Part shown: positions 1 through 64,000 of the stretch, piece by piece | Numbering within the stretch: position 1 is the first letter of the stretch | How the letters are laid out: each line of letters opens with the position of its first letter | Virus record (IMG/VR): IMGVR_UViG_3300019477_000133 | Span: 6,076-70,075 of that record | Reading direction: 5' to 3' (one strand) | DNA from: a virus | Length of the DNA stretch: 64,000 nucleotides | Program-made: the position numbers and the translations under genes | Notes under the pieces: model-generated | Told to the model about the DNA's origin: nothing | Seen by the model: the letters and a program-made list of their open reading frames with translations, nothing else | The model's database searches: none

Positions 1-44
1 ACGATAATATATCAGAACCTTTCTCTAAGAGAGTAAAAGCACAG

Positions 45-584
45 ATGAAAGGTTATGCTTCAGAAGAAGCCGAAAAACTCCATAAAAATGATGAGTTTGG
101 AAATGCTACTTTTGGAACAGAAGATGCTGAGAAAGAACGTAAAGAACATGCTGAAAAGCTAAAGAAAGGTAAGACTACTGCTACTGAAATAGGACTTACT
201 GGAAGCAAACTTGACAAAAAAGAAGTAGAAAATTTACAAAAAACTGTTCACGAGAATAAAATTAAAAGATTAACGTTCCATAGAGCATTCTTATCAGAAA
301 ACCATATGTTATCAAATATTCCTGATAGCATGAAAGTTGAAAACAACCGCTTCATTATGAGAGATTCTAATAATACAGAATATCTTGTAGAATGGCATAA
401 TGAAGGTGCGGATGTAAAGAAGAAAATGGGTGATAAGATTATTAATGAAGAAATGAATCATATTAAACATTTGTTTAATTATAAGTGTTCCGATTATAAC
501 AAGAATAGTACCCCTAATAAGAGACTAAACGAGACAAAAGAGTTTGATGATATGCTTGATAAAGCACGTAAACTTATGAAATAA
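45..584 (+). CDS. hypothetical protein, Lys/Glu-rich; may be truncated at the window start
   Basis: 179-aa ORF with no recognisable motif. Confidence 0.4.
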   Translation: MKGYASEEAEKLHKNDEFGNATFGTEDAEKERKEHAEKLKKGKTTATEIGLTGSKLDKKEVENLQKTVHENKIKRLTFHRAFLSENHMLSNIPDSMKVENNRFIMRDSNNTEYLVEWHNEGADVKKKMGDKIINEEMNHIKHLFNYKCSDYNKNSTPNKRLNETKEFDDMLDKARKLMK

Positions 585-610
585 TCTGAACATAAAACAA
601 TGTTTTAAAA

Positions 611-1381
611 ATGAACAAAAATGAAACTGGAACATTGGGTAGGTGGGACAGTATACTAAATTATATTGTCAAAACTATCCAATGGATTGGACATGCAAAA
701 GTTAGCGAACTTGCAAAAATATTATCTTTCTTTACAATCGTAATACTTTTATCAGGTGTAGGTTGGTGGGTCTATAAAATAGGTAATGACCAGAATACTC
801 TTAATAAAATGCTAAATGAAATTGTAAGGAAAGAGAAAGAAGATGAAGCTAATATGAAAATTCGTGATGCGGTAACACCACAGATAAATAACGAATTAAA
901 AAAAATTCTATACACAAGTAATGCTTCAAGAGTTGCTATATTTGAATTACATAACGGTAAGGAAAATGCAACTAATTTACCATTTAGATATGTAGACATG
1001 TCTTATGAGGCAATAAACGAGAATGATAAAGATATAAATTTTGTAAGTGATAGATTTCAAAATATACCTTTAACTCATTATCAAATGCCTTATTATGTTG
1101 CTAAGAATGGTATGTTTATCGGTACTACAGAAGATGCAAGAATGATAGATTCAAGGTTTGCTGGGGTAGTAGATAGTATTGGTGGTAAATATATATCAAG
1201 TGTTATACTTAAAAGTGGTGGGCGTACTATTGGTTTTCTTTGCCTATTTTTTGATAAAAATTTACCATTAAGAAATAAACCCGAAATGAAACAAACTTTA
1301 GAAAAATTAGCAGATATAGTAAGTCCATTACTTGATTTAAAAGTTTTAAAATTAGAAAAAGATAGATATAAGACATGGTAA
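611..1381 (+). CDS. hypothetical membrane-anchored protein
   Basis: 256-aa ORF with a hydrophobic segment near the N-terminus (FFTIVILLSGVGWWVY). Confidence 0.45.
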   Translation: MNKNETGTLGRWDSILNYIVKTIQWIGHAKVSELAKILSFFTIVILLSGVGWWVYKIGNDQNTLNKMLNEIVRKEKEDEANMKIRDAVTPQINNELKKILYTSNASRVAIFELHNGKENATNLPFRYVDMSYEAINENDKDINFVSDRFQNIPLTHYQMPYYVAKNGMFIGTTEDARMIDSRFAGVVDSIGGKYISSVILKSGGRTIGFLCLFFDKNLPLRNKPEMKQTLEKLADIVSPLLDLKVLKLEKDRYKTW

Positions 1382-2073
1382 ATAAAATAAAAACCTTGAT
1401 AAGAAAATATTGGTATATTATTAGTATACTGTGTGTTACATTTTTACTCATTGTTTTAGCATCTAATTGTAATAATAAAATTTCAAAAAGAGATAAAGCA
1501 TTAGTCAATGTTGAATACACTGATAGTAATGGTACTTATCACAAAATATATCAAGAAAAAAAGTTCAAAGATTTAAAAAAGGAAAATAAAGACCTATATG
1601 ATTCTTTGAAAGCATACAAAGACCAAATATCATACTTGACTCAATTCAAATATCAAAAAACTTATAACACAGGTAAAATTACTAACAAACCAGTTAGAGA
1701 AGATGTAGAAAGAGTTATAAACAAGAAAGATACTATTAAGGTATACGAATATAAAAGTCAAGACAATGATAGTTTATCTTATACTTTGAAAATAGGAAGT
1801 ATATCAAGACCAGAATGGTACGAACTTAAAACTACCATCAAAGAGAAATTTACATTGGTAAATAAGACTGCAAGTGACGGAACCAATCACCTAACAATAG
1901 ATACATCTAATAAAGGTAATATAACAGATGTAACCACTTACAAAAAGAAAGAGAAGAAAGGTTTTTGGAAACGGTTTAAAGCTGGACCAAGTGTAAGTGT
2001 AGGGTATGACCCAATTCATAAAAATATGGGCATGACTATTGGAGTTGGAGTAATGTTCGATTTGACTAAATAA
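1375..2073 (+). CDS. hypothetical protein with an N-terminal transmembrane segment
   Basis: 232-aa ORF whose stop overlaps the previous gene; followed by an intrinsic terminator. Confidence 0.45.
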   Translation: MVNKIKTLIRKYWYIISILCVTFLLIVLASNCNNKISKRDKALVNVEYTDSNGTYHKIYQEKKFKDLKKENKDLYDSLKAYKDQISYLTQFKYQKTYNTGKITNKPVREDVERVINKKDTIKVYEYKSQDNDSLSYTLKIGSISRPEWYELKTTIKEKFTLVNKTASDGTNHLTIDTSNKGNITDVTTYKKKEKKGFWKRFKAGPSVSVGYDPIHKNMGMTIGVGVMFDLTK

Positions 2074-2085
2074 TTTTTTATTATA

Positions 2086-2127
2086 AAATCCTTAGATTAT
2101 ATATTGAAAATCTGAGGATTTTTTTTA
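2086..2127 (+). terminator. rho-independent terminator
   Basis: hairpin aatccttagat...atctgaggatt followed by a T8 run. Confidence 0.6.
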
Positions 2128-2146
2128 TTTTTTATAAAAATTATTT

Positions 2147-2341
2147 ATGGTAGTAAACGGTTTAATGTATTTAGAACTCTTTGTGTTCATACTTGCATTT
2201 TTAGAAGTATTCAGAGAAATATTCGGAGTTATAAAAGTAATAAAAATGAGAAGTGGTAAGGTTGAAATTACAGGATGGAGATTAACATATTTAGGTTTTT
2301 CTATATCATATATACTAACCATGATTATTCTTGGATTTTAA
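2147..2341 (+). CDS. small hydrophobic protein
   Basis: 64-aa ORF, two hydrophobic stretches. Confidence 0.3.
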   Translation: MVVNGLMYLELFVFILAFLEVFREIFGVIKVIKMRSGKVEITGWRLTYLGFSISYILTMIILGF

Positions 2342-2355
2342 ACAAAATATAGATA

Positions 2356-2874
2356 ATGTTACAAATAGAAGAATATATTAAAGAATTAGGGGACTATTTT
2401 GAAGGTATTGAACGTTACAATAAAGCCTTAATAGTTAAAGTACTTTTCCCAAATAAATGGGGAGTATATCCAAGTGAAGATGAACGTATCAAACCAGCAC
2501 AATCAGAAACTAATCCAAATGAATATTTCTATTATGCTGATTCAAATGACGTTAAATTAGAAGAGATTTTTCAACTCATTATAGAGACGAAAAATATGAA
2601 TGAAAGCGTGGTAAATAAAGTTCAACTATTAAAGGAAAAAATAGAAGAACTAAAAGACTTCTTTAAAGATAAAACAATTGAAGAATTAGAAACATTGAAA
2701 TTTGTAACTACAAAACCAAAGAAGAAAAGAAAAAAAACAACAAAGAAAATAGATAAGAACGGAGAAACAAATAAAGTTAATGATTTTGTAGAAACAAATG
2801 ATAAAGACACACCAGTAATTAATAATACTGATGCAAACGAATTAGAAATAACCGAAGATAAAGAAACAGAATAA
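2356..2874 (+). CDS. hypothetical protein with a basic KKKRKK patch
   Basis: 172-aa ORF. Confidence 0.4.
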   Translation: MLQIEEYIKELGDYFEGIERYNKALIVKVLFPNKWGVYPSEDERIKPAQSETNPNEYFYYADSNDVKLEEIFQLIIETKNMNESVVNKVQLLKEKIEELKDFFKDKTIEELETLKFVTTKPKKKRKKTTKKIDKNGETNKVNDFVETNDKDTPVINNTDANELEITEDKETE

Positions 2875-3218
2875 TGACACTTATAATTTATATTTTATTC
2901 GCATACGGTCTATCCAATATGCTTGTATATGCAAGTGGACCACTTGATATTATTGATATATTTAGAACAGCAACAAAACGTTATTTGGGACCAATAGGTA
3001 ATGTTTTTGATTGCATGATGTGTACAAGCGCAAATGTAGGATGGGTAACATCATTACTAAATATTTTTATATTCCCAACAATACCATTTACAGCAGGAAA
3101 TATTATCTTTGGTGATAGTTTACCATGGTATATTATTATTTTCATTGACTTATGCTTTACATCTGGTATTGTATGGCTTTTAAATAGCGTACAGGAGGCG
3201 TTAGAAGGTAATGACTAA
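2874..3218 (+). CDS. small membrane protein
   Basis: 114-aa ORF with an overlapping start and several hydrophobic segments. Confidence 0.4.
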   Translation: MTLIIYILFAYGLSNMLVYASGPLDIIDIFRTATKRYLGPIGNVFDCMMCTSANVGWVTSLLNIFIFPTIPFTAGNIIFGDSLPWYIIIFIDLCFTSGIVWLLNSVQEALEGND

Positions 3219-3450
3219 CAACAGTAGCTACGAACTAAATAAAGAGCTTAGAGGACTTAAAAACGACCAAAAAATGACTGAAAGAAATATTGCCCAACAG
3301 CAGGAAAATATAGCTAATAAATTAAATGGTGCAATGGGCAAAGATATGATGGAAGTTATAAGTGGTAAGAAAAAAATAACCATTTCTAAATTGGAAAAAG
3401 TTAAGTACTCTTTGAAAAGAATAACTGATAAAATTTTTGATTTTTTTTAA
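3211..3450 (+). CDS. hypothetical protein
   Basis: 79-aa ORF, start overlaps the previous gene. Confidence 0.35.
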   Translation: MTNNSSYELNKELRGLKNDQKMTERNIAQQQENIANKLNGAMGKDMMEVISGKKKITISKLEKVKYSLKRITDKIFDFF

Positions 3451-3452
3451 TC

Positions 3453-3713
3453 ATGGAACTTACATTAAATAGTTACAAAATATTTGAATTAGGTAATCAT
3501 ATTTCAACATTTCTTCATGATTGTGGCATAACAAAAGGTGGCGTACTCAATATAAAAGTTAATAAAGAAGAACTGAGAAAAATAGATGAAGACTTATATT
3601 ATAGACAAAATCCAAAAGGAGAAGATTTTATTCCATCAGATAATGAAATTCAAATCTCTTTTCCAAACGTTTCAATAATTATACAATGTGCCGTAAAACC
3701 CACAAGTCTTTAG
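3453..3713 (+). CDS. hypothetical protein
   Basis: 86-aa ORF; its 3' end overlaps conserved element A of the duplicated small-RNA locus. Confidence 0.35.
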   Translation: MELTLNSYKIFELGNHISTFLHDCGITKGGVLNIKVNKEELRKIDEDLYYRQNPKGEDFIPSDNEIQISFPNVSIIIQCAVKPTSL

Positions 3714-3966
3714 CTTATGGGATGTAAGGTACTATTTTTTTCTAAAAAAATGCAATAAAAATGTTGTAGTTTAAAAATTTCTTTGTATCTTTACAAAGTA
3801 ATAGCAATTACATCGGCAGGGACTGTCGATTACACGGGTGGAGAGGAAGTAAGAACTAACAATTAGGAAAGTCATTCCTCCGTGAAGCCCGAAGCACATA
3901 AGTCTTTAGACTGAGTGTAGTTCACACAAACAGAAAGCGACAACCATTTAGTTCGTCGCTTTTTTA
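3688..3966 (+). ncRNA. candidate small structured RNA, copy 1. Element A (3688-3733) is separated from the core (3812-3846, ATCGGCAGGGACTGTCGATTACACGGGTGGAGAGG) by a ~78-nt insert with a promoter-like tatctttacaaag. It ends at an intrinsic terminator (3937-3966).
   Basis: the same A and core sequences recur at 47791-47855; potential internal stems (ggagagga/ttcctcc); terminator hairpin gcgac...gtcgc plus T6. Confidence 0.4.
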
Positions 3967-4653
3967 ATTTCTCGTCTTTGTTCTTTTAACTTTTTCTCTA
4001 TCCCAACCAGTTTTCTCTTCAATCTTATTTATCCAATCACCCTTTAACTTGCTTTTATTTAAATCTCCACAAAAAGCAATATAACGAAATTTCTCGTTCT
4101 CACATTTATCCTGTATAGTATTATATAAACGTATACAGTCTTTTTTATTCTTTGTAAGAACTATTTCAATATTCCCATTGGTATCAATAAGTAATTTATT
4201 GTTGTAAACTAATATTTGTTTGAAATTATACTTATTCTTTTTATCCCGATTAATCAAATTGTCAAATATCCATTTAAAATCTTTACGTTCAAATAAAGGG
4301 TGATAACCATATACCCAAAATGTTTCTTCTTTGTCGTAATCATCTTTATCAAATACCCTCCAAGAATTATGGTTTGTTTCGTAATTTATAAACTTTCCAT
4401 ACTCATCTCGTAATCTTACAACTTCATTAGTATTAGAATCGTTATACTCTATAATGAATAATTCATATTTAGTTTCAACAAGTTTTTTATTCTGATGAGT
4501 CCATCGAACAGGGAAAAGTACTTTATTACTTTTACTCTTTAACTCTTCAAAACGTCTGTAAACTCTCTCGATATTACCACACCAGTAAATATCTTCAATC
4601 TGTTTACCATTCTTAGTTAATATAATGTGAAATTTATTCTTCTTAGGTTTCAT
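3964..4653 (-). CDS. hypothetical basic protein
   Basis: 229-aa ORF on the minus strand with no motif recognised. Confidence 0.5.
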   Translation of the reverse strand: MKPKKNKFHIILTKNGKQIEDIYWCGNIERVYRRFEELKSKSNKVLFPVRWTHQNKKLVETKYELFIIEYNDSNTNEVVRLRDEYGKFINYETNHNSWRVFDKDDYDKEETFWVYGYHPLFERKDFKWIFDNLINRDKKNKYNFKQILVYNNKLLIDTNGNIEIVLTKNKKDCIRLYNTIQDKCENEKFRYIAFCGDLNKSKLKGDWINKIEEKTGWDREKVKRTKTRN

Positions 4654-4718
4654 ATTATAAAAAATAAGAATGAAATGATTTTTTTCGATAAATATTTTGC
4701 TAATATTAAAAAGAATAT

Positions 4719-4743
4719 GTATCTTTGCAATGTTAATTTAAAA
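4719..4743 (+). promoter_or_regulatory. Bacteroidetes-type promoter with a -7 TAnnTTTG box. The 25-mer gtatctttgcaatgttaatttaaaa is repeated identically at 57180-57204.
   Basis: exact 25-nt duplicate; both copies sit upstream of an ORF start. Confidence 0.5.
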
Positions 4744-4754
4744 TTTTAATAAAT

Positions 4755-5228
4755 ATGGGCAAGAAAATTTTTGCTACAAGTTCAGACATCGTAGAGATTG
4801 CTGAAGAGAAATTCCAAGAGACTGGTCTTGCATCAGTAGGTGTTAGACTCAATGTCATGTCAACAACTAAGGCTAATAGCGTTGTAGAAGTACGACAGAT
4901 TGGTGCAACTGAGAAGTTTAAGACAAAGAGTGAGTCAGGTATTAATATGATTATCTATGAGGATGCATTTGATAGACTTTCAGATAAGATGAAAGAAGAC
5001 CTTATTGAGGGTGCTTTATCAAAGATAAGTTATGATTCAGAGAAAGACCGCCTTACAGTAGATAATAGTCAGTATGGAGAAGTTCTCCGTATGAGAATCA
5101 AGCATGATGATTATCTGGACACTATTGAGACCTCTTTAATCACTATCGAAGCTATTGCAGAAGAGGAGAAAGAGCGTAAGCGTGAAGAGAAAGAAGACAA
5201 GAAAAATAAAAAGAATATGCAAGCTTAA
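4755..5228 (+). CDS. hypothetical protein with an acidic, Lys-rich C-terminus
   Basis: 157-aa ORF downstream of the promoter motif. Confidence 0.5.
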   Translation: MGKKIFATSSDIVEIAEEKFQETGLASVGVRLNVMSTTKANSVVEVRQIGATEKFKTKSESGINMIIYEDAFDRLSDKMKEDLIEGALSKISYDSEKDRLTVDNSQYGEVLRMRIKHDDYLDTIETSLITIEAIAEEEKERKREEKEDKKNKKNMQA

Positions 5229-5295
5229 AGATTACGAGGACTGTTATAGATATTTTGTAGCAGTTCCTCATTTTATTTAACCAATACAGAATACA

Positions 5296-5901
5296 ATGGA
5301 AAAGAAGTATAAACTTTTAAAAGATGACTATATTGACTTTCATTTATACTATGATAGTGAAGATGAAAGTGAAATGCAAGAAGAATATAGACTTTATAGA
5401 ATACAAGCATTACGAGACTTTGGTGATGTTAAAAAAGGCGAATTAGGTGGATATATCCAAACCCAAAAGAATTTAAGTCATAGTGGAAATTGTTGGGTGT
5501 ATGATAATGCTATAGCTGGAGATGACTCTAAAGTTAAAAATAATGCTAAAGTGATGGATGGAGCTATTTTGAGAGGAGCAGCTGTTGTATCTAAGAACGC
5601 AGTGTTGACAAACAATGCTAAACTTGCGTCTTCTGCTATCGTTACTGATAACGCTGTCGTTGAATTTACTGATATTTATGGAGAAAACGTAATTAAAGAT
5701 AACGCTGTTTTGGATGGTGGTGAAATTTATGGCAATTTAGTTGTGAGTGGAAATGCTAAGTTATCTGGAGGTTTCATTTTCTTTGGTTATAAAAATGGTG
5801 AAATCAGTGGAAATATAGATTTAGAATTTAGTACGATTAGAAAATCATTCCGTGATAAATTTGAAACAAATGAAGAACTATTAAACTACATTAATAGTTA
5901 A
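5296..5901 (+). CDS. hexapeptide-repeat (left-handed beta-helix-like) protein
   Basis: repeats of the type NAKVMDGAILRGAAVVSKNAVLTNNAKLASSAIVTDNAVV... Confidence 0.45.
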   Translation: MEKKYKLLKDDYIDFHLYYDSEDESEMQEEYRLYRIQALRDFGDVKKGELGGYIQTQKNLSHSGNCWVYDNAIAGDDSKVKNNAKVMDGAILRGAAVVSKNAVLTNNAKLASSAIVTDNAVVEFTDIYGENVIKDNAVLDGGEIYGNLVVSGNAKLSGGFIFFGYKNGEISGNIDLEFSTIRKSFRDKFETNEELLNYINS

Positions 5902-5915
5902 TATAAATTAATAAA

Positions 5916-6806
5916 ATGGGCGATATAAGCTTACTAACTAAAATTAAGGACTTTAAAAGTCCATGGTGTTATCAATATCAAAGACGTTTAGATACTTTAG
6001 AAGAAGATAAAGAAATACTTGGATGGACTGATGATGATATAAAAAACATCAATCTTGACGAATTTGAATTTTCTTTTATTACCACCAAAGAAGAAAAGAA
6101 AGAAGCAACAGATTTTATCAAACGTTATGAATGGCTTGGTACTGTAGGTAGTTACCCAACACATTGGTTTGCAGCACGCTATAAAGGAATTTTAGGTGGT
6201 GTAATCATTATGGGTATGCCAAATGCTTTCAGTAAACTTTTAGGTGAGAAGACTAAAGATATAGAACGTCTTATAGCACGTGGCGCAAGTGCATCATGGA
6301 CACCGATGAATCTTGGAAGTAAGTTCTTAATGTGGTGTATCAAGTGGATGACTAAGAATACACAATATCGCCTATTTACCTGTTATAGTGACCTACAAGC
6401 GAAAGAAAATGGTTCGATATACCAAGCACTCAACTTTTACTTTTTAGGGGCTGGAAGTGGAACAAATGTAAGATGTGTTAATCCATATAATCCAGAAAAG
6501 ATTATGACGGATAGAGCTTTTAGGTCAAAAAGTTTCTACAAACGTTATGCTAAAGACCTTGGAATAGAATGGCAGAAGAACTGGTCAAATAGCCAACGTA
6601 TGCTTTGGGAAAATATCCCTGATGACATTGAAAAAGAATTAAGATATTATTCCAAAAAGATGTTTGCCGAATCTGAAAAGATTTATTTTCCATCAAAATA
6701 TAAATACGCTTTTATTTTAGGTAAAGATAAAAGAGAAACGAAACGTTTGAGAAATGAATTTTTAAATAAAAACAAAGTATATGAGTACCCCAAAAGAGAA
6801 AAATAA
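5916..6806 (+). CDS. hypothetical protein
   Basis: 296-aa ORF. Confidence 0.5.
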   Translation: MGDISLLTKIKDFKSPWCYQYQRRLDTLEEDKEILGWTDDDIKNINLDEFEFSFITTKEEKKEATDFIKRYEWLGTVGSYPTHWFAARYKGILGGVIIMGMPNAFSKLLGEKTKDIERLIARGASASWTPMNLGSKFLMWCIKWMTKNTQYRLFTCYSDLQAKENGSIYQALNFYFLGAGSGTNVRCVNPYNPEKIMTDRAFRSKSFYKRYAKDLGIEWQKNWSNSQRMLWENIPDDIEKELRYYSKKMFAESEKIYFPSKYKYAFILGKDKRETKRLRNEFLNKNKVYEYPKREK

Positions 6807-7071
6807 CGAGATTAAAATCGTGAAAAGGTTAGACCCTAAATATAATGAGGTAGGAATAACCGATTTTAAAATGACATATTGGCAGGAAGCTAACACAATA
6901 GATGGTGATGAATTGGAAGGTGAAAGTCTGACATTAACTATGATAAACGCATTAGTTGATGAGAAAAGTTGGTTCTTGAAAATAGAAACTGGTAAAGGTG
7001 GATTTTCTATTAATAAACCCGAAGATTTACAAGCCATCTTAAATGATTTCTATAAAAGATTTAGTGTATGA
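6781..7071 (+). CDS. hypothetical protein
   Basis: 96-aa ORF, overlaps its neighbours by a few nt. Confidence 0.4.
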   Translation: MSTPKEKNNEIKIVKRLDPKYNEVGITDFKMTYWQEANTIDGDELEGESLTLTMINALVDEKSWFLKIETGKGGFSINKPEDLQAILNDFYKRFSV

Positions 7072-7742
7072 AAAATTTAATAAAAGATTTTAGAAAATTT
7101 GCGTTAGATAAAACAAATGTGAAAAGAGACAGTTTGGATTATCTAACAAAAAATATGACACCATATATTCTTGAAGAAAGAAAATTAAACGTCACGCAAA
7201 TGGATGTATTCAGCCGACTCATGTTAGATAGAATAATCTATTTTAGTGGAGAAGTTACACCAGAAGTGTGCGATATGGTTAATGCACAATTATTATATCT
7301 TAATAATTCAGATGGTGATAACGGAAGAGATATACAGTTGTTTATAAACTCTCCTGGTGGTAGCGTTGTTGATGGCTTATCAGTAGTTGACACCATGAAC
7401 TTTATTGATTGTGACGTTTCTACTACTTGTATGGGTATGGCAGCTTCGATGGGGTCTGTATTACTCAGTAACGGTACTATTGGAAAAAGATATGTCTTAC
7501 CTCACTCTCGTGTTATGATTCATCAAGTTAGCAGTAGTATGCGTGGAACTGTTAGTGATATGGAGATTGAATTTGCAGAAACACAAAGATGTAAGAAAGA
7601 TGTGTACAATGTACTCGCACAAAATACAGGACATACATACGAAGAAATGGAAAAACTATGTGATAGAAACAATTGGTTTATTGGTAGTGAAGCCGTTGAC
7701 GAACTACATATTGCAGATAAAGTAATCGAATGCAATAAATGA
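7068..7742 (+). CDS. clpP: ATP-dependent Clp protease proteolytic subunit (ClpP-like, probable prohead protease)
   Basis: ClpP signature INSPGGSVVDGLSVVDTMNFI...TTCMGMAASMGSVLL...RYVLPHSRVMIHQ (Ser/His catalytic context). Confidence 0.85.
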   Translation: MKNLIKDFRKFALDKTNVKRDSLDYLTKNMTPYILEERKLNVTQMDVFSRLMLDRIIYFSGEVTPEVCDMVNAQLLYLNNSDGDNGRDIQLFINSPGGSVVDGLSVVDTMNFIDCDVSTTCMGMAASMGSVLLSNGTIGKRYVLPHSRVMIHQVSSSMRGTVSDMEIEFAETQRCKKDVYNVLAQNTGHTYEEMEKLCDRNNWFIGSEAVDELHIADKVIECNK

Positions 7743-7807
7743 TAAGATTCTGGCAATAAACGTTAATTATTGCCAGAATCCAACTATTTATAAGAAATAA
7801 AGTTTTT

Positions 7808-8218
7808 ATGAAAAAGATAATAAGATTAACAGAAAACGATTTACATAGTATAGTAAAAAATACGTTATCTAAAGTTATCAAAGAAAGTAACAACGAACCA
7901 ATTGATATTACAGAAGGGGTGATTTCTTCTATTTGGGATTCTAACTATGACTTTGATAGATGGGAAGACGGATGGCATAGAGAAGTAGATTTTGCAAATG
8001 AAGCAGGAGAATCATACATATTAGATATATATATTAATCGAGAAGTAAAACCAGGACTGAAGAGTCATGATTACGATGTACCTGACGACCCAGATGAAAT
8101 TAACGTAACCCTTGATATAGATAATATACGAGCTTTTGATGCTGATGGAGAAGAGATATATCCAATAACATTTAATGTAGAACGTATATTAGATAGTTTG
8201 TATGACTATGTTGGTTAA
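7808..8218 (+). CDS. hypothetical acidic protein
   Basis: 136-aa ORF. Confidence 0.45.
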   Translation: MKKIIRLTENDLHSIVKNTLSKVIKESNNEPIDITEGVISSIWDSNYDFDRWEDGWHREVDFANEAGESYILDIYINREVKPGLKSHDYDVPDDPDEINVTLDIDNIRAFDADGEEIYPITFNVERILDSLYDYVG

Positions 8219-8546
8219 ACAACTGTTAAATAAAATATAAGAAAAAAATAATTTAATATTATGGCTTGTGCATGTCAAAAAAGTAGAGTAAATAGTGGTG
8301 TTCCAAAAGTTAAGAGAACTATTACACGTCCTACTTCACCTATCAGAAATGGAAGTGCTGGTAGAAGACGTATTGATAGAAGAGTTCTTAAATAGTGTTA
8401 AAACTATTAGAAAAAATTGCAGGAATAAAACTTTTTTACTACCTTTGCAAAAGAATTAAAAACATATCAGATATTGGTTGAAAATAAAACTTGACAGTCA
8501 ACTATAAGTATACTTAATAGGAATAATTTAAACTAATCTGATATAT

Positions 8547-8632
8547 GGCTCGATGGTGAAACAGGTAAACACGTTGGATTTAAAATCCAATATTCAGAAA
8601 TGGATTTACGGGTTCGACCCCCGTTCGAGCTA
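8547..8632 (+). tRNA. tRNA-Leu(TAA), class II with a long variable arm
   Basis: hand-folded cloverleaf: acceptor ggctcga/tcgagct, anticodon stem ttgga/tccaa with loop ttTAAaa, T-arm acggg-ttcgacc-cccgt; promoter cctttgcaaaag upstream. Confidence 0.7.
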
Positions 8633-8664
8633 CTCTCGAATGTTTCACATTTAAACATAAACAA

Positions 8665-9054
8665 ATGGGAAAAATTATTGTTTATAATTGCAAAGAAGAA
8701 GACCATACTTCAAAACCAAATAACTTCTATATAGGAAGAAGTAAAAATGGAAATCCACTTGGTAATCCATATACATTTAATGGTAAAAGAAGTAATCTTG
8801 CTAAACTAACATTCAGAACACGAGATGAAGCAGTTGATGCTTATCGTAGATACTTTGATAGTGCTTATGGTGTAGACCCATATCTTACACATGATTTTGA
8901 TGAAATATATGAACATTATAAGAACGGAGAAGATGTGTATCTACAATGTTTCTGTAAACCGCTAAGATGTCACGGAGAAATCATAGCTGAGGAATTACAG
9001 AAAAAGTTACTTAGAGAAAAAATGAAAGAAATAAAAAGAAATGCAGAGAAATAA
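8665..9054 (+). CDS. hypothetical protein
   Basis: 129-aa ORF. Confidence 0.45.
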   Translation: MGKIIVYNCKEEDHTSKPNNFYIGRSKNGNPLGNPYTFNGKRSNLAKLTFRTRDEAVDAYRRYFDSAYGVDPYLTHDFDEIYEHYKNGEDVYLQCFCKPLRCHGEIIAEELQKKLLREKMKEIKRNAEK

Positions 9055-9073
9055 ATCTCTGCATTTTTCAATT

Positions 9074-9385
9074 TTAAAAGAAAGGGTTATCCTTTAATGA
9101 AACAATTATATTATGGTATTTCTTACATACTTCAGTGAATTTATCAACTTCTTCTTTACTTAAATTAAACCATTCATTTAAACGATTATATTTCCTATAA
9201 TGTCGATGTAACATCTGTTCCAACTTAAATGGTTTATCACATTCAAAATAATTTGCAATTAATAATTTCTCAGAATTACCAGTTTGTAATTCCTTTAAAC
9301 GTTCATTGATATCATTTTTACGTGTTGAACCTATTTTGTAATGGTTACTATCATTTTCTTCGGTAATTAGGTAAACAAATCCCAT
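9074..9385 (-). CDS. T5orf172 / GIY-YIG-like domain protein
   Basis: pattern GFVYLIT...YKIGST...RLKELQT...EWF typical of the T5orf172 (MUG113) family. Confidence 0.5.
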   Translation of the reverse strand: MGFVYLITEENDSNHYKIGSTRKNDINERLKELQTGNSEKLLIANYFECDKPFKLEQMLHRHYRKYNRLNEWFNLSKEEVDKFTEVCKKYHNIIVSLKDNPFF

Positions 9386-9502
9386 GTTTTTATTAAAAAG
9401 TAGTTACTTTAATAAATTTATCAATATATTTATTAAAGAGGATATAAAAAATAATAGGACATTTTTATGTTCAATAATAATACTTTTTAGTAAAATATAA
9501 AC

Positions 9503-12316
9503 ATGACAAGTAACGTAAAAAGGCATGTGCAGCTGCCAAGAAGCTCACAAAAAGGTAAGAAACCTACAGCAGAAGATTTAAAGTATGGCGAAATTGCTGT
9601 TAACTTTAACGTTGAAGACCCATTCCTCGCTATGAAGGGAAGTGACGACTCAATTATCACAATGGGTTTTAAAGATGGTAAAACTGGACCATGGAAAAAA
9701 GGTGAAGGTGAATATTCTGCAGTGTTAGATAATGGTACACCAACCAGTCCTATTGATACAGTGAATACTGCTACAAAAAGGTATGCTACAGCTGAGGGTA
9801 AAGGTAGTACAGCAAGTGGTGATTACTCTCATGCTGAAGGTAGAGGTACTACAGCAAGTGGTGAAAGTTCTCATGCTGAAGGACAAAATACTACAGCAAG
9901 TGGTGATTCTGCCCATGCTGAAGGCTATAATACTACTGCCAGTGGAATAAATTCTCACGCTGAGGGTAAACATACTACCGCAAGTTTATTTTATTCTCAT
10001 GCAGAGGGTAATAATACTACTGCGAGCGGTGAAAGTTCTCATGCAGAGGGTAATAATACTACTGCAAGCGGTAGTAGGTCTCATGCTGAGGGTAATAATA
10101 CTACTGCGAGCGGTGAAAGTTCTCATGCAGAGGGTAATGGCACTACAGCAAGTGGTAATGCATCTCATGCGGAAGGATATGAAACTACAGCAGATGGAGA
10201 AAATTCTCATGCTGAAGGTAATGATACTACAGCAAATGGAAGTCAATCACATTCTGAAGGTGCTGGTACTAAAGCAATAGGAAGACAATCACATGCGGAA
10301 GGTAATTACACAATAGCAAGCGGTGAAAATTCTCATGCTGAGGGAAATTACACCACAGTCAAAGGTACCAACTCTCATGGAGAAGGAAATCATAAGGTAG
10401 ATTTGATATTAGTTAAAAATATTGCAGTTGGTGATACAAAAATTATTATTGAAAGTAAACGAATGAATATTCCTTCTAATGAGGATTATATTAAAAATTG
10501 TTATATTACAGATGATAATAACATATATAATATTTTAACCATTTCATCATATAATGGAACATTGCCAGCTAATTTCCAAGGTCTTGCAAAAGAAATAACA
10601 GTAGATAAACCTTTGGAAAAAGTATCTAATAATGATACCAATAATCCTACATTTACTTCAGATATATATTCATTTGTAAATATAGCCGTAGGAGAAATAG
10701 ATGGTGGACATTCAGAAGGTAAAAATAATATTGTTTTAGGAGAAGCTGGGCATGCAGAAGGTAAATTTACGATGGCTAAAGGTAGAACATCTCATGCGGA
10801 AGGGTGTAAGACTACGGCAATTGGTGATTATTCACATGTGGAAGGATATACTACTACTGCAGAAGGTATATATTCTCATGCCGAGGGTTATCTAACTAAA
10901 GCAAAAGGTAAAATGTCTCATTCAGAAGGGCTTAGTACCACAGCAGAAGGCGAGAAATCTCACTCAGAAGGAGAGAGTACAACTGCAAGTGGCAGTTATT
11001 CTCACGCAGAAGGTAGTCGCTCCACAGCAAGTGGTAAGAGTTCTCACGCTGAGGGTAATAATACAACTGCAAGTGGACTTTCTTCTCACTCAGAGGGTGA
11101 TTCTACGAGAGCTACTGGTCGATATTCTCACGCAGAAGGTTTTAATACAAATAGTGCAGCAGACTACTCTCACACAGAAGGTGGTGGTGGTATTGCTATT
11201 AGTGTCGCAAGTCACGTAGAAGGTTTACATTATCATGCTTTACAAATAACAGATGACATTGCCGTTGGAAGTACTGAAATGTTTATCTTAGCTTCGGAAG
11301 ATTATTCAGTCAACTTAAATTATTATAAGAATTGTATAATAACGGATAATACTAATACCGTAGCTATTGATGTATTAAGTGCAGAATATGCCTATAATAC
11401 TAAGTTTACCGAATCGAATGAAAACAAACGTATAAAGTTAACTTTAAAAGAAGCATTACCTAAAGCATCTACACGTGCGGAACAAACTGAAGATAACCAA
11501 AAAGATGGATACTTTTATACATGGGATTACAGTATACAGAATAAGGGTACTATAGGAAATTATGGTAGCCACGCAGAAGGGTCATACACAATGGTATATG
11601 AAGATTCTGGTCACGCTGAGGGTAAACTTTCTATATCTAAGGGTAAAATGTCTCACGCTGAGGGTTATCGTACAATTGCAGATGGTAGTGCTGCTCATGC
11701 CGAAGGTTATCAAACAATAGCAAAGGGTGTTAATTCACATGCGGAGGGCGAAAATACTACAGCAAATGGTAATAATTCTCATGCAAGTGGGTTCCACACA
11801 ACAGTTGAAAATGATTCAGAATTTGCTTGTGGTAAATACAATAAGTTTAATGTAAATCAAATTTTTTCAATTGGTGTTGGTACAGCTGATAATGCGAGAA
11901 AAAATGCTTTATATATAACTACAGATGGTGTTATTGGTGGAGATTCACAATTAACTAATGGTGGCACTTCAATGTTTGGTTTGAAGATAAATGGTGGTAT
12001 TCAGGCAAGCGAGGGTATGATATCGCCTACTTATTTAAATTCTTCAGATGAGAGATTAAAGAAGGATATTGAAACAATATCAGAAGATGACATTGATAAA
12101 GTTAAAAATGTTAATTTAAAATCATATGTATTTAAGTCTGATAATAGCAAACATTATGGTGTTATTGCACAAGATGTTGAAAAAGCAGGTTTATCAGAAT
12201 TAGTTACCAATAGTTCTGATGGAATGAAATCTGTTGATTATATTTCTTTATTAATTTTGAAGATTTCAGAATTGGAAAATGAAATAAAGAATTTAAAAGA
12301 ACAGATTAAAAAATAA
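9503..12316 (+). CDS. tail fibre / tailspike with SHAEG-type repeats and a C-terminal intramolecular chaperone (peptidase S74) domain
   Basis: dozens of 14-aa repeats SHAEGnnTTASGxx; C-terminal ...SDERLKKDIETIS...GVIAQDVEK... resembles the S74 autoproteolytic chaperone. Confidence 0.65.
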   Translation: MTSNVKRHVQLPRSSQKGKKPTAEDLKYGEIAVNFNVEDPFLAMKGSDDSIITMGFKDGKTGPWKKGEGEYSAVLDNGTPTSPIDTVNTATKRYATAEGKGSTASGDYSHAEGRGTTASGESSHAEGQNTTASGDSAHAEGYNTTASGINSHAEGKHTTASLFYSHAEGNNTTASGESSHAEGNNTTASGSRSHAEGNNTTASGESSHAEGNGTTASGNASHAEGYETTADGENSHAEGNDTTANGSQSHSEGAGTKAIGRQSHAEGNYTIASGENSHAEGNYTTVKGTNSHGEGNHKVDLILVKNIAVGDTKIIIESKRMNIPSNEDYIKNCYITDDNNIYNILTISSYNGTLPANFQGLAKEITVDKPLEKVSNNDTNNPTFTSDIYSFVNIAVGEIDGGHSEGKNNIVLGEAGHAEGKFTMAKGRTSHAEGCKTTAIGDYSHVEGYTTTAEGIYSHAEGYLTKAKGKMSHSEGLSTTAEGEKSHSEGESTTASGSYSHAEGSRSTASGKSSHAEGNNTTASGLSSHSEGDSTRATGRYSHAEGFNTNSAADYSHTEGGGGIAISVASHVEGLHYHALQITDDIAVGSTEMFILASEDYSVNLNYYKNCIITDNTNTVAIDVLSAEYAYNTKFTESNENKRIKLTLKEALPKASTRAEQTEDNQKDGYFYTWDYSIQNKGTIGNYGSHAEGSYTMVYEDSGHAEGKLSISKGKMSHAEGYRTIADGSAAHAEGYQTIAKGVNSHAEGENTTANGNNSHASGFHTTVENDSEFACGKYNKFNVNQIFSIGVGTADNARKNALYITTDGVIGGDSQLTNGGTSMFGLKINGGIQASEGMISPTYLNSSDERLKKDIETISEDDIDKVKNVNLKSYVFKSDNSKHYGVIAQDVEKAGLSELVTNSSDGMKSVDYISLLILKISELENEIKNLKEQIKK
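9815..10390 (+). repeat. tandem 42-nt (14-aa) coding repeats inside the tail fibre gene; further blocks at about 10748-11183 and 11543-11813
   Basis: periodic tctcatgctgagggtaataatactactgcgagcggtgaaagt-type units. Confidence 0.6.
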
Positions 12317-12352
12317 TATAATAATTACATAACAGGGGTAAGAAAAATATCC

Positions 12353-13303
12353 TTGTTATGTTTTTTAATTTTATTAAACAATATGATATGTGCACATGAT
12401 TTATTTACATATGCAGGTGTAGACAATGGATTTCCAATAGGAGGAGTATTGAAAGGTTATAAAGGATTATGGAAATGTCAAGAACGCAATGAAGAACAGC
12501 TTTACAATTTAGGTGTAAGAGTTTTTGATTGTAGAATCTTTTGGGATGATAATTATTGGAGAGCGTGCCATGGTATTGTTAACCTAAGAGTTACATTTAA
12601 TACTTTGGATGACTTGTGTAAACATTTTGATGACATAGGTGATGGGGATTCTATATATAGAGTTATCTTAGAGAAAGATAATAATGGTGGTGAAACAAAG
12701 TTTAGGGAACAATCAGTAGGTTTATGTGCTAAACATCCTAATTTATGGACATTATTGATTAGATACAAGACCTCTAACTGGTTAAATGATGCTGGAATGG
12801 TAGACAACAATATAGATGGTTTAGTTTCTCGTGGGTATAATTTTGCTAAACTAATGGCATGGGAAAGACCAAATAAAGAATATAATGTACCACCTCCTAA
12901 TTTTAAAATAGAAAATATCACAAGGTATAGTGATTTTAGCATAAAAAGTAATGCTACTAATGGTTTTTTAGAGAATGGTGAATTTCATGAACCAAATCCT
13001 AACCCAACATCATGGGATATGGTTACTAATAAAAATTATGTATATTTTTTAGATTACGCTAACTTATTTATTGGTAATGATAGATGTTTAAATATAAAAG
13101 AATTATATAGTAGATTTGACCTTAATTATAAAGATAACAATGTGGATTTAAAAGAGGTTATTACTGAAAGTGATTTTGGACATAAATTATATAGAATACC
13201 AACAAAAAGTGAATTAAAAGAGATACCCCATTTTATTATCAACAATGAAGAAAGATATAAAGATAATCAATTAGTATTCGGTTCGGATATTACATACAGA
13301 TAA
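12353..13303 (+). CDS. PLC-like phosphodiesterase (PI-PLC X-domain-like) protein
   Basis: motifs CAHD and GVRVFDCRIF...ACHG resemble the bacterial PI-PLC catalytic region (HD ... RxFDxR ... HG); a paralog is at 34704-35348. Confidence 0.4.
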   Translation: MLCFLILLNNMICAHDLFTYAGVDNGFPIGGVLKGYKGLWKCQERNEEQLYNLGVRVFDCRIFWDDNYWRACHGIVNLRVTFNTLDDLCKHFDDIGDGDSIYRVILEKDNNGGETKFREQSVGLCAKHPNLWTLLIRYKTSNWLNDAGMVDNNIDGLVSRGYNFAKLMAWERPNKEYNVPPPNFKIENITRYSDFSIKSNATNGFLENGEFHEPNPNPTSWDMVTNKNYVYFLDYANLFIGNDRCLNIKELYSRFDLNYKDNNVDLKEVITESDFGHKLYRIPTKSELKEIPHFIINNEERYKDNQLVFGSDITYR

Positions 13304-13402
13304 AAAATCCTCCTATTTTATGGGGGATTTTTTTGGTTTTTATAAAAATATTTTGTATCTTTGCACATATTAATTAATTATACATTATATTTTAGAATAA
13401 TA

Positions 13403-14257
13403 ATGAAGAAGAAATATAAGGATATTCCTGGTATGTTTGAAATAAAAGGTGAACCGAAGATTGTAACCGAAATTCGTGCAACCATATTAGATAAGTTCAA
13501 AGATTTGGTTTTTGAAGAAGAACCACATATATATTATTTGAAGAATGACAGAAATAAATTATTCAAATCTGTCACAACACGACTTGGTGAATTTGAACAA
13601 GAGTTTGATTTAGAGACACGAGCTGCCAAACATGCTGAAAAATATGGTAATACTAAAGAGTATTGGAAAGATAATTGGAAAATTAATAATTTAAAAGCAA
13701 CTATAACGGGAACATTATGCCATGAGTATGGTGAATCTTTAGCATACGTAAACGCTGGACACCCAGAACTTATTTTAGATAGTTGCAAACGCAAATATAT
13801 TAAAGATAAAAACTGGTTGATTCCAACACACCCAAAGCAAGAAGCAATACATAAATTTCAATCAGAACTGCATCCAGACTTGCATTTAGTTTTAGCGGAA
13901 GCTAAGATGTTTACAGAAGGACTCAAACAAAATTTAGCAGGTACTGCGGATATATTGTTTTATTACGACGACCCAAAAGGAGAAAAGAGTGGGTTGTGCA
14001 TCTATGATTATAAGACGAATAAAGAATTAACCAAAGCATATAATCGACAAGTTGGTAAGACACTTTTACCTCCATTTGATGATTATATTGAAGAACCTCA
14101 ATCGGTATACACACTTCAATTATCCACATACGCTATCCCATTGCAAGACTTAGGTTTTAAAATTATAACAAGAAGACTAGTTTATTTAAAACCAGATGGC
14201 AACTATGAAATTATACCTCTTGCAGATGAATCAGAACGATTAAGAAAAATATTATAA
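13403..14257 (+). CDS. PD-(D/E)XK family nuclease. Start taken at the ATG at 13403 (MKKKYKD); the ORF track begins at a TTG at 13361.
   Basis: GTADILFYYDD...LCIYDYKT matches PD-(D/E)XK motifs II-III. Confidence 0.45.
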   Translation: MKKKYKDIPGMFEIKGEPKIVTEIRATILDKFKDLVFEEEPHIYYLKNDRNKLFKSVTTRLGEFEQEFDLETRAAKHAEKYGNTKEYWKDNWKINNLKATITGTLCHEYGESLAYVNAGHPELILDSCKRKYIKDKNWLIPTHPKQEAIHKFQSELHPDLHLVLAEAKMFTEGLKQNLAGTADILFYYDDPKGEKSGLCIYDYKTNKELTKAYNRQVGKTLLPPFDDYIEEPQSVYTLQLSTYAIPLQDLGFKIITRRLVYLKPDGNYEIIPLADESERLRKIL

Positions 14258-14259
14258 CA

Positions 14260-14478
14260 ATGGAACAGAAAAAGTATACATTAATCAAACCTTATACGGT
14301 TGATGGATTAGGAACCTTACCAGAGGGTTCAGATATTATTTTATTTAGAGGACTTGTTTATTTTAACGGTGGTTTGTGTAGTAATTATCATGCACAAATT
14401 TTAACTAATCTAATTAATGATAATAAGTTACGAAATGAATATTTGAAAGAGACTCCACCCATTATGAATAAAGTATAA
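14260..14478 (+). CDS. hypothetical protein
   Basis: 72-aa ORF followed by a terminator. Confidence 0.3.
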   Translation: MEQKKYTLIKPYTVDGLGTLPEGSDIILFRGLVYFNGGLCSNYHAQILTNLINDNKLRNEYLKETPPIMNKV

Positions 14479-14482
14479 TACG

Positions 14483-14519
14483 AAAGCCTGAATTAATAAT
14501 TCGGGCTTTAAGTTTTTTT
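14483..14519 (+). terminator. rho-independent terminator
   Basis: aagcctgaatt...aattcgggctt hairpin followed by a T7 run. Confidence 0.6.
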
Positions 14520-14583
14520 AATACTTTAAATTTGTGATATAATAAAAAATATTGTAATTTTGCAGTATTAAAATAATAAGATT

Positions 14584-15186
14584 GTGGATATAATACAAGA
14601 TATTAATTTGTATAATGAAATAGATAAATACGATGTTATATTGATAGGTACCAATATATATAACACTTTATCTCAAGGTTTTCAAAGAGATATAATGTTA
14701 CATTACCCTTTGGTTCATGAAACAAATCTAAGAACTAATTATGGTGATAGAAGAAAGTTAGGCACTATCAAAGAATGTAATATTGGACACACATTATTTT
14801 CATTGTGCTTTATTACTAAAAGTATGAATTTTAGACCAGACATCGAAAAGGATTACTTAGACTATGACGCACTTGAAAGGTGTTTAAAATTAGCATGTGT
14901 TTTGTATAAAGGTAAGAAGATAGCCACCACTCTTATTGGGGGTAGTAGATTTGATGGAAATGGAGATAAAGATAAAATACTCACGATTATAAAAAATACT
15001 TGTAAAGATGTAGATATAACAATATATGATTATCATCAACTATCTAAGCAAGAAAAGAAGAAATTAGAATACAAAGAAGAACAACTTTTGAAGAAAACAG
15101 ACTATAAGAAGTATCGAGAAGTAGTTTCAGAAAGAAAAAAACGAGAGAATAAAATAAAATCTCTCAACGGACATGTCAAATATTAA
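14584..15186 (+). CDS. hypothetical protein (GTG start)
   Basis: 200-aa ORF. Confidence 0.4.
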   Translation: MDIIQDINLYNEIDKYDVILIGTNIYNTLSQGFQRDIMLHYPLVHETNLRTNYGDRRKLGTIKECNIGHTLFSLCFITKSMNFRPDIEKDYLDYDALERCLKLACVLYKGKKIATTLIGGSRFDGNGDKDKILTIIKNTCKDVDITIYDYHQLSKQEKKKLEYKEEQLLKKTDYKKYREVVSERKKRENKIKSLNGHVKY

Positions 15187-15205
15187 AAAAAAATAGTTAT
15201 AAAAT

Positions 15206-15565
15206 ATGATTAAACATATAGAATTAACAAAAGACCACGTAAAGTTATTACATTTTCTTTATTGGCAAATTGATGGTGATAATAAAATTTTCGTAGATAG
15301 AACTCATCTATTCAATTTAGGTTCTCATTTATTAGAGGATATGGCTATGATACTTGGTATGCAAGATACTGCAATAAAGGGTACAGAGGAATCACCAGAC
15401 GGTCGTGCTTTTCCAGAAGAAATAGAGGAATATCTCCTTGGACTGCATAAATATATTGCCGATAACTTATATTATATATTAAGCCTGATTACGACATTCC
15501 AAGGTAATCTAACCGAAGGTAAGTATAAATGTAAGGATAATGATTTGATTTGGACAAAAGAATAA
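15206..15565 (+). CDS. hypothetical protein
   Basis: 119-aa ORF. Confidence 0.4.
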   Translation: MIKHIELTKDHVKLLHFLYWQIDGDNKIFVDRTHLFNLGSHLLEDMAMILGMQDTAIKGTEESPDGRAFPEEIEEYLLGLHKYIADNLYYILSLITTFQGNLTEGKYKCKDNDLIWTKE

Positions 15566-15626
15566 AGACAAAGTGTCATATTCATAAAGTTCCATCTGCC
15601 ATTTTGTCTAATTTAAATAGTCAAAT

Positions 15627-16526
15627 ATGTTCATAAACTTAAAGATTGGTGGTGGTATTAAAGAACGTTCTGAAAGTACCATCAGATATTTCAATGATAT
15701 AAAAAGCTTCCCTATTCTTTCTAAGAAAGAAGAAAGCGATTTGCTTTATACAGTTCATAACGGTTCTGAAAAAGAAGCAATAGAAGCAAGAAACAAACTT
15801 ATCAGTTGCCATCAACGCTTTGTTGTAGCATCTGCTAAACGCCAAATGACACCAGGAGTAGAATTGGTTGATTTAGTTAATGAAGCTAATATTGGTCTAA
15901 TGGAAGCAATTGAAAAGTTTGACCCTAAGAAAAATAGTAAACTTTTATCTTATGCTGCTTATTATATCAAAAGAAATATTGACCAATTCAAAATAAGTTA
16001 CGGAAAAGTAGTGCGTAAGAAAAATGGAGAAAGAATTTATCATTCAGTAGCTAAAACAAGAAGTAAATTAGCACAACAGTTAGAACGTGAACCAACTACA
16101 GATGAAATATCGCAAGCTTTAAAGAAACAATATGGTATCAGAGTACGAAATGCTAATGATATAATTGATGTTAGACTTACACGAATTGATAATAATGAAG
16201 ATAATGAAGAATGTAATGATTATTCATTATCAGAAATGTATGAATTTAACCAAGCAACAGCAGATTTAAATAACTATAATAATACTGTTAATAGGGAAGA
16301 TAAATTATATCGCTCTTCACTAATAATGAGTTGTTTAAATAAACGTGAACGAGATATTATTAAAGAAATATATGGTATAGGTAGTCTTAATAATGATAAT
16401 GAGGAAAGTGATTTAAAATATAACTCGTTGGCAAAAAAATATGGTCTAACAAAAGAAAGAATTAGACAAATACATAGAGAATCTATTCAGAAAATGAAAG
16501 AATATGTTGAAGAACATTCAATATAA
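15627..16526 (+). CDS. RNA polymerase sigma factor (sigma-70 family)
   Basis: region 2-like IGLMEAIEKFDPKKNSKLLSYAAYYIKRNI and region 4-like helix-turn-helix LAKKYGLTKERIRQIHRESIQKM. Confidence 0.75.
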   Translation: MFINLKIGGGIKERSESTIRYFNDIKSFPILSKKEESDLLYTVHNGSEKEAIEARNKLISCHQRFVVASAKRQMTPGVELVDLVNEANIGLMEAIEKFDPKKNSKLLSYAAYYIKRNIDQFKISYGKVVRKKNGERIYHSVAKTRSKLAQQLEREPTTDEISQALKKQYGIRVRNANDIIDVRLTRIDNNEDNEECNDYSLSEMYEFNQATADLNNYNNTVNREDKLYRSSLIMSCLNKRERDIIKEIYGIGSLNNDNEESDLKYNSLAKKYGLTKERIRQIHRESIQKMKEYVEEHSI

Positions 16527-16528
16527 TA

Positions 16529-16555
16529 AAAAAGGTGGTAAGATTACCACCTTTT
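16529..16555. terminator. bidirectional intrinsic terminator between convergent genes
   Basis: aaaaaggtggtaagattaccacctttt perfect hairpin flanked by A and T runs. Confidence 0.6.
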
Positions 16556-16558
16556 ATG

Positions 16559-17035
16559 CTATTTCACTGGTATAATACCTTGAGAAATCATTTTATTAAG
16601 TTTTCTTGCAACTTTATATGTCATAGGGCGTTCATGTTTAAGAATTTTTCTTAACTGAGACTGGGCACCTTCTGGAGTATGAGAAGAAAATACCTTTCTT
16701 GCTGCAGCTGCTAAATCTAAAGTATCCATATTAATTTTAGAAATAATACTATTGGCAAGGTCTTTATTAACTTCAATATTGCTTCGCTTCCAATCATTAA
16801 AGTCATAACGTTGAGTACCACCACCAGAAAGTTTACGTGTTTTAATATCCTTTGTCTTTACAGGTTTCTTCTTATCTTTATTTTTACCACCAACACTATC
16901 AGCAGCCTTATCTCCTTTACGGCTCTTTAAGAAACGTTTAAAAGCATCTAAAACTTCCTTACTAACAGGACGTTTTGCTTCATTAATAAATATCTTATTT
17001 AATTCCTCATTAATTATAGAATCTATTGTATTCAT
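16559..17035 (-). CDS. hypothetical basic (Lys-rich) protein
   Basis: 158-aa minus-strand ORF. Confidence 0.45.
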   Translation of the reverse strand: MNTIDSIINEELNKIFINEAKRPVSKEVLDAFKRFLKSRKGDKAADSVGGKNKDKKKPVKTKDIKTRKLSGGGTQRYDFNDWKRSNIEVNKDLANSIISKINMDTLDLAAAARKVFSSHTPEGAQSQLRKILKHERPMTYKVARKLNKMISQGIIPVK

Positions 17036-17204
17036 TCTTACTTTTATTTAAACTTTAATTATCATATATAAATATTATATCAACCGCTGTTTTAAATAAA
17101 ATATGAATATAAAATAAAAATAAATGTTAATTTTAAAAGATATATTTGGTTTAGTGAAAATAAAATAGTATCTTTGCAACATAAAATTAAAAAAAAATAA
17201 AGAT

Positions 17205-18857
17205 ATGTCACAGAATTTATTTATCGAGGCAACAAAGTACAAACAGTATACTTTTACTGAGAATGGTGCACTTACAATGGCTTCAACAGGAAGCGAGTTA
17301 GCTAATCAGTTTGGTTTAGCTGGTAATTATCGTGGACGTAATATTTCAGATGTATTCTCAGACCAAGAGAAACTTTGGAATGAATCACATGAATATTCTA
17401 CACGTTTTCCTTTCTATCTGCGAATGATTACACGAAAGGTTAAAGTTAATAATGATACCACTACAGACAATGTACAGAGTGGACAAGGTCAGCGTGACGA
17501 AACTTTTAAAAGACTTCTGTGGCTTGCAAAGTATCATAAGGATACTTTCAATAATAACGTGTGGATTTTGCCTCTTATTGGGTCTTGGAAGGATTTATGG
17601 GCTATCATGTATTACGATGAGAAATTTGAAATCAATGCTATTGATAGAGAAATCATCTACAGAATAATTCATGAAGGACTCAAGTGTGATGCACATGTAA
17701 ATCTTGTTAAGAAGTTTATGCCTCGCATTAAGTCAAAATCTCACATTAAGACTGATTGGAATAAGCTTACAAATAAGTATGCCAAAGAATTTGCTAAGTT
17801 ATTCTCATTGTCTTACAAAGAGTATAATCATCTTAAGACTTCTGGAACATCTCATGATTTCCAAAAGTTGATGTGTTCAAGAAATTATGATAAGATTAAA
17901 TGGAATACAATTCCAGGACGTGCATTGAGTATAATTACCAATGGTAAATTCTTAGAGAATCATAACCTTATTGATTCATACACAGAGTGGGTTCTTAAGC
18001 AGGATAATATCAAGTTTACAGGTTATCCATATGAGTTAATCAAAAACTTGAAGAAACATTGTTACATTTATTATAATAGAAAGAATAATATTTCAGTTCT
18101 TCCTAAGTACATTACGACAACCATTAATAAGCAATTTAATGAGTTGATAGAAAAAGGTAAGAATGTCGGTGGTATCAATGGAAATGTATGGTGTGCATTA
18201 GACACATCTGGTTCTATGAACACAGGTGTACATGGTGATACTACAGCATTAGATATATGTCTTTCATTAGGACTTTATTTTTCAACACTTAATACAGGTG
18301 CATTCCATAAGAATGTAATCATGTTTGATGATACCTCTCGTGTATTGCAGCTTAAGGGTGAGTTCTGTGATATGATGAAGCAGATTCCTGATAATGCAAT
18401 GGGTGGAACTAATTTCCAATCAGTTGTTGATGAAATAGTAAGAATAAGAACTAAACATCCAGAGATTCCACTTACAGATTATCCTCAAACACTTTTAGTT
18501 GTATCAGATATGCAATTCAATGCCACAAATAATTATTGGATTCAATCTACAGATGTAGAAAATACGACGAATTATGAAGAGGCTAAGAAGAAGTTGAAGA
18601 GTGTATTCCCAGAGGAATTTGTTGATGAGTTCAGATTCATTTGGTGGAATTGTGCTTCTCGGCATACAGACTTCCCTGCAACAATTAAGGACGGAGGATG
18701 TTATTTCTTGAGTGGTTTTGATGGTTCTATTATTTCTTTACTGTTAGGTGGAGAAGAAGTAGATACCAACACAGGTGAGAAGAAGAAGTTAAGTATGGAA
18801 GAGTTAATGCATAAAGCACTTACTCAAGAGATTCTTAATTATATTGTAGTTGAATAA
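17205..18857 (+). CDS. vWA-domain protein with a TROVE/DUF2828-like N-terminus (Ro60-like architecture)
   Basis: MIDAS motif in WCALDTSGSMN followed by vWA-like alpha/beta segments; ~320-aa N-terminal helical region; promoter tatctttgcaac at 17169. Confidence 0.5.
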   Translation: MSQNLFIEATKYKQYTFTENGALTMASTGSELANQFGLAGNYRGRNISDVFSDQEKLWNESHEYSTRFPFYLRMITRKVKVNNDTTTDNVQSGQGQRDETFKRLLWLAKYHKDTFNNNVWILPLIGSWKDLWAIMYYDEKFEINAIDREIIYRIIHEGLKCDAHVNLVKKFMPRIKSKSHIKTDWNKLTNKYAKEFAKLFSLSYKEYNHLKTSGTSHDFQKLMCSRNYDKIKWNTIPGRALSIITNGKFLENHNLIDSYTEWVLKQDNIKFTGYPYELIKNLKKHCYIYYNRKNNISVLPKYITTTINKQFNELIEKGKNVGGINGNVWCALDTSGSMNTGVHGDTTALDICLSLGLYFSTLNTGAFHKNVIMFDDTSRVLQLKGEFCDMMKQIPDNAMGGTNFQSVVDEIVRIRTKHPEIPLTDYPQTLLVVSDMQFNATNNYWIQSTDVENTTNYEEAKKKLKSVFPEEFVDEFRFIWWNCASRHTDFPATIKDGGCYFLSGFDGSIISLLLGGEEVDTNTGEKKKLSMEELMHKALTQEILNYIVVE

Positions 18858-18917
18858 ATAACTATCAGGATGGTGTGGGATTTAAAAATTTCACATCATC
18901 CATAAAATAAAAGTTCT

Positions 18918-19805
18918 ATGAAAAATTGGGAAAAAATTTTTAATACAATGGTATATTCTACCCTACAATATCTAAATGATTATGGAATTAATAATATGAT
19001 TTTAGGTATTTCTGGTGGTATAGATTCAACACTTGTAGCTGCTATTTGTCATGAAGTGGTAAAACGTTCTGATGGAAAAAAGAAGTTATTAGGATATTCT
19101 CTTATGTGTTCTACTAATCAATCAGATGAAGTAAAAGCAGCAGAAATGGTCGGTAAATCTTTATGCACGGAGTATCAGAGTATTAATTTGGAAGAAGATT
19201 ATAATACTATTTCAAGTAGTTTATCAAATCATTTCAAAGTAGATTCACCAATTGCTAATGGTAATATTAAAGCAAGATTGAGGATGCTATATCTTTATCA
19301 TTGTGCTTCAATTTATAATGGTATAGTTATGGACACTGATAACTATAGTGAACACCAACTTGGTTTTTGGACATTACATGGTGATGAGGGAGACTTTAAT
19401 CCTATTGGCGAATTATATAAGACCGAAATATATGAATTATGCGAATGGCTTTGTACTAAATATTACGTAAATGATAAAGATATCAGGCAAGCAATAGAAG
19501 AATCATATAAATTAACTCCTACAGATGGAAATGGTGTTAAGATGGGTGGTGACATGGCGCAGATTGCACCAGGACTAACTTATAAAGAAGTAGATAGAAT
19601 ACTTTTTGAAACTCAGATATGGGGTTGCCATAAGTATAATGACATCATTCTAAAAAGACTTTCTGAAGAGAAATGGTTTGATGAAGATATTGTCAAAGGC
19701 GTTATTAATAGAGTTAAAAATAGCGCATTTAAACGCAGACATCGTCCATTAAAAATTGATTTGGGGACAGGTGAAATAACACAGCAAATTTGTAAAGAAA
19801 AATAA
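18918..19805 (+). CDS. nadE: NH3-dependent NAD+ synthetase
   Basis: PP-loop LGISGGIDSTLVAAIC; NadE-specific NIKARLRMLYLY...MDTDNYSEHQLGFWTLHGDEGDFNPIG. Confidence 0.8.
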   Translation: MKNWEKIFNTMVYSTLQYLNDYGINNMILGISGGIDSTLVAAICHEVVKRSDGKKKLLGYSLMCSTNQSDEVKAAEMVGKSLCTEYQSINLEEDYNTISSSLSNHFKVDSPIANGNIKARLRMLYLYHCASIYNGIVMDTDNYSEHQLGFWTLHGDEGDFNPIGELYKTEIYELCEWLCTKYYVNDKDIRQAIEESYKLTPTDGNGVKMGGDMAQIAPGLTYKEVDRILFETQIWGCHKYNDIILKRLSEEKWFDEDIVKGVINRVKNSAFKRRHRPLKIDLGTGEITQQICKEK

Positions 19806-20074
19806 TGAATTTAGCACAAATTGAAGAAGTTTTTTCTGATAATAAAATTTCTGTAGGTAGTGTTAAAATAGCATTTTTAATAACTATAGGAGAGTATGTA
19901 CCATACACGCTTAAAATAGATGAAAATAATTTAGAATATTATTATTCTATTAACGTAGATGATATGACATATTCTCCACATATAGAAGAAATTATTAATC
20001 TGTTGAAAGATGACGGATGGGCATTAACAGAAGATAAAAAAGAATTAGTCAAATATATTGATTATACTTCTTAA
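19805..20074 (+). CDS. hypothetical protein
   Basis: 89-aa ORF. Confidence 0.35.
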   Translation: MNLAQIEEVFSDNKISVGSVKIAFLITIGEYVPYTLKIDENNLEYYYSINVDDMTYSPHIEEIINLLKDDGWALTEDKKELVKYIDYTS

Positions 20075-20119
20075 AAAAAATATTACAATTCACATTTTTA
20101 ATTTAAAAATATAAATAAT

Positions 20120-20566
20120 ATGACAAATGTTTTTTCAGTAGGTCGCTTGGGAAAGGACTCAGAGATTAAGAAGACAGGTAATGGTAAGGATTTCCTTTCA
20201 TTCACTGTTGCAGTAGACGAAAGACGTAAGGGTGAAACTGTTACAGATTGGTGGAACTGCTCATGGTATGGTGAGAACGCTATCAAGATGGCACAGTGGC
20301 TTAAGAAAGGTTCGCTTATCTCATTTAGTGGAGATTTTGCAGGTGCACGAATTTATCAGAATAAGAACAATGAGAATGTAGTCTCTTTGGACCTTATGAT
20401 TAATAGTGTAAGTTTTGTGTCAACAGGTAAGGGCAATGGTGAGAATAATACTCAGCAGGCAACTAATACTGGTACTTTTGGACCTACACCTGCAGCAAAC
20501 CCACAACCAACAGCTGCGCCTCAGCCTGCACCAGCACCTGTTAGTGATAATGATTTGCCTTTCTAA
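20120..20566 (+). CDS. ssb: single-stranded DNA-binding protein
   Basis: OB-fold-like N-terminus, Gly/Pro/Gln-rich linker, acidic C-terminal tail ...SDNDLPF. Confidence 0.75.
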   Translation: MTNVFSVGRLGKDSEIKKTGNGKDFLSFTVAVDERRKGETVTDWWNCSWYGENAIKMAQWLKKGSLISFSGDFAGARIYQNKNNENVVSLDLMINSVSFVSTGKGNGENNTQQATNTGTFGPTPAANPQPTAAPQPAPAPVSDNDLPF

Positions 20567-20624
20567 TAGATTTAGAAAGAATATAAAATGAATGGGAAGT
20601 ACTTGTGTACCTCCCATTTTTTGT

Positions 20625-21188
20625 TTACTCATAATGAAACATCTTTAAGCGATTAATCCAACCACTAAGAAAACGTTTTTGAGATTTTTCTTTAATTTCC
20701 TTATCAGTAAGTTTCCTACCTAATTTATTTTCTAATGCAATAACACTATTTTCGGCTATATTTTGGAAATGTTTTAAACGTCGATTCCATAATTTATCAA
20801 ATAATTCTTTTTGATTTGGATAGTCATTAATTTTCATAAGCGTAAGTTTTCCAACAATGCCATCCGCTTTTAACTCAAGTATTTGCTGTGGTAATTTAAT
20901 TCCGTTGATTCCACTCCCCCATAGCCAATCAACAACTAAATTAGCAATTGACTGATTATTAATTTTATCCGCTTGCCACTTATTCCAAAATCTATTTTTT
21001 AAAATATTATCCCACTGTTCTTCAGTTATATTCTTTAAGTCATTTACTGTTTTGTCGTTACCATAAGTTTCTCGAAAAGTTTTTAATGTGATACCATACA
21101 TTGTTGCGCCACCATTATCTATTGGGTCATTAACGAAGCCTCCTTCTACTTTTCTAATAATCGGTTTAAGTTTTCTAAAGTCTGCCAT
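20625..21188 (-). CDS. endolysin, glycoside hydrolase family 108 N-terminal domain plus a peptidoglycan-binding domain
   Basis: KVEGGFVNDPIDNGGATMYGIT matches the GH108 N-terminal signature. Confidence 0.7.
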   Translation of the reverse strand: MADFRKLKPIIRKVEGGFVNDPIDNGGATMYGITLKTFRETYGNDKTVNDLKNITEEQWDNILKNRFWNKWQADKINNQSIANLVVDWLWGSGINGIKLPQQILELKADGIVGKLTLMKINDYPNQKELFDKLWNRRLKHFQNIAENSVIALENKLGRKLTDKEIKEKSQKRFLSGWINRLKMFHYE

Positions 21189-21277
21189 AATATTATTTTA
21201 AGAATTTTTATATATAAATATTTTGTTTTATAACGCTATTTTCGTAACTTTGTGACGTAATTTTAAAAATAATAAAG

Positions 21278-22483
21278 ATGACAGTATCTAAGAAGAAGAG
21301 TAGTGGTAAGACTACAACAAAAACAAGAAAGTCAGATAATATTCAAAATGTAGAAATATCAAATCTTCCTGCAAAGAGAATTGATGAAAACGGAAACGTT
21401 GATACTACTGGTTTGACTACTATTGAGAAGAAGCGGTATAGAGATATAACATCAAGCTTGGATGTAAAGAATCCTATGACTGTTATGTCTTATGGTTCAG
21501 ATTTGCAAAAAGTAATGGATTCATATTCAAGTGAACTTCTCCAACACCAGATGTCATCAACAGTAAGTGGAGATACTTCAAAACTTATTAGTAAATTAAT
21601 GGGTGAACTGGAGAATATTGATGTTAATGATTTTAAGGTCCCTACACGCTTTAAAAAGTTCTTAATGTCATTTCCCCTAACTAAGAGTTTTGTTACCTCT
21701 GTAGCGGAAATAAAAGCGAAATATAACACAATCGAAAAGAATGTAGAGAATATCAAGCAAAAACTTGAAGCAACACGTACAATTGCTTTGCGTGACAACA
21801 ATCTTCTCGAACAACAATTCATTAATAACAAAGATTACGTAAACCAGTTGGAACAATTGATTATTGCAGGTAAGTTCAAAGTGGAAGAACTGGAAGAAGA
21901 ACTGAAAACTATGCGTACAAACGGTTCTGACATGATTGATATTAATGATACTAACAACTTTAAAGAAGCATTAGAAAAGCGTGTTACAGACCTTGTAATG
22001 CTACATCATGCTTTCAATCAATCATTATATCAGATTAGAATTATTCAACAAACCAACCTGCAAGATGCAAATAATACAGAATCACAGGTTTTAATGCTTA
22101 TTCCTTTTTGGAAAAATCAGTTATCACTAACAGTAGCATTATATAACCAGCAGCAAAGTATTAAAGCAAAACAAGCCGTTTATGATGCTATTAATAAGTC
22201 ATTAGTTAGCAACTCAGAAATGATGAAAACTCAATCAATAGAAGTTGCTAAACAGAACCAACGAACAGTTCTGGATGCTGAAACGTTAATGAAGACAACA
22301 AGAGATTTAATCGAAACTATCCAAGGTGTACAAAAAGTACAAGAGGAGGGTAAAAAGAAACGCATGGATGCAGAAGCAAAAATCATTGAATGGGAGAAGC
22401 AAATGAACCAAGCAATTCAAGGACTTACCAATAATAATGAAAGAATTGTGAGTCGAGAATTAATTGGTAATGAAAATAAATAA
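21278..22483 (+). CDS. hypothetical coiled-coil protein (possibly TelA-like)
   Basis: 401-aa, Gln/Asn-rich helical protein; family assignment uncertain. Confidence 0.45.
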   Translation: MTVSKKKSSGKTTTKTRKSDNIQNVEISNLPAKRIDENGNVDTTGLTTIEKKRYRDITSSLDVKNPMTVMSYGSDLQKVMDSYSSELLQHQMSSTVSGDTSKLISKLMGELENIDVNDFKVPTRFKKFLMSFPLTKSFVTSVAEIKAKYNTIEKNVENIKQKLEATRTIALRDNNLLEQQFINNKDYVNQLEQLIIAGKFKVEELEEELKTMRTNGSDMIDINDTNNFKEALEKRVTDLVMLHHAFNQSLYQIRIIQQTNLQDANNTESQVLMLIPFWKNQLSLTVALYNQQQSIKAKQAVYDAINKSLVSNSEMMKTQSIEVAKQNQRTVLDAETLMKTTRDLIETIQGVQKVQEEGKKKRMDAEAKIIEWEKQMNQAIQGLTNNNERIVSRELIGNENK

Positions 22484-22486
22484 TAA

Positions 22487-23020
22487 ATGAATTTGAGAAG
22501 AGAAATAAAAAGGATGACCTATGAATATCTTGATTTTGACCCACCAAGTAGTTTCTATAAATCTGATAAATGCAATCTAATTGAAGGAAAAGAATATCAG
22601 TTAATAGGTACTTCTTGTGAAGGTTTTGAAATGAAACCAAGAACATTTAAATTCATCAAATACATTCATTCTCATGGAGAAGTTATCATTGATGGCGTAA
22701 TCATGAAACAGATAGATGGAGAAACAGGTATACTTTTTTCTTTGTCTAAGAATGATTGCTCTATCTACGATATTCCGTATGAAAGTAATCTTCAAATTTT
22801 TCCATCAACAATGAAATGGAAAATAAAGGATAATAACATAAAATCAGTTAAAAAGAAACATAAAAAATCTGATTATATCCAAAATGCAATATATAAAAAA
22901 TATGCAATAAGAGAACATGATATGAAGTTTGATGAAGCAAAGAAAATATTTGATAACATTACTTGGGAAACCCATAAAACATGGAACGAAATATACGATA
23001 TAAATACATTAGATAAATAA
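22487..23020 (+). CDS. hypothetical protein
   Basis: 177-aa ORF. Confidence 0.4.
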   Translation: MNLRREIKRMTYEYLDFDPPSSFYKSDKCNLIEGKEYQLIGTSCEGFEMKPRTFKFIKYIHSHGEVIIDGVIMKQIDGETGILFSLSKNDCSIYDIPYESNLQIFPSTMKWKIKDNNIKSVKKKHKKSDYIQNAIYKKYAIREHDMKFDEAKKIFDNITWETHKTWNEIYDINTLDK

Positions 23021-23024
23021 ATAT

Positions 23025-24179
23025 ATGAACGAAATAATAGAAAACTTCAAGGAAGAAACAGGATATACCCTTATTATCAAGAATGGAGAACTGTTTTATG
23101 ATGGTAATATTGACTTGAGTGGTAGTGAGATTACTCAGTTACCAGATAACTTAACTGTTAATGGCGAACTTATTTTAAGAAACACAGATATTAAAGATTT
23201 ACCTAATAATCTGACGGTTGGTGATTATCTTGAATTATGGAATACACGTATTGAGAGTATACCTGACAACCTTATAGTAGGTGGTTCTCTTTATCTAAAT
23301 GATACAGGTATTAAGTCACTGCCTAAAAATCTGACAGTTGGTGGATATCTTGATTTATCCAATACACGCATCAAGTCTTTACCTGACAACCTTACAGTGG
23401 GCAGCTCTCTTTTTCTAAATAACACAGGTATTAAGTCTCTGCCTGACAACCTTACGGTGAGGCGTTCTCTTGGATTAAAAGATACAAGAATTACCTCATT
23501 ACCAGATAATCTTACAGTGGGTTGTGTTCTTGATATAAGAGATACACGCATTAAATCTCTACCTGACAACCTTACAGTGGGTGACTCTCTTGACCTAAGA
23601 GGTACTGGTGTCACCTCATTACCAGATAGCCTTACGGTTGGTGGAGTTCTTGATATAAGAGATACAAGAATTACAGATAACGTAGAAGTGAATACGACTC
23701 TTTCTCCAGAACAGCAAAAGAAAATTCATGATTTAGAAAATATGGCTCTTTTCTGGGAGAGAAATGGAGTGAGGTATATTAAAGCCGATGGTATTTTCTC
23801 AGTTATTGATTCTCACCATGGTAATGCATATAAGGTACATGCACTTGGACAAGAAGATAATCCACTTTATCTTATCACTGATGGTGAAGGTCATTGGTCA
23901 CATGGCGCTACTCTTGAGGAAGCTAAAGCTGACCTTATATATAAGATTAATGACAGAGATACTTCTGAATATGAAAAATTAACATTGGATGACACTTTAT
24001 CTTATGAGGATGCAATTGCAGCATATCGCTCTATCACTGGCGCATGTTCAGCAGGAACAATAGATTTCATTGAAAACCGATTACCTACACCGCATAAAGA
24101 AAAGTACACCATTAGGGAAATTATTGAGTTGACCAAAAACGAGTATGGAGGTAAAACTTTTGCAAAGTTTTTTGTATAA
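23025..24179 (+). CDS. leucine-rich-repeat protein (20-aa LPDNLTVGxxLxLxNTxIKS repeats) with a conserved C-terminal domain; paralog of 53309-54454 and 55383-56648
   Basis: about 11 tandem 20-aa LRR units; C-terminus ...KYTIREIIELTKNEYG shared with the paralogs. Confidence 0.55.
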   Translation: MNEIIENFKEETGYTLIIKNGELFYDGNIDLSGSEITQLPDNLTVNGELILRNTDIKDLPNNLTVGDYLELWNTRIESIPDNLIVGGSLYLNDTGIKSLPKNLTVGGYLDLSNTRIKSLPDNLTVGSSLFLNNTGIKSLPDNLTVRRSLGLKDTRITSLPDNLTVGCVLDIRDTRIKSLPDNLTVGDSLDLRGTGVTSLPDSLTVGGVLDIRDTRITDNVEVNTTLSPEQQKKIHDLENMALFWERNGVRYIKADGIFSVIDSHHGNAYKVHALGQEDNPLYLITDGEGHWSHGATLEEAKADLIYKINDRDTSEYEKLTLDDTLSYEDAIAAYRSITGACSAGTIDFIENRLPTPHKEKYTIREIIELTKNEYGGKTFAKFFV

Positions 24180-24337
24180 AAAAATACAAATAGTATTGAT
24201 ATAAAAATAAAATTCCATATATTTATGAATGGATGATGGATGAAAAATAACCATATTGTTGCTTAAAGTACACTTTGTTTTACTTTGATTTTTTAGGTTA
24301 TTTTTCAATGTGGATTTTAATAGAAAGAAGAAAAGGA

Positions 24338-24380
24338 AAGCTGATAATCTGAGAAGACATCAGCTTTTCGCATTTTTTTA
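24338..24380 (+). terminator. rho-independent terminator
   Basis: aagctgat...atcagctt hairpin plus a T-rich tract. Confidence 0.5.
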
Positions 24381-24393
24381 GAAAAAAGTTACC

Positions 24394-24461
24394 GAAAAAT
24401 TTGGAGGTTTCAAAAAAAGTTAGTATCTTTGCATCACAATTAAGAAATAAGAGTTCTTTGA
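24394..24461 (+). promoter_or_regulatory. 68-nt promoter block (gaaaaatttggaggtttcaaaaaaagttagtatctTTGcatcacaattaagaaa...gagttctttga) duplicated at 27324-27391, where it sits 19 nt upstream of tRNA-Lys
   Basis: near-identical duplication; contains the -7-like tatctttgca. Confidence 0.55.
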
Positions 24462-24479
24462 AAAGAAATATTTAGATTT

Positions 24480-24558
24480 GTCAAATATAATTAGGAAACG
24501 TACAGCAAAAGAATTTGAATAGGGTTCATGAGGGTTGGTTCGATTCCAAAATGTGACC
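24480..24558 (+). tRNA. tRNA-like element / possible pseudo-tRNA: acceptor-like pairing gtcaaat/atgtgac and a GGTTCGATTCC T-loop, but no canonical D or anticodon arm
   Basis: starts 19 nt after the promoter block, the same spacing as tRNA-Lys after the duplicate block; cloverleaf incomplete by hand. Confidence 0.2.
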
Positions 24559-24608
24559 GCAATAGGTACGTTTAGTGTATTGGTAGCACGCATTTTGTTT
24601 CCTTAACA

Positions 24609-24681
24609 TGTGACATGGAGAAGTGGCATCTCGGTGGCAAACTTATAGCTGCAGTCATTGGTTCGATTCCAATTGTCGCAA
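24609..24681 (+). tRNA. tRNA-like element, 73 nt: acceptor tgtgaca/tgtcgca, D-stem gaga/tctc, T-arm attgg-ttcgatt-ccaat, anticodon arm not foldable
   Basis: hand fold; likely a degenerate or non-canonical tRNA. Confidence 0.3.
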
Positions 24682-24711
24682 CATTTGAAAACCAATTTTA
24701 ATTTTTAAATA

Positions 24712-25764
24712 ATGAGAATGAAGAAGTTTATTTTTATGACACTCATCTCAATGATGAGTTTTGTTAGTGCAAATGCACAGACAGCACTTCAAAGTACAAA
24801 GTTGATGGATAACACTTATGTAGGTGTAATGGGTGGTGTACACACCAACATGAAGCTTAATAAGGTATTTCCTCTCAACAGTTCAGTTGGAGTACGTGTT
24901 GGAAAAGAGATTAGTCCAGTATTCGGTATCCAATTTGCAGGTGTAGCTGCTCTTGGTGACAATTACGTAAATGACTCTCATACATTTATTAAGGCAGTAA
25001 ACGCTGAAATGAATGGTACAATTAATTGGAGTAACCTCATTTTCGGGTATAATGGTGTTCCTCGCAGATTCGAAGTTAGTTCAGTAACTGGTATTGGATG
25101 GTTGGCATTCCTTAACGGTTCACATCGTTCATATAATAATAATATGGGTGATGGAGACGAACTCACTGCAAAGACAGCACTCGAGTTTGCCTTTAATCTT
25201 GGTAATGCAAGGGCATGGCGTATTTTCGTACAGCCTGGTGTTTATTGGAACATGACACATGGTCCAGGTGATGCTGTACAATTTGGTAGCTCAGCAGCAC
25301 AGATGGGTGTTCAGGTCGGTGTTGATTACAAGTTTAAGACATCTAATGGTACACATAATTTTAAGATGTATAACATTGGTGACTATAACAATGAAATCAA
25401 TACACTTCGTAACGACCTATCTAAGAAGCCAAAGGAAGTTACAAAGGTTGTAGAGAAGATTGTAGAAAAGCAGAATGTTGTTAAGCAGAATGTGTACGTT
25501 ATCGCTTTCGATAATGATAAAGCAGAACTTAGCAATGATGCAAAGAATGTTCTCAATAGTATCGCTGCAAATACAGATGTAACTGTAGAGGGCTATGCTG
25601 ATGGTGTAGGTAGTGATACCTATAATCAGAATCTATCAGAACGTCGTGCAACCACTGTGACTAATTATCTTACACAGCGAAACGTGAATGTACGTAGTTC
25701 AAATGGTTTTGGTAAGACAGGAAAGTACTCAGCACGAGTAGTTATTGTTGAGCCAGTACGCTAA
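24712..25764 (+). CDS. OmpA-family outer-membrane protein (signal peptide, beta-barrel region, C-terminal OmpA-like domain)
   Basis: signal peptide MRMKKFIFMTLISMMSFVSANAQTA; C-terminus ...GYADGVGSDTYNQNLSERRATTV is the OmpA_C signature; locally higher GC. Confidence 0.8.
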   Translation: MRMKKFIFMTLISMMSFVSANAQTALQSTKLMDNTYVGVMGGVHTNMKLNKVFPLNSSVGVRVGKEISPVFGIQFAGVAALGDNYVNDSHTFIKAVNAEMNGTINWSNLIFGYNGVPRRFEVSSVTGIGWLAFLNGSHRSYNNNMGDGDELTAKTALEFAFNLGNARAWRIFVQPGVYWNMTHGPGDAVQFGSSAAQMGVQVGVDYKFKTSNGTHNFKMYNIGDYNNEINTLRNDLSKKPKEVTKVVEKIVEKQNVVKQNVYVIAFDNDKAELSNDAKNVLNSIAANTDVTVEGYADGVGSDTYNQNLSERRATTVTNYLTQRNVNVRSSNGFGKTGKYSARVVIVEPVR

Positions 25765-25800
25765 TACCGAATTAACTGATACTATTAGGTTGTAAAGATT

Positions 25801-25923
25801 ACTATAGTGAGAAGGATGTTATGATTTTATTCACTGCAATGAGATTTTCAGACTCTCACGTTAAATAATAAAATGATTCGAGACTGGAGAGTCTTGCGTA
25901 CTTTTAACTACTTCTCACATAGT
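25801..25923. repeat. long imperfect nested palindrome: outer actatagtgagaag/cttctcacatagt, inner cagactctc/gagagtct
   Basis: inverted repeats read directly downstream of the OmpA-like gene. Confidence 0.5.
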
Positions 25924-26091
25924 GGTCAATACAATTAAAGAAAATAACTATTGGTTACGTACAGCACGAAAAATTATAGTATTTATTTAACTTCCGATGT
26001 ACATAAGTTTTATAAACTTATTCAGTTTGAAATCGCTGTGATGATTTCCGTAACCTAATTTAGTTATTAAACTAAAAGAATAGAAAAAAAT

Positions 26092-26301
26092 ATGAGAATT
26101 GTTATTATCTTGTTGATTATTCTAATTTTTATATCATTTGGTATATTTATCAATGGTATAAGAAATTCTAAACTTAGAACGATACATAATGTTATGGAAG
26201 ATAACGAACATAATGATGAATTACGTAAACGTTCAAATCGTAGAAAAAAAGTTACTATCATAGAAGAGATGCCAGATAATAATGATAACACGGTGGAATA
26301 G
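26092..26301 (+). CDS. small membrane protein (doubtful); its 3' end overlaps tRNA-Arg
   Basis: 69-aa ORF with a hydrophobic N-terminus. Confidence 0.25.
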   Translation: MRIVIILLIILIFISFGIFINGIRNSKLRTIHNVMEDNEHNDELRKRSNRRKKVTIIEEMPDNNDNTVE

Positions 26302-26365
26302 CTCAACTGAATAGAGCAACGGCCTTCTAAGCCGTAGGTTGCGAGTTTGAATCTCGCTTCCATCA
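26292..26365 (+). tRNA. tRNA-Arg(TCT)
   Basis: acceptor ggtggaa/ttccatc, D gctc/gagc, anticodon stem acggc/gccgt with loop ctTCTaa, T-arm gcgag-tttgaat-ctcgc. Confidence 0.75.
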
Positions 26366-26384
26366 CATCATAACTCAATTTTTA

Positions 26385-26425
26385 CCACAAGTTAGATTTG
26401 TTTCTGCTTGTGGTGATTTTTTTTG
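26385..26425 (+). terminator. rho-independent terminator after tRNA-Arg
   Basis: ccacaag...cttgtgg hairpin plus a T9 run. Confidence 0.6.
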
Positions 26426-26442
26426 TATAAAACAATATGCAA

Positions 26443-26500
26443 TTATCAATAAATCCAATTAATCAATAAAAAAGATTGATATGTTGATAAAAAAATCAAC
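26443..26500 (+). promoter_or_regulatory. operator-like direct and inverted repeats (ATCAATAAA x2, TTGATA x2, ATCAAC) upstream of the HTH regulator gene
   Basis: aattATCAATAAAtccaattaATCAATAAAaaagaTTGATAtgTTGATAaaaaaATCAAc. Confidence 0.35.
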
Positions 26501-26534
26501 TTAAGATATATTTATTAATAAAAAAAATAAATAT

Positions 26535-26741
26535 ATGAACGGATTTGAAAATTGGATAAAAGATATATGTAAGAGAAAACGCATGAAATTAAAAGATGTA
26601 TCAACAAAGATGGGTGTTGAACCAGCTTCTTTAACAAGAACATTAAAAGGTGGAAACCCACGATTAGATACATTGGTAAAACTATCAGAAGCGTTAGAAG
26701 TAGAAATAACAGCTTTAATTCCACAGGAAATTAAGCCATAA
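26535..26741 (+). CDS. XRE/Cro-type helix-turn-helix transcriptional regulator
   Basis: KLKDVSTKMGVEPASLTRTLKGGNPRLDTLVKLSEAL is an HTH_3-like helix-turn-helix. Confidence 0.6.
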   Translation: MNGFENWIKDICKRKRMKLKDVSTKMGVEPASLTRTLKGGNPRLDTLVKLSEALEVEITALIPQEIKP

Positions 26742-27079
26742 TAAAAAAAATATTTATAAAATAAGTAACTTTTGATACATAGGTTATATTTATAATAAAA
26801 TTCATATAAAAAATGATACGTACATCAAATAAACAAAGTAATCAGCATAACATATTTGTTACATCCAACAAGTATGATAATGATGCTATGTTTTTTGAAT
26901 ACGACATAAATAATAATAATAATAATAGTATTTCAACAATACGGAATTTATATGAATGTATAACCTAAATTAAAAAGGGTTTTTGCACTTACTTCACTAA
27001 ATATATTTCCAAGCTGTTGAATAAACTTAAACAAAAGTTGATTTAGCAGCTTTTTTAGTACATTTACAATTAGACAATA

Positions 27080-27313
27080 ATGACAGTAGATAACCTTATA
27101 CCATTATTAAATGGTCATGCAGAATTAAGATGTGTCATAGAAAAGAAAATAGCTGAATACAAAATTATAGCTACTGATGGACACGAGTACTTAATAGATA
27201 TAGATATTAGTGACAAGAAAGATGTAAAACCTCAAAAATGCATAAAATGTGAATATATTAACGATTTACTAAGGAAAATCAACCAAAATAATGATTTTAT
27301 AAAAATAAAATAA
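27080..27313 (+). CDS. hypothetical protein
   Basis: 77-aa ORF. Confidence 0.3.
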   Translation: MTVDNLIPLLNGHAELRCVIEKKIAEYKIIATDGHEYLIDIDISDKKDVKPQKCIKCEYINDLLRKINQNNDFIKIK

Positions 27314-27323
27314 AAAAAATCAC

Positions 27324-27391
27324 TGAAAAATTTGGAGGTTTCAGAAAAAGTTAGTATCTTTGCATCACAATTAAGAAACAAGAGTTCTTTG
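27324..27391 (+). promoter_or_regulatory. second copy of the 68-nt promoter block, driving the tRNA cluster
   Basis: duplicate of 24394-24461 with 2 mismatches. Confidence 0.55.
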
Positions 27392-27409
27392 ACTTATTGG
27401 AACAACAGA

Positions 27410-27482
27410 TGCGCTCATAGCTCAGTTGGTAGAGCACCACACTTTTAATGTGGGAGTCTTGGGTTCGAGCCCCAATGGGCGT
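27410..27482 (+). tRNA. tRNA-Lys(TTT)
   Basis: acceptor gcgctca/tgggcgt (two G.U pairs), D gctc-agttggta-gagc, anticodon stem ccaca/tgtgg with loop ctTTTaa, T-arm ttggg-ttcgagc-cccaa. Confidence 0.8.
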
Positions 27483-27496
27483 ACAACTGAAAAAAA

Positions 27497-27649
27497 TAAT
27501 AGGTAGCCGTACTACCGAATTTACGCTTGTGGACTATCCTCCTATGGATGACTGATTGTAGCAATACAATGTACTAAAAAGTAATGATAGGTTGAAGCAA
27601 GAAGTGAAAAGTACCCAAATCATATATTTGCGTAGATTTTCATATACGG
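27497..27649 (+). ncRNA. orphan copy of the ~155-nt structured RNA found immediately 3' of tnpB (omegaRNA-like scaffold); no adjacent tnpB
   Basis: about 95% identical to 33871-34029 apart from an internal hairpin that differs with compensatory changes (attgtagcaatacaat versus attgagtagtaaactactcaat). Confidence 0.55.
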
Positions 27650-27853
27650 TCCTGAGTTCGAGTCCCAGTGGGCAACTCATACATTTACAAAAAGTAATAC
27701 CCATGCAAATGGTTTCTTGGCTAAGAATGATGCTAATTGTAATTTTAAACAAAACTAATTCAGTAATTGATAGAATTTAGTCGACATAAATTCTTGATAG
27801 CTACGTTGGTAACGTTACAACCAAATTATATCCTATTACATATAGGAGAATCA

Positions 27854-27927
27854 CAGTGCATTAGTTCAGTAGGTTAGAATACTGCCCTGTCACGGCATAG
27901 GTCACGGGTTCGAGTCCCGTATGCACT
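27854..27927 (+). tRNA. tRNA-Asp(GTC)
   Basis: acceptor agtgcat/atgcact, anticodon loop ctGTCac, T-arm acggg-ttcgagt-cccgt. Confidence 0.75.
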
Positions 27928-27936
27928 GCATAAAAT

Positions 27937-28031
27937 CTTCTGTGTGCTGTTATGGTATCAGACGTGCGAAAGCAGCATTGGTTTAATCCAAAAGAGCAGA
28001 GCGTTTAGTTGGTTCGAATCCAACCACAGAA
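27937..28031 (+). tRNA. atypical 95-nt tRNA-like RNA: perfect 7-bp acceptor ttctgtg/cacagaa and T-arm gttgg-ttcgaat-ccaac, with an abnormal anticodon/variable region carrying the motif aaaagagcag
   Basis: hand fold; anticodon unresolved; may contain an intron or insertion or be a tRNA-like ncRNA. Confidence 0.3.
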
Positions 28032-28044
28032 GATACTTACAACC

Positions 28045-28166
28045 ACCTCACTTAGCTCAGTTGGTTAGAGCGACGTTACCAAGAATTTTTCCTGTATGGA
28101 AAAGAGCAGCAAAGTTTAAATTTGATTTGTAATCCGTGTGTCATCGGTTCAAGTCCGATAGTGAGG
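28045..28166 (+). tRNA. atypical 122-nt tRNA-like RNA: acceptor cctcact/agtgagg (7/7), canonical D-arm gctc-agttggtta-gagc, T-arm atcgg-ttcaagt-ccgat, ~50 nt extra in the anticodon/variable region. Internal hairpin ttttc-ctGTAtg-gaaaa could be a Tyr anticodon arm. Shares the aaaagagcag...gttta motif with 27937-28031.
   Basis: hand fold. Confidence 0.3.
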
Positions 28167-28176
28167 TGGAATTTTA

Positions 28177-28248
28177 TTAGGGGATGGAGCAGAGGTAGCT
28201 TGCTGGGCTCATAACCCAGAGGTCGGGGGTTCGACTCCCTCTCCCCCA
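28177..28248 (+). tRNA. tRNA-Met/Ile2-type (CAT), copy 1
   Basis: anticodon stem ctggg/cccag with loop ctCATaa, T-arm ggggg-ttcgact-ccctc; one A.C mismatch in the acceptor stem. Confidence 0.65.
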
Positions 28249-28317
28249 ACAACTTAGGAAACAAACAGCAGATTTTCTCTTTTTTTATGGAATAAAAATA
28301 ATAATGTTTCCTTAACT

Positions 28318-28388
28318 TTGAGATATGGTGTAATGGTAACACTGTAGGTTTTGGTCCTGCCATTATAGGTTCGACTCCTATTGTCTCA
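28318..28388 (+). tRNA. tRNA-Gln(TTG)
   Basis: acceptor tgagata/tgtctca, D gtgt/acac, anticodon stem gtagg/cctgc with loop ttTTGgt, T-arm atagg-ttcgact-cctat. Confidence 0.75.
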
Positions 28389-28393
28389 ACAAA

Positions 28394-28467
28394 TGCTTTA
28401 GTAGCTCAGCTGGTTAGAGCACCTGACTGTTAATCAGGAAGTCGCAGGTTCGAGTCCTGCCTGAAGC
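28394..28467 (+). tRNA. tRNA-Asn(GTT)
   Basis: acceptor gctttag/ctgaagc, anticodon stem cctga/tcagg with loop ctGTTaa, T-arm gcagg-ttcgagt-cctgc. Confidence 0.8.
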
Positions 28468-28495
28468 GCATGGAAGTATCTTAAGAAGACTTTCA

Positions 28496-28539
28496 AGAGA
28501 GTGCCACCGAGTAATGCAAGCATAGGTGGACAACACTCT
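28496..28539 (+). other. nested hairpin (gagagtg-ccacc...ggtgg-cactctc) between tRNA genes; possible processing or structural element
   Basis: inverted repeats read directly. Confidence 0.3.
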
Positions 28540-28601
28540 CGTCCAAAGAAGTATGGTATTATGACATTATAAAATAGAGTATTACCTGAATCGCATAATT
28601 A

Positions 28602-28673
28602 TTGCAGGATAGAGCAGTGGTAGCTTGCTGGGCTCATAACCCAGAGGTCGGGGGTTCGACTCCCTCTCCTGCA
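28602..28673 (+). tRNA. tRNA-Met/Ile2-type (CAT), copy 2, with encoded CCA
   Basis: acceptor tgcagga/tcctgca, D gagc-agtggta-gctt, anticodon loop ctCATaa, T-arm ggggg-ttcgact-ccctc, followed by ACCA. Confidence 0.8.
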
Positions 28674-28680
28674 ACCATTC

Positions 28681-28767
28681 TGGAGAGTTGGCTGAGTGGC
28701 TTAAAGCGCTGGTCTTGAAAACCAGAGGACAGTAAAATGTTCCAAGAGTTCGAATCTCTTACTCTCC
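28681..28767 (+). tRNA. tRNA-Ser(TGA)
   Basis: acceptor ggagagt/actctcc, anticodon stem ctggt/accag with loop ctTGAaa, long variable arm, T-arm aagag-ttcgaat-ctctt. Confidence 0.8.
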
Positions 28768-28775
28768 TCTTATAT

Positions 28776-28867
28776 TGGAGATTTAAGCCTAATTGGTAAG
28801 GCAGCAGTTTGCTAAACTGCCAGTAATCGTAGTAATATGGTGTATAGGTTCGAATCCTATAATCTCC
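28776..28867 (+). tRNA. tRNA-Ser(GCT)
   Basis: acceptor ggagatt/aatctcc, anticodon stem gcagt/actgc with loop ttGCTaa, long variable arm, T-arm atagg-ttcgaat-cctat. Confidence 0.75.
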
Positions 28868-29294
28868 GCATTTGCGATTTTTGAATGGAATAATAGAAAA
28901 ACAAAAATGAAGTATGGATTTTGTACCTAAATGGTTTTATTGAGGGATTTTCCCCACATACATTTTTTAGAATAAGGAAATATTTTAGTTTTTCGAAAGA
29001 TTCTATTTTAGAAAAGATTGTATTATTAATTTAAAGAGTAAGTTATGAAAAAGAATTATGTAACACCAGAGGTGGAAATTTACACGGCTTTAGTGGAGCA
29101 GCCATTTATGAGTTTATCTACAGTTAAATTTGGTGACGTGACAAATGGTGGAGAAAATACTGACGAGAACGGTGTACTGCCATCAGATACTCCTACAGAC
29201 GATGAGTGGGGTGAAATTGGTTGGGACTAATTACAACAACTATCGAGAGTATTAATTATCAAGCGTAACAAATTAAAAATGAATAATATAAAAA

Positions 29295-31175
29295 ATGAAT
29301 AAACTAATAGTAAAATCAATGCTACTTATTATAGTAGCAGTACCTATGCTGGTATCATGTAGTTCAGATGATATTGTTGACCACGTGCAATCGGTTGAAC
29401 AGCAAAGTAATGTAACAACTATTTATGTGCACACTCCGCAGAAGCCAGAGACTCGTGCTACGGTAGTGGGTGCTTATGATGTGCCTAATGTAGTAAACAG
29501 CACGTATCCAACATCAGGCAAAATAACAAGTTATAAGTACATTTGGTCCGTTGGCGACAAGCTTTATACGTATGACCCAATCAACGATTTTGTCAGCACA
29601 TTTATATGTAAGTCAGTTGATGGCGATGCAGGAGCTACATTTATTTCTACAAATGCTAAGTGGACTACAGGCAGTAAAATCTACCTGTTTGCATCAAGAG
29701 AGGAGCCTACAGTGATTAACCATAATGAGGTGAATTTCAATTATATCAATCCAGCTAACGCAGGCTTTGCATGGGGAGATGCTGACAAGAACACGGCAGT
29801 GCTTACCAATACAAACTTTACAGGTGTAGGCGAGATAGAAAAGTGCCCAGAACTTGCTAATAATGGTACTCCTGTAAGAATGGAATGTACACTTGATGTT
29901 ACGCCATCTATGACAATGTACTTCCGTGATATGATGCATGATTATCAGAGCGTTTCATTGACACAAAGTGTAAAGAAAGGTGCATACGATGGTTATTATG
30001 ACGGTGCAACATACAACTTGCTTACTAAGAAGTACACTCCAGGCATGCTTCGAAACACATGGCTTACTCTATCAAATAAGAATCCAGATAGTTTCGGCAA
30101 AGGAGTGATTTATATGCCTTTGGCTGAAACGAAGTACGACAAAGTAACTATCTCTCTTATTGGTAAAAACAAGAACATAGAGGGTGATGAGACTACAGTA
30201 CGCAGCATCAATATAAAGAAGAATTTTGATGCAACTGCACAGAGTAACTATTACAACCTCGGCGATATGGCTAAATGGCCTAAGGATGCAGACCATCTAT
30301 ACATCATTGGTGACGCAACACCTTTTGGATGGGCACAGTCTACTTCAAAAACTGATAATAGTACACGTATTTGGCCTTTTACTCAGAAGATGAAGAATGA
30401 AGGAAATGGCGTATTTACATATATTGGTCCAGCTTTAGGTTCTAATGCGCCAACACAAATGTACCAACCATTGGATACAATACATCGGAATATAAGTAGT
30501 GGCAATGGAACATTTAAGTTCTACTTCTTCAATAACGGTCTTTATGAGTGTGCAGGTCTTCTGCGTGATACAGGCAATGAAACTGATAATGTGACTACTG
30601 CTTACTATTCTACTTATGATAATGCAAAACGTTATGCAGATTCTAAGTGGAAAGTAAATGAAGCTAAGGTTCATAAGATTACGGTTAACGTGCGTACTAA
30701 TAAGGTGACAGTAGAACCTTACACAGGTGCACCACTGCCTGAACTGAAGATTACAAAACAAGATGGTGCTAAGGTAACTATCAATAAACTTTGGTTGTTC
30801 GGTTCAGCAACTCCTGATAATGTTAACTATATTTCTACCAGACCCCTCGCATTTAATTATAATGCAGTAGACGACCCAAATCACTTTGTATGGGAAGGCT
30901 ATTTGAAAGCTGGTTATGTTAAGTTTCCCTATATCTTTGGTGATTACGATTTTCATCAGTCAAGTTATTTGATGCCTATAGACGGTAATACTACAGCCCC
31001 ACTTACAGTTGGTGTGTTTTATGTACATCCAGCTTCTATTATAGATGGCACCCCTATGAAAATGAAAGTCGGGGTAGATGGAGGTCATGATAATCAGTGG
31101 AAAATAACTACTCCTGGTAAATACAGAATAGTTGTAGACGTAAATAAAATGGAAGTTACTTTTATAAAGAAGTAA
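29295..31175 (+). CDS. large surface lipoprotein (lipobox LVSCSS)
   Basis: signal peptide plus Cys: MNKLIVKSMLLIIVAVPMLVSCSSDD; 626 aa; locally higher GC than the phage average. Confidence 0.6.
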   Translation: MNKLIVKSMLLIIVAVPMLVSCSSDDIVDHVQSVEQQSNVTTIYVHTPQKPETRATVVGAYDVPNVVNSTYPTSGKITSYKYIWSVGDKLYTYDPINDFVSTFICKSVDGDAGATFISTNAKWTTGSKIYLFASREEPTVINHNEVNFNYINPANAGFAWGDADKNTAVLTNTNFTGVGEIEKCPELANNGTPVRMECTLDVTPSMTMYFRDMMHDYQSVSLTQSVKKGAYDGYYDGATYNLLTKKYTPGMLRNTWLTLSNKNPDSFGKGVIYMPLAETKYDKVTISLIGKNKNIEGDETTVRSINIKKNFDATAQSNYYNLGDMAKWPKDADHLYIIGDATPFGWAQSTSKTDNSTRIWPFTQKMKNEGNGVFTYIGPALGSNAPTQMYQPLDTIHRNISSGNGTFKFYFFNNGLYECAGLLRDTGNETDNVTTAYYSTYDNAKRYADSKWKVNEAKVHKITVNVRTNKVTVEPYTGAPLPELKITKQDGAKVTINKLWLFGSATPDNVNYISTRPLAFNYNAVDDPNHFVWEGYLKAGYVKFPYIFGDYDFHQSSYLMPIDGNTTAPLTVGVFYVHPASIIDGTPMKMKVGVDGGHDNQWKITTPGKYRIVVDVNKMEVTFIKK

Positions 31176-31187
31176 GTATGCTTAACA

Positions 31188-31216
31188 AAGGGGAATTTAA
31201 TATAGTTCCCCTTTTA
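31188..31216 (+). terminator. rho-independent terminator
   Basis: aggggaa...ttcccct hairpin plus TTTT. Confidence 0.55.
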
Positions 31217-31217
31217 A

Positions 31218-31291
31218 GGACTTGTAGCTCAGTTGGTCAGAGCAGCAGTCTCATAAACTGAAGGTCCCTGGTTCAAGCCCAGGCTGGTCCA
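31218..31291 (+). tRNA. tRNA with a CAT anticodon (third copy; Ile2-lysidine- or Met-type)
   Basis: D gctc-agttggtca-gagc, anticodon loop ctCATaa, T-arm cctgg-ttcaagc-ccagg; one mismatch each in the acceptor and anticodon stems. Confidence 0.6.
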
Positions 31292-31309
31292 CTTAAAAAA
31301 ATCAGTAAT

Positions 31310-31570
31310 ATGATAGAAATGATATTATGTTTATTACTTGGAATTATTATTGGAATCATACTTTTTCCAATTGGAATATTTTTAAGAGCAAAAAATTCAG
31401 GTTGGGATGACAGTAATGTTTTTAATATTTTTCATGTATTATTTCATTTGGCTTTGCATCCAGATGATTTCACTAAGATGTATTACAAGAATGGTAGTAA
31501 ACCATTCTGGTATCTGACGAAAGATGAGTTCTCAGAAGTTTTAAGAATAAGACCAACTTCAGAAGAATAG
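31310..31570 (+). CDS. small membrane protein
   Basis: 86-aa ORF with a hydrophobic N-terminus. Confidence 0.3.
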   Translation: MIEMILCLLLGIIIGIILFPIGIFLRAKNSGWDDSNVFNIFHVLFHLALHPDDFTKMYYKNGSKPFWYLTKDEFSEVLRIRPTSEE

Positions 31571-31594
31571 ATATTAATTTAAATCAAAGCATAT

Positions 31595-32422
31595 ATGAAG
31601 AAAATTGTTACGTTTATTGCTACTGCAATCTTTGCTGTAACAGCATTAACAAGCTGTTCATTTACAAACCCATCATACGATGAAGAAGTAGCTTTAAAGA
31701 TGAAGCCATGGTTTGTTGGTAGTACTGGTGTAGACCCTACCCCTGTTAATGACTTAACATGTATTGCATGGACAACATCAGCTGTGAGTTTCTATATTCT
31801 TCCTCAAAAGGTGGAGTTCAAATTCGATGACTTGCTTTCAAACGACAACACACCTTTGGATGTAAGCATGTATATGGTCTTGCAGGTTCAGAAAGGTCAT
31901 ACTCCTGAATTGTTACAAAACTATGGTGAAGACTGGTATAAGACATTCATTGAACCATATTTCAAGAATAAGGTACGTGAATACGTTTCTACATGTTCTC
32001 CATTTGATTTGATGAGTAATCGTGAAGTACTTATTCAACTTGACACTGAAATTGCTAAGTCAATGAGAATTTATATTCAGCAACTTTCAAAGACAAGAGG
32101 TAACTTCCCTGTTACTATTCAGCAGGTTACTACAGATAGGGTAATGCCTAACAAGGAACAACTTGATGAAATGAACAAGACAGCTGCTGCTATTCAAGCA
32201 AAGCAGACACAGGAGAAGAAAGCTGAAATGGAGTTAGCAAGAGCCAAAGCTGAAAAGAATAAGGCTATTGCAGATAAGGCTTATATGAACGAATTGGCAC
32301 TTTCTCCGCAGCAGTTTATTCAACTTCGTGTATGGGACGTTATCGCAAGTAAGCAGGGTGCTAATATTGATGTACTTGTTGGTTCTGGAGAAACTCCCAT
32401 GTGGAATATTAAACAGAAATGA
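31595..32422 (+). CDS. lipoprotein with a C-terminal coiled-coil (possibly SPFH/band-7-like)
   Basis: MKKIVTFIATAIFAVTALTSCSF lipobox. Confidence 0.5.
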   Translation: MKKIVTFIATAIFAVTALTSCSFTNPSYDEEVALKMKPWFVGSTGVDPTPVNDLTCIAWTTSAVSFYILPQKVEFKFDDLLSNDNTPLDVSMYMVLQVQKGHTPELLQNYGEDWYKTFIEPYFKNKVREYVSTCSPFDLMSNREVLIQLDTEIAKSMRIYIQQLSKTRGNFPVTIQQVTTDRVMPNKEQLDEMNKTAAAIQAKQTQEKKAEMELARAKAEKNKAIADKAYMNELALSPQQFIQLRVWDVIASKQGANIDVLVGSGETPMWNIKQK

Positions 32423-32439
32423 TAATTAAATAATTAATA

Positions 32440-32512
32440 GCTGAATGAGCACGATTGGTTGTGCAACTGATTTGTAATCAGTAGGCTGTGGGTTCGAGTC
32501 CCACATTCAGCT
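32440..32512 (+). tRNA. tRNA-Thr(TGT)
   Basis: acceptor gctgaat/attcagc, D gcac/gtgc, anticodon stem actga/tcagt with loop ttTGTaa, T-arm gtggg-ttcgagt-cccac. Confidence 0.8.
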
Positions 32513-32517
32513 CATAT

Positions 32518-32590
32518 TGAGTAGTAGCTCAGGTGGTAGAGCGATGGTTTGAAGGTCCATGCGTCGGTGGTTCGAATCCACCCTATTCAA
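32518..32590 (+). tRNA. tRNA-Phe(GAA)
   Basis: acceptor tgagtag/ctattca, anticodon stem atggt/tccat with loop ttGAAgg, T-arm ggtgg-ttcgaat-ccacc. Confidence 0.8.
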
Positions 32591-32615
32591 CTAAACATAT
32601 GAAAATATGATATTT

Positions 32616-32688
32616 AGCCCCATCGACAAGCGGTTTAAGTCGCCACTCTTTCACGGTGGAGTCACGAGTTCGAATCTCGTTGGGGTTA
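32616..32688 (+). tRNA. tRNA-Glu(TTC), copy A
   Basis: acceptor agcccca/tggggtt, anticodon stem ccact/ggtgg with loop ctTTCac, T-arm acgag-ttcgaat-ctcgt. Confidence 0.7.
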
Positions 32689-32716
32689 CTAACAATTCTA
32701 AAAAAAAATAATAAAA

Positions 32717-33859
32717 ATGTTAAGAGGGATTAAGATAAGATTATATCCAAACAATACACAAGAGCAGGTACTCAATAAGGTGCTTGGGTGTTACCGTTTT
32801 GTTTATAACCAAATGCTTGCTCGAAAACAGAATGCTTATAAAACAGATAAAACAAACTTATCTGTTACCGATTTATCAAAATGGTTTCATGGAACATTGT
32901 TAAAGGATGAACAATATGCTTGGCTGAAAGAACAGAACACGAAGGTGATGAAACAAGCAATCAGACAAATGGATGGTGCTTACCAAAACTTCTTCAAACA
33001 ACATAATGGTTTTCCAAAATTTAAAACAAAGAAGGATAAACAATCGGCATTATTCCCATATGAAGCCATTTCCAAAAAGAATACATTTGAAACCAAACAT
33101 ATCAGTTTGACAACCTCATTAAAGAATATTAAGTTCCGTTGTTCAGATTTGTATTTCAGAAGATTACAAAAGTATAATAAGAATATAAGAAGTGCTACCT
33201 TATCGAAGACCAAGAGTGGTAATTTCTTCTTATCTATCCTTGTTGAATTGGATGATACTGAATTAAAGAAATTTGAACATACAAACAAGCAAGTTGGTAT
33301 TGACCTTGGAGTCAAAGATTTTGTAATCACGTCTGATGGTGAGGTATTTGATAACAAACATTTTTTCAAAGAGAAAGAGAAAGAAGTAAGGATGCTTCAA
33401 AGACAATTGTCAAGAAAAGTTAAAGGTTCTAACAATTGGAATAAGCAACGTGTTAGAATTGCAAAAGCATTTGAAAGACTTACCAACCAAAAGGAAGCCT
33501 ATATACATAGTGTTGTGAATGAGTTATTAACTTATTATGACACTGTATTTATGGAAGACTTGAATGTGAAAGGAATGCTAAAAAATCATCATCTTGCCAA
33601 AGCTATACAAGAGGTTAGTTTCTATAAGTTCAAGGAAATATTGTTTAGCAAGTCACTTGTTAACGATAAAAGTGTTGTGTTTATTGAAAGATTCTATCCA
33701 TCAAGCAAGACTTGCTCACAATGCGGTTATAAGAAACGAGACTTGAAGTTAAGTGATAGATTTTGGATTTGCCCTGAATGTGGGACAAAACATGACAGAT
33801 ATGTTAATGCTGCCATAAACATATTGTTGGAAGGTCAACGAATACTGGCAGCGGTGTAA
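32717..33859 (+). CDS. tnpB: TnpB (OMEGA RNA-guided nuclease, IS200/IS605 OrfB family), catalytic motifs intact
   Basis: N-terminus IKIRLYPNNTQEQ; RuvC-I VGIDLGVKD; RuvC-II VFMEDLNVKGM; zinc finger CSQCG...CPECG; RuvC-III HDRYVNAAINIL. Confidence 0.85.
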   Translation: MLRGIKIRLYPNNTQEQVLNKVLGCYRFVYNQMLARKQNAYKTDKTNLSVTDLSKWFHGTLLKDEQYAWLKEQNTKVMKQAIRQMDGAYQNFFKQHNGFPKFKTKKDKQSALFPYEAISKKNTFETKHISLTTSLKNIKFRCSDLYFRRLQKYNKNIRSATLSKTKSGNFFLSILVELDDTELKKFEHTNKQVGIDLGVKDFVITSDGEVFDNKHFFKEKEKEVRMLQRQLSRKVKGSNNWNKQRVRIAKAFERLTNQKEAYIHSVVNELLTYYDTVFMEDLNVKGMLKNHHLAKAIQEVSFYKFKEILFSKSLVNDKSVVFIERFYPSSKTCSQCGYKKRDLKLSDRFWICPECGTKHDRYVNAAINILLEGQRILAAV

Positions 33860-33870
33860 TAAAAGAAATA

Positions 33871-34029
33871 ATTAGGTAGCCGTACTACCGAATTTACGCT
33901 TGTGGACTATCCTCCTATGGATGACTGATTGAGTAGTAAACTACTCAATGTACTAAAAAGTAGTGATAGGTTGAAGCAAGAAGTGAAAAGTACCTAAATC
34001 ATAGATTTGCGTAGATTTTCATATACGGT
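33871..34029 (+). ncRNA. candidate omegaRNA (right-end RNA) scaffold of TnpB; begins 11 nt after the tnpB stop codon
   Basis: conserved with 27497-27649 including a covarying hairpin; the position matches where IS605 omegaRNAs are encoded. Confidence 0.55.
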
Positions 34030-34065
34030 GTGACGGTTCGATTCCTTTCGTTCGCTCATTTTCAT

Positions 34066-34137
34066 AGCGCCATCGACAAGTGGTTAAGTCGCTAGCCTTT
34101 CACGCTGGAGTCACGGGTTCGAATCCCGTTGGCGTTA
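34066..34137 (+). tRNA. tRNA-Glu(TTC), copy B (diverged from copy A)
   Basis: acceptor agcgcca/tggcgtt, anticodon stem ctagc/gctgg with loop ctTTCac, T-arm acggg-ttcgaat-cccgt. Confidence 0.7.
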
Positions 34138-34272
34138 CTAATTTGAATGTTGTTCCAATAAGCAAAAAATATATATTCAACAAAATATTATGGATACAAG
34201 TTTTATCACTATTATTATTTGTATTATTGTTGGAATTTTATCAGCAAATTATCTTAAAAATAGTTTTAAAGA

Positions 34273-34707
34273 ATGATAGTACAAGATTTAAAGATAGGTT
34301 ATACGGTTTGTACAGTGACAAGTTTTGGGAGACTAACTATGCCAATGTACATTGCAGGCATTCTTAATGATGGTACTATTTATCTTGACTTCGATAATAA
34401 CGAAGGAGATATGTGGGAAGTTGATATTAAAGATATTGCGCCTGTTAGAATAACGGAAGATATTTTAAGCGATTTCAGTTTTAAAAGAGAATTAAATACT
34501 GAAATGCCTACATATAAAATACCAGATAGTACTATTGAAAGCTATATAGTTGCTACAGATAATGAATGTACATCTTTCTGGTTGACGAATGCTTGTAATG
34601 GAGAATATACAGATAAAAGTATAGGTAATAAGACCTTCAAGTACATACACGAATTGCAGGAATTATTTTATCAAAAATTCAATAAACTTTTACTTATCAA
34701 TATATGA
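34273..34707 (+). CDS. hypothetical protein
   Basis: 144-aa ORF. Confidence 0.35.
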   Translation: MIVQDLKIGYTVCTVTSFGRLTMPMYIAGILNDGTIYLDFDNNEGDMWEVDIKDIAPVRITEDILSDFSFKRELNTEMPTYKIPDSTIESYIVATDNECTSFWLTNACNGEYTDKSIGNKTFKYIHELQELFYQKFNKLLLINI

Positions 34708-35348
34708 AACTACTTGGTTCACATAATAGTTTAAGTTATCTTAGACCTAAAAAATGGTATATGTATCCTTTCATTTTTACTGCTAAATGTCAGAAAGTGA
34801 ATTATAAGGAACAATATAAAAACTATAATATTAGAGTATTTGACCTTAGAGTATGGTTTGACAAGGATGGTAACTTAGAAGTACGACATGGTGCAATGGT
34901 ATATAACATTGACCTAAATGGTGTGTACGAGTTTTTACATTATCTTAATAGTAAGACAGATTCCTATGTAAGAATTATACTTGAAGAAGATAATTTGTCA
35001 AAGCGAGAGAAAAATTCCGCTTGGAAAGAAATACTATTTGAAAAGTTTTGCACTTCTATTGAGACTTTATTTACAAATGTTTATTTCTTTGGTGGAAGAA
35101 GAAAGTTTGATTGGTTGAGAATACATGATTTTAAACATGATGATATTCCTCTTTTAGACTTATATTCAAGTACTACAAGATTTTTTGGTAAAGCAATTTT
35201 TGAAAAAGGAATTAATATGATTCTGAATATGGCAGATGATTGGTATCCTTGGTTGTATGCAAAATTTCACAATAAGAAAAATTATCAGGAATATATAAAT
35301 AATGATAAAGAAGAATGTCTTATGTGTGACTTTATAAACATTAGATAG
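34704..35348 (+). CDS. PLC-like phosphodiesterase (PI-PLC X-domain-like), paralog of 12353-13303
   Basis: GSHNSLSYL and IRVFDLRVWFDKDGNLEVRHG motifs. Confidence 0.4.
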   Translation: MKLLGSHNSLSYLRPKKWYMYPFIFTAKCQKVNYKEQYKNYNIRVFDLRVWFDKDGNLEVRHGAMVYNIDLNGVYEFLHYLNSKTDSYVRIILEEDNLSKREKNSAWKEILFEKFCTSIETLFTNVYFFGGRRKFDWLRIHDFKHDDIPLLDLYSSTTRFFGKAIFEKGINMILNMADDWYPWLYAKFHNKKNYQEYINNDKEECLMCDFINIR

Positions 35349-35351
35349 AAT

Positions 35352-35915
35352 ATGAAAATAGGATTTTTGCTTGGTAGTTTCGACCCGATACATATTGGTC
35401 ATGTGCAAATGATTAATAGTGTTCTGAATAGTGGCTTTGATAAAGTTATAGTTGTACCAACTGTTCAGAATCCATGGAAGGATTCTAAAGCTACTGATTT
35501 TGCTTATCGTTGCCAAATGATAGAGAATGCAATTTCACATTTTGGAGATAAATGCTGCCTTTCTAAGGATGAATTATTGGTTGATGGTACAAACTATTCA
35601 TATAAAGTATTATCGCTTCTTAGAGAGAAATACAAAGACAATGAGTTATTTATCATAGCTGGTTCTGATTGTGTTAATGACATACCGAAATGGAAAAATT
35701 ATAATTCAGATATAGAACCATATTTTTCTATTGCTGGATTAAAAAGAAATAAGACGGATGAAATTCCAGATTATGCGATACCAATAGAACAAGATATTGT
35801 TATTCCTATTTCCTCGACATACATAAGACGAATGGTAAAAGAAAAGAAAATTTTTTTTCCATATATAAATGCTGAAAATGAAAAGTTGATAAAAAAGTTG
35901 AATTTGTATCATTAA
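35352..35915 (+). CDS. nadD: nicotinate(amide)-nucleotide adenylyltransferase
   Basis: N-terminal nucleotidyltransferase motif GFLLGSFDPIHIGHV (GxFxPxHxGH). Confidence 0.7.
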   Translation: MKIGFLLGSFDPIHIGHVQMINSVLNSGFDKVIVVPTVQNPWKDSKATDFAYRCQMIENAISHFGDKCCLSKDELLVDGTNYSYKVLSLLREKYKDNELFIIAGSDCVNDIPKWKNYNSDIEPYFSIAGLKRNKTDEIPDYAIPIEQDIVIPISSTYIRRMVKEKKIFFPYINAENEKLIKKLNLYH

Positions 35916-36225
35916 CATTTTATTGAACGAGAAATACATATTCATCTACATTTTTTCAAACAACTTTGACTTTAATCAAGAATAATAGCATTTTTATAAA
36001 ATAGGCATATCAAAAACGATATATATTAAATTCAACAAATATATATTATTGCGAATGAGTTGATTAACAGCTTAATTTGGAAATAATTAGAAAAAATAGT
36101 GAAGTGAGAATTATGTTGAATTTATTAAAAAAAACATTCAAGTGGTATTGTAACAGAATGGAAATGACTTATGGTAAAGTTATCCAAGCAGGATTTACCC
36201 CTTGTATGTAACGAAACAAAAAGTA

Positions 36226-36253
36226 AAGAGTGGTTGTTAGCCACTCTTTTTTA
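36226..36253. terminator. intrinsic terminator at the 3' end of the minus-strand LRR gene
   Basis: agagtgg...ccactct hairpin with flanking T and A runs. Confidence 0.5.
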
Positions 36254-36258
36254 TTATA

Positions 36259-37227
36259 TTAATCTTCAATTGGTTTGATTAAATCTTTGTATTGTTCCCA
36301 ACCATTAGTTGCATTTTTGTATGCATCTACAGAATCTCTTGGAACAAGTACTTCTTTAAATTGCCAGCCACGTTCTATCGTAGGTGGCTCTTTAGCTAAA
36401 ATAGTTAATGATAGGTTGCTTCTATTAGTAGAACGACTAATATATTTAATTGTTGCTGGTAATGTTAATGTTTCCAATGATGTACACATTGAAAATACAT
36501 CATTTTCAATCCTTTCTAAATTGGTCGGTATAATTACTTCGGATAAACTCGGACAATCTGAGAAGAGAAGTCTATTCAACGTTACAAGATTACTAGGAAG
36601 TATGACACGTCTTAATAAGTGGGAATGATAAAACACAGCATAACCTAAATCAGCATTTGAACCAGTTTCAAAAACTACTTCGGTCAATTTAGGACAATAT
36701 CCAAATGCTGTAGCTATTATTCTTTCTAATGTATTTGGAATAAAAACTGTTTGTATATTAGTTTTTTCAAAAGCTTGATTGTATATCGTTTTTACTGTTC
36801 TTGGTATTGTAAGCGACGATATTGATGTATTATACAACATTTTGTTACCGATTACATCTCCTGTAAAATGAGTCATATCAGCTTCAGTAATTAATTTACT
36901 ATTATTTCCTTGAAATACTGTTGTAAAAGTATAACGAAATTCACCATCACAATCTAAAATGTTCCACCCTTTTTGTAATAATACGTCTTCTTCTGAAACT
37001 TTTAAGATTTCATCAGATAACAATGGATTAATCTTAACACCATCACCATCAACATAAAGTCTTATATAGTTATTGAGAGATGGTTTATTATAACTTACCC
37101 CCCCCCCATTTAGTACATAACTGACATGTGGTTCAATGTAATCTGAAGAGTTTAAGAATACATCACTTACTGATTTTTCTGCAAATAATTTTAAATGTTT
37201 CATATATACAATTTTAGTTATTATCAT
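36259..37227 (-). CDS. BspA-type leucine-rich-repeat surface protein
   Basis: repeats IPNTLERIIATAFGYCPKLTEVVF / LPSNLVTLNRLLFSDCPSLSEVIIPTNLERIENDVFSMCTSLETLTLP; contains a G10 tract on the coding strand. Confidence 0.6.
   Translation of the reverse strand: MIITKIVYMKHLKLFAEKSVSDVFLNSSDYIEPHVSYVLNGGGVSYNKPSLNNYIRLYVDGDGVKINPLLSDEILKVSEEDVLLQKGWNILDCDGEFRYTFTTVFQGNNSKLITEADMTHFTGDVIGNKMLYNTSISSLTIPRTVKTIYNQAFEKTNIQTVFIPNTLERIIATAFGYCPKLTEVVFETGSNADLGYAVFYHSHLLRRVILPSNLVTLNRLLFSDCPSLSEVIIPTNLERIENDVFSMCTSLETLTLPATIKYISRSTNRSNLSLTILAKEPPTIERGWQFKEVLVPRDSVDAYKNATNGWEQYKDLIKPIED
37098..37107 (-). repeat. homopolymeric tract: C10 on the + strand, G10 on the coding strand, encoding GGG inside the LRR gene
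   Basis: read directly: ttaCCCCCCCCCCattt. Confidence 0.8.
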
Positions 37228-37441
37228 TAATAAATATCTATCTGAATATATAATTTAATATTTGTTAACTATTAATATTTGGATAAATAAAAACATTTAG
37301 TTAACTTTGCAATTGTTATTTGAAAAGATGATGAAATAAAAAAAATTAGTAAATTAGACATAAATATGATGCATGATAGTAAATTTTTTAAAAGTAAAAT
37401 ATATTTTAAATGTTTGTTTTTCAACAAGCTATAGATAGTAT

Positions 37442-37741
37442 ATTGTTAGAAGTATTGTACCGAAAGGTAATCACAACTTGTGGGACATGGAGGAAAAACG
37501 ACCACTTATTGTTAGAAGTATTGTACCGAAAGGTAATCACAACTATGTCGCAGAACTATCAATTGAAACTGGAATTGTTAGAAGTATTGTACCGAAAGGT
37601 AATCACAACGGACAACAAGCAGATAACACACGTTATAAGATTGTTAGAAACTCTTTACCGCAAGGTAATCACAACGTAGGGCAAAAGACAATTAACGCCT
37701 TGAATGTTGTTAGAAATAATATACCGCAAGGTAATATAAAG
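37442..37741 (+). CRISPR. CRISPR mini-array 1: five 36-nt repeats (ATTGTTAGAAGTATTGTACCGAAAGGTAATCACAAC; the last two degenerate) and four 30-nt spacers; the repeat 3' end GGTAATCACAAC is Cas13b (VI-B)-like
   Basis: exact 66-nt periodicity, spacers all 30 nt and unrelated to each other; repeat hairpin TACC-GAAA-GGTA with a GNRA loop; repeats degrade toward the 3' end. Confidence 0.85.
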
Positions 37742-38112
37742 TCAAACCGTTACAATTTGTAACACCTTTTAAAAAAATACATATTAAACATATGACAAAT
37801 CAAGAAGAATATAATATAATAATGTCTGTAAAAAATAAAATAAAAAAACAGATATTAAGAAATTCATATCAGTTACAAAAGTTAGACATGAAGGATTACC
37901 CGATATATTATTTTCTTTCTTAACAACGAAAGAAAATGTATTAGATTACACTATTAGCTATAAACTATCCAGATATTCAAATACAGAAAGTGTTGTTATA
38001 TCATGTGGAGTTTTATCTGGCAATATTAGTAAGTTAGTTAACTTTTTTACAACAGTATGTAAAATATTAGATGATTCCCAATATTATAATATTGAAATAA
38101 TAGATTTAAAGG

Positions 38113-38727
38113 ATGAATAATTTTTCAATTAAAGACAATAAAGGACAAGAACATTGGATTAGTCGTTCTGTTAGTGTGGTCATGTTTGTGTTTTGCAAGA
38201 ACTTGCGTGGAGAATGGTGTGTCTTGGCTTCACAGCGTGGCGAAGGCACTCCAGACCCAGAGTATATAAATGCATGGAATTGTCAGTGTGGTTATCTTGA
38301 TTATAACGAAACAACCAAAGAAGCAGCACAACGTGAGACATTGGAAGAAACAGGAATAAAAGTACCATCACATTTAATTAAGTTTTGGTCCTTTAATGAT
38401 AACCCTAACGATGATAAACGTCAAAATATTACATTTAGATATTATGCGGTGTATCAGCATGCAATTATTGATGACTTTAAGTTTTCAAAACAGAATATGG
38501 AGAAGAACGAAGTCGGTGCGATTACTTGGGTTAACCTAAAAAATATAGATAAAATGCGTTGGGCGTTTAATCATGACAAACTGATTAAAGGTGCTGCAGT
38601 GAAAGCAGGTATTATACCTTTTAAAATGAAATTACGTTTATGGTGGGAAAATTTTAAATTAGGATTTCGCACAAGATTAATTGAGTTACGTCAAGAATTT
38701 CATCAAAAAGACAACTTTATATATTAA
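38113..38727 (+). CDS. Nudix hydrolase
   Basis: Nudix box GYLDYNETTKEAAQRETLEETGI (GX5EX7REUXEEXGU). Confidence 0.65.
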   Translation: MNNFSIKDNKGQEHWISRSVSVVMFVFCKNLRGEWCVLASQRGEGTPDPEYINAWNCQCGYLDYNETTKEAAQRETLEETGIKVPSHLIKFWSFNDNPNDDKRQNITFRYYAVYQHAIIDDFKFSKQNMEKNEVGAITWVNLKNIDKMRWAFNHDKLIKGAAVKAGIIPFKMKLRLWWENFKLGFRTRLIELRQEFHQKDNFIY

Positions 38728-39168
38728 ATTTGCAAAATAATTTGTATAATTGAAATAAATATAGTATATTTGCAAAGTGATTTTTAAATCACATAATAAT
38801 AATAACGGTTGAGGAGATTACTCTTAGACCATTTTTTAATTAAATATTTAAAATAAAATGAAGGCTTTAATTATTATGTTCACAGCTTGCGTAGCACTTA
38901 CTTTTGCTGCGTGTGGTAACAATGTAAAGACTAATACAACTCAGAAGGATTCTGATACGACTGTAGTTGATAGCGTTGATACTGTTACTGTAGATTCAGT
39001 TGTTGCAGATTCTATCGTGAAGTAAGTTTTTTTGCAACTTATGTTCAATATAGCTTTGAACAACATTTTAGCCTTGGTTATTCCAAGGCTTTTTTGTTTT
39101 TATTAACATTTTATTTTTGGTAGTAAAATATTTTGCTTGTATCTTTGCAACATAAAATATAAATTAAC

Positions 39169-39459
39169 ATGAATAGATTCGATTTAAATTTATCAAAACA
39201 TGCCATTCAAGAGATACTTGATGCAAATGGATATGAGATTAAGACATTATTGGTATATTATAGTCCTTTCAGTGATGCATATGATTGGGACAATAGAACA
39301 TCTTTTAGTGTACAACGAGAATATGCTTTCAAGAAGAATAATATGCCAGAAGAAGCAGAGCGTGAAAAGCCAATTTTAGAAGATTTAAAAGAATATGAAT
39401 TGGATAACGTTTTGAATAAAATAATAACTGAATCAATAGTAAGAATATGTTTAAGTTAA
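39169..39459 (+). CDS. hypothetical protein
   Basis: 96-aa ORF after the promoter gtatctttgcaacat. Confidence 0.35.
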   Translation: MNRFDLNLSKHAIQEILDANGYEIKTLLVYYSPFSDAYDWDNRTSFSVQREYAFKKNNMPEEAEREKPILEDLKEYELDNVLNKIITESIVRICLS

Positions 39460-39977
39460 TTGTTTGTACAAATTTGGTTGGTGCCATTGGAAAAGATAAT
39501 AAATTACTTTACCATATTAAAAATGATATGGATAATTTCAAGCGTTTTACCGATGGTAATACTGTGATTATGGGTATGAATACCTATTTGTCTTTACCTA
39601 ACCAGAAACCACTTAAGAATAGAACTAATATTGTTCTTACATCAAATCCTAAATTATGTACTGAGAAATTTGGTAATACAAGTGTCCACTTTGTAAACTC
39701 AATTAATGGTGCTCTCACGTTAATGCGTCATCTTAACATAAAGGATGAAGATGTATTTGTAATTGGAGGTTCTTCTATATATAATGCATTCTTGGATGAG
39801 AATCTTATCAGTGAAGCATATGTTACTGTTGTTGAAGATAAGACAGAAGGAGATGCTTATTTCCCTTTAAAAGAATTTTCTAAAAATAAGTGGAAGAAAA
39901 TTTATGAATCTTCACCTCAAGCAGACCAAGATTTAGTTTTTAAATTTTTAATTTATAAAAACATCGGTAATGAATAA
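39447..39977 (+). CDS. folA: dihydrofolate reductase
   Basis: LIVCTNLVGAIGKDNKLLYHIKNDMDNFKRFTDGNTVIMGMNTY...NRTNIVLTS matches the DHFR N-terminal signature. Confidence 0.75.
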   Translation: MFKLIVCTNLVGAIGKDNKLLYHIKNDMDNFKRFTDGNTVIMGMNTYLSLPNQKPLKNRTNIVLTSNPKLCTEKFGNTSVHFVNSINGALTLMRHLNIKDEDVFVIGGSSIYNAFLDENLISEAYVTVVEDKTEGDAYFPLKEFSKNKWKKIYESSPQADQDLVFKFLIYKNIGNE

Positions 39978-40242
39978 AGAAGAATTGAAATTTAACTGTA
40001 AATCTTTATCCAATTTATTCATATCTCAATATTTGGATAAAATCAATAAAAGTGATAGATTTTTATTAGACTATCATACTGTTGATGATAAAGTGAATTA
40101 TAAAGAAACAACTACAGAAAAATTGTCAGATGATTTGTTTGATGCACTTTTAGAATGTAAAAACAAGTATAAATCCATTGATATAGTAGTTGAGAATAAT
40201 GGTTTAAAAACTGTTTTAAACAGTATAGATATCAGACAATGA
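39970..40242 (+). CDS. hypothetical protein
   Basis: 90-aa ORF. Confidence 0.3.
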   Translation: MNKEELKFNCKSLSNLFISQYLDKINKSDRFLLDYHTVDDKVNYKETTTEKLSDDLFDALLECKNKYKSIDIVVENNGLKTVLNSIDIRQ

Positions 40243-40413
40243 GACTTTTTGTAATATCTTGCGTAGTTGCAACAACTATCATATATATACATTTCAGAAT
40301 AACACAATATGTTAGCGCAATTGTGTTTAAAAATGAAGAGAGTGGACTTAGTGTCATCTCCAATCTAATCTTAGTATTCTTGATGATAATTTCATGGATA
40401 CTATATCTCTATT

Positions 40414-41757
40414 ATGAATTTTAGAATGAATTATTCAAAGAAAATATTAAATCCATTAATCACCAAACTCAATATAAACACAGACGAGGATAACACATTC
40501 AAAGAACTTATTTCTTTGACCTATGACAGTCCAAATTATCAGTTATGGGCAGTTAATGCAGTGTATTCAAAATATTGCACTGTAGAGGAAATAAAGAGTG
40601 TTTTAGCATGGGCAAAGTCACATAAACAGTTGATATGTCAATTAAGTAAGCGGACAATTACTGCTTATACATCTCGTTATGCAATTACAATTTTAAAGAA
40701 AGAAATAAAGAACATTCAGTTAATTGACGATGTTAAATCTTTCATTAATAAATTTAATACAATACAGAGAAATTTATTGAAAGAATATCTCAATTTAGAT
40801 AGCTATTCAATATTAAATATTAGTAAAGAAAGAGAGTTAAAAAAGTGGAATAAGATATTTACAAAACTTCAGAAGTTACCAGAAGAACAATTAAATAACT
40901 TTATTTCTACATGTTCTTCACTCCATAATATTACGGAACTATTAGATGCATTCACTTGGTGTATGGATTTAAGTTATAAATGGAATAAAAAAGATTTCAT
41001 AAGTTTTGTTACTAAATCCACTCCTAATTCTCCTATTGTGTACAACAAGGATAATGTAGTTATAGTACATGTAACATCACATAAAGATTGTAACAAATTA
41101 GTAGGAAGTGAAGGACGTACCAAATGGTGTTTCAATTGTAATAAAACGTGCTGGGAATCGTATGTGAATGATACCAATAGTAAGCAGTATTTCTTATTTG
41201 ATTTCTCAAATAAAGAAAGTGAAGAAACATCACATATAGCGTTTACCATTAACAAAGAACTCGGTCTTACAGAGGCATATACAACACATAATTTAAATAT
41301 TATAGAACATGGTAACGATTATGTTAATGAAGTTTTCAATAAAAAAGGAATTAATATAAGTGACTTTATAACTTTAAAACGACCTATTGGATATAAATGG
41401 GAAGAAGAAAGTATAAAAGAAATATTAGAAGATAATGAAAAGGTTAAAGTAATTAATTGTGATAATAATAGATTGCTTATCAGTTCAGAAAATTATGAAG
41501 TATCGCAAAGATTAATACAACATACAATTCTTTATAAACGTTTAATAAAAGAGATACTACATAGAAAGTTATATTTCCTTTATGATTTAAATCTCAAAGA
41601 AGATGACCCTAATTCATTAATATGTATTAAAACGACATTATCGTCTAATGGCAAAGAAGAATTTTTAATGGCGCTTAATCAATGTTATCTAAAAATAGAC
41701 GAAGAATATTTTAAAGAAATACATGTTGAAATTCAAAATATTAGCATCGCTGAATAA
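40414..41757 (+). CDS. hypothetical protein
   Basis: 447-aa ORF. Confidence 0.5.
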   Translation: MNFRMNYSKKILNPLITKLNINTDEDNTFKELISLTYDSPNYQLWAVNAVYSKYCTVEEIKSVLAWAKSHKQLICQLSKRTITAYTSRYAITILKKEIKNIQLIDDVKSFINKFNTIQRNLLKEYLNLDSYSILNISKERELKKWNKIFTKLQKLPEEQLNNFISTCSSLHNITELLDAFTWCMDLSYKWNKKDFISFVTKSTPNSPIVYNKDNVVIVHVTSHKDCNKLVGSEGRTKWCFNCNKTCWESYVNDTNSKQYFLFDFSNKESEETSHIAFTINKELGLTEAYTTHNLNIIEHGNDYVNEVFNKKGINISDFITLKRPIGYKWEEESIKEILEDNEKVKVINCDNNRLLISSENYEVSQRLIQHTILYKRLIKEILHRKLYFLYDLNLKEDDPNSLICIKTTLSSNGKEEFLMALNQCYLKIDEEYFKEIHVEIQNISIAE

Positions 41758-42059
41758 CTATAATTCAGTGGTGCTATTTTTTTATTAAAAAAAGTTACTA
41801 AAAATTTGTTAAATCAAATAAATTTATGTATCTTTGCATAGATAAAAAAACTTTTATGAATAATGATAAAAAGAAATGGTTAGACGAAATATGCAGTTTA
41901 ACATATAGAGATATATTTAATTTCCTTAAAGATTATTTGGAAGAAAATACATCTATAGAAGAAGATAAATGTATTGCTAATTCATTTGAATATATAATGA
42001 AAATATATAAGGAAAGTACAGGTAATTTCCCATATTAATTAATAAAAATAAAAAGAGAA

Positions 42060-42824
42060 ATGAGTGCAAACGGAAGTAAATTCTTTACCGCTATGGTCAT
42101 TGGAGAGGAACCTGATAAGTTGATGAAGAAATATGATAAATCCTTAAAAGTTGAACCATACGTTAAATACAAGTATCTTGATGCAAAAAAGATGCAGAGT
42201 GCAACTATTAAATCTATCGAAGCAATTTTGTCAGACCCAAAGAAATTTGGACTCAGCCAGTTTAGTATTGATATGCTGACTGAAAGAAAGAAGATTATAA
42301 ATAATATGACATCTTTCGAGTATTACCAAAGTGTTACAGATGGCATGTTTTATGACGGAGAAGGTAATGCGTTATGTGAAGATAATCCAAACGGAAAATG
42401 GGATAATTGCTCATTAGGTAAGAATTTTGCTGTACCAATTATTACAAAAGACGGCAAAGAGGTCTATCAAGCAAGAAACAAGGATATTGACTGGGACTCA
42501 GTAATGACACGTGATGAGTCGTTATATAATGCTACATGGGAAATGATAGTAGAAGGGCGTGACCCAGAAACTCCAGAGGAAACTTCTATATATCATGCAA
42601 TGAATGATAAACAGGAATATTTTTCCAACTTTAAGAATAAAGAAGATTACGTAACTTATTCTTGTTCTTATTGGAATTATGCTTATTTAGATGAGAATGG
42701 ATGGAAAGATATTGATGATACAGGAAAAGAACAAGAATGGATTAAAAAGTTTTATAATAACTTTATAAAACAACTTAAACCAGACGCTCTTATCAGTATA
42801 TACGAATATAGTAGAAGAAATTAA
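42060..42824 (+). CDS. hypothetical protein
   Basis: 254-aa ORF. Confidence 0.5.
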   Translation: MSANGSKFFTAMVIGEEPDKLMKKYDKSLKVEPYVKYKYLDAKKMQSATIKSIEAILSDPKKFGLSQFSIDMLTERKKIINNMTSFEYYQSVTDGMFYDGEGNALCEDNPNGKWDNCSLGKNFAVPIITKDGKEVYQARNKDIDWDSVMTRDESLYNATWEMIVEGRDPETPEETSIYHAMNDKQEYFSNFKNKEDYVTYSCSYWNYAYLDENGWKDIDDTGKEQEWIKKFYNNFIKQLKPDALISIYEYSRRN

Positions 42825-42900
42825 CATATATTAATATGAAATCCTTGATGAAATAAATTATTTTTATTACCTTTGCAACATAACTTTTAAATACATAAAA

Positions 42901-43881
42901 ATGGAAGATTTAGTTACAAAGCAACTTAGGAAACGTTTCCTCAAGGATTTTAATCTACCTATCCAAGTAATACAAGACCCTTACTTTACAGAGCGTCTTG
43001 AACTATGCGGTGCTACTCAAGATTATAATAATCTTCTTGAATACATCGACACCAATTATAGTGGTAGTTATAGAGCATTCTTAGATGCTTATGCACAAAT
43101 AAGAGATGAAATTGTTACTTCATGTTACAACTCAGAAGCGTTTAAACTGTTCAACAACAGTGACATTAAAGGTGAAAATCCATTGATTCCACAACGGAAC
43201 TTGTATACTGAAGAACAAGATGGAAATAGTTTTGTAAGCGTTGATTTAAAGAAAGCAAACTTTCAAGCACTTAAATATGTTAATTCCGAAATAGTCCTTA
43301 ATACTGATACATATGAAGGATTTATAGGAAAGTTCACGGATAGTGAATATATTAAGAAGTCAAAATATACAAGACAAGTTATCTTTGGAAAACTTAATCC
43401 GAAAAAGACAATTAGTATAGAGAAACGTATTATTAATAAAATTTATAAGACGCTTAATGATAAGTTCAATCTGACTGAATATTTAGAACCATATTCTATG
43501 TGTACAGATGAAATTATCTACAAAGTGAAAGATAACAATAATAACGTATTGACAGATTTGCTGTGTGATAAATCTTTAATGATGATGGAACAAATTATTA
43601 AAGACACACTCGGGTTTGAAGTACGCATTAATTATTTCGGTCTTAAGTTACATCAATTCAAGCTTGCTACATCGGAAGCAAAAGTCAATTCTTTCACTAA
43701 ATTGAATCATGTAACAAATGAGGTGTCTTATGCGTGTATTCCATCTACATACTATCCACAGATTTACAAATTAATTAATGGTTTAGATGTAACTAAGAAT
43801 GACCTTGTTTTTTATTATGAACATGAGTTGGCGACATTCTTAAACCCATTGGTAAAATTAAATAAAGATAATGAAATTTAA
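42901..43881 (+). CDS. hypothetical protein
   Basis: 326-aa ORF after the promoter acctttgcaacat. Confidence 0.5.
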   Translation: MEDLVTKQLRKRFLKDFNLPIQVIQDPYFTERLELCGATQDYNNLLEYIDTNYSGSYRAFLDAYAQIRDEIVTSCYNSEAFKLFNNSDIKGENPLIPQRNLYTEEQDGNSFVSVDLKKANFQALKYVNSEIVLNTDTYEGFIGKFTDSEYIKKSKYTRQVIFGKLNPKKTISIEKRIINKIYKTLNDKFNLTEYLEPYSMCTDEIIYKVKDNNNNVLTDLLCDKSLMMMEQIIKDTLGFEVRINYFGLKLHQFKLATSEAKVNSFTKLNHVTNEVSYACIPSTYYPQIYKLINGLDVTKNDLVFYYEHELATFLNPLVKLNKDNEI

Positions 43882-45172
43882 AATCAAAGATAAAAAGATA
43901 GAAAAAACCATCCATACAATACGTGCACTTATCAAAGGAACCAAATTTGAAGGTGTTACGTATGTTGTAGGTGGTTTTGTACGTGATACGTTAATGGGAG
44001 AAGTATCTAATGATTTAGACATTGTTGTTAATCTCCCGTCTGGTGGAATAGATTTAGCGAATACTTTAACAGAGTTGGATAATAGTCATAGTGACTCTAA
44101 TCCTATTGTATATCCTAAGTATGGTACCGCAAGCTTTCATTTAAAGAATAATGATGAATATTCTGATGTTGTTATTGAGTCTGTGGAAACACGGAAAGAA
44201 CAATATCATTCAGAATCACGTAATCCAGAAACATGTTTTGGAACTTTAGAAGAAGATGCATTTAGAAGAGACCTTACAATTAACGCATTGTATTACAATA
44301 TCTCAACAGATAAAGTAGAAGATGTTACTGGAAAAGGACTTGATGATTTGAAAAATCATGTTATCAGAACTACAAATGATAACCCTAACATAGTTTTCTT
44401 TGATGACCCATTGCGTATAATGAGAGTTATCAGATTTGCAAATAGATATGGCTGGAATATAGAAGAGAAGACGTGGAAATCATTGCAAGAATGTGCTTCA
44501 AGAATAAAGATTATTTCTAAAGAAAGAATACGTAATGAGTTGAATAAGATAATTGCCAATAAAGACTGTATAAATGGTTTGAATTATTTAAAAGATAGTG
44601 GTATTTTATCTTATATTCTTCCCGAACTATTTGAACAATGTTTTGTTCCATGTTCACAGGACTTTAATAGTATGTTTGATAAAATAGTTACAATATGTAG
44701 TCAAGCACCTATATGTTTATATACTCGTCTTTCAATTCTATTATCATTTTGCAAAACAGATAGCGCATGTGAAACTATTCTATCTCATCAAAAGCAACCG
44801 AATGTAATAATAAAGCATGTGCAGAATGCACTGTTAGGTAAAAACTTCAGAAGAGAAGACGAAGAATTAGAAGTATCTTTACGTAGATTATATAAGAAAT
44901 GTAACCAAAATATAGATAATGCATTATGGGTGTATCGAGTTTTTACAGATGAAGAAACTTATAACGAAACGGTAAATACGTGGCTAAAGATAAAAGATAG
45001 TGCTAAAATTTATCTTCCGATAGATGGAAATGAAATCTTCTCATATCGTGCAGATATTACAAATAATGACAGAAAATTATTAATTGATTATCTACACGAA
45101 GAACAATGCAAAAATCCTTTCTTAACAAAAGAAGAATGTGTTGAATTAATTAAACAATATCAGTTACATTAA
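43871..45172 (+). CDS. cca: tRNA nucleotidyltransferase (CCA-adding enzyme) / poly(A) polymerase family
   Basis: head-domain motif YVVGGFVRDTLMG...NDLDIVV (GGxVRD ... DxD); FRRDLTINALYY matches motif RRDxTINA. Confidence 0.7.
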   Translation: MKFKIKDKKIEKTIHTIRALIKGTKFEGVTYVVGGFVRDTLMGEVSNDLDIVVNLPSGGIDLANTLTELDNSHSDSNPIVYPKYGTASFHLKNNDEYSDVVIESVETRKEQYHSESRNPETCFGTLEEDAFRRDLTINALYYNISTDKVEDVTGKGLDDLKNHVIRTTNDNPNIVFFDDPLRIMRVIRFANRYGWNIEEKTWKSLQECASRIKIISKERIRNELNKIIANKDCINGLNYLKDSGILSYILPELFEQCFVPCSQDFNSMFDKIVTICSQAPICLYTRLSILLSFCKTDSACETILSHQKQPNVIIKHVQNALLGKNFRREDEELEVSLRRLYKKCNQNIDNALWVYRVFTDEETYNETVNTWLKIKDSAKIYLPIDGNEIFSYRADITNNDRKLLIDYLHEEQCKNPFLTKEECVELIKQYQLH

Positions 45173-45180
45173 AAAAATAA

Positions 45181-45747
45181 ATGAATATGAATAAATTACT
45201 ATTGATTGTTGACCCACAATACGATTTCATTAATGGAACGTTGCCTGTGGATAAAGCTGAACAGAAGATGAATGCTTTGTGTGAATACATTAAGAAACAC
45301 AATGACTACAAGACTATAGTTATTACAGCAGACTGGCACCCAGAGAGCCATTGCTCTTTTAAAGAAAATGGTGGAGAGTGGCCTAAACACTGTATCGCCT
45401 ATACACATGGTGCTGCCATTTATGAACCAATTATTCAAATTCTAAGAGATTTAAAAATAAATTATAAAGTTCTTACTAAAGGAACGGACTCTAAAGAAGA
45501 AGAATATTCTGTTTTTCTTAATGATGAGTCATATGATTGGTTGACTAAAACAGTAGCTAAAGAAAATATTGACCAGATTGATATCTGTGGTATTGCTGGA
45601 GATGTTTGTGTACATGATACATTAGTAAGTGGTATAAATGAGTTTGGAAACGAGAAATTTAATATACTTATGGATTACTGCCCATGTATAAATGATGATT
45701 TTTTACTTAAATCTCTTAATGTAAATAAAACTTATGGCAAGAATTGA
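45181..45747 (+). CDS. pncA: nicotinamidase / isochorismatase-family hydrolase
   Basis: LLLIVDPQYDFINGTLPV N-terminus plus a conserved Lys/Cys context (ITADWHP...H, GIAGDVCV). Confidence 0.6.
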   Translation: MNMNKLLLIVDPQYDFINGTLPVDKAEQKMNALCEYIKKHNDYKTIVITADWHPESHCSFKENGGEWPKHCIAYTHGAAIYEPIIQILRDLKINYKVLTKGTDSKEEEYSVFLNDESYDWLTKTVAKENIDQIDICGIAGDVCVHDTLVSGINEFGNEKFNILMDYCPCINDDFLLKSLNVNKTYGKN

Positions 45748-45955
45748 AATGGAATATGATGAGTATGAACGATTAGAAAAAAGTGTGAAAGTACTTCAAG
45801 ATAACGTTTATACATTACAGAACGAAATCAATGAGAAAAATAACTTAATTGACAGTTATAAAGAAACTCTTAAAGATATTAAAGAAAGTACACTTATTGA
45901 TAGAGTTCTAAATTGGAAAGATTATTTGAATGATATTAATGAGTTAAACAATTAA
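45734..45955 (+). CDS. hypothetical small coiled-coil protein
   Basis: 73-aa ORF. Confidence 0.3.
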   Translation: MARIEMEYDEYERLEKSVKVLQDNVYTLQNEINEKNNLIDSYKETLKDIKESTLIDRVLNWKDYLNDINELNN

Positions 45956-45967
45956 AATTAAACAAAA

Positions 45968-47149
45968 ATGATTAAATCAATTTTAGATACAGATTTGTAT
46001 AAATTCAGTACTTCATATGCTTATTTTCATAAGTTTAATAGAGCGGAGGGAACATTTAAGTTTAACGACAGAAACAAAGAAGATTGGAGAAACTATCCAA
46101 ACTTTATGGATGAGATTGAGATACAAATTGAAAACTTATCCAATATTCGTCTTACAAATGAAGAAAGAGATTGGTGTGTTGAGAACATTGATTATATACC
46201 AGAGAATTATTGGGAATGGCTAAGTACTTTTCGTTTCAAACCAGAACTTATTAAGATGTGGCTGGATGACGATGGTGTCTTCCAGTGTGAGGTGACGGAT
46301 AAACTCTATCGTGTGACATTATATGAGATAGCTATTCTTGCCACATATGCCGAAGTAAGAAATCGAGTATTAGGAAATAAGATTAACATGGAGAAAACTA
46401 TGTTAAAATTAGAAGATAAGATTTCTTATGCTAATATGAATAGCCTCTGTTTTTCTGAATTTGGAACACGTAGACGATATAGTTTTAATGTACAAAATGA
46501 AGTCGTTAAACGACTAAAAGAAAAGTGCCCTGTATGTGCTGGAACAAGTAATGTGTATTTGGCAAAGAAACACCACATGCGACCTACTGGTACATTCCCT
46601 CACGAATGGATGATGTTTCATGCTGCTGTGTATGGATATAAGCGTGCGAACTACATGGGGCTTGAGGACTGGATTGATGTATATGAAGGTAATCTTGGTA
46701 CTGCGCTAATTGATACATATACTACTGAGTCGTTTCTTAGAACCTTAACCTTGCAGCAAGCTTTGCTTTTGAGAGGTTTCCGCCAAGATAGTGGTGATGA
46801 GTTTAAGATTGGTAATATGATTATTAAACGTTTACAAGAATTAGGAATCGACCCTAAGACTAAATTGCTTATCTTCTCAAATGCCCTTACATTTGAAAAG
46901 TATAAAGAAATTCATGATTACTTTAATGGACGTATTATGGTCTCAGCTGGAGTTGGCACAAATCTAACTTGTGATACAGATATCAAAGATTACAAACCAG
47001 CAAATATTGTCATGAAATTATCAAGAGCGAGATATAGTAGTAAAGACCCTTGGGAAAAGTGTATCAAAATTAGTGATGATATAGGCAAACACATGGGAGA
47101 TGCTAAGGAATTTGATAAAGCCATGAGTGATTTGCATTTGTCTGAATAA
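45968..47149 (+). CDS. pncB: nicotinate phosphoribosyltransferase
   Basis: N-terminus ILDTDLYKFSTSYAYFHKF matches the NAPRTase signature (LDTDxYKxxM). Confidence 0.7.
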   Translation: MIKSILDTDLYKFSTSYAYFHKFNRAEGTFKFNDRNKEDWRNYPNFMDEIEIQIENLSNIRLTNEERDWCVENIDYIPENYWEWLSTFRFKPELIKMWLDDDGVFQCEVTDKLYRVTLYEIAILATYAEVRNRVLGNKINMEKTMLKLEDKISYANMNSLCFSEFGTRRRYSFNVQNEVVKRLKEKCPVCAGTSNVYLAKKHHMRPTGTFPHEWMMFHAAVYGYKRANYMGLEDWIDVYEGNLGTALIDTYTTESFLRTLTLQQALLLRGFRQDSGDEFKIGNMIIKRLQELGIDPKTKLLIFSNALTFEKYKEIHDYFNGRIMVSAGVGTNLTCDTDIKDYKPANIVMKLSRARYSSKDPWEKCIKISDDIGKHMGDAKEFDKAMSDLHLSE

Positions 47150-47211
47150 TTTGGCATAGATATTGTAATAATGAAAGTAAAAAATAATTTATTAATAAAA
47201 TATATAAAGTT

Positions 47212-47754
47212 ATGAGATTAGAAGATTTAATTTTTACGACTCCAAAAAATCTTGAAGATGTATTTAAAAGTGTTTGGGAAATGGATAAAAAGAAAGATTT
47301 ACATAAAGGTGTAAAGAGTGCTTGTGAAACAGGTTTCGATAAAACCTGTGGAGGCATTGGCTCATTATTGGGTTTGAAGAAAAAGTGGAATGAAGATGAT
47401 ACCACATATTCTGTTTGTGTGAATTATAATAAGGAAACTGACCTTATTAGCCATAAGTACACAAACGATACTTTAACTATAAATGTAAGTTCAAAAGATG
47501 ATACAGATAGTTCTTCTTACATGCTTTCTATCCCTGAAGATGCACGTAATTCCAAACTTCTCTATGAATATCTTGAAGATAGGAAAAAGATGAAGTTTAC
47601 TATTACAAAGGATGTTAATACAAAACGTAAGCAAGAGTATGAAAAGACAATGCAGGATTATCGTCAGAAACTCAAAGAAGTTGAAGAACTTAAGAAGAAG
47701 GAAACTGAGTTGAACGAGTTGCGAAAGAAGTTGTCTGAGTTCAATCAAAAGTAA
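47212..47754 (+). CDS. hypothetical protein with a C-terminal coiled-coil
   Basis: 180-aa ORF. Confidence 0.4.
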   Translation: MRLEDLIFTTPKNLEDVFKSVWEMDKKKDLHKGVKSACETGFDKTCGGIGSLLGLKKKWNEDDTTYSVCVNYNKETDLISHKYTNDTLTINVSSKDDTDSSSYMLSIPEDARNSKLLYEYLEDRKKMKFTITKDVNTKRKQEYEKTMQDYRQKLKEVEELKKKETELNELRKKLSEFNQK

Positions 47755-47790
47755 TATATGATTCACCATATAAATGGAAATTTATAATAT

Positions 47791-48009
47791 GTGCCGTAAA
47801 GTCCACAAGTATTTAGATTGTGGAATGTAAGACACTATCGGCAGGGACTGTCGATTACACGGGTGGAGAGGGGGTAAGAGCCGACCTTTTGGAAAGCCAT
47901 TCCTCGGTGAATCCCGAAGCCTATGAACATTTAACTCATGGGTAGTCCACGAACCATTACATTAAATAATGTTAAAAACGGAGCTATAATTTGGTAGTTC
48001 CGTTTTTTT
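47791..48009 (+). ncRNA. candidate small structured RNA, copy 2: element A fused directly to the conserved core (47829-47863), a divergent 3' part, and an intrinsic terminator (47976-48009)
   Basis: shares A and core with 3688-3846; terminator hairpin aacggagct...agttccgtt plus a T7 run. Confidence 0.45.
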
Positions 48010-48162
48010 ATTGTATCTTTGTAGTGTAAAATTAATATTAAATCAATAAAGAAATGGAAAAAGAAGAATACGTTTTTGAATCAACCATTATTAGTCTATC
48101 TAATAATGATACAGAAACAGTTAGTACAACAAATGGATTTAAAGAATATTACTATTAGTGTT

Positions 48163-48534
48163 ATGGATAAGTTTAAATTAGTTTTTATTGGCATGATAAC
48201 TTTATTAACTTTAGCTTCATGCACTTCAGATTATTATTACGATGATTATTACCACGATATTCCAACACCTGAAATAATGATAGGAAAGTGGGTTAATCAA
48301 GATTATACATCGCCATACAAAGAGATATACCTATATCGTAATGGTACATACAATGTTAGATATCATTCAAACATTTTAACCACAACATTTACTGGACGGT
48401 GGTATTACAGAGATAGGTACTTATATTTTGCAGGAGAAATCAAAGATAAATTATACATATATTCTTTAGAATACCCACATATATATTTCTCAAACGGTTC
48501 TGTTTGGAGAAAGATAAGAGTTGAAGGGTGTTAG
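48163..48534 (+). CDS. small lipoprotein (start adjusted to the internal Met MDKFKLVFIGMITLLTLASC)
   Basis: lipobox LASCTSD; first of three tandem small lipoproteins. Confidence 0.45.
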   Translation: MDKFKLVFIGMITLLTLASCTSDYYYDDYYHDIPTPEIMIGKWVNQDYTSPYKEIYLYRNGTYNVRYHSNILTTTFTGRWYYRDRYLYFAGEIKDKLYIYSLEYPHIYFSNGSVWRKIRVEGC

Positions 48535-48577
48535 TTAGTTAATTAGTTAGTTTTTTTATTAAAAATTTATCAAAGTT

Positions 48578-48913
48578 ATGAAGACATTTATTAAAGTCAC
48601 AGTTTTTTTATTTGCATTAGTACTCACATTTACCTCTTGCAGTAAGGATGATATTGCACAAGAGTATAACCATCCAGAAGTAATTGTTGGAACATGGTTT
48701 CAGCATGGTGGCGAAAGCTATATAAAGTTTGAATCCAATGGAAAGTATAATAAGGTGGATAAGTCAAAGCGTCCGTTTAGAAGTAGTAACGGTGATTGGG
48801 GTCAGAAAGGTAAGTACGTATACTTAATCCAATATAATCACATCATTGATAGTTTGGAAATACAGTCATATACTCAACTTAAGGACTCAAAGGGAAATTA
48901 TTATACACGATAA
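48578..48913 (+). CDS. small lipoprotein
   Basis: MKTFIKVTVFLFALVLTFTSCSKDD. Confidence 0.45.
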   Translation: MKTFIKVTVFLFALVLTFTSCSKDDIAQEYNHPEVIVGTWFQHGGESYIKFESNGKYNKVDKSKRPFRSSNGDWGQKGKYVYLIQYNHIIDSLEIQSYTQLKDSKGNYYTR

Positions 48914-48925
48914 AAAAATAGAGTT

Positions 48926-49204
48926 ATGAAAAAGATTATATTATTATTAGTATTAGTATCTTCATTGATGTTAACTGCTTGTGAAAAAGCAGGAACACCA
49001 GTACAAACTAATGGAGCAAAACATGAATTTGATGTACAACTTCTATTTGAAGTTGATGGAGTAAAAGTATATCGCTTCTTCGATTTAGGAGAATATATTT
49101 ACTTTACTAATGCCAATGGTAAGACATCATATGTAACGGGCAGTAAAGTTAGTGAAAGAAAGACGAGTCTTAATAACAGATTAGAAAATGATGACAATGA
49201 TTAA
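48926..49204 (+). CDS. small lipoprotein
   Basis: MKKIILLLVLVSSLMLTACEKAG. Confidence 0.45.
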   Translation: MKKIILLLVLVSSLMLTACEKAGTPVQTNGAKHEFDVQLLFEVDGVKVYRFFDLGEYIYFTNANGKTSYVTGSKVSERKTSLNNRLENDDND

Positions 49205-49709
49205 AGATAAATTAGATGAACTGATTAAGAATGCAACCAAGTCAGGAAATGTTAACGCAAGAAGAATACTTAAACTCTTCAAATCAGAATTAATTGATTA
49301 TACTTTAAGTGAAATTAAAGATTCGCAAATTCAAGTACCAACTAATCTAACTGATGAAGAGAAAACAGAATACATCTCCAATAAGAAGAAAGAAATGAGA
49401 ACACTGACTGATGCAGTGGAAATAAATATTCTTCAAAAGTTGATTAAGAAACTGAACGATGAATTAACTTATGCCATTAAGTTGAATAGATATGAAACTG
49501 TAAATGATGTAAATGAACAACTCTTAATTCTCAAAGAACTTCTCCCTCCACAACCATCAGAGAATGAAATTGTGGAATTTATTAATAACGAATTTCCAAA
49601 TGGTTTCACTAAGAAACAAATGAGAGATGTTATAACAAGTGTGAAAAATAAATTCTCTTGTATAGATGGTGGATTAGTTGCGAAATTGTGTAGTAGCTTA
49701 GCAAAGTAA
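49188..49709 (+). CDS. hypothetical protein
   Basis: 173-aa ORF. Confidence 0.4.
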   Translation: MMTMIKDKLDELIKNATKSGNVNARRILKLFKSELIDYTLSEIKDSQIQVPTNLTDEEKTEYISNKKKEMRTLTDAVEINILQKLIKKLNDELTYAIKLNRYETVNDVNEQLLILKELLPPQPSENEIVEFINNEFPNGFTKKQMRDVITSVKNKFSCIDGGLVAKLCSSLAK

Positions 49710-49818
49710 TAGAATAAAAAAAAATGAGTAGAAGTTCTGTAAAAGTGATGTCTTATAGTTATTTTTTGAAATTAAAATCATATATAAATACTTATATATC
49801 AGTCACTTATACAGAGCC

Positions 49819-50249
49819 TACTGTTAGAAACGTTAAACCGCAAGGTAATCACAACGTCAATCATGGTAATGAATTGGCAATAAACACTGTTAGAAACGTT
49901 AAACCGCAAGGTAATCACAACTGTAACGTAATTGTCTGAAATATTTGTATTACTGTTAGAAACGTTAAACCGCAAGGTAATCACAACAGCACTACCAATT
50001 ATTATTTGATTTTTTTACTGTTAGAAACGTTAAACCGCAAGGTAATCACAACAGTCATTTACTAATTCAAATACTTCAATCGACTGTTAGAAACGTTAAA
50101 CCGCAAGGTAATCACAACGGCGTGGCAAGTGTTAAGGCAGCGTCTGAGACTGTTAGTAACCATTTACCGAAAGGTAATCACAACAATTATGACATTGCAA
50201 GGGAAGTAATGAAGACTGTTAGTAATATTAAACCGAAAGGTAATTCAAA
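49819..50249 (+). CRISPR. CRISPR mini-array 2: seven 36-nt repeats (ACTGTTAGAAACGTTAAACCGCAAGGTAATCACAAC; the last two degenerate) and six spacers of 29-30 nt
   Basis: five identical repeats then two decayed repeats; hairpin AACC-GCAA-GGTA; followed by hairpin ggggt...acccc. Confidence 0.85.
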
Positions 50250-50301
50250 GGGGTTTAATTCGACCCCTATATAAAATAAAGAAATTAAACATATTATATT
50301 T

Positions 50302-50925
50302 ATGGTGGATTTAAATAAGAAAATTTTAAACGAGGCTATAGAGGCTTGTTTAAAAGAAATGTACAGATGTAGTCAACCTTCAGCTGATTATGACAAGTTA
50401 AAGGAGGGAGCTAAAGAACACCCAGAAGAAGAGAAAGAATTTCCAACATTTAAACGTTATTACCTGTCAACAGAACAGTTTAAGTATATTTTAAAGAAAT
50501 ATGCTGAAGCTTATCATCTTACTCCTGAGTGGAGAAATAACATAGAAACTATCATAAGTGACTTTGAAACAGGAAGCATTAAACGAGATTATAAGAAAGA
50601 TAGCTATGGAAATATGGTTTGCGAGTATATTCCTACACCTCCTTTAAAAGAACGTATTGGGCAAGAAAATACCAAAAAAGTATTAGAAATGATAGATGAA
50701 ATATCTCATTTCTGTAAACGAGATATGGATGCACAGTATTTTTCTTCTGCAATTAGTCTTGGTCATTCTCCATCTTCCAATCTTAAGGAAGTGAAGGAAT
50801 ATTGGAATAATAGAGGCGTTGAAATAGAATTTGAAGAAAGAAATTGTGAGGAAGATACTTTCTTTGATATGGATTGGTTTGAGGTAACTTCATTAAAAGA
50901 ATTAGAAAAACATTTAAACGAATAA
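50302..50925 (+). CDS. hypothetical protein
   Basis: 207-aa ORF. Confidence 0.45.
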   Translation: MVDLNKKILNEAIEACLKEMYRCSQPSADYDKLKEGAKEHPEEEKEFPTFKRYYLSTEQFKYILKKYAEAYHLTPEWRNNIETIISDFETGSIKRDYKKDSYGNMVCEYIPTPPLKERIGQENTKKVLEMIDEISHFCKRDMDAQYFSSAISLGHSPSSNLKEVKEYWNNRGVEIEFEERNCEEDTFFDMDWFEVTSLKELEKHLNE

Positions 50926-50926
50926 A

Positions 50927-51178
50927 ATGATTAGAAGGAAATCTCCGTTAACTAAGAAAAAGAAAGAACCTATTGTTATCGGACTATGCCGAGATTGTGC
51001 GCATGCAACATTACTACAATGGGATAAGGACCCTTTAATTACTGATTGTGAACGTGGTAGAATGGTCGGTAGCATGACTGGTTGCGAAAAATGGGTGGAA
51101 TGTAAGGACAAAAGAGAACCAATACATTTAACACGTGGTCAAATCTTCGCTGATAATCAAATTAAAAATAAGGAGTAA
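50927..51178 (+). CDS. small Cys-rich (zinc-ribbon-like) protein
   Basis: CRDC...CERG...CEKWVEC cysteine pairs. Confidence 0.35.
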   Translation: MIRRKSPLTKKKKEPIVIGLCRDCAHATLLQWDKDPLITDCERGRMVGSMTGCEKWVECKDKREPIHLTRGQIFADNQIKNKE

Positions 51179-51549
51179 TGAAGTACATAAAAGAAATAAT
51201 ACAGTTAGAAGTGTTTGATGAAAGAGAAATAACTTATATCAGATGTAAATCATATCCAGGTAAAGTTACTGGCTTTAAATTATTTGGTATTAATTTTTTC
51301 GGAAAAGTTTCATCTGAATGGCGTTTTTCGGACGGAATAGATGATTATACTGAAGAAGAATTAGTTAGAACCTATCATTGCTGGATTGATAAAGATAATA
51401 AATGTGCCATTAGAAAACCATATATCACAATTCAATATGGCATTCATGATTATGATACAGAAAAAGTATATTTTGAACATTACAGAGAAGCACAAATAGA
51501 AGCAGAAAAACTTGCGATGCTATTTAATTTAAAAAAGATTGATAAATAA
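51178..51549 (+). CDS. hypothetical protein
   Basis: 123-aa ORF. Confidence 0.4.
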   Translation: MKYIKEIIQLEVFDEREITYIRCKSYPGKVTGFKLFGINFFGKVSSEWRFSDGIDDYTEEELVRTYHCWIDKDNKCAIRKPYITIQYGIHDYDTEKVYFEHYREAQIEAEKLAMLFNLKKIDK

Positions 51550-51792
51550 AAATATGAGATTTATTATTAATGAAAACATCCCTTTAATTTGTAATTATCC
51601 CAAGGGTTTAAAAAGAATATCTAATAAATATGTAAATCCAAAATTGTATGGAAAGATAAAAACTCTTAAAGATAATGATAGATAAATGTAGAACATGTAT
51701 TTATCAAAACAGTTGTGCCATAGCCTATTCTCATAATACTATGTGTGATGGAATTAAATTGGCAACTAATTGTACAAAATATCAGCCGATAA

Positions 51793-52458
51793 ATGCAAAG
51801 TAAAAGAAAAGATGATATGAATATTGAACGTGAAGTGGCAGGCTTTACAGACAAATATTTATATCCCAAACTTAAATTAAACATAACACGTACAGATAGT
51901 AAGCAAGAACAACTACAAGGTTATGATTTAATCGTAGATGTGGGTGACAAGAAATGGTATGTGGATGAAAAAGCAGCTATACATTTTGCTAACATACGAC
52001 TTGATAGTTTTGCTTTAGAAGTAAGTAGCCTAAATAACCCTAATGGCTTAGGTTGGTTGTTGGATGAATCTAAAAAAACAACTCACTTTGTATTTCTATG
52101 GTTAGATAAAGCAGAAATTCCAAAACTACCCAACGAATTTAAATATGATTATACTAAAATAACAAGTAGTAATATAAAACAAATACATTATGCATTTGTT
52201 AAGAAGACTGATTTACTTAACTACTTGAATGGAATTGGTTGGGAGAAAGAAACAATAAACCGTCAATCGGCTATTATAAGACAGCGTGACTGCTTAAAAT
52301 CCAACCAATGGGTAAATATGTCTGGAGATAACAAAAAGAGTTCAGAAGTGAAATTTTATTATTCTAAGCATCTAAAAGAAAAACCTATTGGAATAATGTT
52401 ACATAGATGTGCATTTGATAAGATTGCAGGCAATATGTGTGGTAATATAATTTTATAA
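51793..52458 (+). CDS. hypothetical protein
   Basis: 221-aa ORF. Confidence 0.4.
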   Translation: MQSKRKDDMNIEREVAGFTDKYLYPKLKLNITRTDSKQEQLQGYDLIVDVGDKKWYVDEKAAIHFANIRLDSFALEVSSLNNPNGLGWLLDESKKTTHFVFLWLDKAEIPKLPNEFKYDYTKITSSNIKQIHYAFVKKTDLLNYLNGIGWEKETINRQSAIIRQRDCLKSNQWVNMSGDNKKSSEVKFYYSKHLKEKPIGIMLHRCAFDKIAGNMCGNIIL

Positions 52459-52470
52459 AACAAAAAATAT

Positions 52471-53193
52471 ATGGAAAAAATTAATGTTATAATGTTTACG
52501 GACAAGTTTAATGATTCTCAAGAAAATGAGCCAAAGAAAGAATGTTGTAAATCTAATTTAAATGTAGATTTCTTCAAAGAGTTACTTAATAACTGTGATT
52601 ATCAATACTTACCATCAGTTATTAAATGCTATTGTAATAGACTTAAGAAATTGGGCTATGCAGAAATTGCCATTCAACTTGAGATAGAATTACTTAAAAT
52701 TTATCAGCGTAATAATGGTATGACTACGAGAGAAGTTGATAATATTACAGAACATCCAACTTTTACTCAAAATTATATTACATTTAAAACTGGACATAAT
52801 AGACATCATGAAGTTAGTCGTAGATTAGCTAATAGATTGAAGAGAGAATATAATATTCCAGAAGAGAATATTACATGGCTTCCTCACAATCAAACTTTAA
52901 AGTTTAAACACTTCAATTTTGATGTAACGCTTGATTCAACTATTAATAAGATTATTCAACAGTTGTTTACATCAGACAATCATTCTGTTAAGTTGGATAA
53001 TATATACAAGGCTGATTGGGAAATTTTATTCCTCATGGTTTCACAACGTCTTACTAACGAACATCGGTGGGTTAACTTCGAATGGATTGCTAATGATAGA
53101 ACTATTCGTCTTACAGGTAACTTCAAAGAAACAGAAGAATATAAACGTGGATTAATGGTTGATGCATTCAATTTTATAATGAAAACTGTATAG
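52471..53193 (+). CDS. hypothetical protein
   Basis: 240-aa ORF. Confidence 0.45.
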   Translation: MEKINVIMFTDKFNDSQENEPKKECCKSNLNVDFFKELLNNCDYQYLPSVIKCYCNRLKKLGYAEIAIQLEIELLKIYQRNNGMTTREVDNITEHPTFTQNYITFKTGHNRHHEVSRRLANRLKREYNIPEENITWLPHNQTLKFKHFNFDVTLDSTINKIIQQLFTSDNHSVKLDNIYKADWEILFLMVSQRLTNEHRWVNFEWIANDRTIRLTGNFKETEEYKRGLMVDAFNFIMKTV

Positions 53194-53308
53194 TAATAAG
53201 AGAGAGAATTATAAAAATATTCTCTCTTTTTTATTTTTTAACATATCATTTTCTATTAATTAATATTTTATTCGTATATTTGCATAGAATATTAAAAACA
53301 ATAATGTT

Positions 53309-54454
53309 ATGAAGAAAGAAAAAGATAATGTTCAAAATAGTAGCGATTATGATAAGCTATTGAAACAAAATGACGGAACCTGTAAAGTGACCATAGAAAA
53401 TAAAGAGGGAGTAATATTGCCCGACAATTTATTTATCAAAGAATTGCATATAAATAACTGTAGTAACATAGTATTACCAGCTAATCTTCATGTGACAGGT
53501 GATTTATTTATAGGTAATTCCAATAATATTACATTCGATGAGTCTACACAAATAGATAAAGATTTAATTTTAAAATATTGCTACGATATTAGTATTCCTT
53601 CATCTGTTAAACTTAATGGAGGTGTTAAAGTACGCAATGTTCAATTTAATACATTTACTTTACCATTAGTTGTAAAAGGAAGTTTGTATCTAATAAATAC
53701 GAACATCTCCTCATTACCTGACAATTTAATCATTAGAGATGATTTTAGGATAGAAAGTAACTCTATTAAAGAACTTCCATTAAATCTAAGAGTTGGTCAT
53801 AGTATTTATCTCCAGCACAGTACAATTAATAGAATACAAAATGGTCTTATCTGTGAAAGACTTATTCTACCAGATAATGTAGTTACATTTCCAGACGAAT
53901 ATATTATTACAAATGAGATAGGTGGTAAGTATGAGACGTTAGATAAATTAGATTTTAAGAAACATCCATGTCAGACTATTGCTATTCCTGATAATGGTTT
54001 CTACGAGCATCCTATTTACGAAGGATATAGAGCTAACATTTGTATGGGTTTGCCTATTTTGATAGAGAAGGAAAAAACTCGTATTTGGACAATGTATGAT
54101 AAAGAATATATGTATCCTAATGGACGTATATTAGAAATTATCAAGAAGAATGGGAATGTATATTTTTGTAAAAGTATTGTAAATAATAAAAGAAATTTCT
54201 GTATAATTCAAATTGATGAAGATGTGTTCATTTGTGGTAAAAATTTAACAGATGCTAAACTAAAATTAATAAGATATTCTTTCCAAAAAACATTTTGGAA
54301 GATTATGTATTTTGACACCAATATGAAAGTTCCGCATGATATAGCCAAAGCAATATTAGGAATGTTTAAACATTATTTAAAAATCAACAATGATGTATCA
54401 TTACCAGTTAAAGATGAATATACAATTGGAGAAATTATAGAATTAACGAATTAA
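53309..54454 (+). CDS. LRR-like protein with a conserved C-terminal domain (paralog family of 23025-24179)
   Basis: LPDNL/LPANL repeats; C-terminus EYTIGEIIELTN. Confidence 0.5.
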   Translation: MKKEKDNVQNSSDYDKLLKQNDGTCKVTIENKEGVILPDNLFIKELHINNCSNIVLPANLHVTGDLFIGNSNNITFDESTQIDKDLILKYCYDISIPSSVKLNGGVKVRNVQFNTFTLPLVVKGSLYLINTNISSLPDNLIIRDDFRIESNSIKELPLNLRVGHSIYLQHSTINRIQNGLICERLILPDNVVTFPDEYIITNEIGGKYETLDKLDFKKHPCQTIAIPDNGFYEHPIYEGYRANICMGLPILIEKEKTRIWTMYDKEYMYPNGRILEIIKKNGNVYFCKSIVNNKRNFCIIQIDEDVFICGKNLTDAKLKLIRYSFQKTFWKIMYFDTNMKVPHDIAKAILGMFKHYLKINNDVSLPVKDEYTIGEIIELTN

Positions 54455-54472
54455 ACGAATCATTAAAAGTTT

Positions 54473-54937
54473 ATGACAAAGAAAGATATTATAAATTTTT
54501 TAGAAAAGTATAATGATGACGATGAATTGTGTATCGTTTTAGATGAAGATAAAGAGAACAACTTTGTTTATACATCTAAAGAAAAAGATATGCTTGGTGT
54601 ATATAAGGAAGTTATCCGATTCCTTTCAGAAAATCATATAACATTCGATATCATGGCTTTATGCGAAATGATTTGTTCTGACAATATTGATAGTCTCTAT
54701 TCTCTTGGATATGTGAATGTAAATCATGTAATCAAGGATAATAAATTACATTTCAGAATATCTCCAAAAGACTTGGAAGAAAATGATAAACTTGAAGATG
54801 TACTTTTCGACTACCAAGATGGTATGGGCATATATCAAAGAACTCAATGGGAAGATAGCTATTATGGTTATTTACTTCTTCCATTAGGTACTGGTCTTCG
54901 AATGGATAGATTCTTTTGCGTTTATTTTACGTGCTAA
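54473..54937 (+). CDS. hypothetical protein
   Basis: 154-aa ORF. Confidence 0.35.
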   Translation: MTKKDIINFLEKYNDDDELCIVLDEDKENNFVYTSKEKDMLGVYKEVIRFLSENHITFDIMALCEMICSDNIDSLYSLGYVNVNHVIKDNKLHFRISPKDLEENDKLEDVLFDYQDGMGIYQRTQWEDSYYGYLLLPLGTGLRMDRFFCVYFTC

Positions 54938-55113
54938 AAATTAAAAATAATATAATATATGACACAAGAACAACAAATTTTCATTGCAACTTTACACTTT
55001 GTAACTTCATGGGCGGTGAGAAATGGTAAAAGCCCAATAGATATACCTGAAGATGTGCTAAAACAATATAAAGAAGAAGCAGAAGTTTTATGTAAAGTAT
55101 ATAATCTGTTGTA

Positions 55114-55410
55114 ATGGAACAAATTATTTGCTCTGCCATTTGGTATAATGATAACAATTACTATCCACATCAAGAAATATATGGTGTGGATAGTGGATTT
55201 GTAATTGGTGGTTTTAGACATAATAATATTATTGGTGCTTTTCCTACCAATAATAAACATAGAAATGATGAGAAAGAATATAAAACTATACAAGGATTTA
55301 TAACATCTACTGGTAGATTCGTGGATAGAAAAGAAGCAGCTGTAATCGCATATAATTCAGGTCAAATTAAAGAACAAGTTAAGTGGTTATTTTCCGAAGA
55401 TTTATATTAA
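55114..55410 (+). CDS. hypothetical protein
   Basis: 98-aa ORF. Confidence 0.3.
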   Translation: MEQIICSAIWYNDNNYYPHQEIYGVDSGFVIGGFRHNNIIGAFPTNNKHRNDEKEYKTIQGFITSTGRFVDRKEAAVIAYNSGQIKEQVKWLFSEDLY

Positions 55411-56648
55411 ATAGTATGACGAATAGTGAAATTATACTTAAATTCAAAGAAGAATATAATAAAGAACTTCAATATATTGATGAACGCTTTATTTGTGATG
55501 GAGATATAACGATTACTCATAAAGATGAAGTTTGGTTGCCAAACAACTTAACTATCAATGGATGTTTAACTATCAAGTTGTGTTGTTTAGTATTTCTTCC
55601 AGACAACCTATATGTTAGAGATGATATTTGTGTTGAATGTTGTAAAATTCTATTGATTGGTAATCATACAACATTTAACGGAGTTACCACTATTTCATAT
55701 TGTTATATAACTTCATTACCAACAAACTTAAAATTAAACGGAAGTGTCAATTTATCATTTTTACCATTAAGAATATTACCTGACTGGAAAGAAATAAATG
55801 GAACTTTATCTATTGATAATGTATCTATTGAAGAATTACCAAAAAATTTGATTATTAAAGGTTATCTAAATATAAAAGGTGGCTCTTTGAATAAACTTCC
55901 AGAAAATTTAGTTGTGTATAATACAATTGATATATCAATGAGTAATATAAGTGAGTTACAAAATGGATTAATATGTAGAAATATAATTTTACCTGATAAT
56001 AGGGTTTGCTTCCCAGAAGAATTTATCGCTATAGATTCGTTAAAAGGAACACCTGAAAGTTTACGGGGTCTATCATTACTTAAATGTCCAACACGTAAAT
56101 TGATTGTAGATAAACCTTGGTTATTCAAACCTAAACATAAATCACAATATGAATACTTTAGTAGAGAAAATAGAGAATTATGGGTATTAAAAAATTTAGG
56201 TGTTATCTGGAAAATTAATGGCAAAGAATATTTTCATAGCGATTATGATTCTTTTTTAGGTGAAATAATTGAACAAAATGATAATGTGTTTAAAATAAGG
56301 CATTTCTATAATAATAAAGAATACGTAGTTACAACTGATGGGGTTGATAATTGGGGAAGAGCAGAAACTGTGGAAGAAGCAAAGAGCAATCTGAACCAAG
56401 TACTTAAGAGGAGATATGTCCACGACTACAAATATTATACACAAGCAAAACGTCTTTCTATCTCGGATATATCAGAGTGTTTTCAAAACATCACAGGTTT
56501 AAGTCAAACTGAAACTTTTAATACTCTTTATAAAGTTCTACCAAAACCAATCCAAGATACATATACAATTGGAGATATAATGGAATATACATCAGACGAA
56601 CATTGCACTTTCAATTTTACAGAATATTTTAAAAATAAAAATGAATAG
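55383..56648 (+). CDS. LRR-like protein with a conserved C-terminal domain (paralog family)
   Basis: LPDNLYV / LPKNLII repeats; C-terminus DTYTIGDIMEYTSDE. Confidence 0.5.
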   Translation: MVIFRRFILNSMTNSEIILKFKEEYNKELQYIDERFICDGDITITHKDEVWLPNNLTINGCLTIKLCCLVFLPDNLYVRDDICVECCKILLIGNHTTFNGVTTISYCYITSLPTNLKLNGSVNLSFLPLRILPDWKEINGTLSIDNVSIEELPKNLIIKGYLNIKGGSLNKLPENLVVYNTIDISMSNISELQNGLICRNIILPDNRVCFPEEFIAIDSLKGTPESLRGLSLLKCPTRKLIVDKPWLFKPKHKSQYEYFSRENRELWVLKNLGVIWKINGKEYFHSDYDSFLGEIIEQNDNVFKIRHFYNNKEYVVTTDGVDNWGRAETVEEAKSNLNQVLKRRYVHDYKYYTQAKRLSISDISECFQNITGLSQTETFNTLYKVLPKPIQDTYTIGDIMEYTSDEHCTFNFTEYFKNKNE

Positions 56649-56736
56649 AAGACATATAATATTGATATATAAAGGTGAATTTTTGAGTTTTATTTTCTCT
56701 GTAAACAATTATATATTAAATACTTACATGTAGTTT

Positions 56737-57102
56737 ACTGTTAGAAGTATTATACCGCAAGGTAATCACAAGAAATCAATTGACGATATAATGAGAATTG
56801 ACACTGTTAGAAGTATTATACCGCAAGGTAATCACAACATGCACGAACATTTCAAAGGTTTTAATTACGTTGTTAGTAATCCTTTACCGCAAGGTAATCA
56901 CAACGAACACCCTGCACACTATTGAAGAGAACGAGTTATTAGTAATACTATACTGAAAGGTAATCACAACTACAATTGGTCATACCTCAGACGTGCAGCA
57001 ACTGTTAGCAATACTGTACCGCAAGGTAATTACAATGAGATAATCGTGGACCATTATACACGTGCTGATTTTAGTAATACCTTACCGAAAGGCAACTACA
57101 AT
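56737..57102 (+). CRISPR. CRISPR mini-array 3: six 36-nt repeats (ACTGTTAGAAGTATTATACCGCAAGGTAATCACAAC, progressively degenerate) and five 30-nt spacers
   Basis: exact 66-nt periodicity; spacers unrelated to each other; repeats decay toward the 3' end. Confidence 0.85.
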
Positions 57103-57179
57103 TCATAGAAAACTATTATTAACGCAATATCTTAAGAAAAAAGATACATAATTATTTGGTATTTACTAAATTTATTCGT

Positions 57180-57204
57180 ATCTTTGCAATGTTAATTTAA
57201 AACA
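57180..57204 (+). promoter_or_regulatory. promoter; exact duplicate of the 4719-4743 25-mer, with a -7 TAnnTTTG box
   Basis: gtatctttgcaatgttaatttaaaa. Confidence 0.5.
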
Positions 57205-57212
57205 TAAATAAA

Positions 57213-58004
57213 ATGGAAAAGGAAATTACACCTCATGAGTATTTTCTACAGTTAAAGACTAATGTAGAAAGTATTGACAATGAAAAGTTAAAGCAATCAT
57301 TTAATAACATCTGCTTATTGGCAGAAAAGTATAAAAAGACAGGTCAAATTAAATCTTTGGAGAAACTTAAATTCCTTGCAGAAGTAATGCAGAAGGAAGA
57401 AAAGTTGTTGGAAATTGGCGTTGATAAATTTATTTATAGAAGTGTTATCGAAGATTATATTGATAATGTTTCAAAAGATGTAGTAAAGATACAAGATTTG
57501 GAAGTGTACATGCGTGAGGTACCAGATGAAATCGTAGAAGTTATAGAAAAAACAAAAGACATCTTTGATAAATTTTATGTAGTGTTTACTGATTATACTG
57601 GTCAAGAAGAAAGAAAAGTAGAACAAGAACGTAGAGATAGAGACCCGATTCTGTTTGGTGTTTTTACCGATAGAAAAGTTGTGTCTGATAGATTCTATTA
57701 TCTGGGTGATTGGGAGGATGAATTTTGTGACCTTACATTAGATAAATTGGTTGCTGAATATAAAGCTGAGAAGCATCAAGACCCAGCAATAACTATCACA
57801 ATGCCTGCTACGACAGATGAATTGATTAATACTCTTAAACAATATACTGAAACTAACAAGAGCAATACACCTGACGATATTCATCGTAATAATAATCATT
57901 TTACATTAAGTAGCAATCGGGATTTATCATCAAATGAATATTTTAAAAAGAATAAAGGTTTCTTTGGTCGTATAAAATCCATTTTCAGTAAAAATGAAAA
58001 GTAA
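57213..58004 (+). CDS. hypothetical protein
   Basis: 263-aa ORF. Confidence 0.45.
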   Translation: MEKEITPHEYFLQLKTNVESIDNEKLKQSFNNICLLAEKYKKTGQIKSLEKLKFLAEVMQKEEKLLEIGVDKFIYRSVIEDYIDNVSKDVVKIQDLEVYMREVPDEIVEVIEKTKDIFDKFYVVFTDYTGQEERKVEQERRDRDPILFGVFTDRKVVSDRFYYLGDWEDEFCDLTLDKLVAEYKAEKHQDPAITITMPATTDELINTLKQYTETNKSNTPDDIHRNNNHFTLSSNRDLSSNEYFKKNKGFFGRIKSIFSKNEK

Positions 58005-58344
58005 TGTTGATTTAACCATAAATAGAGATTTTTCAAGACGTTTGTTAAATTTAGACATAACAGATACTCGTTTAGAAGGAAGAAGAAAACCTTTTGACCA
58101 AGATGAAATAGAAGATTTTGTCTATATCGCACCATGGTTTCCAAAAGGGAAAAGAGTTATGTGGCAAGGAAACAATTACTTTGAGACAATAGAATATGAA
58201 TGTGTCAAAGAAGACGAAGAAAAAATTCCTTGGAAATTTAATAACCCAAATTGTAATATAGATGATTATTATGAATCATGGTTTACCGAACATTTATTTG
58301 ACAAACCAGTGATTAAAAGTGAAACTGAGATATTAATTAGATAA
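57994..58344 (+). CDS. hypothetical protein
   Basis: 116-aa ORF. Confidence 0.35.
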   Translation: MKSNVDLTINRDFSRRLLNLDITDTRLEGRRKPFDQDEIEDFVYIAPWFPKGKRVMWQGNNYFETIEYECVKEDEEKIPWKFNNPNCNIDDYYESWFTEHLFDKPVIKSETEILIR

Positions 58345-58347
58345 TGT

Positions 58348-58878
58348 ATGGGTGTAAATTATTATTTAAAGAAAATCCCTTCTAAAGAACGAAAAGAAGA
58401 ACTTATAGAGGCTGTTAAAAAAGATGATGTTAATACAATAAGAAACCTTACCAATAATATGTATAACAATCTTATACATTTAGGTAAGAGTTCTATCGGT
58501 TGGCAGTTCAATTTTAATCCGAATTACGAATTACAATTTAATTATGAAACTGGTGAAATAGAAATTATCTATGCTTTTCCATTAACAAGAGAAGGAATTG
58601 ATAAATTTATACGTCAAGACGGATATATAATTGTAGACGAAGATGAAGAAGATTCTATGATTCCAACTATTAGTCCTGATGAGTTTTGGAAAAAGGTTGA
58701 CAGCAAAAAGAATGATATTGTTGAGATGGATGATGCAAGTAATTCTTATTGGAGAGATACTAACAAGAATACTTATATTAACTTTCTGAAAAAAGATTAT
58801 CCTAACGGAGATTATAGTTACCATAATAGTTTTGTTAACGATGGACTTCGTTTCTCATACAGTACTGAATTTTCGTAA
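58348..58878 (+). CDS. hypothetical protein
   Basis: 176-aa ORF. Confidence 0.4.
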   Translation: MGVNYYLKKIPSKERKEELIEAVKKDDVNTIRNLTNNMYNNLIHLGKSSIGWQFNFNPNYELQFNYETGEIEIIYAFPLTREGIDKFIRQDGYIIVDEDEEDSMIPTISPDEFWKKVDSKKNDIVEMDDASNSYWRDTNKNTYINFLKKDYPNGDYSYHNSFVNDGLRFSYSTEFS

Positions 58879-59005
58879 AAATATATAATAATCCACTAAT
58901 ATTTTGGTGGATTATTTTTGTTTTATATATTTTAACTAAATTTATTTTGTAGTATCCAATTCTTTTCTTAACTTTGCAAATATAATAATCAAATAAAAAT
59001 AAATT

Positions 59006-61153
59006 ATGCGTACTTTACTAATTCTTAGAGGTTGTATGGGCAGTGGTAAGTCTACTTTCATTAAGGAAAATGGTCTTACTGATTACACATTGTCAGCCGA
59101 TGATATACGTTTAATGTTTCATTCTCCAAAGATGAATGAAGAGGGCGATATGACTATTAGCGCACGTTCCGATAAAATGGTATGGGATACATTGCATACT
59201 ATGCTTGAGAACCGTATGCGTAATGGTGATTTCACTGTTATTGATGCTACACATAAGACATCTAAGGCTGTATCTAAGTATGTAGAATTAGCTGACAAGT
59301 ATCGCTATAATTGTTATCAGCATAATGTCGAGGCAACCTTGGATGAATGTTTGGAACGTAATTTGTTACGTGACCCAGTAAGACGTGTTCCAGACATTGA
59401 TATTCGTCGTGCATACAATATGCTTCAAGAAAATAAGTTGTCTAATCGTTTCAAGGAAGTTAATGATGTAGATGACATTCTCAATTATTACATTACCGAT
59501 GCTTCTGCATACAAGGAAGTAAAGATTATAGGTGATGTACATGGTTGTCACACATGCCTTTTAGAAGCTATTGGTGGCTCTTTAAACCCAGACGTGTTAT
59601 ATGTATTCGTTGGTGATTATTTCGACCGTGGTATCGAAAATAAAGAAGTGTATGAGTTCCTATTGTCACATTATAATGATGACAACGTGGTCCTTCTTGA
59701 AGGAAATCACGAGAAGCATATCTGGCGTTTGATTAACGGTGAGGAGATAACTTCAGAATACTTCAAGATGACACTTGATGAGATAACCAAGGTTTATCCA
59801 TTGGAACAGGTTCGTAAGGAGTTAAAGAAAATTTACTATCGTATGCGTCAGTGTTTTGCATTCACATACCGTGGTAAGAAATACTTGGTAACACATGGTG
59901 GACTTACATCTGTTCCAAATCTTACAACTATTCCAACAAACGACATGATTAAGGGTGTTGGGGGATATGATATGGAAGTAGATAAGATATATGAAGATAA
60001 TTATTTGCTTGGGAAGTGTCAGGACTTTATACAAGTACATGGTCATCGCAATACTCTTTCTACCGAACATTCAATTTGTCTTGAAGATTGTGTTGAATTT
60101 GGCGGTAACTTAAAGGTTTTCTCTATAACACCAGAATATGCTTCTATATTAAAATACGAAAATAAAGTGTTTAGTATAGATAATATGAATGCTTTTCAGC
60201 AAGTAGTATATAAGGTTGATGACCCAGAAGTTAAGAAGATAATGAATAGTCGTCTTGTTAATGTAAAGGGTTGTAAGCATAACATGTACTCTATCAACTT
60301 TAATCGTAATGCATTTATTGGAAAGAAATGGAACTTTGCTACTATCAAGGCACGTGGTTTATTTGTTGATAAGAATACAGGAGAAGTAAAGATGCGTTCT
60401 TATGATAAGTTCTTTAATATTGATGAACATAAGACAACTAAGAGAAATAAACTTGAAGAAACTCTTAAGTTCCCAGTAAAAGTAACGATAAAGGAGAATG
60501 GATATCTTGGAATTATGTCAGTAGTAGACAATCAGTTAGTATTTGCTTCCAAAACAACTGACAGTGGTCCTTTTGCTGAACGTTTTGAACGTATTTTTAA
60601 CGAAACTGTTAGTAAGCACGATAAAGACCTATTGAAGAATATCCTGAAGAAAGAGAATGCTTCGGCTGTGTTTGAAGTGATTAGTCCTACAGAAGACCCA
60701 CATATTATTAGATATGAAAAGGAAGAAGTGGTATTGCTGGACATTATCCATAATGTGCTTAACCTTGGTGAAAACTATACAGAAGAGTCAGATAAGTTCA
60801 AGAATTTCTTAAGAGAAAATACATCTTTGAGAATGCCAGACGAATTAGTTATTAATACTAATGATGAGTTATGGGAATACCTACGGACTAATATAGGAAC
60901 TAATGATTCCGTAGAAGGTGTTGTAGTCACAGATGCTACTGGATTCAAGTTTAAAGTAAAGTTCAATTACTATCTAATGGTGAAGAACCTTAGACGTATT
61001 ACTCAGATATTCAGAAAGTGTAAGCGTGATGGTACGCCATTTAACGAAAAAATATGTCGTAATGATATGGAAAAGAATTTCGTTAATTTCCTTGAAAAAG
61101 AAGATGATGGAGAAATGAGTATCATTGATTTATATGATAAATTTCAAAAATAA
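59006..61153 (+). CDS. pnkP: polynucleotide kinase-phosphatase with a C-terminal nucleotidyltransferase (ligase-like) domain (bacterial Pnkp-like RNA repair enzyme)
   Basis: P-loop LILRGCMGSGKSTF; calcineurin-like phosphoesterase motifs GDVHGC / GDYFDRG / GNHE; ligase motif I-like KVTIKENGYLG. Confidence 0.65.
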   Translation: MRTLLILRGCMGSGKSTFIKENGLTDYTLSADDIRLMFHSPKMNEEGDMTISARSDKMVWDTLHTMLENRMRNGDFTVIDATHKTSKAVSKYVELADKYRYNCYQHNVEATLDECLERNLLRDPVRRVPDIDIRRAYNMLQENKLSNRFKEVNDVDDILNYYITDASAYKEVKIIGDVHGCHTCLLEAIGGSLNPDVLYVFVGDYFDRGIENKEVYEFLLSHYNDDNVVLLEGNHEKHIWRLINGEEITSEYFKMTLDEITKVYPLEQVRKELKKIYYRMRQCFAFTYRGKKYLVTHGGLTSVPNLTTIPTNDMIKGVGGYDMEVDKIYEDNYLLGKCQDFIQVHGHRNTLSTEHSICLEDCVEFGGNLKVFSITPEYASILKYENKVFSIDNMNAFQQVVYKVDDPEVKKIMNSRLVNVKGCKHNMYSINFNRNAFIGKKWNFATIKARGLFVDKNTGEVKMRSYDKFFNIDEHKTTKRNKLEETLKFPVKVTIKENGYLGIMSVVDNQLVFASKTTDSGPFAERFERIFNETVSKHDKDLLKNILKKENASAVFEVISPTEDPHIIRYEKEEVVLLDIIHNVLNLGENYTEESDKFKNFLRENTSLRMPDELVINTNDELWEYLRTNIGTNDSVEGVVVTDATGFKFKVKFNYYLMVKNLRRITQIFRKCKRDGTPFNEKICRNDMEKNFVNFLEKEDDGEMSIIDLYDKFQK

Positions 61154-61549
61154 AAAATATGATTTGTAAAATTATTATTTTAGCAGTGCTAATGATGCGA
61201 TTAGGTGTAAATTTAGCTTGGCACGGTCAGACAAGACAAGTTAAATTTAGTTTTTGGTGGACTTTAGTGTCAACTACTATATCTGTAGGACTTCTGTATG
61301 GTGCTGGGTTATTTGATTAATTAACGTAATTTAACGTGGGTTATTTGCATAATCCACGTTTTTTGTTTATCTTTGTAGCGTCAATAAATGAATTGAAGTT
61401 ATGAATTTAGATTTTACTTACTGTAAAGGTGGGAAGTTAAATACTTGCAAAAGCTGTAAACGATTTACAAACGAACTTCCTCAAGAAATGGTCATGATGT
61501 ATGTACCAAATGATTATATCAAAGAGTGTGATTTGTTCATAAATAATGA

Positions 61550-62305
61550 TTGATAGATATGGAGACAGAAAATATAAATTATGAAAAGTTTTTGGTTGTG
61601 GAAAACAAAAAACATTACTCTATAGCATATAACTCTTCCAATTACTCTACAGCATTAAATAATGCGAGTGAGTCTATATCTGTCAATACAGGTGGAAATG
61701 CTTGGGCTTGTAGTTGTGGTGAGTTTTCCATTTCCGCTACATTAGCTTATAAATCTTGTTCATTAAATAATGGTAGGGCTTCTTTAGCTATTTCTTCTGG
61801 TGCATATTCAAAAGTTATTACGTCTGGATATGAAACAATAGGTTCTATAACTGGTAGCCGTTCAGAATGTCACGTAAAAGGAGATAGAAGCATTTCGGCA
61901 TCTACAGCCATAGAAAGTTCGTGTAAAAATAATGGTTATTGGGCAATTAGCTGTGCAACCGCAGATTATTCTGAAGCATCTAATTATGGAATTTGGTCGT
62001 TGTCAGCTGTTACAGGATATGGTAGTGTTGCTTTAAATAGTGGAGATTGTTCAACATCCGTAGCAAGCACTCATAATTCAAAAGCTGTTGTTGAAGGTAA
62101 GGAATCAGTTGCCATTACTACGGGAGTTAATTGTGCAGCAAAAGGAAATGTTGGATGCTGGTTAGTTTTAACAGAAAGAGAGAAAAGACGAAAAGAACTT
62201 AGTCCTATCAAAAATATTAAAGTTGTGAAAGTTGATGGTGAAATTATTAAACCAAATACATTTTACATTTTAAAAGATAATGAAATTGTCGAAATTAAAG
62301 AATAA
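61550..62305 (+). CDS. hypothetical Ser/Cys/Gly-rich repeat protein
   Basis: 251-aa ORF with quasi-repeats SxxAxxSGxxS and multiple Cys residues. Confidence 0.4.
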   Translation: MIDMETENINYEKFLVVENKKHYSIAYNSSNYSTALNNASESISVNTGGNAWACSCGEFSISATLAYKSCSLNNGRASLAISSGAYSKVITSGYETIGSITGSRSECHVKGDRSISASTAIESSCKNNGYWAISCATADYSEASNYGIWSLSAVTGYGSVALNSGDCSTSVASTHNSKAVVEGKESVAITTGVNCAAKGNVGCWLVLTEREKRRKELSPIKNIKVVKVDGEIIKPNTFYILKDNEIVEIKE

Positions 62306-62310
62306 AGTAT

Positions 62311-62652
62311 ATGAAAGAAAAAATAGACAAACTGGTAAATGAAGTTAGAAAGAATTTTTCTATTATTAATAAAACTTTAAAAGAAATGGAAGAATCTTTT
62401 ATTTTCAAAGGCTTTGAAGATAATTTACCAACAGTTGAACAATATAGTGATGGGTATTCAATTTACTTATTAGACGAAAATGAGACAGAATTACCTGTTG
62501 AATATGCTGCTGTTATAATGGATGAAATAGGTTACATCACTCCAGAATGTTTTGAACCAATTATCTGCAGCAAAATTATGCGAGGAGAATATAAAGAGAA
62601 AGACTTATTAAATTTTCAAGAATTTTGTAAACATCTTTTAATTAAGAAATAG
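62311..62652 (+). CDS. hypothetical protein
   Basis: 113-aa ORF. Confidence 0.35.
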   Translation: MKEKIDKLVNEVRKNFSIINKTLKEMEESFIFKGFEDNLPTVEQYSDGYSIYLLDENETELPVEYAAVIMDEIGYITPECFEPIICSKIMRGEYKEKDLLNFQEFCKHLLIKK

Positions 62653-62653
62653 T

Positions 62654-63634
62654 ATGATTAAAGAATTTAAAACGAGAACAGGATGTATCTTTAGTGATGA
62701 TGTTAATCGCTTAGAATGGCTTTACGTTGGTGACTATGGTAAGGAGAATAACATCAAGGCGAATTTCTTAGGACTTAATAAAGAGATTAATGGCGTGAAA
62801 CATCATGACGTAGATTTGACTGACAAAATGGTCGTTACTATCTCTACTCAAAAAGGTTGTCCTATGCGCTGCATGTTCTGTGATTGTCCTAAAGTAGGTT
62901 ACAATGGTAATGCAAGTATGGAGGACTTATGGTTCCAAGTTGCTCATGCTATCAGGAATAGTGGTTGTGAATATACCAAACGTTTTAACCTCCATTTGGC
63001 AAGAATGGGAGAACCTTCTTTTAATGCTTCGAGAGTTTTATCTTTTCTCGATAAGAAGTTACAAAATACTGTTTCAAATAGTATGAAAGCTGATGTTATT
63101 CATCCAGTATTTACGACAATGCTACCAAAAGCAAAAAAAGATGATTTAACTTCAATTCTGAATGATTTTTGTGCTATTAAGAATGAAACTTATTTAGGTG
63201 AAGCAGGACTACAGTTGTCAATTAATTCTACAAGTGATAATCAACGTAATGCGTTATTTCGTAATCGTTCTTGTTCGCTTGTTACTATTTCTAAGATAGC
63301 AGATAGATTACCTATGCCTGTTGGACGTAAATACACATTGAATTTCCCAGTAACAGCTGAGACTAAACTTGACCCAGTCGTTTTAAATAATCTGTTCGAT
63401 AAAGATAAATTCATAGTAAAAATTACTCCTATTCATGAAACAAATGAAGCAAAAGATTTCAATCTTCAGACACAAATGGGATACTACAAATACGATGTTT
63501 ATCGTCAGTTTGAACAACCGCTTTTAGATGCAGGATGGGATGTAATCGTCTTTATTCCATCATTGGAAGAAGACGAAGATAGAATTACATGTGGAAATGC
63601 TTTGTTGCATGATTTTATTAATAAACAGTATTAA
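62654..63634 (+). CDS. radical SAM domain protein
   Basis: CxxxCxxC cluster motif in TQKGCPMRCMFCDCP. Confidence 0.65.
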   Translation: MIKEFKTRTGCIFSDDVNRLEWLYVGDYGKENNIKANFLGLNKEINGVKHHDVDLTDKMVVTISTQKGCPMRCMFCDCPKVGYNGNASMEDLWFQVAHAIRNSGCEYTKRFNLHLARMGEPSFNASRVLSFLDKKLQNTVSNSMKADVIHPVFTTMLPKAKKDDLTSILNDFCAIKNETYLGEAGLQLSINSTSDNQRNALFRNRSCSLVTISKIADRLPMPVGRKYTLNFPVTAETKLDPVVLNNLFDKDKFIVKITPIHETNEAKDFNLQTQMGYYKYDVYRQFEQPLLDAGWDVIVFIPSLEEDEDRITCGNALLHDFINKQY

Positions 63635-63689
63635 TTCAATATTCTAAATAAATTAGGATATATTAAATAACCGTATAAAGATATCAATT

Positions 63690-63977
63690 ATGTTTAAACC
63701 AAATTTTGAACCAGAGAAGTGGCAAACAGGTATTCCACCAAAGTCAACCAATATGTATGGATTACCAAAATTGTATTTGTGTCAGACGTTAAATCTTGAT
63801 TCCGCATTTGGTTATAGATATTCCTACCAAGTAGGGTTTGTAAACGAAGATAATAAATGGAATTTGGAGGATAATAGTATGTGTCATGTTACAAGATATA
63901 CACAAATTATTTGTAAAGAAACGATAGAACAACTTGTCGAAGATATACAGAAAGTTCAAGAAAAAGAAAAACAATAA
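63690..63977 (+). CDS. hypothetical protein
   Basis: 95-aa ORF. Confidence 0.3.
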   Translation: MFKPNFEPEKWQTGIPPKSTNMYGLPKLYLCQTLNLDSAFGYRYSYQVGFVNEDNKWNLEDNSMCHVTRYTQIICKETIEQLVEDIQKVQEKEKQ

Positions 63978-64000
63978 ATTTTAATTTACACTAATATGGA

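What the first reader, a model, noticed from the sequence alone, without database searches (positions are those of the whole stretch)
17205..18857. Ro60-like architecture: TROVE/DUF2828-like N-terminal region plus a C-terminal vWA domain with MIDAS
The C-terminal third has a clear von Willebrand A fold signature including the MIDAS motif DTSGS (WCALDTSGSMN). It is preceded by a ~320-aa helical region. This N-terminal-repeat plus vWA layout is that of Ro60/Rsr RNA-binding proteins and of the phage DUF2828 family, which is distantly related to TROVE. In a genome with this many tRNA and RNA-repair genes, an Rsr-like RNA chaperone or quality-control factor, possibly partnered with tRNA-like Y RNAs, is plausible but unproven.
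Basis: inference. Interest (0 to 1): 0.55.

Follow-up and report, generated by a model that had tools for sequence, protein, structure and literature searches.

The report
Phage Ro60-like protein and Y-like RNAs
The gene encodes a phage member of a large, uncharacterised protein family that folds like the RNA-binding ring protein Ro60, and in many unrelated phages, including this one, such genes travel with small RNAs not filed in Rfam (a terminal stem plus an ACAGCAA motif, some tRNA-like) that are its likely partners.

Summary
ORF 17205..18857 (+) encodes 550 aa, with an about 325-aa helical N-terminal region and a C-terminal vWA domain carrying a complete MIDAS (D333-x-S-x-S337, T402, D435).

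The Ro60-like reading is supported.
- The protein is a DUF2828/DUF7788 protein. It falls in phrog_850 'RNA-binding protein', the same PHROG as the true TROVE Ro60 of mycobacteriophage Bxz1.
- Profile-profile comparison with TROVE Ro60 gives 93.7% probability.

On its own the protein is an ordinary new member of a family already annotated as Ro-like.

No canonical Y RNA (YrlA) is present. I did find tandem small RNA-like units on the gene's strand beside DUF2828 genes in about a dozen unrelated phage lineages. Each has a 7-10 bp terminal stem, (U)ACAGCAA, a variable interior and the closing stem. Counts were 45 units on the gene strand, 5 on the opposite strand and about 3.7 in shuffles. In most arrays one unit carries a permuted tRNA-like module, as YrlA does.

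The window has one long unit (24493..24603) and one short unit (28256..28312) in its tRNA array. Binding and function are inferred, not shown.

The parts
17205..18857 (+). Gene for the Ro60-like protein (550 aa; DUF2828-type helical region plus DUF7788 vWA domain; phrog_850)
17205..18179 (+). N-terminal helical-repeat region (aa 1-325). Its last third (aa ~205-325, with the conserved W233..I236-P237-G238) aligns with the C-terminal part of the TROVE domain
18180..18857 (+). vWA domain with complete MIDAS: DTSGS at 18201..18215, T402 at 18408..18410, D435 at 18507..18509; C-terminal SGFDGS motif equivalent to SGFDS of Ro60
   Evidence: Pfam DUF7788; invariant columns; alignments to Ro60
17169..17176 (+). 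TAtcTTTG, resembling the Bacteroidota -7 promoter element TAnnTTTG (element recalled from memory), 29 nt before the ATG. The same TAGTATCTTTGCA string precedes the long RNA unit
   Evidence: read directly from the sequence; function inferred
24424..24431 (+). Second TAtcTTTG promoter-like element, about 60 nt upstream of the long RNA unit
   Evidence: read directly from the sequence; function inferred
24493..24603 (+). Candidate Y-like RNA, long form (111 nt): AGGAAACG | UACAGCAAA | variable | T-arm-like UUGG-UUCGAUU-CCAA | hairpin | D-arm-like GUGU-AUUGGUA-GCAC | UGUUUCCU. It ends 5 nt before tRNA-Lys(CUU)
   Evidence: Only 1 of 200 shuffles of the window yields a unit meeting the strict criteria. 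The unit is present in relatives L001, L004 and L006; L006 has a G-to-A change that turns a G-U pair into A-U
28256..28312 (+). Candidate Y-like RNA, short form (57 nt): AGGAAACA | A ACAGCAG (one mismatch to the core) | U-rich interior | UGUUUCCU. It lies between tRNA-Met and tRNA-Gln. The homologous unit in relative L001 (16551..16607) has the exact ACAGCAA core
24609..34138 (+). tRNA array (15 tRNA genes) on the same strand as the gene, with the two RNA units embedded in it

Best explanation
The gene encodes a phage Ro60-like RNA-binding protein of the DUF2828/DUF7788 family. It has an alpha-helical repeat domain joined to a MIDAS-bearing vWA domain, arranged as in the Ro60/Rsr ring.

It most likely forms ribonucleoprotein particles with phage-encoded small RNAs that play the part of Y RNAs. 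In these RNAs the 5' and 3' ends pair in a 7-10 bp stem, and a conserved single-stranded (U)ACAGCAA follows the 5' strand. In one RNA per array the interior is a permuted tRNA-like module (T arm, acceptor-like hairpin, D arm), as in bacterial YrlA.

In this phage the two RNA genes (24493..24603 and 28256..28312) sit in the tRNA array, 5.6 and 9.4 kb downstream on the same strand.

By analogy with Rsr/YrlA and with Thermus phage phiRo60, the particle would bind structured or damaged small RNAs (tRNAs above all). It would also engage or restrain a host exoribonuclease such as PNPase during infection, alongside the phage's own tRNA-repair genes (a CCA-adding enzyme and a kinase-phosphatase-RNA ligase fusion).

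Shown here: fold resemblance, remote homology, and genomic co-occurrence of protein and RNA genes. Inferred: the protein-RNA binding, the partner nuclease and the physiological role.
For: Protein.
- hhalign against a TROVE Ro60 profile gives 93.7%, E 1.9e-7, 265 columns.
- The family HMM against PDB sequences returns human Ro60 (3.2e-4) and Xenopus Ro60 (9.2e-4) as best hits.
- The window protein is in phrog_850 at 5e-57, and Bxz1 TROVE Ro60 is in the same PHROG at 2.8e-140.
- The MIDAS is complete.

RNA.
- The scan for a stem plus ACAGCAA found 45 units on the gene strand in 412 kb of loci, 5 on the opposite strand, and a mean of 3.7 in dinucleotide shuffles. Of the 45, 38 lie within 1.2 kb of the gene.
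- Arrays of 2-5 units flank the gene in Listeria P100, Felixounavirus wV8, Campylobacter CP81, Staphylococcus 6ec, Leptolyngbya Lbo-JY46, Mycobacterium Archie and uncultured loci L045-L050.
- In a held-out test on four further phages, Enterococcus iF6 had 3 units and Bacillus PK-3 had 4.
- The TROVE-type Bxz1 locus has none and carries a YrlA hit instead.
- Long units share the order T arm, hairpin, D arm.
- The window's long unit passes strict criteria met in only 1 of 200 shuffles.

Context.
- Homologues lie 166 bp to 2.8 kb from tRNA genes on the same strand in 6/6 reference phages.
- An RNA ligase and a CCA-adding enzyme flank the homologue in Yersinia phage fHe-Yen9-04.
- The window encodes a CCA-adding enzyme and a Pnkp-like RNA ligase fusion.

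Precedent.
- phiRo60 binds Yrl RNAs and host PNPase (PMC12135203).
- The authors of the CKA15 study proposed a Ro/Y-RNA pair for the P100-like homologue (PMC12282133).
Against: - Pfam TROVE is not matched, and vWA_Ro60 is matched only weakly by 6/48 homologues.
- The first about 215 aa show no significant profile similarity to TROVE.
- Foldseek found nothing significant.
- In the window the RNA units are 5.6 and 9.4 kb from the gene, not adjacent. The short one has a core mismatch. Their folding z-scores are weak (-1.1 and -1.3).
- Several DUF2828 phages show no unit with this core: Pseudomonas Milchi, Yersinia fHe-Yen9-04, T4-like phiAS5 and nt-1, and many megaphage relatives.
- There are no expression or binding data for these units. 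The most abundant CKA15 transcript region is a different spot.
- The terminal stems were a search criterion, so pairing itself is not independent evidence.
Confidence: 0.6

Rival explanations
1. The protein is Ro60-like and acts on tRNAs or damaged RNAs directly, for example as a scaffold for the phage's RNA repair enzymes. The ACAGCAA units are unrelated to it. They would be features of tRNA-array transcripts, such as processing signals, spacers or degenerate tRNA relics, that sit near the gene only because the gene sits near tRNA arrays.
For: In the window and in wV8 the units are embedded in tRNA arrays. The gene neighbours tRNAs in 6/6 reference phages. Long units contain tRNA-derived arms. 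Pseudomonas Milchi has the gene inside a tRNA array with no units.
Against: In Staphylococcus 6ec, Archie, Leptolyngbya phage, L046, L047 and Bacillus PK-3 the arrays abut the gene, not a tRNA cluster. The nearest tRNA is 1.7-2.7 kb away or absent from the locus. The short units have no tRNA features. The Bxz1 TROVE locus with tRNAs has none.
Confidence: 0.2
2. It is a generic vWA/MIDAS protein with a helical adaptor domain that mediates protein-protein contacts, for example as an assembly cofactor or a virion-associated or injected protein. It would have no specific RNA role, and the resemblance to Ro60 would reflect ancient common ancestry only.
For: The homologue CKA15_055 is discussed in the section on the proteome of purified CKA15 particles. 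The Erwinia phage homologue is annotated 'putative structural protein'. The N-terminal fold match is not specific. No RNA-binding motif was demonstrated.
Confidence: 0.12
3. The ACAGCAA units are not RNAs at all but DNA-level repeats, such as protein-binding sites, recombination sites or miniature mobile elements, that happen to include inverted termini.
For: They occur in tandem with short constant spacers (TGATAA in the Leptolyngbya phage). Their predicted folding energies are unremarkable.
Against: There is a strict strand bias with respect to the gene (45 vs 5). Stem sequences differ from unit to unit while the ends stay complementary. tRNA-like T and D arms lie inside the long units. The Leptolyngbya-phage units resemble an expressed RNA family, scoring up to 39.3 bits on Rfam RF01414. 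A promoter-like element precedes the window unit.
Confidence: 0.06

Closest known systems
Ro60 / Rsr (TROVE + vWA_Ro60) with Y RNAs (YrlA/YrlB, Yrn1), including mycobacteriophage Bxz1 gp220 and Thermus phage phiLo phiRo60 with Yrl1/Yrl2
   Different: No Pfam TROVE or vWA_Ro60 match, and the first about 200 aa are unalignable. The RNA motif is (U)ACAGCAA rather than GNCGAA(N)G. There is no Rfam YrlA hit, although the model does detect the Bxz1 YrlA. GNCGAA motifs occur at chance level in the window. In this window the RNA genes are 5.6-9.4 kb away instead of within 4 kb.
DUF2828/DUF7788 family (PF11443 + PF25043), equal to the non-TROVE part of phrog_850 'RNA-binding protein'; 'Ro-like RNA binding protein' of cluster L mycobacteriophages, Listeria P100 gp165/CKA15_055, Felix O1/wV8 gp47
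   Same: Full-length homology (phrog_850 E 5e-57). tblastn hits in 678 phage records, 244 of them covering at least 80% of the query. The same two-domain layout and MIDAS.
   Different: At most 31% identical to any deposited phage protein. It belongs to an uncultured jumbo/megaphage clade with its own synteny: sigma factor, a divergent 158-aa gene, this gene, then NAD synthase. No member of the family has a demonstrated function. LeBron gp53 is merely toxic when overexpressed (PMC13148394).
Dictyostelid Class I RNAs (Rfam RF01414)
   Same: Both are about 55-65 nt, with a 6-8 bp stem joining the 5' and 3' ends. The motif CUUACAGCAA follows directly after the 5' strand, the interior is variable and A/U-rich, and the 3' end is CUG. 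Leptolyngbya-phage units score 39.3, 30.7, 26.2 and 19.2 bits against the model (gathering score 41.5).
   Different: All hits are below the gathering score, and the window's own units are not hit at all. Class I RNAs are reported as unique to Dictyostelia and bind the RRM protein Rnp1A (PMC7919456). Whether Dictyostelium has a DUF2828 protein was not tested, so the resemblance may be convergent.

Membership tests
DUF2828/DUF7788 (phrog_850) | C-terminal DUF7788 vWA-like domain above Pfam's curated cut-off | tested here: met
   PF25043 E 4.9e-20, 72.2 bits against a cut-off of 27.1, aa 333-533
DUF2828/DUF7788 (phrog_850) | N-terminal DUF2828 domain above Pfam's curated cut-off | tested here: inconclusive
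   The protein itself scores 16.7 bits against a cut-off of 29 (E 0.0035, aa 18-136 only). All 48 aligned homologues (54-62% identical) hit PF11443, best 1.5e-10.
DUF2828/DUF7788 (phrog_850) | Full-length match to the PHROG profile | tested here: met
   phrog_850 E 5.1e-57, aa 10-528 against profile positions 11-458 of 476
Ro60/Rsr (TROVE family) | Pfam TROVE domain (PF05731) | tested here: not met
   No TROVE hit at E<=1 for the protein or for any of 48 homologues. The control, Bxz1 gp220, scores 9.4e-50.
Ro60/Rsr (TROVE family) | Ro60-type vWA domain (PF25045) with MIDAS | tested here: inconclusive
   PF25045 is hit weakly by 6/48 homologues (best 0.004) and not by the window protein. The MIDAS DxSxS/T/D is complete. 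The vWA aligns to the Ro60 vWA in hhalign and hmmsearch.
Ro60/Rsr (TROVE family) | HEAT-repeat ring closed by the vWA domain | tested here: inconclusive
Ro60/Rsr (TROVE family) | Binds Y RNA and misfolded RNA 3' ends | not testable with these tools
   Needs EMSA, RIP-seq or a structure
YrlA / bacterial Y RNA (RF02553) | Match to the covariance model; GNCGAA(N)G motif near the 5' end | tested here: not met
   No meaningful YrlA hit in the window. There was none at E<=5 over 64 kb. The only hit in the 4-kb subsearch scores 17.9 bits, E 3.8, and spans two adjacent tRNA-like elements. The motif occurs at chance frequency. The control locus Bxz1 gives 32.5 bits, E 3.9e-4.
YrlA / bacterial Y RNA (RF02553) | 5' and 3' ends pair in a stem; tRNA-like module in the order T arm, acceptor-like hairpin, D arm | tested here: met
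   Window unit 24493..24603 and the long units of L045, wV8 and Archie show this order. This rests on inspection of an alignment, not on a covariance test.
YrlA / bacterial Y RNA (RF02553) | Encoded within about 4 kb of the Ro gene on the same strand | tested here: not met
   In the window the units lie on the same strand but 5,636 and 9,399 nt downstream. The criterion is met in P100, wV8, CP81, 6ec, Lbo-JY46, Archie, iF6, PK-3 and L045-L050.
Dictyostelid Class I RNA (RF01414) | Score at or above the Rfam gathering threshold | tested here: not met
   The best phage unit scores 39.3 bits against 41.5. The window units are not reported at E<=5.

The most novel reading that the evidence does not exclude
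DUF2828-type proteins and stem-plus-ACAGCAA RNAs form a second, widespread Ro60/Y-RNA-like ribonucleoprotein system of tailed phages. It runs parallel to TROVE-Ro60/YrlA and is absent from Rfam and the searchable literature. Each array holds one tRNA-mimicking RNA and several short ones. An extension of this reading is that the orphan, highly abundant Class I RNAs of dictyostelid amoebae, which share the stem plus CUUACAGCAA design, are the eukaryotic counterparts and partner with eukaryotic DUF2828 proteins. That would give both the RNA class and the protein family a testable function.
Probability: 0.4. Interest if true: 0.8.

Novelty: new variant of a known kind. Interest (0 to 1): 0.6.

Why it matters
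Ro60 and its Y RNAs are a conserved RNA quality-control system and a major human autoantigen. In bacteria and phages they are known only for TROVE-annotated proteins with YrlA-type RNAs.

The DUF2828 family is far more common in phages. It occurs in 678 of 50,697 deposited genomes, including the therapeutic or biocontrol phages Felix O1 and P100 and Campylobacter phages. It has no demonstrated function or ligand.

A recognisable partner RNA class gives a direct experimental handle, through binding assays and deletion phenotypes. It also explains many small unannotated or mis-annotated 'ORFs' beside these genes. It suggests that phages routinely bring their own tRNA-mimic RNPs along with their tRNA arrays and RNA-repair enzymes, possibly to blunt host RNases or anticodon-nuclease defences.

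The similarity to dictyostelid Class I RNAs, if more than coincidence, would connect an unexplained eukaryotic ncRNA class to a protein family.

Tried and rejected
- phmmer and a shallow profile against PDB sequences found nothing. Only the diverse profile A4 reached Ro60.
- Rfam at gathering and at E<=5 over the whole window returned only tRNAs, with no Y_RNA or YrlA.
- The GNCGAA(N)G motif occurs at chance level.
- Conserved intergenic sequence next to the gene in relatives: weak blastn hits are scattered AT-rich, promoter-like strings. The conserved roughly 300-nt gap downstream of the gene in megaphage relatives is a lysine-rich ORF of about 55 aa, not an ncRNA.
- hhalign of the N-terminal 215 aa against the TROVE N-terminus was not significant.
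- Defence or anti-defence role: there were no PADLOC or NCBIfam hits for the protein or its conserved neighbours.
- TelA/TerF-type vWA link: TelA lies 2.4 kb downstream only in the window's own clade. vWA-TerF-like was hit by 1/48 homologues at E 0.078. Rejected.
- The two odd tRNA-like elements at 27934..28172 were considered as Y-like candidates. They have the normal tRNA arm order and lack the ACAGCAA motif, so they are set aside as noted in passing.
- Link to the most abundant CKA15 transcripts: the published region 26,236-26,727 does not coincide with the P100/CKA15 units at 25,278-25,566.
- No covariance model of the units was built. MAFFT aligned the 5' stem and motif but left the 3' stems ragged, so I used an explicit pattern scan with shuffle and strand controls instead.
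- A literature search for the motif string was uninformative. Avesson et al. 2011, on Class I RNA-binding proteins, is not held.
Full report
**1. The observation**

The ORF is at 17205..18857 on the + strand. It has an ATG start, encodes 550 aa, and contains WCALDTSGSMN.
- Pfam places DUF7788, a vWA-like domain, at aa 333-533 (E 4.9e-20, above the cut-off). It also gives a sub-threshold DUF2828 match at aa 18-136 (16.7 bits against a cut-off of 29).
- The MIDAS is complete. D333, S335 and S337 are invariant in both alignments. T402 (in GGTNF) and D435 (in SDMQF) are invariant in a 48-sequence alignment and present in over 90% of a 56-sequence alignment that reaches down to 25% identity.
- An AlphaFold2 model built on the 48-sequence alignment has pLDDT 80.8 and pTM 0.80. 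It shows an all-helical region (aa 30-320) followed by an alternating strand/helix vWA fold.

**2. What the protein is**

It belongs to a very large family.
- The word-indexed search found 2095 homologues.
- The exhaustive search found 2708 clusters at 50% identity with E<=1e-3.
- tblastn hit 678 of 50,697 deposited phage genomes. These include Felixounavirus, Listeria P100-like, Campylobacter, Staphylococcus, Enterococcus and Bacillus phages, T4-like Aeromonas and Vibrio phages, jumbo Yersinia, Erwinia and Cronobacter phages, and cluster L mycobacteriophages. Deposited annotations read 'RNA-binding protein', 'Ro-like RNA binding protein', 'DUF2828 family protein' or 'von Willebrand factor A-like domain protein'.
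- The best deposited relative is only 31% identical (Leptolyngbya phage Lbo-JY46).
- All 48 aligned close homologues hit both DUF2828 and DUF7788.
- The protein matches phrog_850 'RNA-binding protein' at E 5e-57.
- The true TROVE + vWA_Ro60 protein of mycobacteriophage Bxz1 (gp220; Pfam TROVE 9e-50, vWA_Ro60 4e-54) falls in the same PHROG at 2.8e-140.

**3. Is it Ro60-like?**

*Fold evidence*
- Foldseek against the PDB found nothing significant.
- So the helical region adds about 250 aligned residues and about 6 Z units, in the same position relative to the vWA as in Ro60.

*Sequence evidence*
- hhalign of the family profile against a 37-sequence TROVE Ro60 profile gave 89.3% probability (E 2.1e-6) with the shallow alignment. 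With the diverse one it gave 93.7% (E 1.9e-7, 265 columns).
- The aligned stretch is aa 205-513 against Bxz1 Ro60 aa 228-544. This covers the last third of the repeat domain (W233..IPG aligned to SWEMLPD), the MIDAS, the GGT motif and the C-terminal SGFD motif.
- The diverse family HMM, searched against all 177,635 PDB sequences, returned human Ro60 (3.2e-4) and Xenopus Ro60 (9.2e-4) as its two best hits.
- The first 215 aa show no significant profile similarity to the TROVE N-terminus.

Strict membership of the TROVE family is not.

**4. Genomic setting**

The window belongs to an uncultured AT-rich (31% GC) jumbo phage.
- Proteins 94-97% identical sit on IMG/VR contigs of 210-312 kb. Relatives 50-58% identical sit on 300-430 kb megaphage contigs.
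- Synteny in this clade is conserved: (DnaJ, AAA), a 200-aa protein, a 119-aa protein, (IF3), a sigma-70 factor, a divergently transcribed gene of about 158 aa of unknown function, the DUF2828 gene, (TyrRS), then NAD synthase. RtcB lies 7 kb downstream in one megaphage.
- The window also encodes 16 tRNAs, a CCA-adding enzyme (43871..45172) and a kinase-phosphatase-RNA ligase fusion (59006..61153).
- No defence-system model matches the protein or its neighbours.
- In all six reference phage loci checked with ARAGORN, the Ro-like gene lies 166 bp to 2.8 kb from tRNA genes on the same strand. The loci are P100, wV8, phiAS5, CP81, 6ec and the TROVE-type Bxz1.
- In Yersinia phage fHe-Yen9-04 the gene lies between an RNA ligase and a tRNA nucleotidyltransferase.
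- In three distant uncultured loci, tRNAs and a tmRNA follow the gene.

**5. The search for a partner RNA**

*Canonical Y RNA is absent*
- Rfam found no Y_RNA or YrlA in the window, at gathering thresholds or at E<=5.
- The same YrlA model does detect the known YrlA-like RNA upstream of Bxz1 gp220 (32.5 bits, E 3.9e-4).
- The YrlA motif GNCGAA(N)G occurs at chance frequency.

*A different RNA-like element*
- A relaxed Rfam scan of loci from other phages reported sub-threshold hits to Dictyostelium Class I RNA directly downstream of the Leptolyngbya-phage gene.
- Reading that gap, and the equivalent gap in mycobacteriophage Archie, showed tandem units of one design. Each has a 5' stem strand, then (U)ACAGCAA, a variable interior and the complementary 3' strand.

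*Pattern scan*
- I ran an explicit scan requiring an exact ACAGCAA core, a flanking stem of at least 7 bp with at most one G-U, and a span of 38-160 nt. It covered 24 loci (412 kb).
- It found 45 units on the gene's strand, 5 on the opposite strand, and a mean of 3.7 (range 1-8) in 20 dinucleotide shuffles. Of the 45, 38 lie within 1.2 kb of the DUF2828 gene.
- Arrays of 2-5 units abut the gene in Listeria P100, Felixounavirus wV8, Campylobacter CP81, Staphylococcus 6ec, Leptolyngbya Lbo-JY46, Mycobacterium Archie and uncultured loci L045, L046, L047, L049 and L050.
- Single units sit just upstream of the gene in four megaphage relatives.
- The 50-kb TROVE-type Bxz1 locus has none.

*Held-out test on four further phages*

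| Phage | Result |
|---|---|
| Enterococcus iF6 | 3 units upstream |
| Bacillus PK-3 | 4 units upstream |
| Pseudomonas Milchi | none |
| Vibrio nt-1 | one weak candidate |

*Features across 47 units*
- Stems are 7-9 bp, and all 47 have different sequences.
- Units mostly start AG or AA and end CU or UU.
- The base before the core is U or A in 40 of 47 units.
- The median length is 64 nt.
- Thirteen units are 90 nt or longer, and ten contain a GUUCRA T-loop-like string.
- The long units of the window, L045, wV8 and Archie align in this order: stem, UACAGCAA, variable, T arm (GGUUCGAnUCC), hairpin, D arm (UAGnnnAnnGGUAGnnC), A-rich, stem. This is the permuted tRNA-like module described for YrlA (PMC4201824).

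**6. The units in this window**

*Long unit, 24493..24603 (+), 111 nt*
- Its sequence is AGGAAACG-UACAGCAAA...UGUUUCCU, with T-arm-like, hairpin and D-arm-like elements.
- It lies about 60 nt downstream of a TAGTATCTTTGCA string that also precedes the protein gene. It ends 5 nt before tRNA-Lys(CUU).
- Under strict criteria (stem of at least 8 bp, AG...CU ends, exact core) the window has one unit. Only 1 of 200 shuffles of the window yields any.
- The unit is present in relatives L001, L004 and L006. In L006 a G-to-A change turns a G-U pair into A-U.

*Short unit, 28256..28312 (+), 57 nt*
- Its sequence is AGGAAACA-A-ACAGCAG...UGUUUCCU. It fills the gap between tRNA-Met and tRNA-Gln.
- Its core has one mismatch. 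The homologous unit in relative L001 has the exact core.

*Weaknesses*
- The units lie 5.6 and 9.4 kb downstream of the gene, on the same strand.
- Their folding z-scores are weak (-1.1 and -1.3).
- Rfam's Class I model does not report them.

The case for this window therefore rests on the shared design and on the cross-phage association. It does not rest on adjacency.

**7. Mechanism**

By analogy with established systems, the most likely picture is a phage Ro60-like RNP. Those systems are Ro60/Rsr binding the Y RNA stem on its outer surface and RNA 3' ends in its cavity, Y RNA tethering Rsr to PNPase, and phiRo60 binding Yrl1/Yrl2 and attenuating host PNPase (PMC12135203, PMC4201824).

In this picture the DUF2828 protein recognises the stem plus ACAGCAA module. 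The tRNA-like RNA recruits or decoys tRNA-recognising factors. The short RNAs may gate the protein. The role would be tRNA or small-RNA quality control, or protection against host RNases during infection.

The authors of the CKA15 study independently suggested a Ro/Y-RNA pair for the P100-like homologue. They did so on the basis of HHpred and nearby abundant non-coding transcripts (PMC12282133). Their top region (26,236-26,727) is not the units I found, which map to 25,278-25,566.

Binding, expression and function are all inferred.

**8. Comparison and novelty**

The protein alone is a new, divergent member of a known and already Ro-like-annotated family.

The RNA class is not in Rfam 15. I found no description of it in the searchable literature, and I cannot exclude one elsewhere.

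Its nearest filed relative is the dictyostelid Class I RNA. The Rfam consensus is GaUcuC-CUUACAGCAA-...-GagAuC-UG. Four of the five Leptolyngbya-phage units hit it, at 39.3, 30.7, 26.2 and 19.2 bits against a gathering score of 41.5. Class I RNAs are reported as unique to Dictyostelia and of unknown mechanism (PMC7919456). From memory, Pfam describes DUF2828 as a family of eukaryotes and viruses. Whether Dictyostelium has one was not tested.

I rate the whole as a new variant of a known kind, namely a Ro60/Y-RNA-type system with a divergent protein branch and a different RNA motif.

**9. Verdict**

- The protein by itself is ordinary; I would score it about 0.3.
- The associated RNA class raises the overall interest to about 0.6. 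That score depends on experimental confirmation and on the class being truly undescribed.

Noticed in passing
window 27934..28036 and 28042..28172 (+): Two tRNA-like elements lie between tRNA-Asp and tRNA-Met. Default ARAGORN and Rfam tRNA (E<=5) both miss them. Both have perfect T arms and 7-9 bp acceptor stems. With introns allowed, ARAGORN calls the second a tRNA-Thr(UGU) with a 48-nt insert in the anticodon loop. At a lowered threshold it calls the first a tRNA-Leu(CAG)-like gene with a long extra arm. Both share a hairpin followed by AAAAGAGCAG. The second is 90.7% conserved in relative L001; the first is absent there.
   Followed up: partly
window 32717..33859 (+) and 33860..34065: A TnpB/IS605 OrfB-type gene (HTH_OrfB_IS605, OrfB_IS605, Cas12f1-like TNB domain) sits inside the tRNA array. 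It is followed by a 206-nt gap that is GC-rich for this genome (36%) and could hold its guide (omega) RNA. A related but longer copy is at a different place in relative L001.
   Followed up: no
window 16559..17035 (-) and relatives: A lysine-rich gene of about 158 aa and unknown function is transcribed divergently from the Ro-like gene. This gene (family F3) or another minus-strand gene (F25, relationship to F3 not tested) lies directly upstream of it in most jumbo/megaphage relatives, next to a sigma-70 factor gene. It has no Pfam, PHROG, PADLOC or NCBIfam hit. This may be mere synteny or a functional partner.
   Followed up: partly
window 17169..17176 and 24424..24431 (+): The string TAGTATCTTTGCA occurs upstream of both the protein gene and the long RNA unit. 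It contains TAnnTTTG, which I recall as the -7 element of Bacteroidota promoters. This hints at a Bacteroidota host and at shared regulation. The standard sigma-70 scan was at chance level.
   Followed up: no
L045:8763..9105, L049:9738..10074, L050:13378..13695: Phage-encoded tmRNA genes (Rfam 68-80 bits) lie 1-6 kb downstream of the DUF2828 gene on the same strand in three distant uncultured phages, together with tRNAs and the ACAGCAA units.
   Followed up: no
L047:1005..1189 (+): A Hatchet ribozyme match just above the Rfam gathering score (55.4 bits against 51), 5 kb upstream of the DUF2828 gene of an uncultured phage.
   Followed up: no
L012, L013, L014, L021, L023, L025, L026, L037, L042, L043, L048: the ~300-nt gap after the DUF2828 gene: A conserved, unannotated ORF of about 55 aa, very lysine-rich (for example MFFFFKKSKSKRKRNR...RKKRLVVYAETL), lies between the DUF2828 gene and a tyrosyl-tRNA synthetase gene in megaphage relatives. 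It is absent from the window.
   Followed up: partly
L059:6995..7052 and L047:8550..8606: Unit 2 of the Leptolyngbya phage and unit 3 of uncultured locus L047 share an almost identical interior (UUCUACUUUUAAUGGAAAA-CAAA), although their stems differ and the phages are unrelated. The interiors may therefore not all be free to vary.
   Followed up: no
window 18918..19805, 38113..38727, 45181..45747, 45968..47149: The phage carries a set of NAD-related genes: NAD synthase (directly after the Ro-like gene and syntenic with it across the clade), a NUDIX hydrolase, an isochorismatase-family (nicotinamidase-like) protein and a nicotinate phosphoribosyltransferase. This set could counter NAD-depleting defences.
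   Followed up: no
L054 ~5439..5930 (P100), equivalent to CKA15 26,236..26,727: This region is reported to give up to about two thirds of all phage transcripts in Listeria phage CKA15. It lies between tRNA-Pro and gp166, about 0.7 kb upstream of the ACAGCAA units, and contains no such unit. It looks like a separate, larger non-coding RNA of unknown kind.
   Followed up: partly
window 9809..11765 (+): ACAGCAA is over-represented in the window as a whole (18 occurrences against 8.3 expected). Seven of the + strand copies lie in the repetitive YadA-head-like tail-fibre gene (9503..12316). They are coding repeats and are unrelated to the RNA units.
   Followed up: yes

Follow-up and report, generated by a model that had tools for sequence, protein, structure and literature searches.

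Long tRNA-like 'stable RNAs' have been known in the tRNA clusters of the bacteriophages T4 and T5 since the 1970s-80s, and to our knowledge their function has never been explained. In the T5 record (NC_005859) two of them are annotated as 'tRNA-like stable RNA with unknown functions', RNA1 of 144 nt (30501-30644) and RNA2 of 125 nt (32959-33083). The intron search of ARAGORN (-i) called the former as a tRNA-Leu(taa) in which a canonical CUUAAAA loop is adjoined by a 40-nt insert, and the latter fitted the acceptor/T-arm frame at 120 nt. The T4 molecules, rnaC (139 nt) and rnaD (119 nt), which are the species 1 and species 2 RNAs, follow the tRNA-Arg in the tRNA cluster.

The pair of RNAs described here was found in a 64,000-nt stretch of viral DNA, which is called the window in the following; all features given below are on its + strand. 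The phage is a large one, its relatives being IMG/VR contigs of 210-350 kb. With default settings ARAGORN detected 16 ordinary tRNAs in the window, the majority of which stand on one strand as an array, between 24.6 and 34.1 kb. The two long RNAs, RNA1 (27938-28032, 95 nt including the discriminator G28032) and RNA2 (28046-28167, 122 nt including the discriminator T28167), lie within this array, co-oriented with the flanking tRNA-Asp (27855-27929) and tRNA-Met (28178-28250), and there is no terminator-like site on the + strand between them and the neighbouring tRNAs. They were called neither by default ARAGORN nor by the Rfam tRNA model RF00005 (at the gathering score or at E<=10). An earlier, sequence-only reading had proposed two tRNA-like RNAs of 95 and 122 nt at this place, having perfect 7-bp acceptor pairing and canonical T arms; these are real, the ends given for them were right to within 1-2 nt, and both structural elements were recovered from the sequence by our own scan. 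A TnpB element sits inside the tRNA array, tRNA fragments were seen at 24534-24560 and 27648-27680, and NAD-salvage genes are also encoded in the window.

RNA2 is the more complete of the two. Its acceptor stem consists of seven perfect pairs (CCTCACT, 28046-28052, with AGTGAGG, 28160-28166), and the segment 28053-28075 comprises U8, A9, a canonical D arm (GCTC-AGTTGGTTA-GAGC), G26 and the anticodon-stem nucleotides 27-29 (ACG). The D arm TAGCTCAGTTGGTTAGAGC, located by our own scan at 28053-28071, was rightly described earlier as a textbook one. The next 48 nt (28076-28123; 47 nt in most relatives) form an insert between nucleotides 29 and 30, which contains the hairpin TTTTCC-TGTAT-GGAAAA (28087-28103) with an invariant stem and a loop that varies between G and A. 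Nucleotides 30-43 follow at 28124-28137, that is GA, the anticodon loop TTTGTAA (28126-28132) with U33, the anticodon UGU (28128-28130) and A37, and then TCCGT. The segment 28143-28166 holds the T arm (ATCGG-TTCAAGT-CCGAT, 28143-28159) and the 3' acceptor strand. All five pairs of the split stem ACG|GA : UCCGU are of the Watson-Crick type, the loop UUUGUAA has the expected U33 and purine 37, and the variable loop GUGUC (5 nt), G18G19 and G15:C48 are canonical. Thus the extra sequence noticed earlier in both RNAs does lie within the anticodon arm, but it does not extend to the variable arm, which has the normal 5 nt in RNA2. The hairpin that had been taken for a tyrosine anticodon arm with GTA is located inside the insert, its loop reads TATA rather than TGTA in relatives, and the true loop is found downstream with UGU.

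The intron search of ARAGORN called RNA2 at the default threshold as a tRNA-Thr(tgt) with a 48-nt intron. Since the program is forced to put introns in the loop, the placement at 28076-28123 (29|30) is regarded here as the better reading. When exactly these nucleotides are removed, the junction becomes GAGCGACG|GAUUUGUAAUCC (also given as GAGCGACG|GATTTGTAATCC) and a perfect cloverleaf is obtained, with the stem ACGGA/UCCGU, U33, A37, G18G19, G15:C48 and a canonical T loop. Two other foldings were considered and rejected. A longer helix, in which TTAC:GTAA is stacked on ACG:CGT, contains a C:G35 pair which is broken without compensation in three of the seven haplotypes known for RNA2, and pairing of the insert motif with the D stem (GAGC:GCTC) was ruled out by the GAAC carried by relatives. 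As judged from its sequence, RNA2 is a complete tRNA body whose anticodon stem is split by an insert.

RNA1 has an equally perfect 7-bp acceptor stem (TTCTGTG, 27938-27944, with CACAGAA, 28025-28031) and a T arm GTTGG-TTCGAAT-CCAAC (28008-28024), which together with the 3' acceptor strand occupies 28008-28031. Its D arm is weak (CTG-T...GG...-CAG, 27947-27961, 3 bp), and the two substitutions seen there in two relatives, C>T at 27947 and G>C at 27961, are not compensatory. The equivalent of the anticodon arm (27963-27977) consists of CGTGC, the loop GAAAGCA and GCA (nucleotides 39-41). A 24-nt insert follows between nucleotides 41 and 42 (27978-28001), made up of the hairpin TTGG-TTTAAT-CCAA and AAGAGCAGAG. 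Removal of exactly this insert gives a 73-nt cloverleaf with the perfect stem CGTGC/GCACG, which is accepted by ARAGORN at its default threshold. The loop has A33 and C37 in place of U33 and a purine at 37, both non-canonical, and to judge by this loop RNA1 cannot be a credible decoder even when it is freed of its insert.

The two RNAs have several features in common. A 7-bp acceptor stem, a T loop of the TTCRANT type and a D arm bearing GG are present in both, the D stem of RNA1 having just 3 bp. Their inserts are located on opposite strands of the anticodon stem, at nucleotides 29|30 of the 5' strand in RNA2 and 41|42 of the 3' strand in RNA1, and both consist of a hairpin directly followed by AAGAGCAG. 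The inserts share the motif AAAAGAGCAG (27990-27999 in RNA1, 28100-28109 in RNA2), and the nonamer AAAGAGCAG has no copies in the 64 kb other than the one in each insert (27991-27999 and 28101-28109). A common 10-mer was found between random 24-nt and 48-nt segments of the window in 0.24% of the trials. An origin of the insert as an IS200/605 footprint, or a relation to the nearby TnpB, was considered and rejected, as nothing similar was found elsewhere in the window. The shared motif reported by the sequence-only reading therefore stands for the window, where it is found once per insert, but it is not kept in this form by the relatives: four of the seven RNA2 haplotypes have GAACAG in place of GAGCAG, and GTTTA has become TTTTA in one lineage. 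In addition, the acceptor stems of both RNAs can be lengthened by three pairs between leader and trailer, giving 10-bp terminal stems (27935-27937 with 28032-28034 in RNA1; CCA, 28043-28045, with TGG, 28167-28169, in RNA2). The outermost of these pairs in RNA2 is A:T instead of C:G in one relative (ACA/TGT). In the acceptor/T-arm scan of the window, 13 ordinary tRNAs showed zero or one such extra pair, and RNA1 and RNA2 were the only RNAs found by that scan which had 10-bp terminal stems. A search of other loci from phages and metagenomes, about 1.5 Mb in total, for a strict frame of acceptor stem plus TTCRANT T arm exceeding 93 nt gave essentially only copies of RNA1 and RNA2, and the ARAGORN intron search made one other intron call, of 675 nt on an unrelated contig.

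Comparison with the T4 and T5 molecules showed both the affinity and the differences. Like RNA1 and RNA2 of T5, the RNAs of the window are found in a tRNA cluster on the tRNA strand and have acceptor, T and D arms, with the extra sequence (40-50 nt in T5) in the anticodon arm; like them, rnaC of T4 ends in a canonical T arm (CCGGG-TTCGAAT-CCCGG). The features that define the class, namely a location in a tRNA cluster on the tRNA strand without a terminator, an acceptor stem and T arm, and extra sequence in the anticodon arm, were all seen in the window RNAs, and the total size taken for the class was 100-145 nt. However, the T5 inserts either interrupt the boundary of stem and loop (31|32) or take the place of the loop, whereas those of the window are inside the stem, and no similarity between the inserts was seen, by inspection only. 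Leader and trailer add one extra pair in T5 RNA2, the only T5 RNA checked for this, versus three in the window RNAs, and no Ro-like gene was among the matches listed for T5, unlike in the window (see below). The T4 rnaC and rnaD lack a recognisable complete cloverleaf or anticodon loop and have no sequence similarity to the window RNAs. RNA1 and RNA2 thus add new variants, unrelated in sequence, to an old class of phage stable RNAs, and are closest to T5 RNA1/RNA2 and T4 rnaC. If the T5 annotation reflects the observed RNA sizes, members of this class would accumulate unspliced.

DNA-pattern and protein-anchored scans recovered RNA2 from over 20 loci of viral and metagenome contigs, which make up seven haplotypes; many of these loci are repeated retrievals of a contig already counted. 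Not one of the 29 proposed pairs changes within this set; they comprise the acceptor stem with two leader/trailer pairs, the T stem, the D stem, the hairpin of the insert and the split halves of the anticodon stem. Variation is restricted to 15 columns, none of which is paired (P=4.3e-5). There is no covariation, all the stems being invariant in what is a shallow set of close relatives. No insert-free copy of RNA2 was met in the viral and metagenome collections scanned; the comparison with related phage loci, which had been recommended earlier, showed the insert kept in every RNA2 copy found. Scans of viral contigs, metagenomes and genomes gave no distant homologues of either RNA, only close relatives, all of them bearing the insert, while the matches of the loose-motif viral scan and the genome scan were chance ones in ORFs. 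Relatives found through the downstream 626-aa protein have another tRNA arrangement and are without RNA1 and RNA2.

The window and its nearest variant show two differences in more than 400 nt, both in the anticodon loop of RNA2, at nucleotides 32 and 35. Across the haplotypes the loops UUUGUAA, AUUUUAA, CUUGUAA and CUUAUAA occur, giving the anticodons UGU, UUU or UAU; U33, U34, U36, A37 and A38 are fixed and only nucleotides 32 and 35 vary, and the change of G35 to A is seen in two different sequence backgrounds. Going by this pattern, the anticodon of RNA2 behaves like an exposed and selected loop. The ordinary tRNAs of the relatives also switch anticodon, for example from Glu(ttc) to Lys(ttt). 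RNA1 is confined to a sub-lineage, in which it acts as an indel module, present or absent, and it is missing from many members. It has 2 substitutions in its 95 nt versus 6 in the 13 nt of the adjacent spacer (Fisher 2e-5). Since RNA1 has a loop unsuited to decoding and is nevertheless conserved above the level of the spacer, at least one member of the pair would have a non-decoding role.

Four readings of these data were weighed. The one we prefer, at a probability of roughly 0.4, is that RNA1 and RNA2 are tRNA mimics that function without being spliced and may serve as decoys for nucleases of the anticodon-stem type. We prefer it because the pairs are invariant and the insert is never absent, because RNA1 is conserved in spite of its non-decoding loop, because of the 10-bp terminal stems, because neither a bulge-helix-bulge nor an Rfam ribozyme was found, nor a splicing endonuclease among about 45 window ORFs, and because T5 and T4 provide a precedent. 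According to this model both RNAs would be cut from the polycistronic tRNA transcript and would persist unspliced as stable mimics, like T5 RNA1/RNA2 and T4 rnaC; their stability, their ends and their lack of splicing are all inferred from the sequence. The split stem would still pair, in such a way that the insert projects as an extra arm, and this arm would keep the RNA off the ribosome, the L-shape and the anticodon loop staying exposed. In the most speculative step the mimic would engage a tRNA-directed protein, most plausibly a host nuclease of the Toprim type (PARIS AriB or the OLD class), for which we infer the role of partner, and would serve as an uncleavable competitor or decoy in which the insert blocks the cleavage.

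The choice of this partner is suggested by what is published about these enzymes. In tRNA-Thr(UGU) a paired CNG motif is cut by P2-OLD on the 3' side of C28 and of C40 (PMC12445682), and cuts of the AriB/OLD type were placed at 28|29 and 40|41 in tRNA-Thr UGU and tRNA-Lys UUU (PMC12409363, PMC12445682). The exchange A41C protects tRNA-Lys against AriB, and the possibility that viral tRNAs are competitive inhibitors was raised by the authors (PMC12409363). Damage caused by P2-OLD cannot be repaired by phage ligases (PMC12445682). RNA2 has U36AAUC and then C41, the residue which makes tRNA-Lys resistant to AriB (PMC12409363, PMC12445682), and it has the paired arrangement C28-G29-[insert]-G30 / C40-C41-G42, in which the insert is located inside the 5' CNG motif, between G29 and G30, opposite the 40|41 step. 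In RNA1 the insert is one nucleotide 3' of 40|41. The ordinary tRNA-Thr(UGU) of the phage (32440-32513) has the anticodon stem ACTGA/TCAGT, a paired CNG motif and UAAUCA, and this stem represents the motif which the same papers call sensitive. The anticodons UGU and UUU of RNA2 match the main targets of AriB and OLD, but UAU is not among the reported ones. The nuclease-resistant phage tRNAs already described (T5 Lys, Thr and Asn against AriB; tRNA-Thr against P2-OLD) are similar to the window RNAs in having the anticodons UGU and UUU and in that their changes concentrate at the stem positions 28-30 and 39-41. They differ in being contiguous, with point substitutions or a shortened stem, and none of them has a large insert. 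RNA1 has neither the CNG nor the UAAUC motif, which counts against a decoy, and the insert sites are offset by one nucleotide from the published cut sites, and the match could be coincidental. The presence in the phage of an enzyme for healing and sealing RNA, the shared motif not being strictly conserved and the spacer-like divergence of the insert also count against the mimic reading.

The main rival is that the inserts are true intervening sequences, a reading which fits the perfect reconstitution of the stem and the presence of a ligase. A putative endonuclease, or a new small ribozyme, would excise the insert of RNA2, and perhaps that of RNA1, and the exons would be joined by the enzyme encoded at 59006-61153, in which polynucleotide kinase and phosphatase are fused to an RNA ligase of the T4 Rnl1 type; the product would be a decoding tRNA-Thr(UGU), or Lys(UUU) or Ile(UAU) in the relatives. 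We consider this possible but rather unlikely. It is favoured by the perfect cloverleaf left after removal of the RNA2 insert, by the ARAGORN -i call at the default threshold in view of its very low background rate, and by the anticodon switching, in which RNA2 behaves just as the ordinary tRNAs of the relatives do. The intact tRNA-Ile(tat) of one relative has the acceptor, the D arm and the T loop of RNA2, and this resemblance suggests descent from an uninterrupted tRNA. The window encodes, besides the kinase-phosphatase-ligase, a CCA-adding enzyme (43871-45172), and it is known that T4 Pnkp and Rnl1 can replace the yeast tRNA ligase. The exact reconstitution of a 5-bp stem and a 7-nt loop fits splicing and the mimic reading equally well.

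On the other side, the inserts do not belong to any of the intron types that were tried. The suggestion that the RNAs contain introns was borne out insofar as ARAGORN calls RNA2 with a 48-nt one, but a standard intron it is not. Archaeal bulge-helix-bulge introns are similar in that they, too, are short, interrupt otherwise complete tRNAs and may have a non-canonical place, the anticodon stem among others, and they are removed by cutting and ligation; they differ in that the 4-bp helix between two 3-nt bulges, expected at the splice sites, is absent from both junctions, that no endonuclease was found in the ORFs scanned and that the setting is that of a bacterial virus. By manual check, the GCGA before the 5' bulge of RNA2 cannot pair with the AAAU before the 3' bulge, GCAG would stand opposite GCAG in RNA1 with no pairing, and the alternative junction of ARAGORN fails too. 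A group I intron, which would be expected to interrupt the anticodon loop with a ribozyme core of at least about 200 nt, was rejected: the inserts have 24 and 48 nt and are in the stem, and there was no Rfam intron match at E<=10. A length of 48 nt is far too short for either a group I or a group II intron. No Rfam ribozyme was detected in the region even at permissive thresholds, only generic tRNA-like noise (YrlA, tmRNA, Tymo tRNA-like), and a tmRNA was dismissed on the grounds that ARAGORN -m made no call and the Rfam tmRNA model gave 8 bits.

Further objections to splicing come from the enzymes and from the RNAs themselves. No candidate for a splicing endonuclease was seen among the approximately 45 window ORFs scanned (the genome is roughly 340 kb), a literature search for short phage tRNA introns found nothing, and we know of no protein-dependent tRNA splicing in bacteria. 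The nick would be in duplex RNA, which suits a ligase of the Rnl2 type better than Rnl1. RNA1 minus its insert would still be without a usable anticodon loop, the leader/trailer pairing, absent in ordinary tRNAs, would hinder the maturation of the ends, and the annotation of the T5 analogue is that of a stable RNA of full length. Splicing accounts neither for the loop of RNA1 nor for the lengthened terminal stems. The narrower version, in which RNA2 is a genuine intron-bearing tRNA, its insert at 29|30 being neither of the bulge-helix-bulge nor of the group I type, removed by a new small ribozyme or by an endonuclease of the phage or its host and sealed by Pnkp-Rnl1, is in our estimate unlikely.

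The remaining two readings are less likely. RNA1 and RNA2 might be insertion-disrupted, decaying tRNA pseudogenes, carried as passive passengers of a recombining tRNA array. The array is indeed in flux, as is seen from the indel behaviour of RNA1, the tRNA fragments and the TnpB inside it; the D stem of RNA1 is weak and its loop non-canonical, and between the window and one relative the RNA2 insert has diverged by about 11%, much as neighbouring spacers and some tRNAs have. However, every substitution avoids the stems in the seven haplotypes (P=4e-5), the stem of the insert hairpin is invariant and RNA1 is far better conserved than the spacer. Moreover, two tRNA bodies that are otherwise unrelated have the same type of insert at equivalent positions of the stem, and with it a common extension of the terminal stem, and decay is therefore in our judgement very unlikely.

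The last reading starts from the protein encoded at 17205-18857, 9 kb upstream of the two RNAs and not adjacent to them, for which a Ro60-like nature had been claimed from the sequence. It matches Pfam DUF7788, DUF2828 below the cut-off, and PHROG 850 ('RNA-binding protein'), and by tblastn it is similar to a mycobacteriophage 'Ro-like RNA binding protein'. Sequence and profile searches of it against PDB gave no match. Its AlphaFold model from a 26-sequence alignment had a pLDDT of 69 (34 for the single-sequence model), and the sole PDB match of the model below E=1e-3 in Foldseek was the Ro protein of D. radiodurans (2nvo, E=2.3e-4, 541 columns, TM 0.39-0.42). The claim stands in so far as the protein has a predicted Ro-like fold.

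YrlA RNAs are tRNA mimics, and the YrlA family (RF02553) resembles the present case in being a tRNA-mimicking non-coding RNA in a genome which also encodes a Ro-type protein. In a 426-kb relative, RtcB is encoded about 7 kb downstream of the homologous Ro-like gene, which recalls the bacterial rsr-yrlA-rtcB operon. On these grounds RNA1 and RNA2 could be Y-RNA-like partners in the repair or quality control of RNA, the tRNA-shaped body and the insert being bound by the DUF2828/DUF7788 protein; we hold this to be improbable. The YrlA model gave 17.9 bits at 28002-28076, a match spanning the two genes, and 16.5 bits over tRNA-Asp, far below the gathering threshold of 69 and attributable to generic T-arm/D-arm similarity; the former combines the T arm of RNA1 and the D arm of RNA2 in the order that any adjacent tRNA pair gives. 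The topology is also the opposite one: YrlA is circularly permuted relative to the window RNAs, with a closed acceptor-like hairpin and ends in the Ro-binding stem, whereas the ends of RNA1 and RNA2 pair as an acceptor stem lengthened from 7 to 10 bp. The earlier suggestion of YrlA-type Y RNAs accordingly fails. The Ro-like family is present in 678 phage records, most of them without RNA1 and RNA2, while the RNAs are confined to one lineage, in which RNA1 is often missing, and neither in the window nor in the mycobacteriophage Faith1 does an Rfam or YrlA-type match adjoin the Ro-like gene. Nothing ties the Ro-like protein specifically to RNA1 or RNA2.

The locus is a cleaner example of the T4/T5 stable-RNA class than those described before, having a complete tRNA body and a live loop that switches between UGU, UUU and UAU. 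The insert of RNA2 is at the anticodon-stem step which PARIS AriB and P2-OLD attack in tRNAs with UGU or UUU, and this makes the decoy hypothesis a testable one. Splicing, if true, would be the first case of cut-and-ligate tRNA splicing outside archaea and eukaryotes, which would be even more surprising than a decoy.

An intact tRNA-Ile(tat) gene is found in relatives of the phage (L145, 6496-6570, and also L146 and L150). Comparison of this tRNA with RNA2, the second of the two tRNA-like RNAs carrying inserts in the anticodon stem, revealed a close match in the acceptor (CCTCGCT in the tRNA-Ile), the D arm and the TTCAAGT T loop, and on this resemblance the tRNA-Ile(tat) is likely an uninterrupted paralogue of RNA2. 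In case of the ordinary tRNAs, the Glu(ttc) tRNA at 32616-32689 of the window corresponds to Lys(ttt) in the relative L148 (15447-15520), and the Lys(ctt) tRNA at 24609-24682 has an orthologue with the anticodon att in L147 (9897-9970). Judging from these sequence comparisons, anticodon remoulding seems common in the lineage of this phage.

The Lys(ctt) tRNA is itself unusual, its Rfam score being only 37.9 bits. Upstream of it lies an orphan element resembling a T arm, GTTGGTTCGATTCCAA (24534-24560), and after this comes ATGTGAC, with which the acceptor strand of the next tRNA begins; the element appears to be left over from a partial tandem duplication of the Lys(ctt) tRNA. An 80-nt repeat was also observed at 24382-24461 and 27313-27392 (94% identity between the copies). 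The two tRNA-Lys genes, at 24609 and 27411, are each preceded by one copy at a distance of approx. 20-150 nt, and the repeat may represent a promoter or leader common to both.

The tRNA array also harbours a gene for TnpB, an IS200/IS605 RNA-guided nuclease (32717-33859, + strand). The approx. 165 nt directly 3' of its stop codon (33863-34029) occur a second time at 27490-27650 with 94-96% identity. This second copy is without TnpB and adjoins a tRNA 3' fragment with the T-arm-like sequence GGTCCTGAGTTCGAGTCCC (27648-27666). A tRNA may have been disrupted by this copy, which would be either a solo right end or an omega-RNA-like sequence.

RNA1 of phage T5 (L180, 5502-5645, - strand), which its annotation describes as a stable, tRNA-like RNA with no known function, was called by ARAGORN with intron search as tRNA-Leu(taa) with a canonical CUUAAAA loop and a hairpin-containing insert of 40 nt where the 5' stem strand meets the loop. 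In the unrelated viral contig L134 (11228-11996, - strand), a tRNA-Leu(taa) is interrupted by an intron of 675 nt that probably belongs to the classical group I type.

A polynucleotide kinase, a metallophosphatase and a T4 Rnl1-type RNA ligase are fused in a single 715-aa protein (59006-61153, + strand), which together with the CCA-adding enzyme (43871-45172, + strand) forms a complete tRNA repair toolkit. In the 400-kb relatives the order sigma factor, Ro-like gene, tyrosyl-tRNA synthetase, NAD synthase is kept (L161, 18425-19780; L160 and L161, 11951-13964), and in one of them RtcB lies approx. 7 kb downstream of the Ro-like gene, resembling the linkage of rsr and rtcB in bacteria. The window carries four NAD-related genes (18918-19805, 35352-35915, 45181-45747 and 45968-47149), comprising NAD synthase, a cytidylyltransferase-like (NMNAT-type) protein, an isochorismatase/nicotinamidase-like protein and nicotinate phosphoribosyltransferase. 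Gut jumbo phages have been reported to carry NAD+ synthesis genes, and the present set fits these reports.

Follow-up and report, generated by a model that had tools for sequence, protein, structure and literature searches.

A tRNA array in the viral DNA analysed here (the whole stretch of 64,000 nucleotides, hereafter the window) carries what is, with a probability of roughly 70%, a tnpA-less IS607-type TnpB/omegaRNA element of recombinant origin, with the T-arm of a disrupted tRNA-Gly gene as its guide and probably dead as a copy. The case is clear but fairly ordinary: the element is of a known type in an unusual place, with no new mechanism or kind of system. The features of the locus are as follows.

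27501 to 27679, plus strand: second omegaRNA copy (omegaRNA proper, 27501-27649), tnpB-less, just 3′ of tRNA-Lys(TTT).
32440 to 32591, plus strand: tRNA-Thr(TGT) and tRNA-Phe(GAA), a conserved pair in the upstream portion of the array (ARAGORN).
32616 to 32688, plus strand: tRNA-Glu(TTC) copy A (GluA), the extra paralog, lying at the element's left junction (ARAGORN, Rfam).
32686 to 32716, plus strand: putative short left end (TTACTAACAATTCT...AATAAAA), right after TGGGG at 32681-32685 (homology).
32717 to 33859, plus strand: tnpB, 380 amino acids (Pfam, NCBIfam, PDB match).
33874 to 34028, plus strand: omegaRNA scaffold, the right end of the element, ending in ...CATATACGG (conservation, fold).
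34027 to 34057, plus strand: remnant of tRNA-Gly(TCC) that begins near nt 43 and runs through the 3′ end (alignment with relatives).
34066 to 34137, plus strand: tRNA-Glu(TTC) copy B (GluB), the ancestral Glu of the array (ARAGORN, Rfam).

As originally predicted, two intact tRNA-Glu(TTC) genes bracket TnpB and its omegaRNA. ARAGORN called them at 32616-32689 and 34066-34138, the Rfam tRNA model RF00005 scored GluA at 55.5 bits and GluB at 61.8 bits against a gathering score of 29, and both form a cloverleaf with a TTC anticodon that scores above the curated threshold. The copies are identical at 64 of 74 positions, with nine substitutions and one indel. Compensatory double changes account for three of these differences and fall in the acceptor, anticodon and T stems, so that both copies have kept a tRNA fold. 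GluA ends 27-28 nt upstream of the tnpB ATG, and GluB starts 37 nt past ...ACGG (34028), where the conserved omegaRNA block ends.

GluA was found with the element only, namely in the window, in the independent assembly L068 (ODUG01000029.1) and, in degenerate form with the anticodon TTT, in L012. In L068 it is identical at 74 of 74 positions, though neighbouring genes are only about 95% identical; the architecture is the same as in the window, which rules out an assembly chimera. The 25-nt spacer between Phe and GluA was likewise matched only in these three sequences (blastn-short), and an exact search for GluA in IMG/VR returned no matches. GluA is absent in ten of ten close relatives without tnpB at the site, whose single Glu is the GluB ortholog; L063, a contig that ends inside the element, was left out of this comparison. 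GluA is therefore tied to the element. The same ten relatives have one Glu each, not the two that would have spoken against the original prediction, whose claim that the diverged Glu copies do not represent a recent target-site duplication is supported. The GluB ortholog keeps its position and the sequence that follows it in every close relative, whether the element is present or absent, and this comparison shows GluB to be the original Glu of the array.

Relatives carrying a flanking gene 97-99% identical to that of the window provide several states of the array. In all close relatives, the Thr-Phe pair lies 3′ of an SPFH-domain gene. The ancestral order, Thr-Phe-Tyr-Gly(TCC)-Glu, is found clean in L006, L008 and L011. 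In L014, L007 and L009, a solo omegaRNA is joined to the first three nucleotides of an intact Tyr; in L004, a solo omegaRNA accompanies a truncated Tyr; and in L005, L010, L067 and L069, it sits on a Gly remnant. Solo omegaRNAs retain 25-26 of the 26 consensus pairs. The order GluA-TnpB-omegaRNA-Gly remnant-GluB occurs in the window, L068 and, with its degenerate GluA, L012. Insertion into a pre-existing Glu-Glu locus was rejected, as Tyr and Gly occupy the stretch from Phe to Glu in relatives without the element.

The disrupted gene at the right end is Gly. The original prediction had described a decayed T-arm between the element and GluB, and the sequence in question, GGTTCGATTCC, is indeed present at 34035-34045, but its reading as a Glu remnant did not hold: the fragment aligns base for base, with one G-to-T change, to the intact tRNA-Gly(TCC) of L006, L014, L004 and L007, which rules out a Glu T-arm. 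The last 30 nt of Gly are left, and the right end is fused to them at the boundary of variable loop and T-arm. The junction falls within a common GGT, with the intact Gly alleles reading CTGGG^TGTGACGGTTCGATTCCG or CTAGG^T... (here and below, ^ marks a junction).

The left flank of the element is thus the 3′ end of a tRNA-Glu and its right flank a tRNA-Gly from nt 43 onward, and where the array is empty, Gly precedes Glu, so that the flanks are not contiguous in the empty site. Flanks from two different sites point to a recombinant rather than a simple insertion or a target duplication. The proposed event, either recombination of element copies (or alleles) located at separate tRNA sites or the replacement of a tRNA cassette, would have duplicated Glu and removed Tyr and the 5′ part of Gly. 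In IMG/VR, no simple-insertion intermediates (Gly 5′ part^left end or right end^Glu trailer) were found: a search for right end^TTACTAWTTT gave three matches, all by chance and with no omegaRNA upstream, whereas searches for Gly 5′ part^TTA and for the exact GluA^left-end junction gave none. This lack of intermediates weighs against the explanation, and the recombination history is therefore inferred. Of the origins proposed earlier, recombination is the best explanation, whereas insertion into or next to a Glu locus fails on the identity of the disrupted gene.

The ends of the element were located by comparison with other copies. On the right, a 155-nt omegaRNA block is conserved in 46 distinct copies, in which homology ends at ACGG^T; its consensus fold comprises 26 pairs, with compensatory changes in 15 of them. 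The window therefore holds a structured, conserved omegaRNA 3′ of tnpB that ends at the transposon boundary. Right ends finish in ACGG (or ACGA)^T in 43 of 47 copy/flank combinations. A search of the block against Rfam (E<=1) yielded no omegaRNA family, only tRNAs and chance matches. On the left, the boundary is set by homology: full-length copies at six independent sites start GG^ or AG^ followed by T(T)ATT(T)TAAC(T/A)GTT, and full left ends are preceded by [A/T]GGG. The left end in the window directly adjoins the TGGGG of GluA's 3′ acceptor strand, and its first three nucleotides (TTA) are the last three of GluA. Similar junctions were found in L012 (TTTGGG^TTATTAA..., directly after a Glu-like gene) and in L024 (TGGG^TTAGCGCAGTTATTTAAAAAAATAATAAA...), the flank of the latter matching nothing in the window or at other loci. 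A search for the empty site of the L035/L037 copy, which would fix the left-end boundary, gave no matches. As the native Glu trailer (TTACTAAT) resembles the start of the left end (TTATTAAC), the left junction in the window could lie up to 7 nt further right. At 31 nt, the left end in the window is short compared with a full left end of roughly 105 nt.

These boundaries also bear on the idea that GluA is cargo, in other words that the element moves its own tRNA-Glu in its left end in the manner of tRNA-restoring integrative elements. The restriction of GluA at this locus to element-bearing arrays and the supply of the last three nucleotides of the tRNA by the left end would both agree with such transport. 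However, homology among full-length copies begins after GGG, i.e., downstream of the GluA body, and 36 of the 39 loci retrieved by TnpB similarity have no adjacent tRNA. In addition, the sequence of GluA falls inside the allelic range of the lineage's own single Glu gene, and in L005 and L014, which carry a solo omegaRNA, left-end sequence follows straight after Phe with no Glu. Transport of GluA as cargo is thus quite unlikely.

With regard to family, the element looks IS607-type rather than IS200/IS605, on the grounds of a serine-recombinase partner, GG-containing junctions and a G-rich, TAM-like flank. The serine-recombinase TnpA that characterizes IS607 elements upstream of tnpB is missing from the window but present in the related L062, where 6 nt separate its gene from a downstream TnpB that shares 83% identity with that of the window. 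The L062 protein scores 200 bits with the NCBIfam IS607 transposase equivalog (cutoff, 110) and contains Resolvase and MerR HTH domains (Pfam). It is the only transposase partner seen so far in the clade, in which C-terminal remnants of tnpA also occur (L033, L034, L042). Furthermore, the junction sequences appear to fit the GG core and the G-rich TAM (TGGG) of IS607 elements, with the right end at ...ACGG^T, the left end after [A/T]GGG at six sites and TGGGG as the left flank in the window, whereas IS605 TAMs are AT-rich (bioRxiv 10.1101/2023.11.20.567912). This evidence does not support the earlier assignment to IS200/IS605, a family marked by a Y1 HUH TnpA partner, AT-rich TAMs and subterminal hairpin ends. 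In its full form, that account had an IS200/IS605 element inserting in or next to tRNA-Glu, followed by duplication or repair of Glu, with the remnant as decayed Glu. It draws on the two flanking Glu genes, on the single Glu of tnpB-less relatives and on the protein score, which by itself places TnpB closest to the IS200/IS605-TnpB model (349 bits, cutoff 425, compared with 168 bits for IS607-TnpB, both below their own cutoffs). Given the Gly identity of the remnant, the IS607 serine recombinase of the clade and GG(T) junctions preceded on the 5′ side by G-rich sequence, we consider this account very unlikely.

The tnpB product has the expected architecture of HTH, RuvC and zinc-ribbon TNB, with HTH_OrfB_IS605 (PF12323), OrfB_IS605 (PF01385) and Cas12f1-like_TNB (PF07282) all above their Pfam cutoffs. 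It scores 309 bits with NCBIfam guided_TnpB (cutoff, 100) and matches ISDra2 TnpB in the PDB (E=1.6e-50). Its RuvC residues are D196, E279 and Y362 (codon TAT, 33800-33802); that is, the third catalytic Asp of the D-E-D triad has been replaced (HDRYVNAA). The motif H-[DEN]-R-D-x-N-A is present in 33 of 33 relatives, and the ortholog in L068 also has the Asp (HDRDVNAA). No transposase of any type adjoins the gene, and neither tblastn nor inspection of neighbouring genes found tnpA or a second tnpB within the 64-kb window. Owing to D362Y at a catalytic residue and the lack of TnpA, the window copy is most likely immobile and nuclease-dead, although an error in sequencing or assembly might account for D362Y. 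A dead copy would rely on paralogs in trans or be heading to the solo-omegaRNA state of its relatives.

Loss of the third RuvC Asp in an otherwise intact ORF, beside an omegaRNA that retains 26 of 26 consensus pairs, also evokes TldR-like domestication, in which the D362Y protein would be kept for RNA-guided DNA binding at tRNA-Gly-like sequences or the array. However, the Asp is present in the closest ortholog (L068, about 95% nucleotide identity), so the change appears recent and private, as in early decay. The guide, moreover, has no other match with up to three mismatches in the window and no exact match in Bacteroidota among 185,579 species representatives. Domestication is hence highly improbable, and decay of the copy remains our preferred reading.

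By analogy with characterised IS607/IS605 elements, the omegaRNA would be transcribed from the right end and read into the flank; its guide would therefore be the T-arm of tRNA-Gly. From 34029 on, the Gly remnant would double as this guide (TGTGACGGTTCGATTCC...); the corresponding guide in L068 is TGTGACGGTTCGATTC. In L014, L004 and L007, the intact Gly gene presents TGGG followed by a 17/17 match to the guide. L004, with the target allele, and L012, with an intact TnpB and the same guide, come from one metagenome (3300045988). A TnpB carrying this guide is predicted to cleave tRNA-Gly wherever the allele of a co-infecting sibling phage is intact, and repair from the element-bearing genome would copy the element in, resulting in homing or marker exclusion. 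A guide that matches the intact Gly of siblings next to TGGG fits RNA-guided homing, to judge from the sequences. Any such drive is not sweeping, because the same metagenome still contains intact Gly alleles. Other targets were considered and rejected: host targeting, as the exact 19-mer guide plus GG had 11 matches across 185,579 species genomes but none within Bacteroidota, and cross-targeting of other tRNAs of the window, as no second site within three mismatches was found in the window.

The genome is AT-rich (31% GC), and its source is a huge phage. ARAGORN identified 16 tRNAs in the window, all in the same orientation as both omegaRNAs. The second omegaRNA, at the Lys site, keeps 25 of 26 consensus pairs and is followed by a further tRNA 3′ remnant (TCCTGAGTTCGAGTCCCAGTGGGCAACTCA). 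An association with tRNAs is not general to the family, as most of the 39 TnpB loci lack a tRNA within 3 kb.

It is nevertheless conceivable that the tRNA context serves RNA processing, with RNase P and RNase Z releasing omegaRNAs, with or without tnpB, from a natural tRNA-guide array that TnpB paralogs would exploit in trans, an idea that is compatible with the best explanation. In its favour, the two omegaRNAs of the window are each placed immediately between tRNA genes and share the orientation of the 16 tRNAs, solo omegaRNAs keep 25-26 of 26 pairs, and the Lys-site copy is found in most close relatives whose sequence covers that stretch. Conversely, most family copies are distant from tRNAs, the relatives are only about 5% diverged, such that retention may reflect recency, and the 3.6-fold enrichment of TGGG in tRNA genes alone could explain the association. 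A role in RNA processing is accordingly unlikely. A broader conjecture, also unlikely, would make the tRNA array of this lineage both a guide-RNA platform and a battleground, in which omegaRNAs lying between tRNA genes, either with tnpB or solo and relying on TnpB paralogs in trans, are released by tRNA processing and carry T-arm guides directed at intact tRNA genes of co-infecting siblings. If true, the CTAGG variants of tRNA-Gly would be TAM-escape alleles.

Taken as a natural allele series, from empty through solo omegaRNA at Tyr, truncated Tyr and truncated Gly to full tnpB with an extra Glu, these arrays display entry, remodelling and decay of TnpB/omegaRNA elements inside phage tRNA clusters. 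They help to explain why near-identical huge phages differ in their tRNA genes, with Tyr and Gly lost and Glu duplicated. The guide (Gly T-arm) and candidate targets (intact Gly with TGGG or TAGG) in the same metagenome form a candidate homing pair, which makes RNA-guided homing between phages testable.

Among known systems, CboIStron, an IS607 element of Clostridium botulinum with a GG core, a TGGG TAM and a scaffold ending in UCGG (bioRxiv 10.1101/2023.11.20.567912), is similar in many respects. It likewise combines TnpB with a structured right-end omegaRNA whose guide is the adjoining flank, it has a serine-recombinase TnpA as does the clade of the window element, and tnpA-less and ORF-less derivatives occur. 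The window family appears to resemble it in having GG at each junction and G-rich sequence (TGGG/AGGG) on the left; TCGG differs from the TAM TGGG, just as the ACGG next to the right end here differs from the presumed TAM at position -3. Unlike CboIStron, the window element resides in a huge phage with tRNA genes as targets and no group I intron noted, has mismatched flanks (Glu left, Gly right), D362Y and no TnpA, and encodes a TnpB nearer to IS605-type TnpBs by NCBIfam scores. The nearest phage homologs in GenBank are those of Prevotella Lak megaphages (MK250015-MK250029), with 54% amino acid identity and an alignable omegaRNA region. These tnpB genes are also multi-copy in huge phage genomes, but the copies examined do not adjoin tRNAs, and their right ends finish in ACTG or ACGT rather than ACGG. 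TldR (bioRxiv 10.1101/2023.11.30.569447) is comparable as a phage-encoded TnpB-like protein that has lost a RuvC residue and kept its guide RNA; in the window, however, the loss is one private substitution, absent in the ortholog, and no conserved regulatory target was found.

A functional parallel is offered by SegB, a free-standing homing endonuclease in the tRNA cluster of T4. As summarised in PMC13565253, cleavage and marker exclusion by SegB have been demonstrated (Brok-Volchanskaya et al. 2008), whereas both are inferred for the window element. In that summary, SegB is likewise a nuclease in a phage tRNA cluster that targets a tRNA gene of related phages, and co-infection is expected to favour the tRNA region of the carrier. 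SegB is a protein-guided GIY-YIG enzyme, whereas the specificity of the window element would come from an RNA guide; if the conjectured battleground exists, it would mirror the marker exclusion by T4 SegB, with RNA in the guiding role.

The TnpB/omegaRNA locus is a real feature. The window holds 16 tRNA genes, all on the + strand (ARAGORN), and two tRNA-Glu(TTC) genes, GluA and GluB, bracket tnpB as stated in the original prediction; ARAGORN and the Rfam tRNA model (gathering score 29) recover both, and a single ORF lies between them. The features are as follows:

32616-32689, + strand, tRNA-Glu(TTC), GluA (ARAGORN; Rfam tRNA model 55.5 bits)
32717-33859, + strand, tnpB, sole ORF between GluA and GluB, 380 aa
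34066-34138, + strand, tRNA-Glu(TTC), GluB (ARAGORN; Rfam tRNA model 61.8 bits)
27501-27649 (with flank to 27679), second omegaRNA, tnpB-less, directly after tRNA-Lys(TTT) at 27411-27484

GluA and GluB are identical at 64/74 positions, with nine substitutions and one indel between them; three compensatory pairs of changes fall in the acceptor stem, the anticodon stem and the T stem. On account of these compensatory differences, both appear to be working tRNAs, and they are not a fresh duplication. GluB is the ortholog of the lone Glu gene in all close relatives, with the same downstream sequence. GluA is seen only in the window and L068 (ODUG01000029.1), plus a degenerate form in the related contig L012, which supports the proposed link between GluA and the element. 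Between the window and L068, GluA (74/74), tRNA-Thr (74/74) and GluB (71/73) contrast with flanking genes and tnpB that are ~95% identical; the unchanged GluA suggests, from this comparison, that it is maintained as a working tRNA in the sub-lineage. The L012 counterpart (9025-9098, equal to 2865-2938 of L043) has a Glu-like body, the anticodon TTT and weakened stems, and is called Lys by ARAGORN; either it is a pseudogene in decay or its anticodon has switched.

The window TnpB contains HTH_OrfB_IS605, OrfB_IS605 and Cas12f1-like TNB domains, scores 309 bits against NCBIfam guided_TnpB (cutoff 100) and matches solved ISDra2 TnpB structures (E=1.6e-50). The RuvC residues D196 and E279 are kept; the third catalytic Asp is replaced by Tyr (HDRYVNAA, codon TAT at 33800-33802), a position at which every relative has Asp (H-[DEN]-R-D-x-N-A-A/S; HDRDVNAA in the L068 ortholog). 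Neither tnpA nor a second tnpB was found within the 64-kb window. Thus, this copy is probably nuclease-dead and without autonomous mobility. The closest GenBank homologs of the protein are from Prevotella Lak megaphages (54% aa identity), and an SPFH-domain gene a short way upstream (31595-32422) is 97-99% identical to homologs carried by IMG/VR viral contigs as long as 312 kb; the source is therefore a huge phage. Stop-codon recoding is reported for Lak phages, and the tnpB homolog of Prevotella phage Lak-A1 (L002, 3300-3420) has an in-frame TAG consistent with recoding; window tnpB has none.

In an alignment of 33 copies of the TnpB clade, ~155 nt 3' of the tnpB stop are conserved and terminate in ...TTTTCATATACGG, the next base being nearly always T; past this right end (RE), the flanks are unrelated. 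The consensus fold comprises 26 pairs, 15 of them with compensatory changes (35 sequences), which identifies the block, on comparative grounds, as the omegaRNA scaffold; no Rfam family covers it. The element had been assigned to IS200/IS605. In the related locus L062, whose TnpB is 83% identical to the window's, a 206-aa gene stops 6 nt upstream of tnpB, and its product combines a MerR-type HTH with a Resolvase domain and scores 200 bits against the NCBIfam IS607 transposase equivalog (cutoff 110). Three further loci (L033, L034, L042) carry 3'-end remnants of the same tnpA gene upstream of tnpB, and full-length tnpA-less copies at six independent sites have a left end (LE) that begins T(T)ATT(T)TAAC(T/A)GTT after GGG or AG, ~100 nt upstream of the ATG. 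CboIStron, a characterised IS607 element, pairs a strict GG core with a TGGG TAM, and its scaffold ends in UCGG, so that the -3 base tells self from target (bioRxiv 10.1101/2023.11.20.567912). Similarly, the present family has a G-rich 5' flank and GG-containing junctions, and its RE-adjacent ACGG departs from the flank motif at -3. The NCBIfam profiles rank IS200/IS605-TnpB (349 bits) over IS607-TnpB (168 bits), with both scores under their cutoffs. On the strength of the L062 tnpA, its remnants, the LE starts and the CboIStron-like pattern, several features point to an IS607-type element rather than an IS200/IS605 one. At 2383-2882 of L033, directly upstream of tnpB, at least 7 repeat units recur with a regular 66-nt period and CRISPR-like spacing.

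States of the tRNA array downstream of the SPFH-domain gene, in the window and related loci
(a) L006, L008, L011: clean Thr-Phe-Tyr-Gly(TCC)-Glu
(b) L014, L007, L009: Thr-Phe, ~60 nt of LE-like sequence, tnpB-less omegaRNA, intact Tyr, Gly and Glu
(c) L004: solo omegaRNA as in (b), Tyr shortened by a 25-nt deletion
(d) L005, L010, L067, L069: solo omegaRNA joined to ...GGT|GTGACGGTTCGATTCC, Tyr and 5' part of Gly missing
(e) window, L068: Thr-Phe-GluA-tnpB-omegaRNA-Gly fragment (same as in (d))-GluB
(f) L012: layout of (e), other tnpB allele (74% aa), Glu-like gene with TTT anticodon

The tnpB-less relatives carry one Glu gene, and none retaining both, the outcome set to refute the original prediction, was seen. 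An assembly chimera is excluded, as the independently assembled L068 has identical architecture. In state (b), the omegaRNA end ...ATACGG|T is joined to nt 1-3 (GGT) of intact tRNA-Tyr. The Tyr gene beside the solo omegaRNA of L004 (1820-1860, compared with L014 9195-9245) lacks exactly 25 nt, beginning 3 nt into the would-be guide-matching region and flanked by AG microhomology; this deletion could be a repair scar.

Alignment with relatives (A3) identifies window 34027-34057 as the final 30 nt of tRNA-Gly(TCC), altered by a single G->T change. The predicted "decayed T-arm remnant", GGTTCGATTCC, is present at 34035-34045 but, by this alignment, derives from Gly, and tRNA-Gly rather than tRNA-Glu was the gene hit by the element. 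The right junction, ...CATATACGG|TGTGACGGTTCGATTCC at 34028|34029, has its crossover within the GGT common to RE and the intact Gly gene (CCAAGCTGGGTGTGACGG in L014, L004 and L007; CCAAGCTAGGTGTGACGG in L006). On the left, GluA ends ...CTCGTTGGGG|TTACTAACAATTCTAAAAAAAAATAATAAAA-ATG. Past GGGG, 7 of 8 nt agree with the canonical LE start (TTACTAAC vs TTATTAAC), and the remainder resembles the short LE of L024 (TGGG|TTAGCGCAGTTATTTAAAAAAATAATAAATATAAAA-ATG), whose TnpB is the closest to the window's in IMG/VR. The Glu-like gene of L012 ends TTTGGG|TTATTAA-TAAAGTTATTATTGATTTC, a canonical LE start with an internal deletion. We infer a left boundary at 32685|32686, such that the TTA of LE would form the last three nucleotides of GluA; since the LE start is similar to the native Glu trailer TTACTAAT, the true crossover may be as much as 7 nt to the right of this point.

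Wherever that boundary lies, the left flank is a Glu 3' end, the right flank comes from the middle portion of Gly, and Gly lies upstream of Glu in empty arrays; judged by these mismatched flanks, the present structure is a recombinant and not a single insertion. Recombination had been anticipated, as had the lack of a target duplication, with which the diverged Glu copies and the flanks from different genes agree. The structure might have arisen through unequal recombination between an element copy at the Glu-end site and one at the Gly site, through TnpA-mediated recombination with the Glu end acting as a pseudo left end, or through transfer of a Phe*-GluA-element segment out of a diverged relative, its right-hand crossover falling within the element. 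All three would in addition need Tyr and the 5' portion of Gly to be lost separately, and none of the predicted intermediates was found in IMG/VR. At another array position (31218-31292 in the window, 6496-6570 in L007, 259-333 in L004), close relatives carry either a tRNA-Met(CAT) or an unrelated tRNA-Ile(TAT) with different stems, a cassette replacement rather than a point mutation. A mosaic history would fit these cassettes, a distinct Phe allele common to the window, L068 and L012, and the swap of tnpB alleles that sets the window apart from L012.

The second window omegaRNA ends ACGG|T, followed by a 30-nt tRNA 3' remnant, TCCTGAGTTCGAGTCCCAGTGGGCAACTCA; relatives carry a solo omegaRNA at the same Lys site with three different right flanks. 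Solo omegaRNAs retain 25-26 of the 26 consensus pairs and look like non-autonomous LE + RE derivatives. In L044 (4272-4330), RE is followed by ~55 nt that close with a T-arm-like hairpin (CTCAG TTCAATT CTGAG) and an acceptor-like tail, 7 nt upstream of tRNA-Ser, which may be another tRNA-truncating junction. Of the 39 loci collected through TnpB similarity, the majority lack a neighbouring tRNA. Within the window (31% GC), the density of TGGG in tRNA genes is 3.6 times that elsewhere; target availability and the insertion tolerance of a redundant array therefore suffice to account for the tRNA association.

By analogy with IS605/IS607 elements, the guide would be the flank directly 3' of RE, here TGTGACGGTTCGATTCC, variable-loop/T-arm sequence of tRNA-Gly. 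Intact Gly genes of sibling phages match it exactly over 17 nt, preceded by CTGGG (L014, L004, L007) or CTAGG (L006, L008, L011); at the element's own locus this position reads TACGG. The intact Gly genes form two alleles (L006/L008/L011 vs L014/L004) set apart by one compensatory base-pair substitution in the anticodon stem, which turns CTGGG into CTAGG; the polymorphism may represent TAM escape. L004, with a candidate target allele, and L012, with an intact TnpB and the same guide, come from one metagenome. No second guide site within 3 mismatches occurs in the window. The exact 19-mer has no Bacteroidota match among 185,579 species genomes, so a guide directed at the host was rejected. The function with the best support is selfish spread of the usual type, in which TnpB would cut empty alleles and recombination would then copy the element in, between co-infecting phage genomes.

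Overall, the locus appears to be an IS607-type TnpB/omegaRNA element, a kind already known, in an uncommon and instructive tRNA-array setting. Its proposed role resembles that of SegB, a protein-guided endonuclease acting for the T4 tRNA cluster (cited in PMC13565253).
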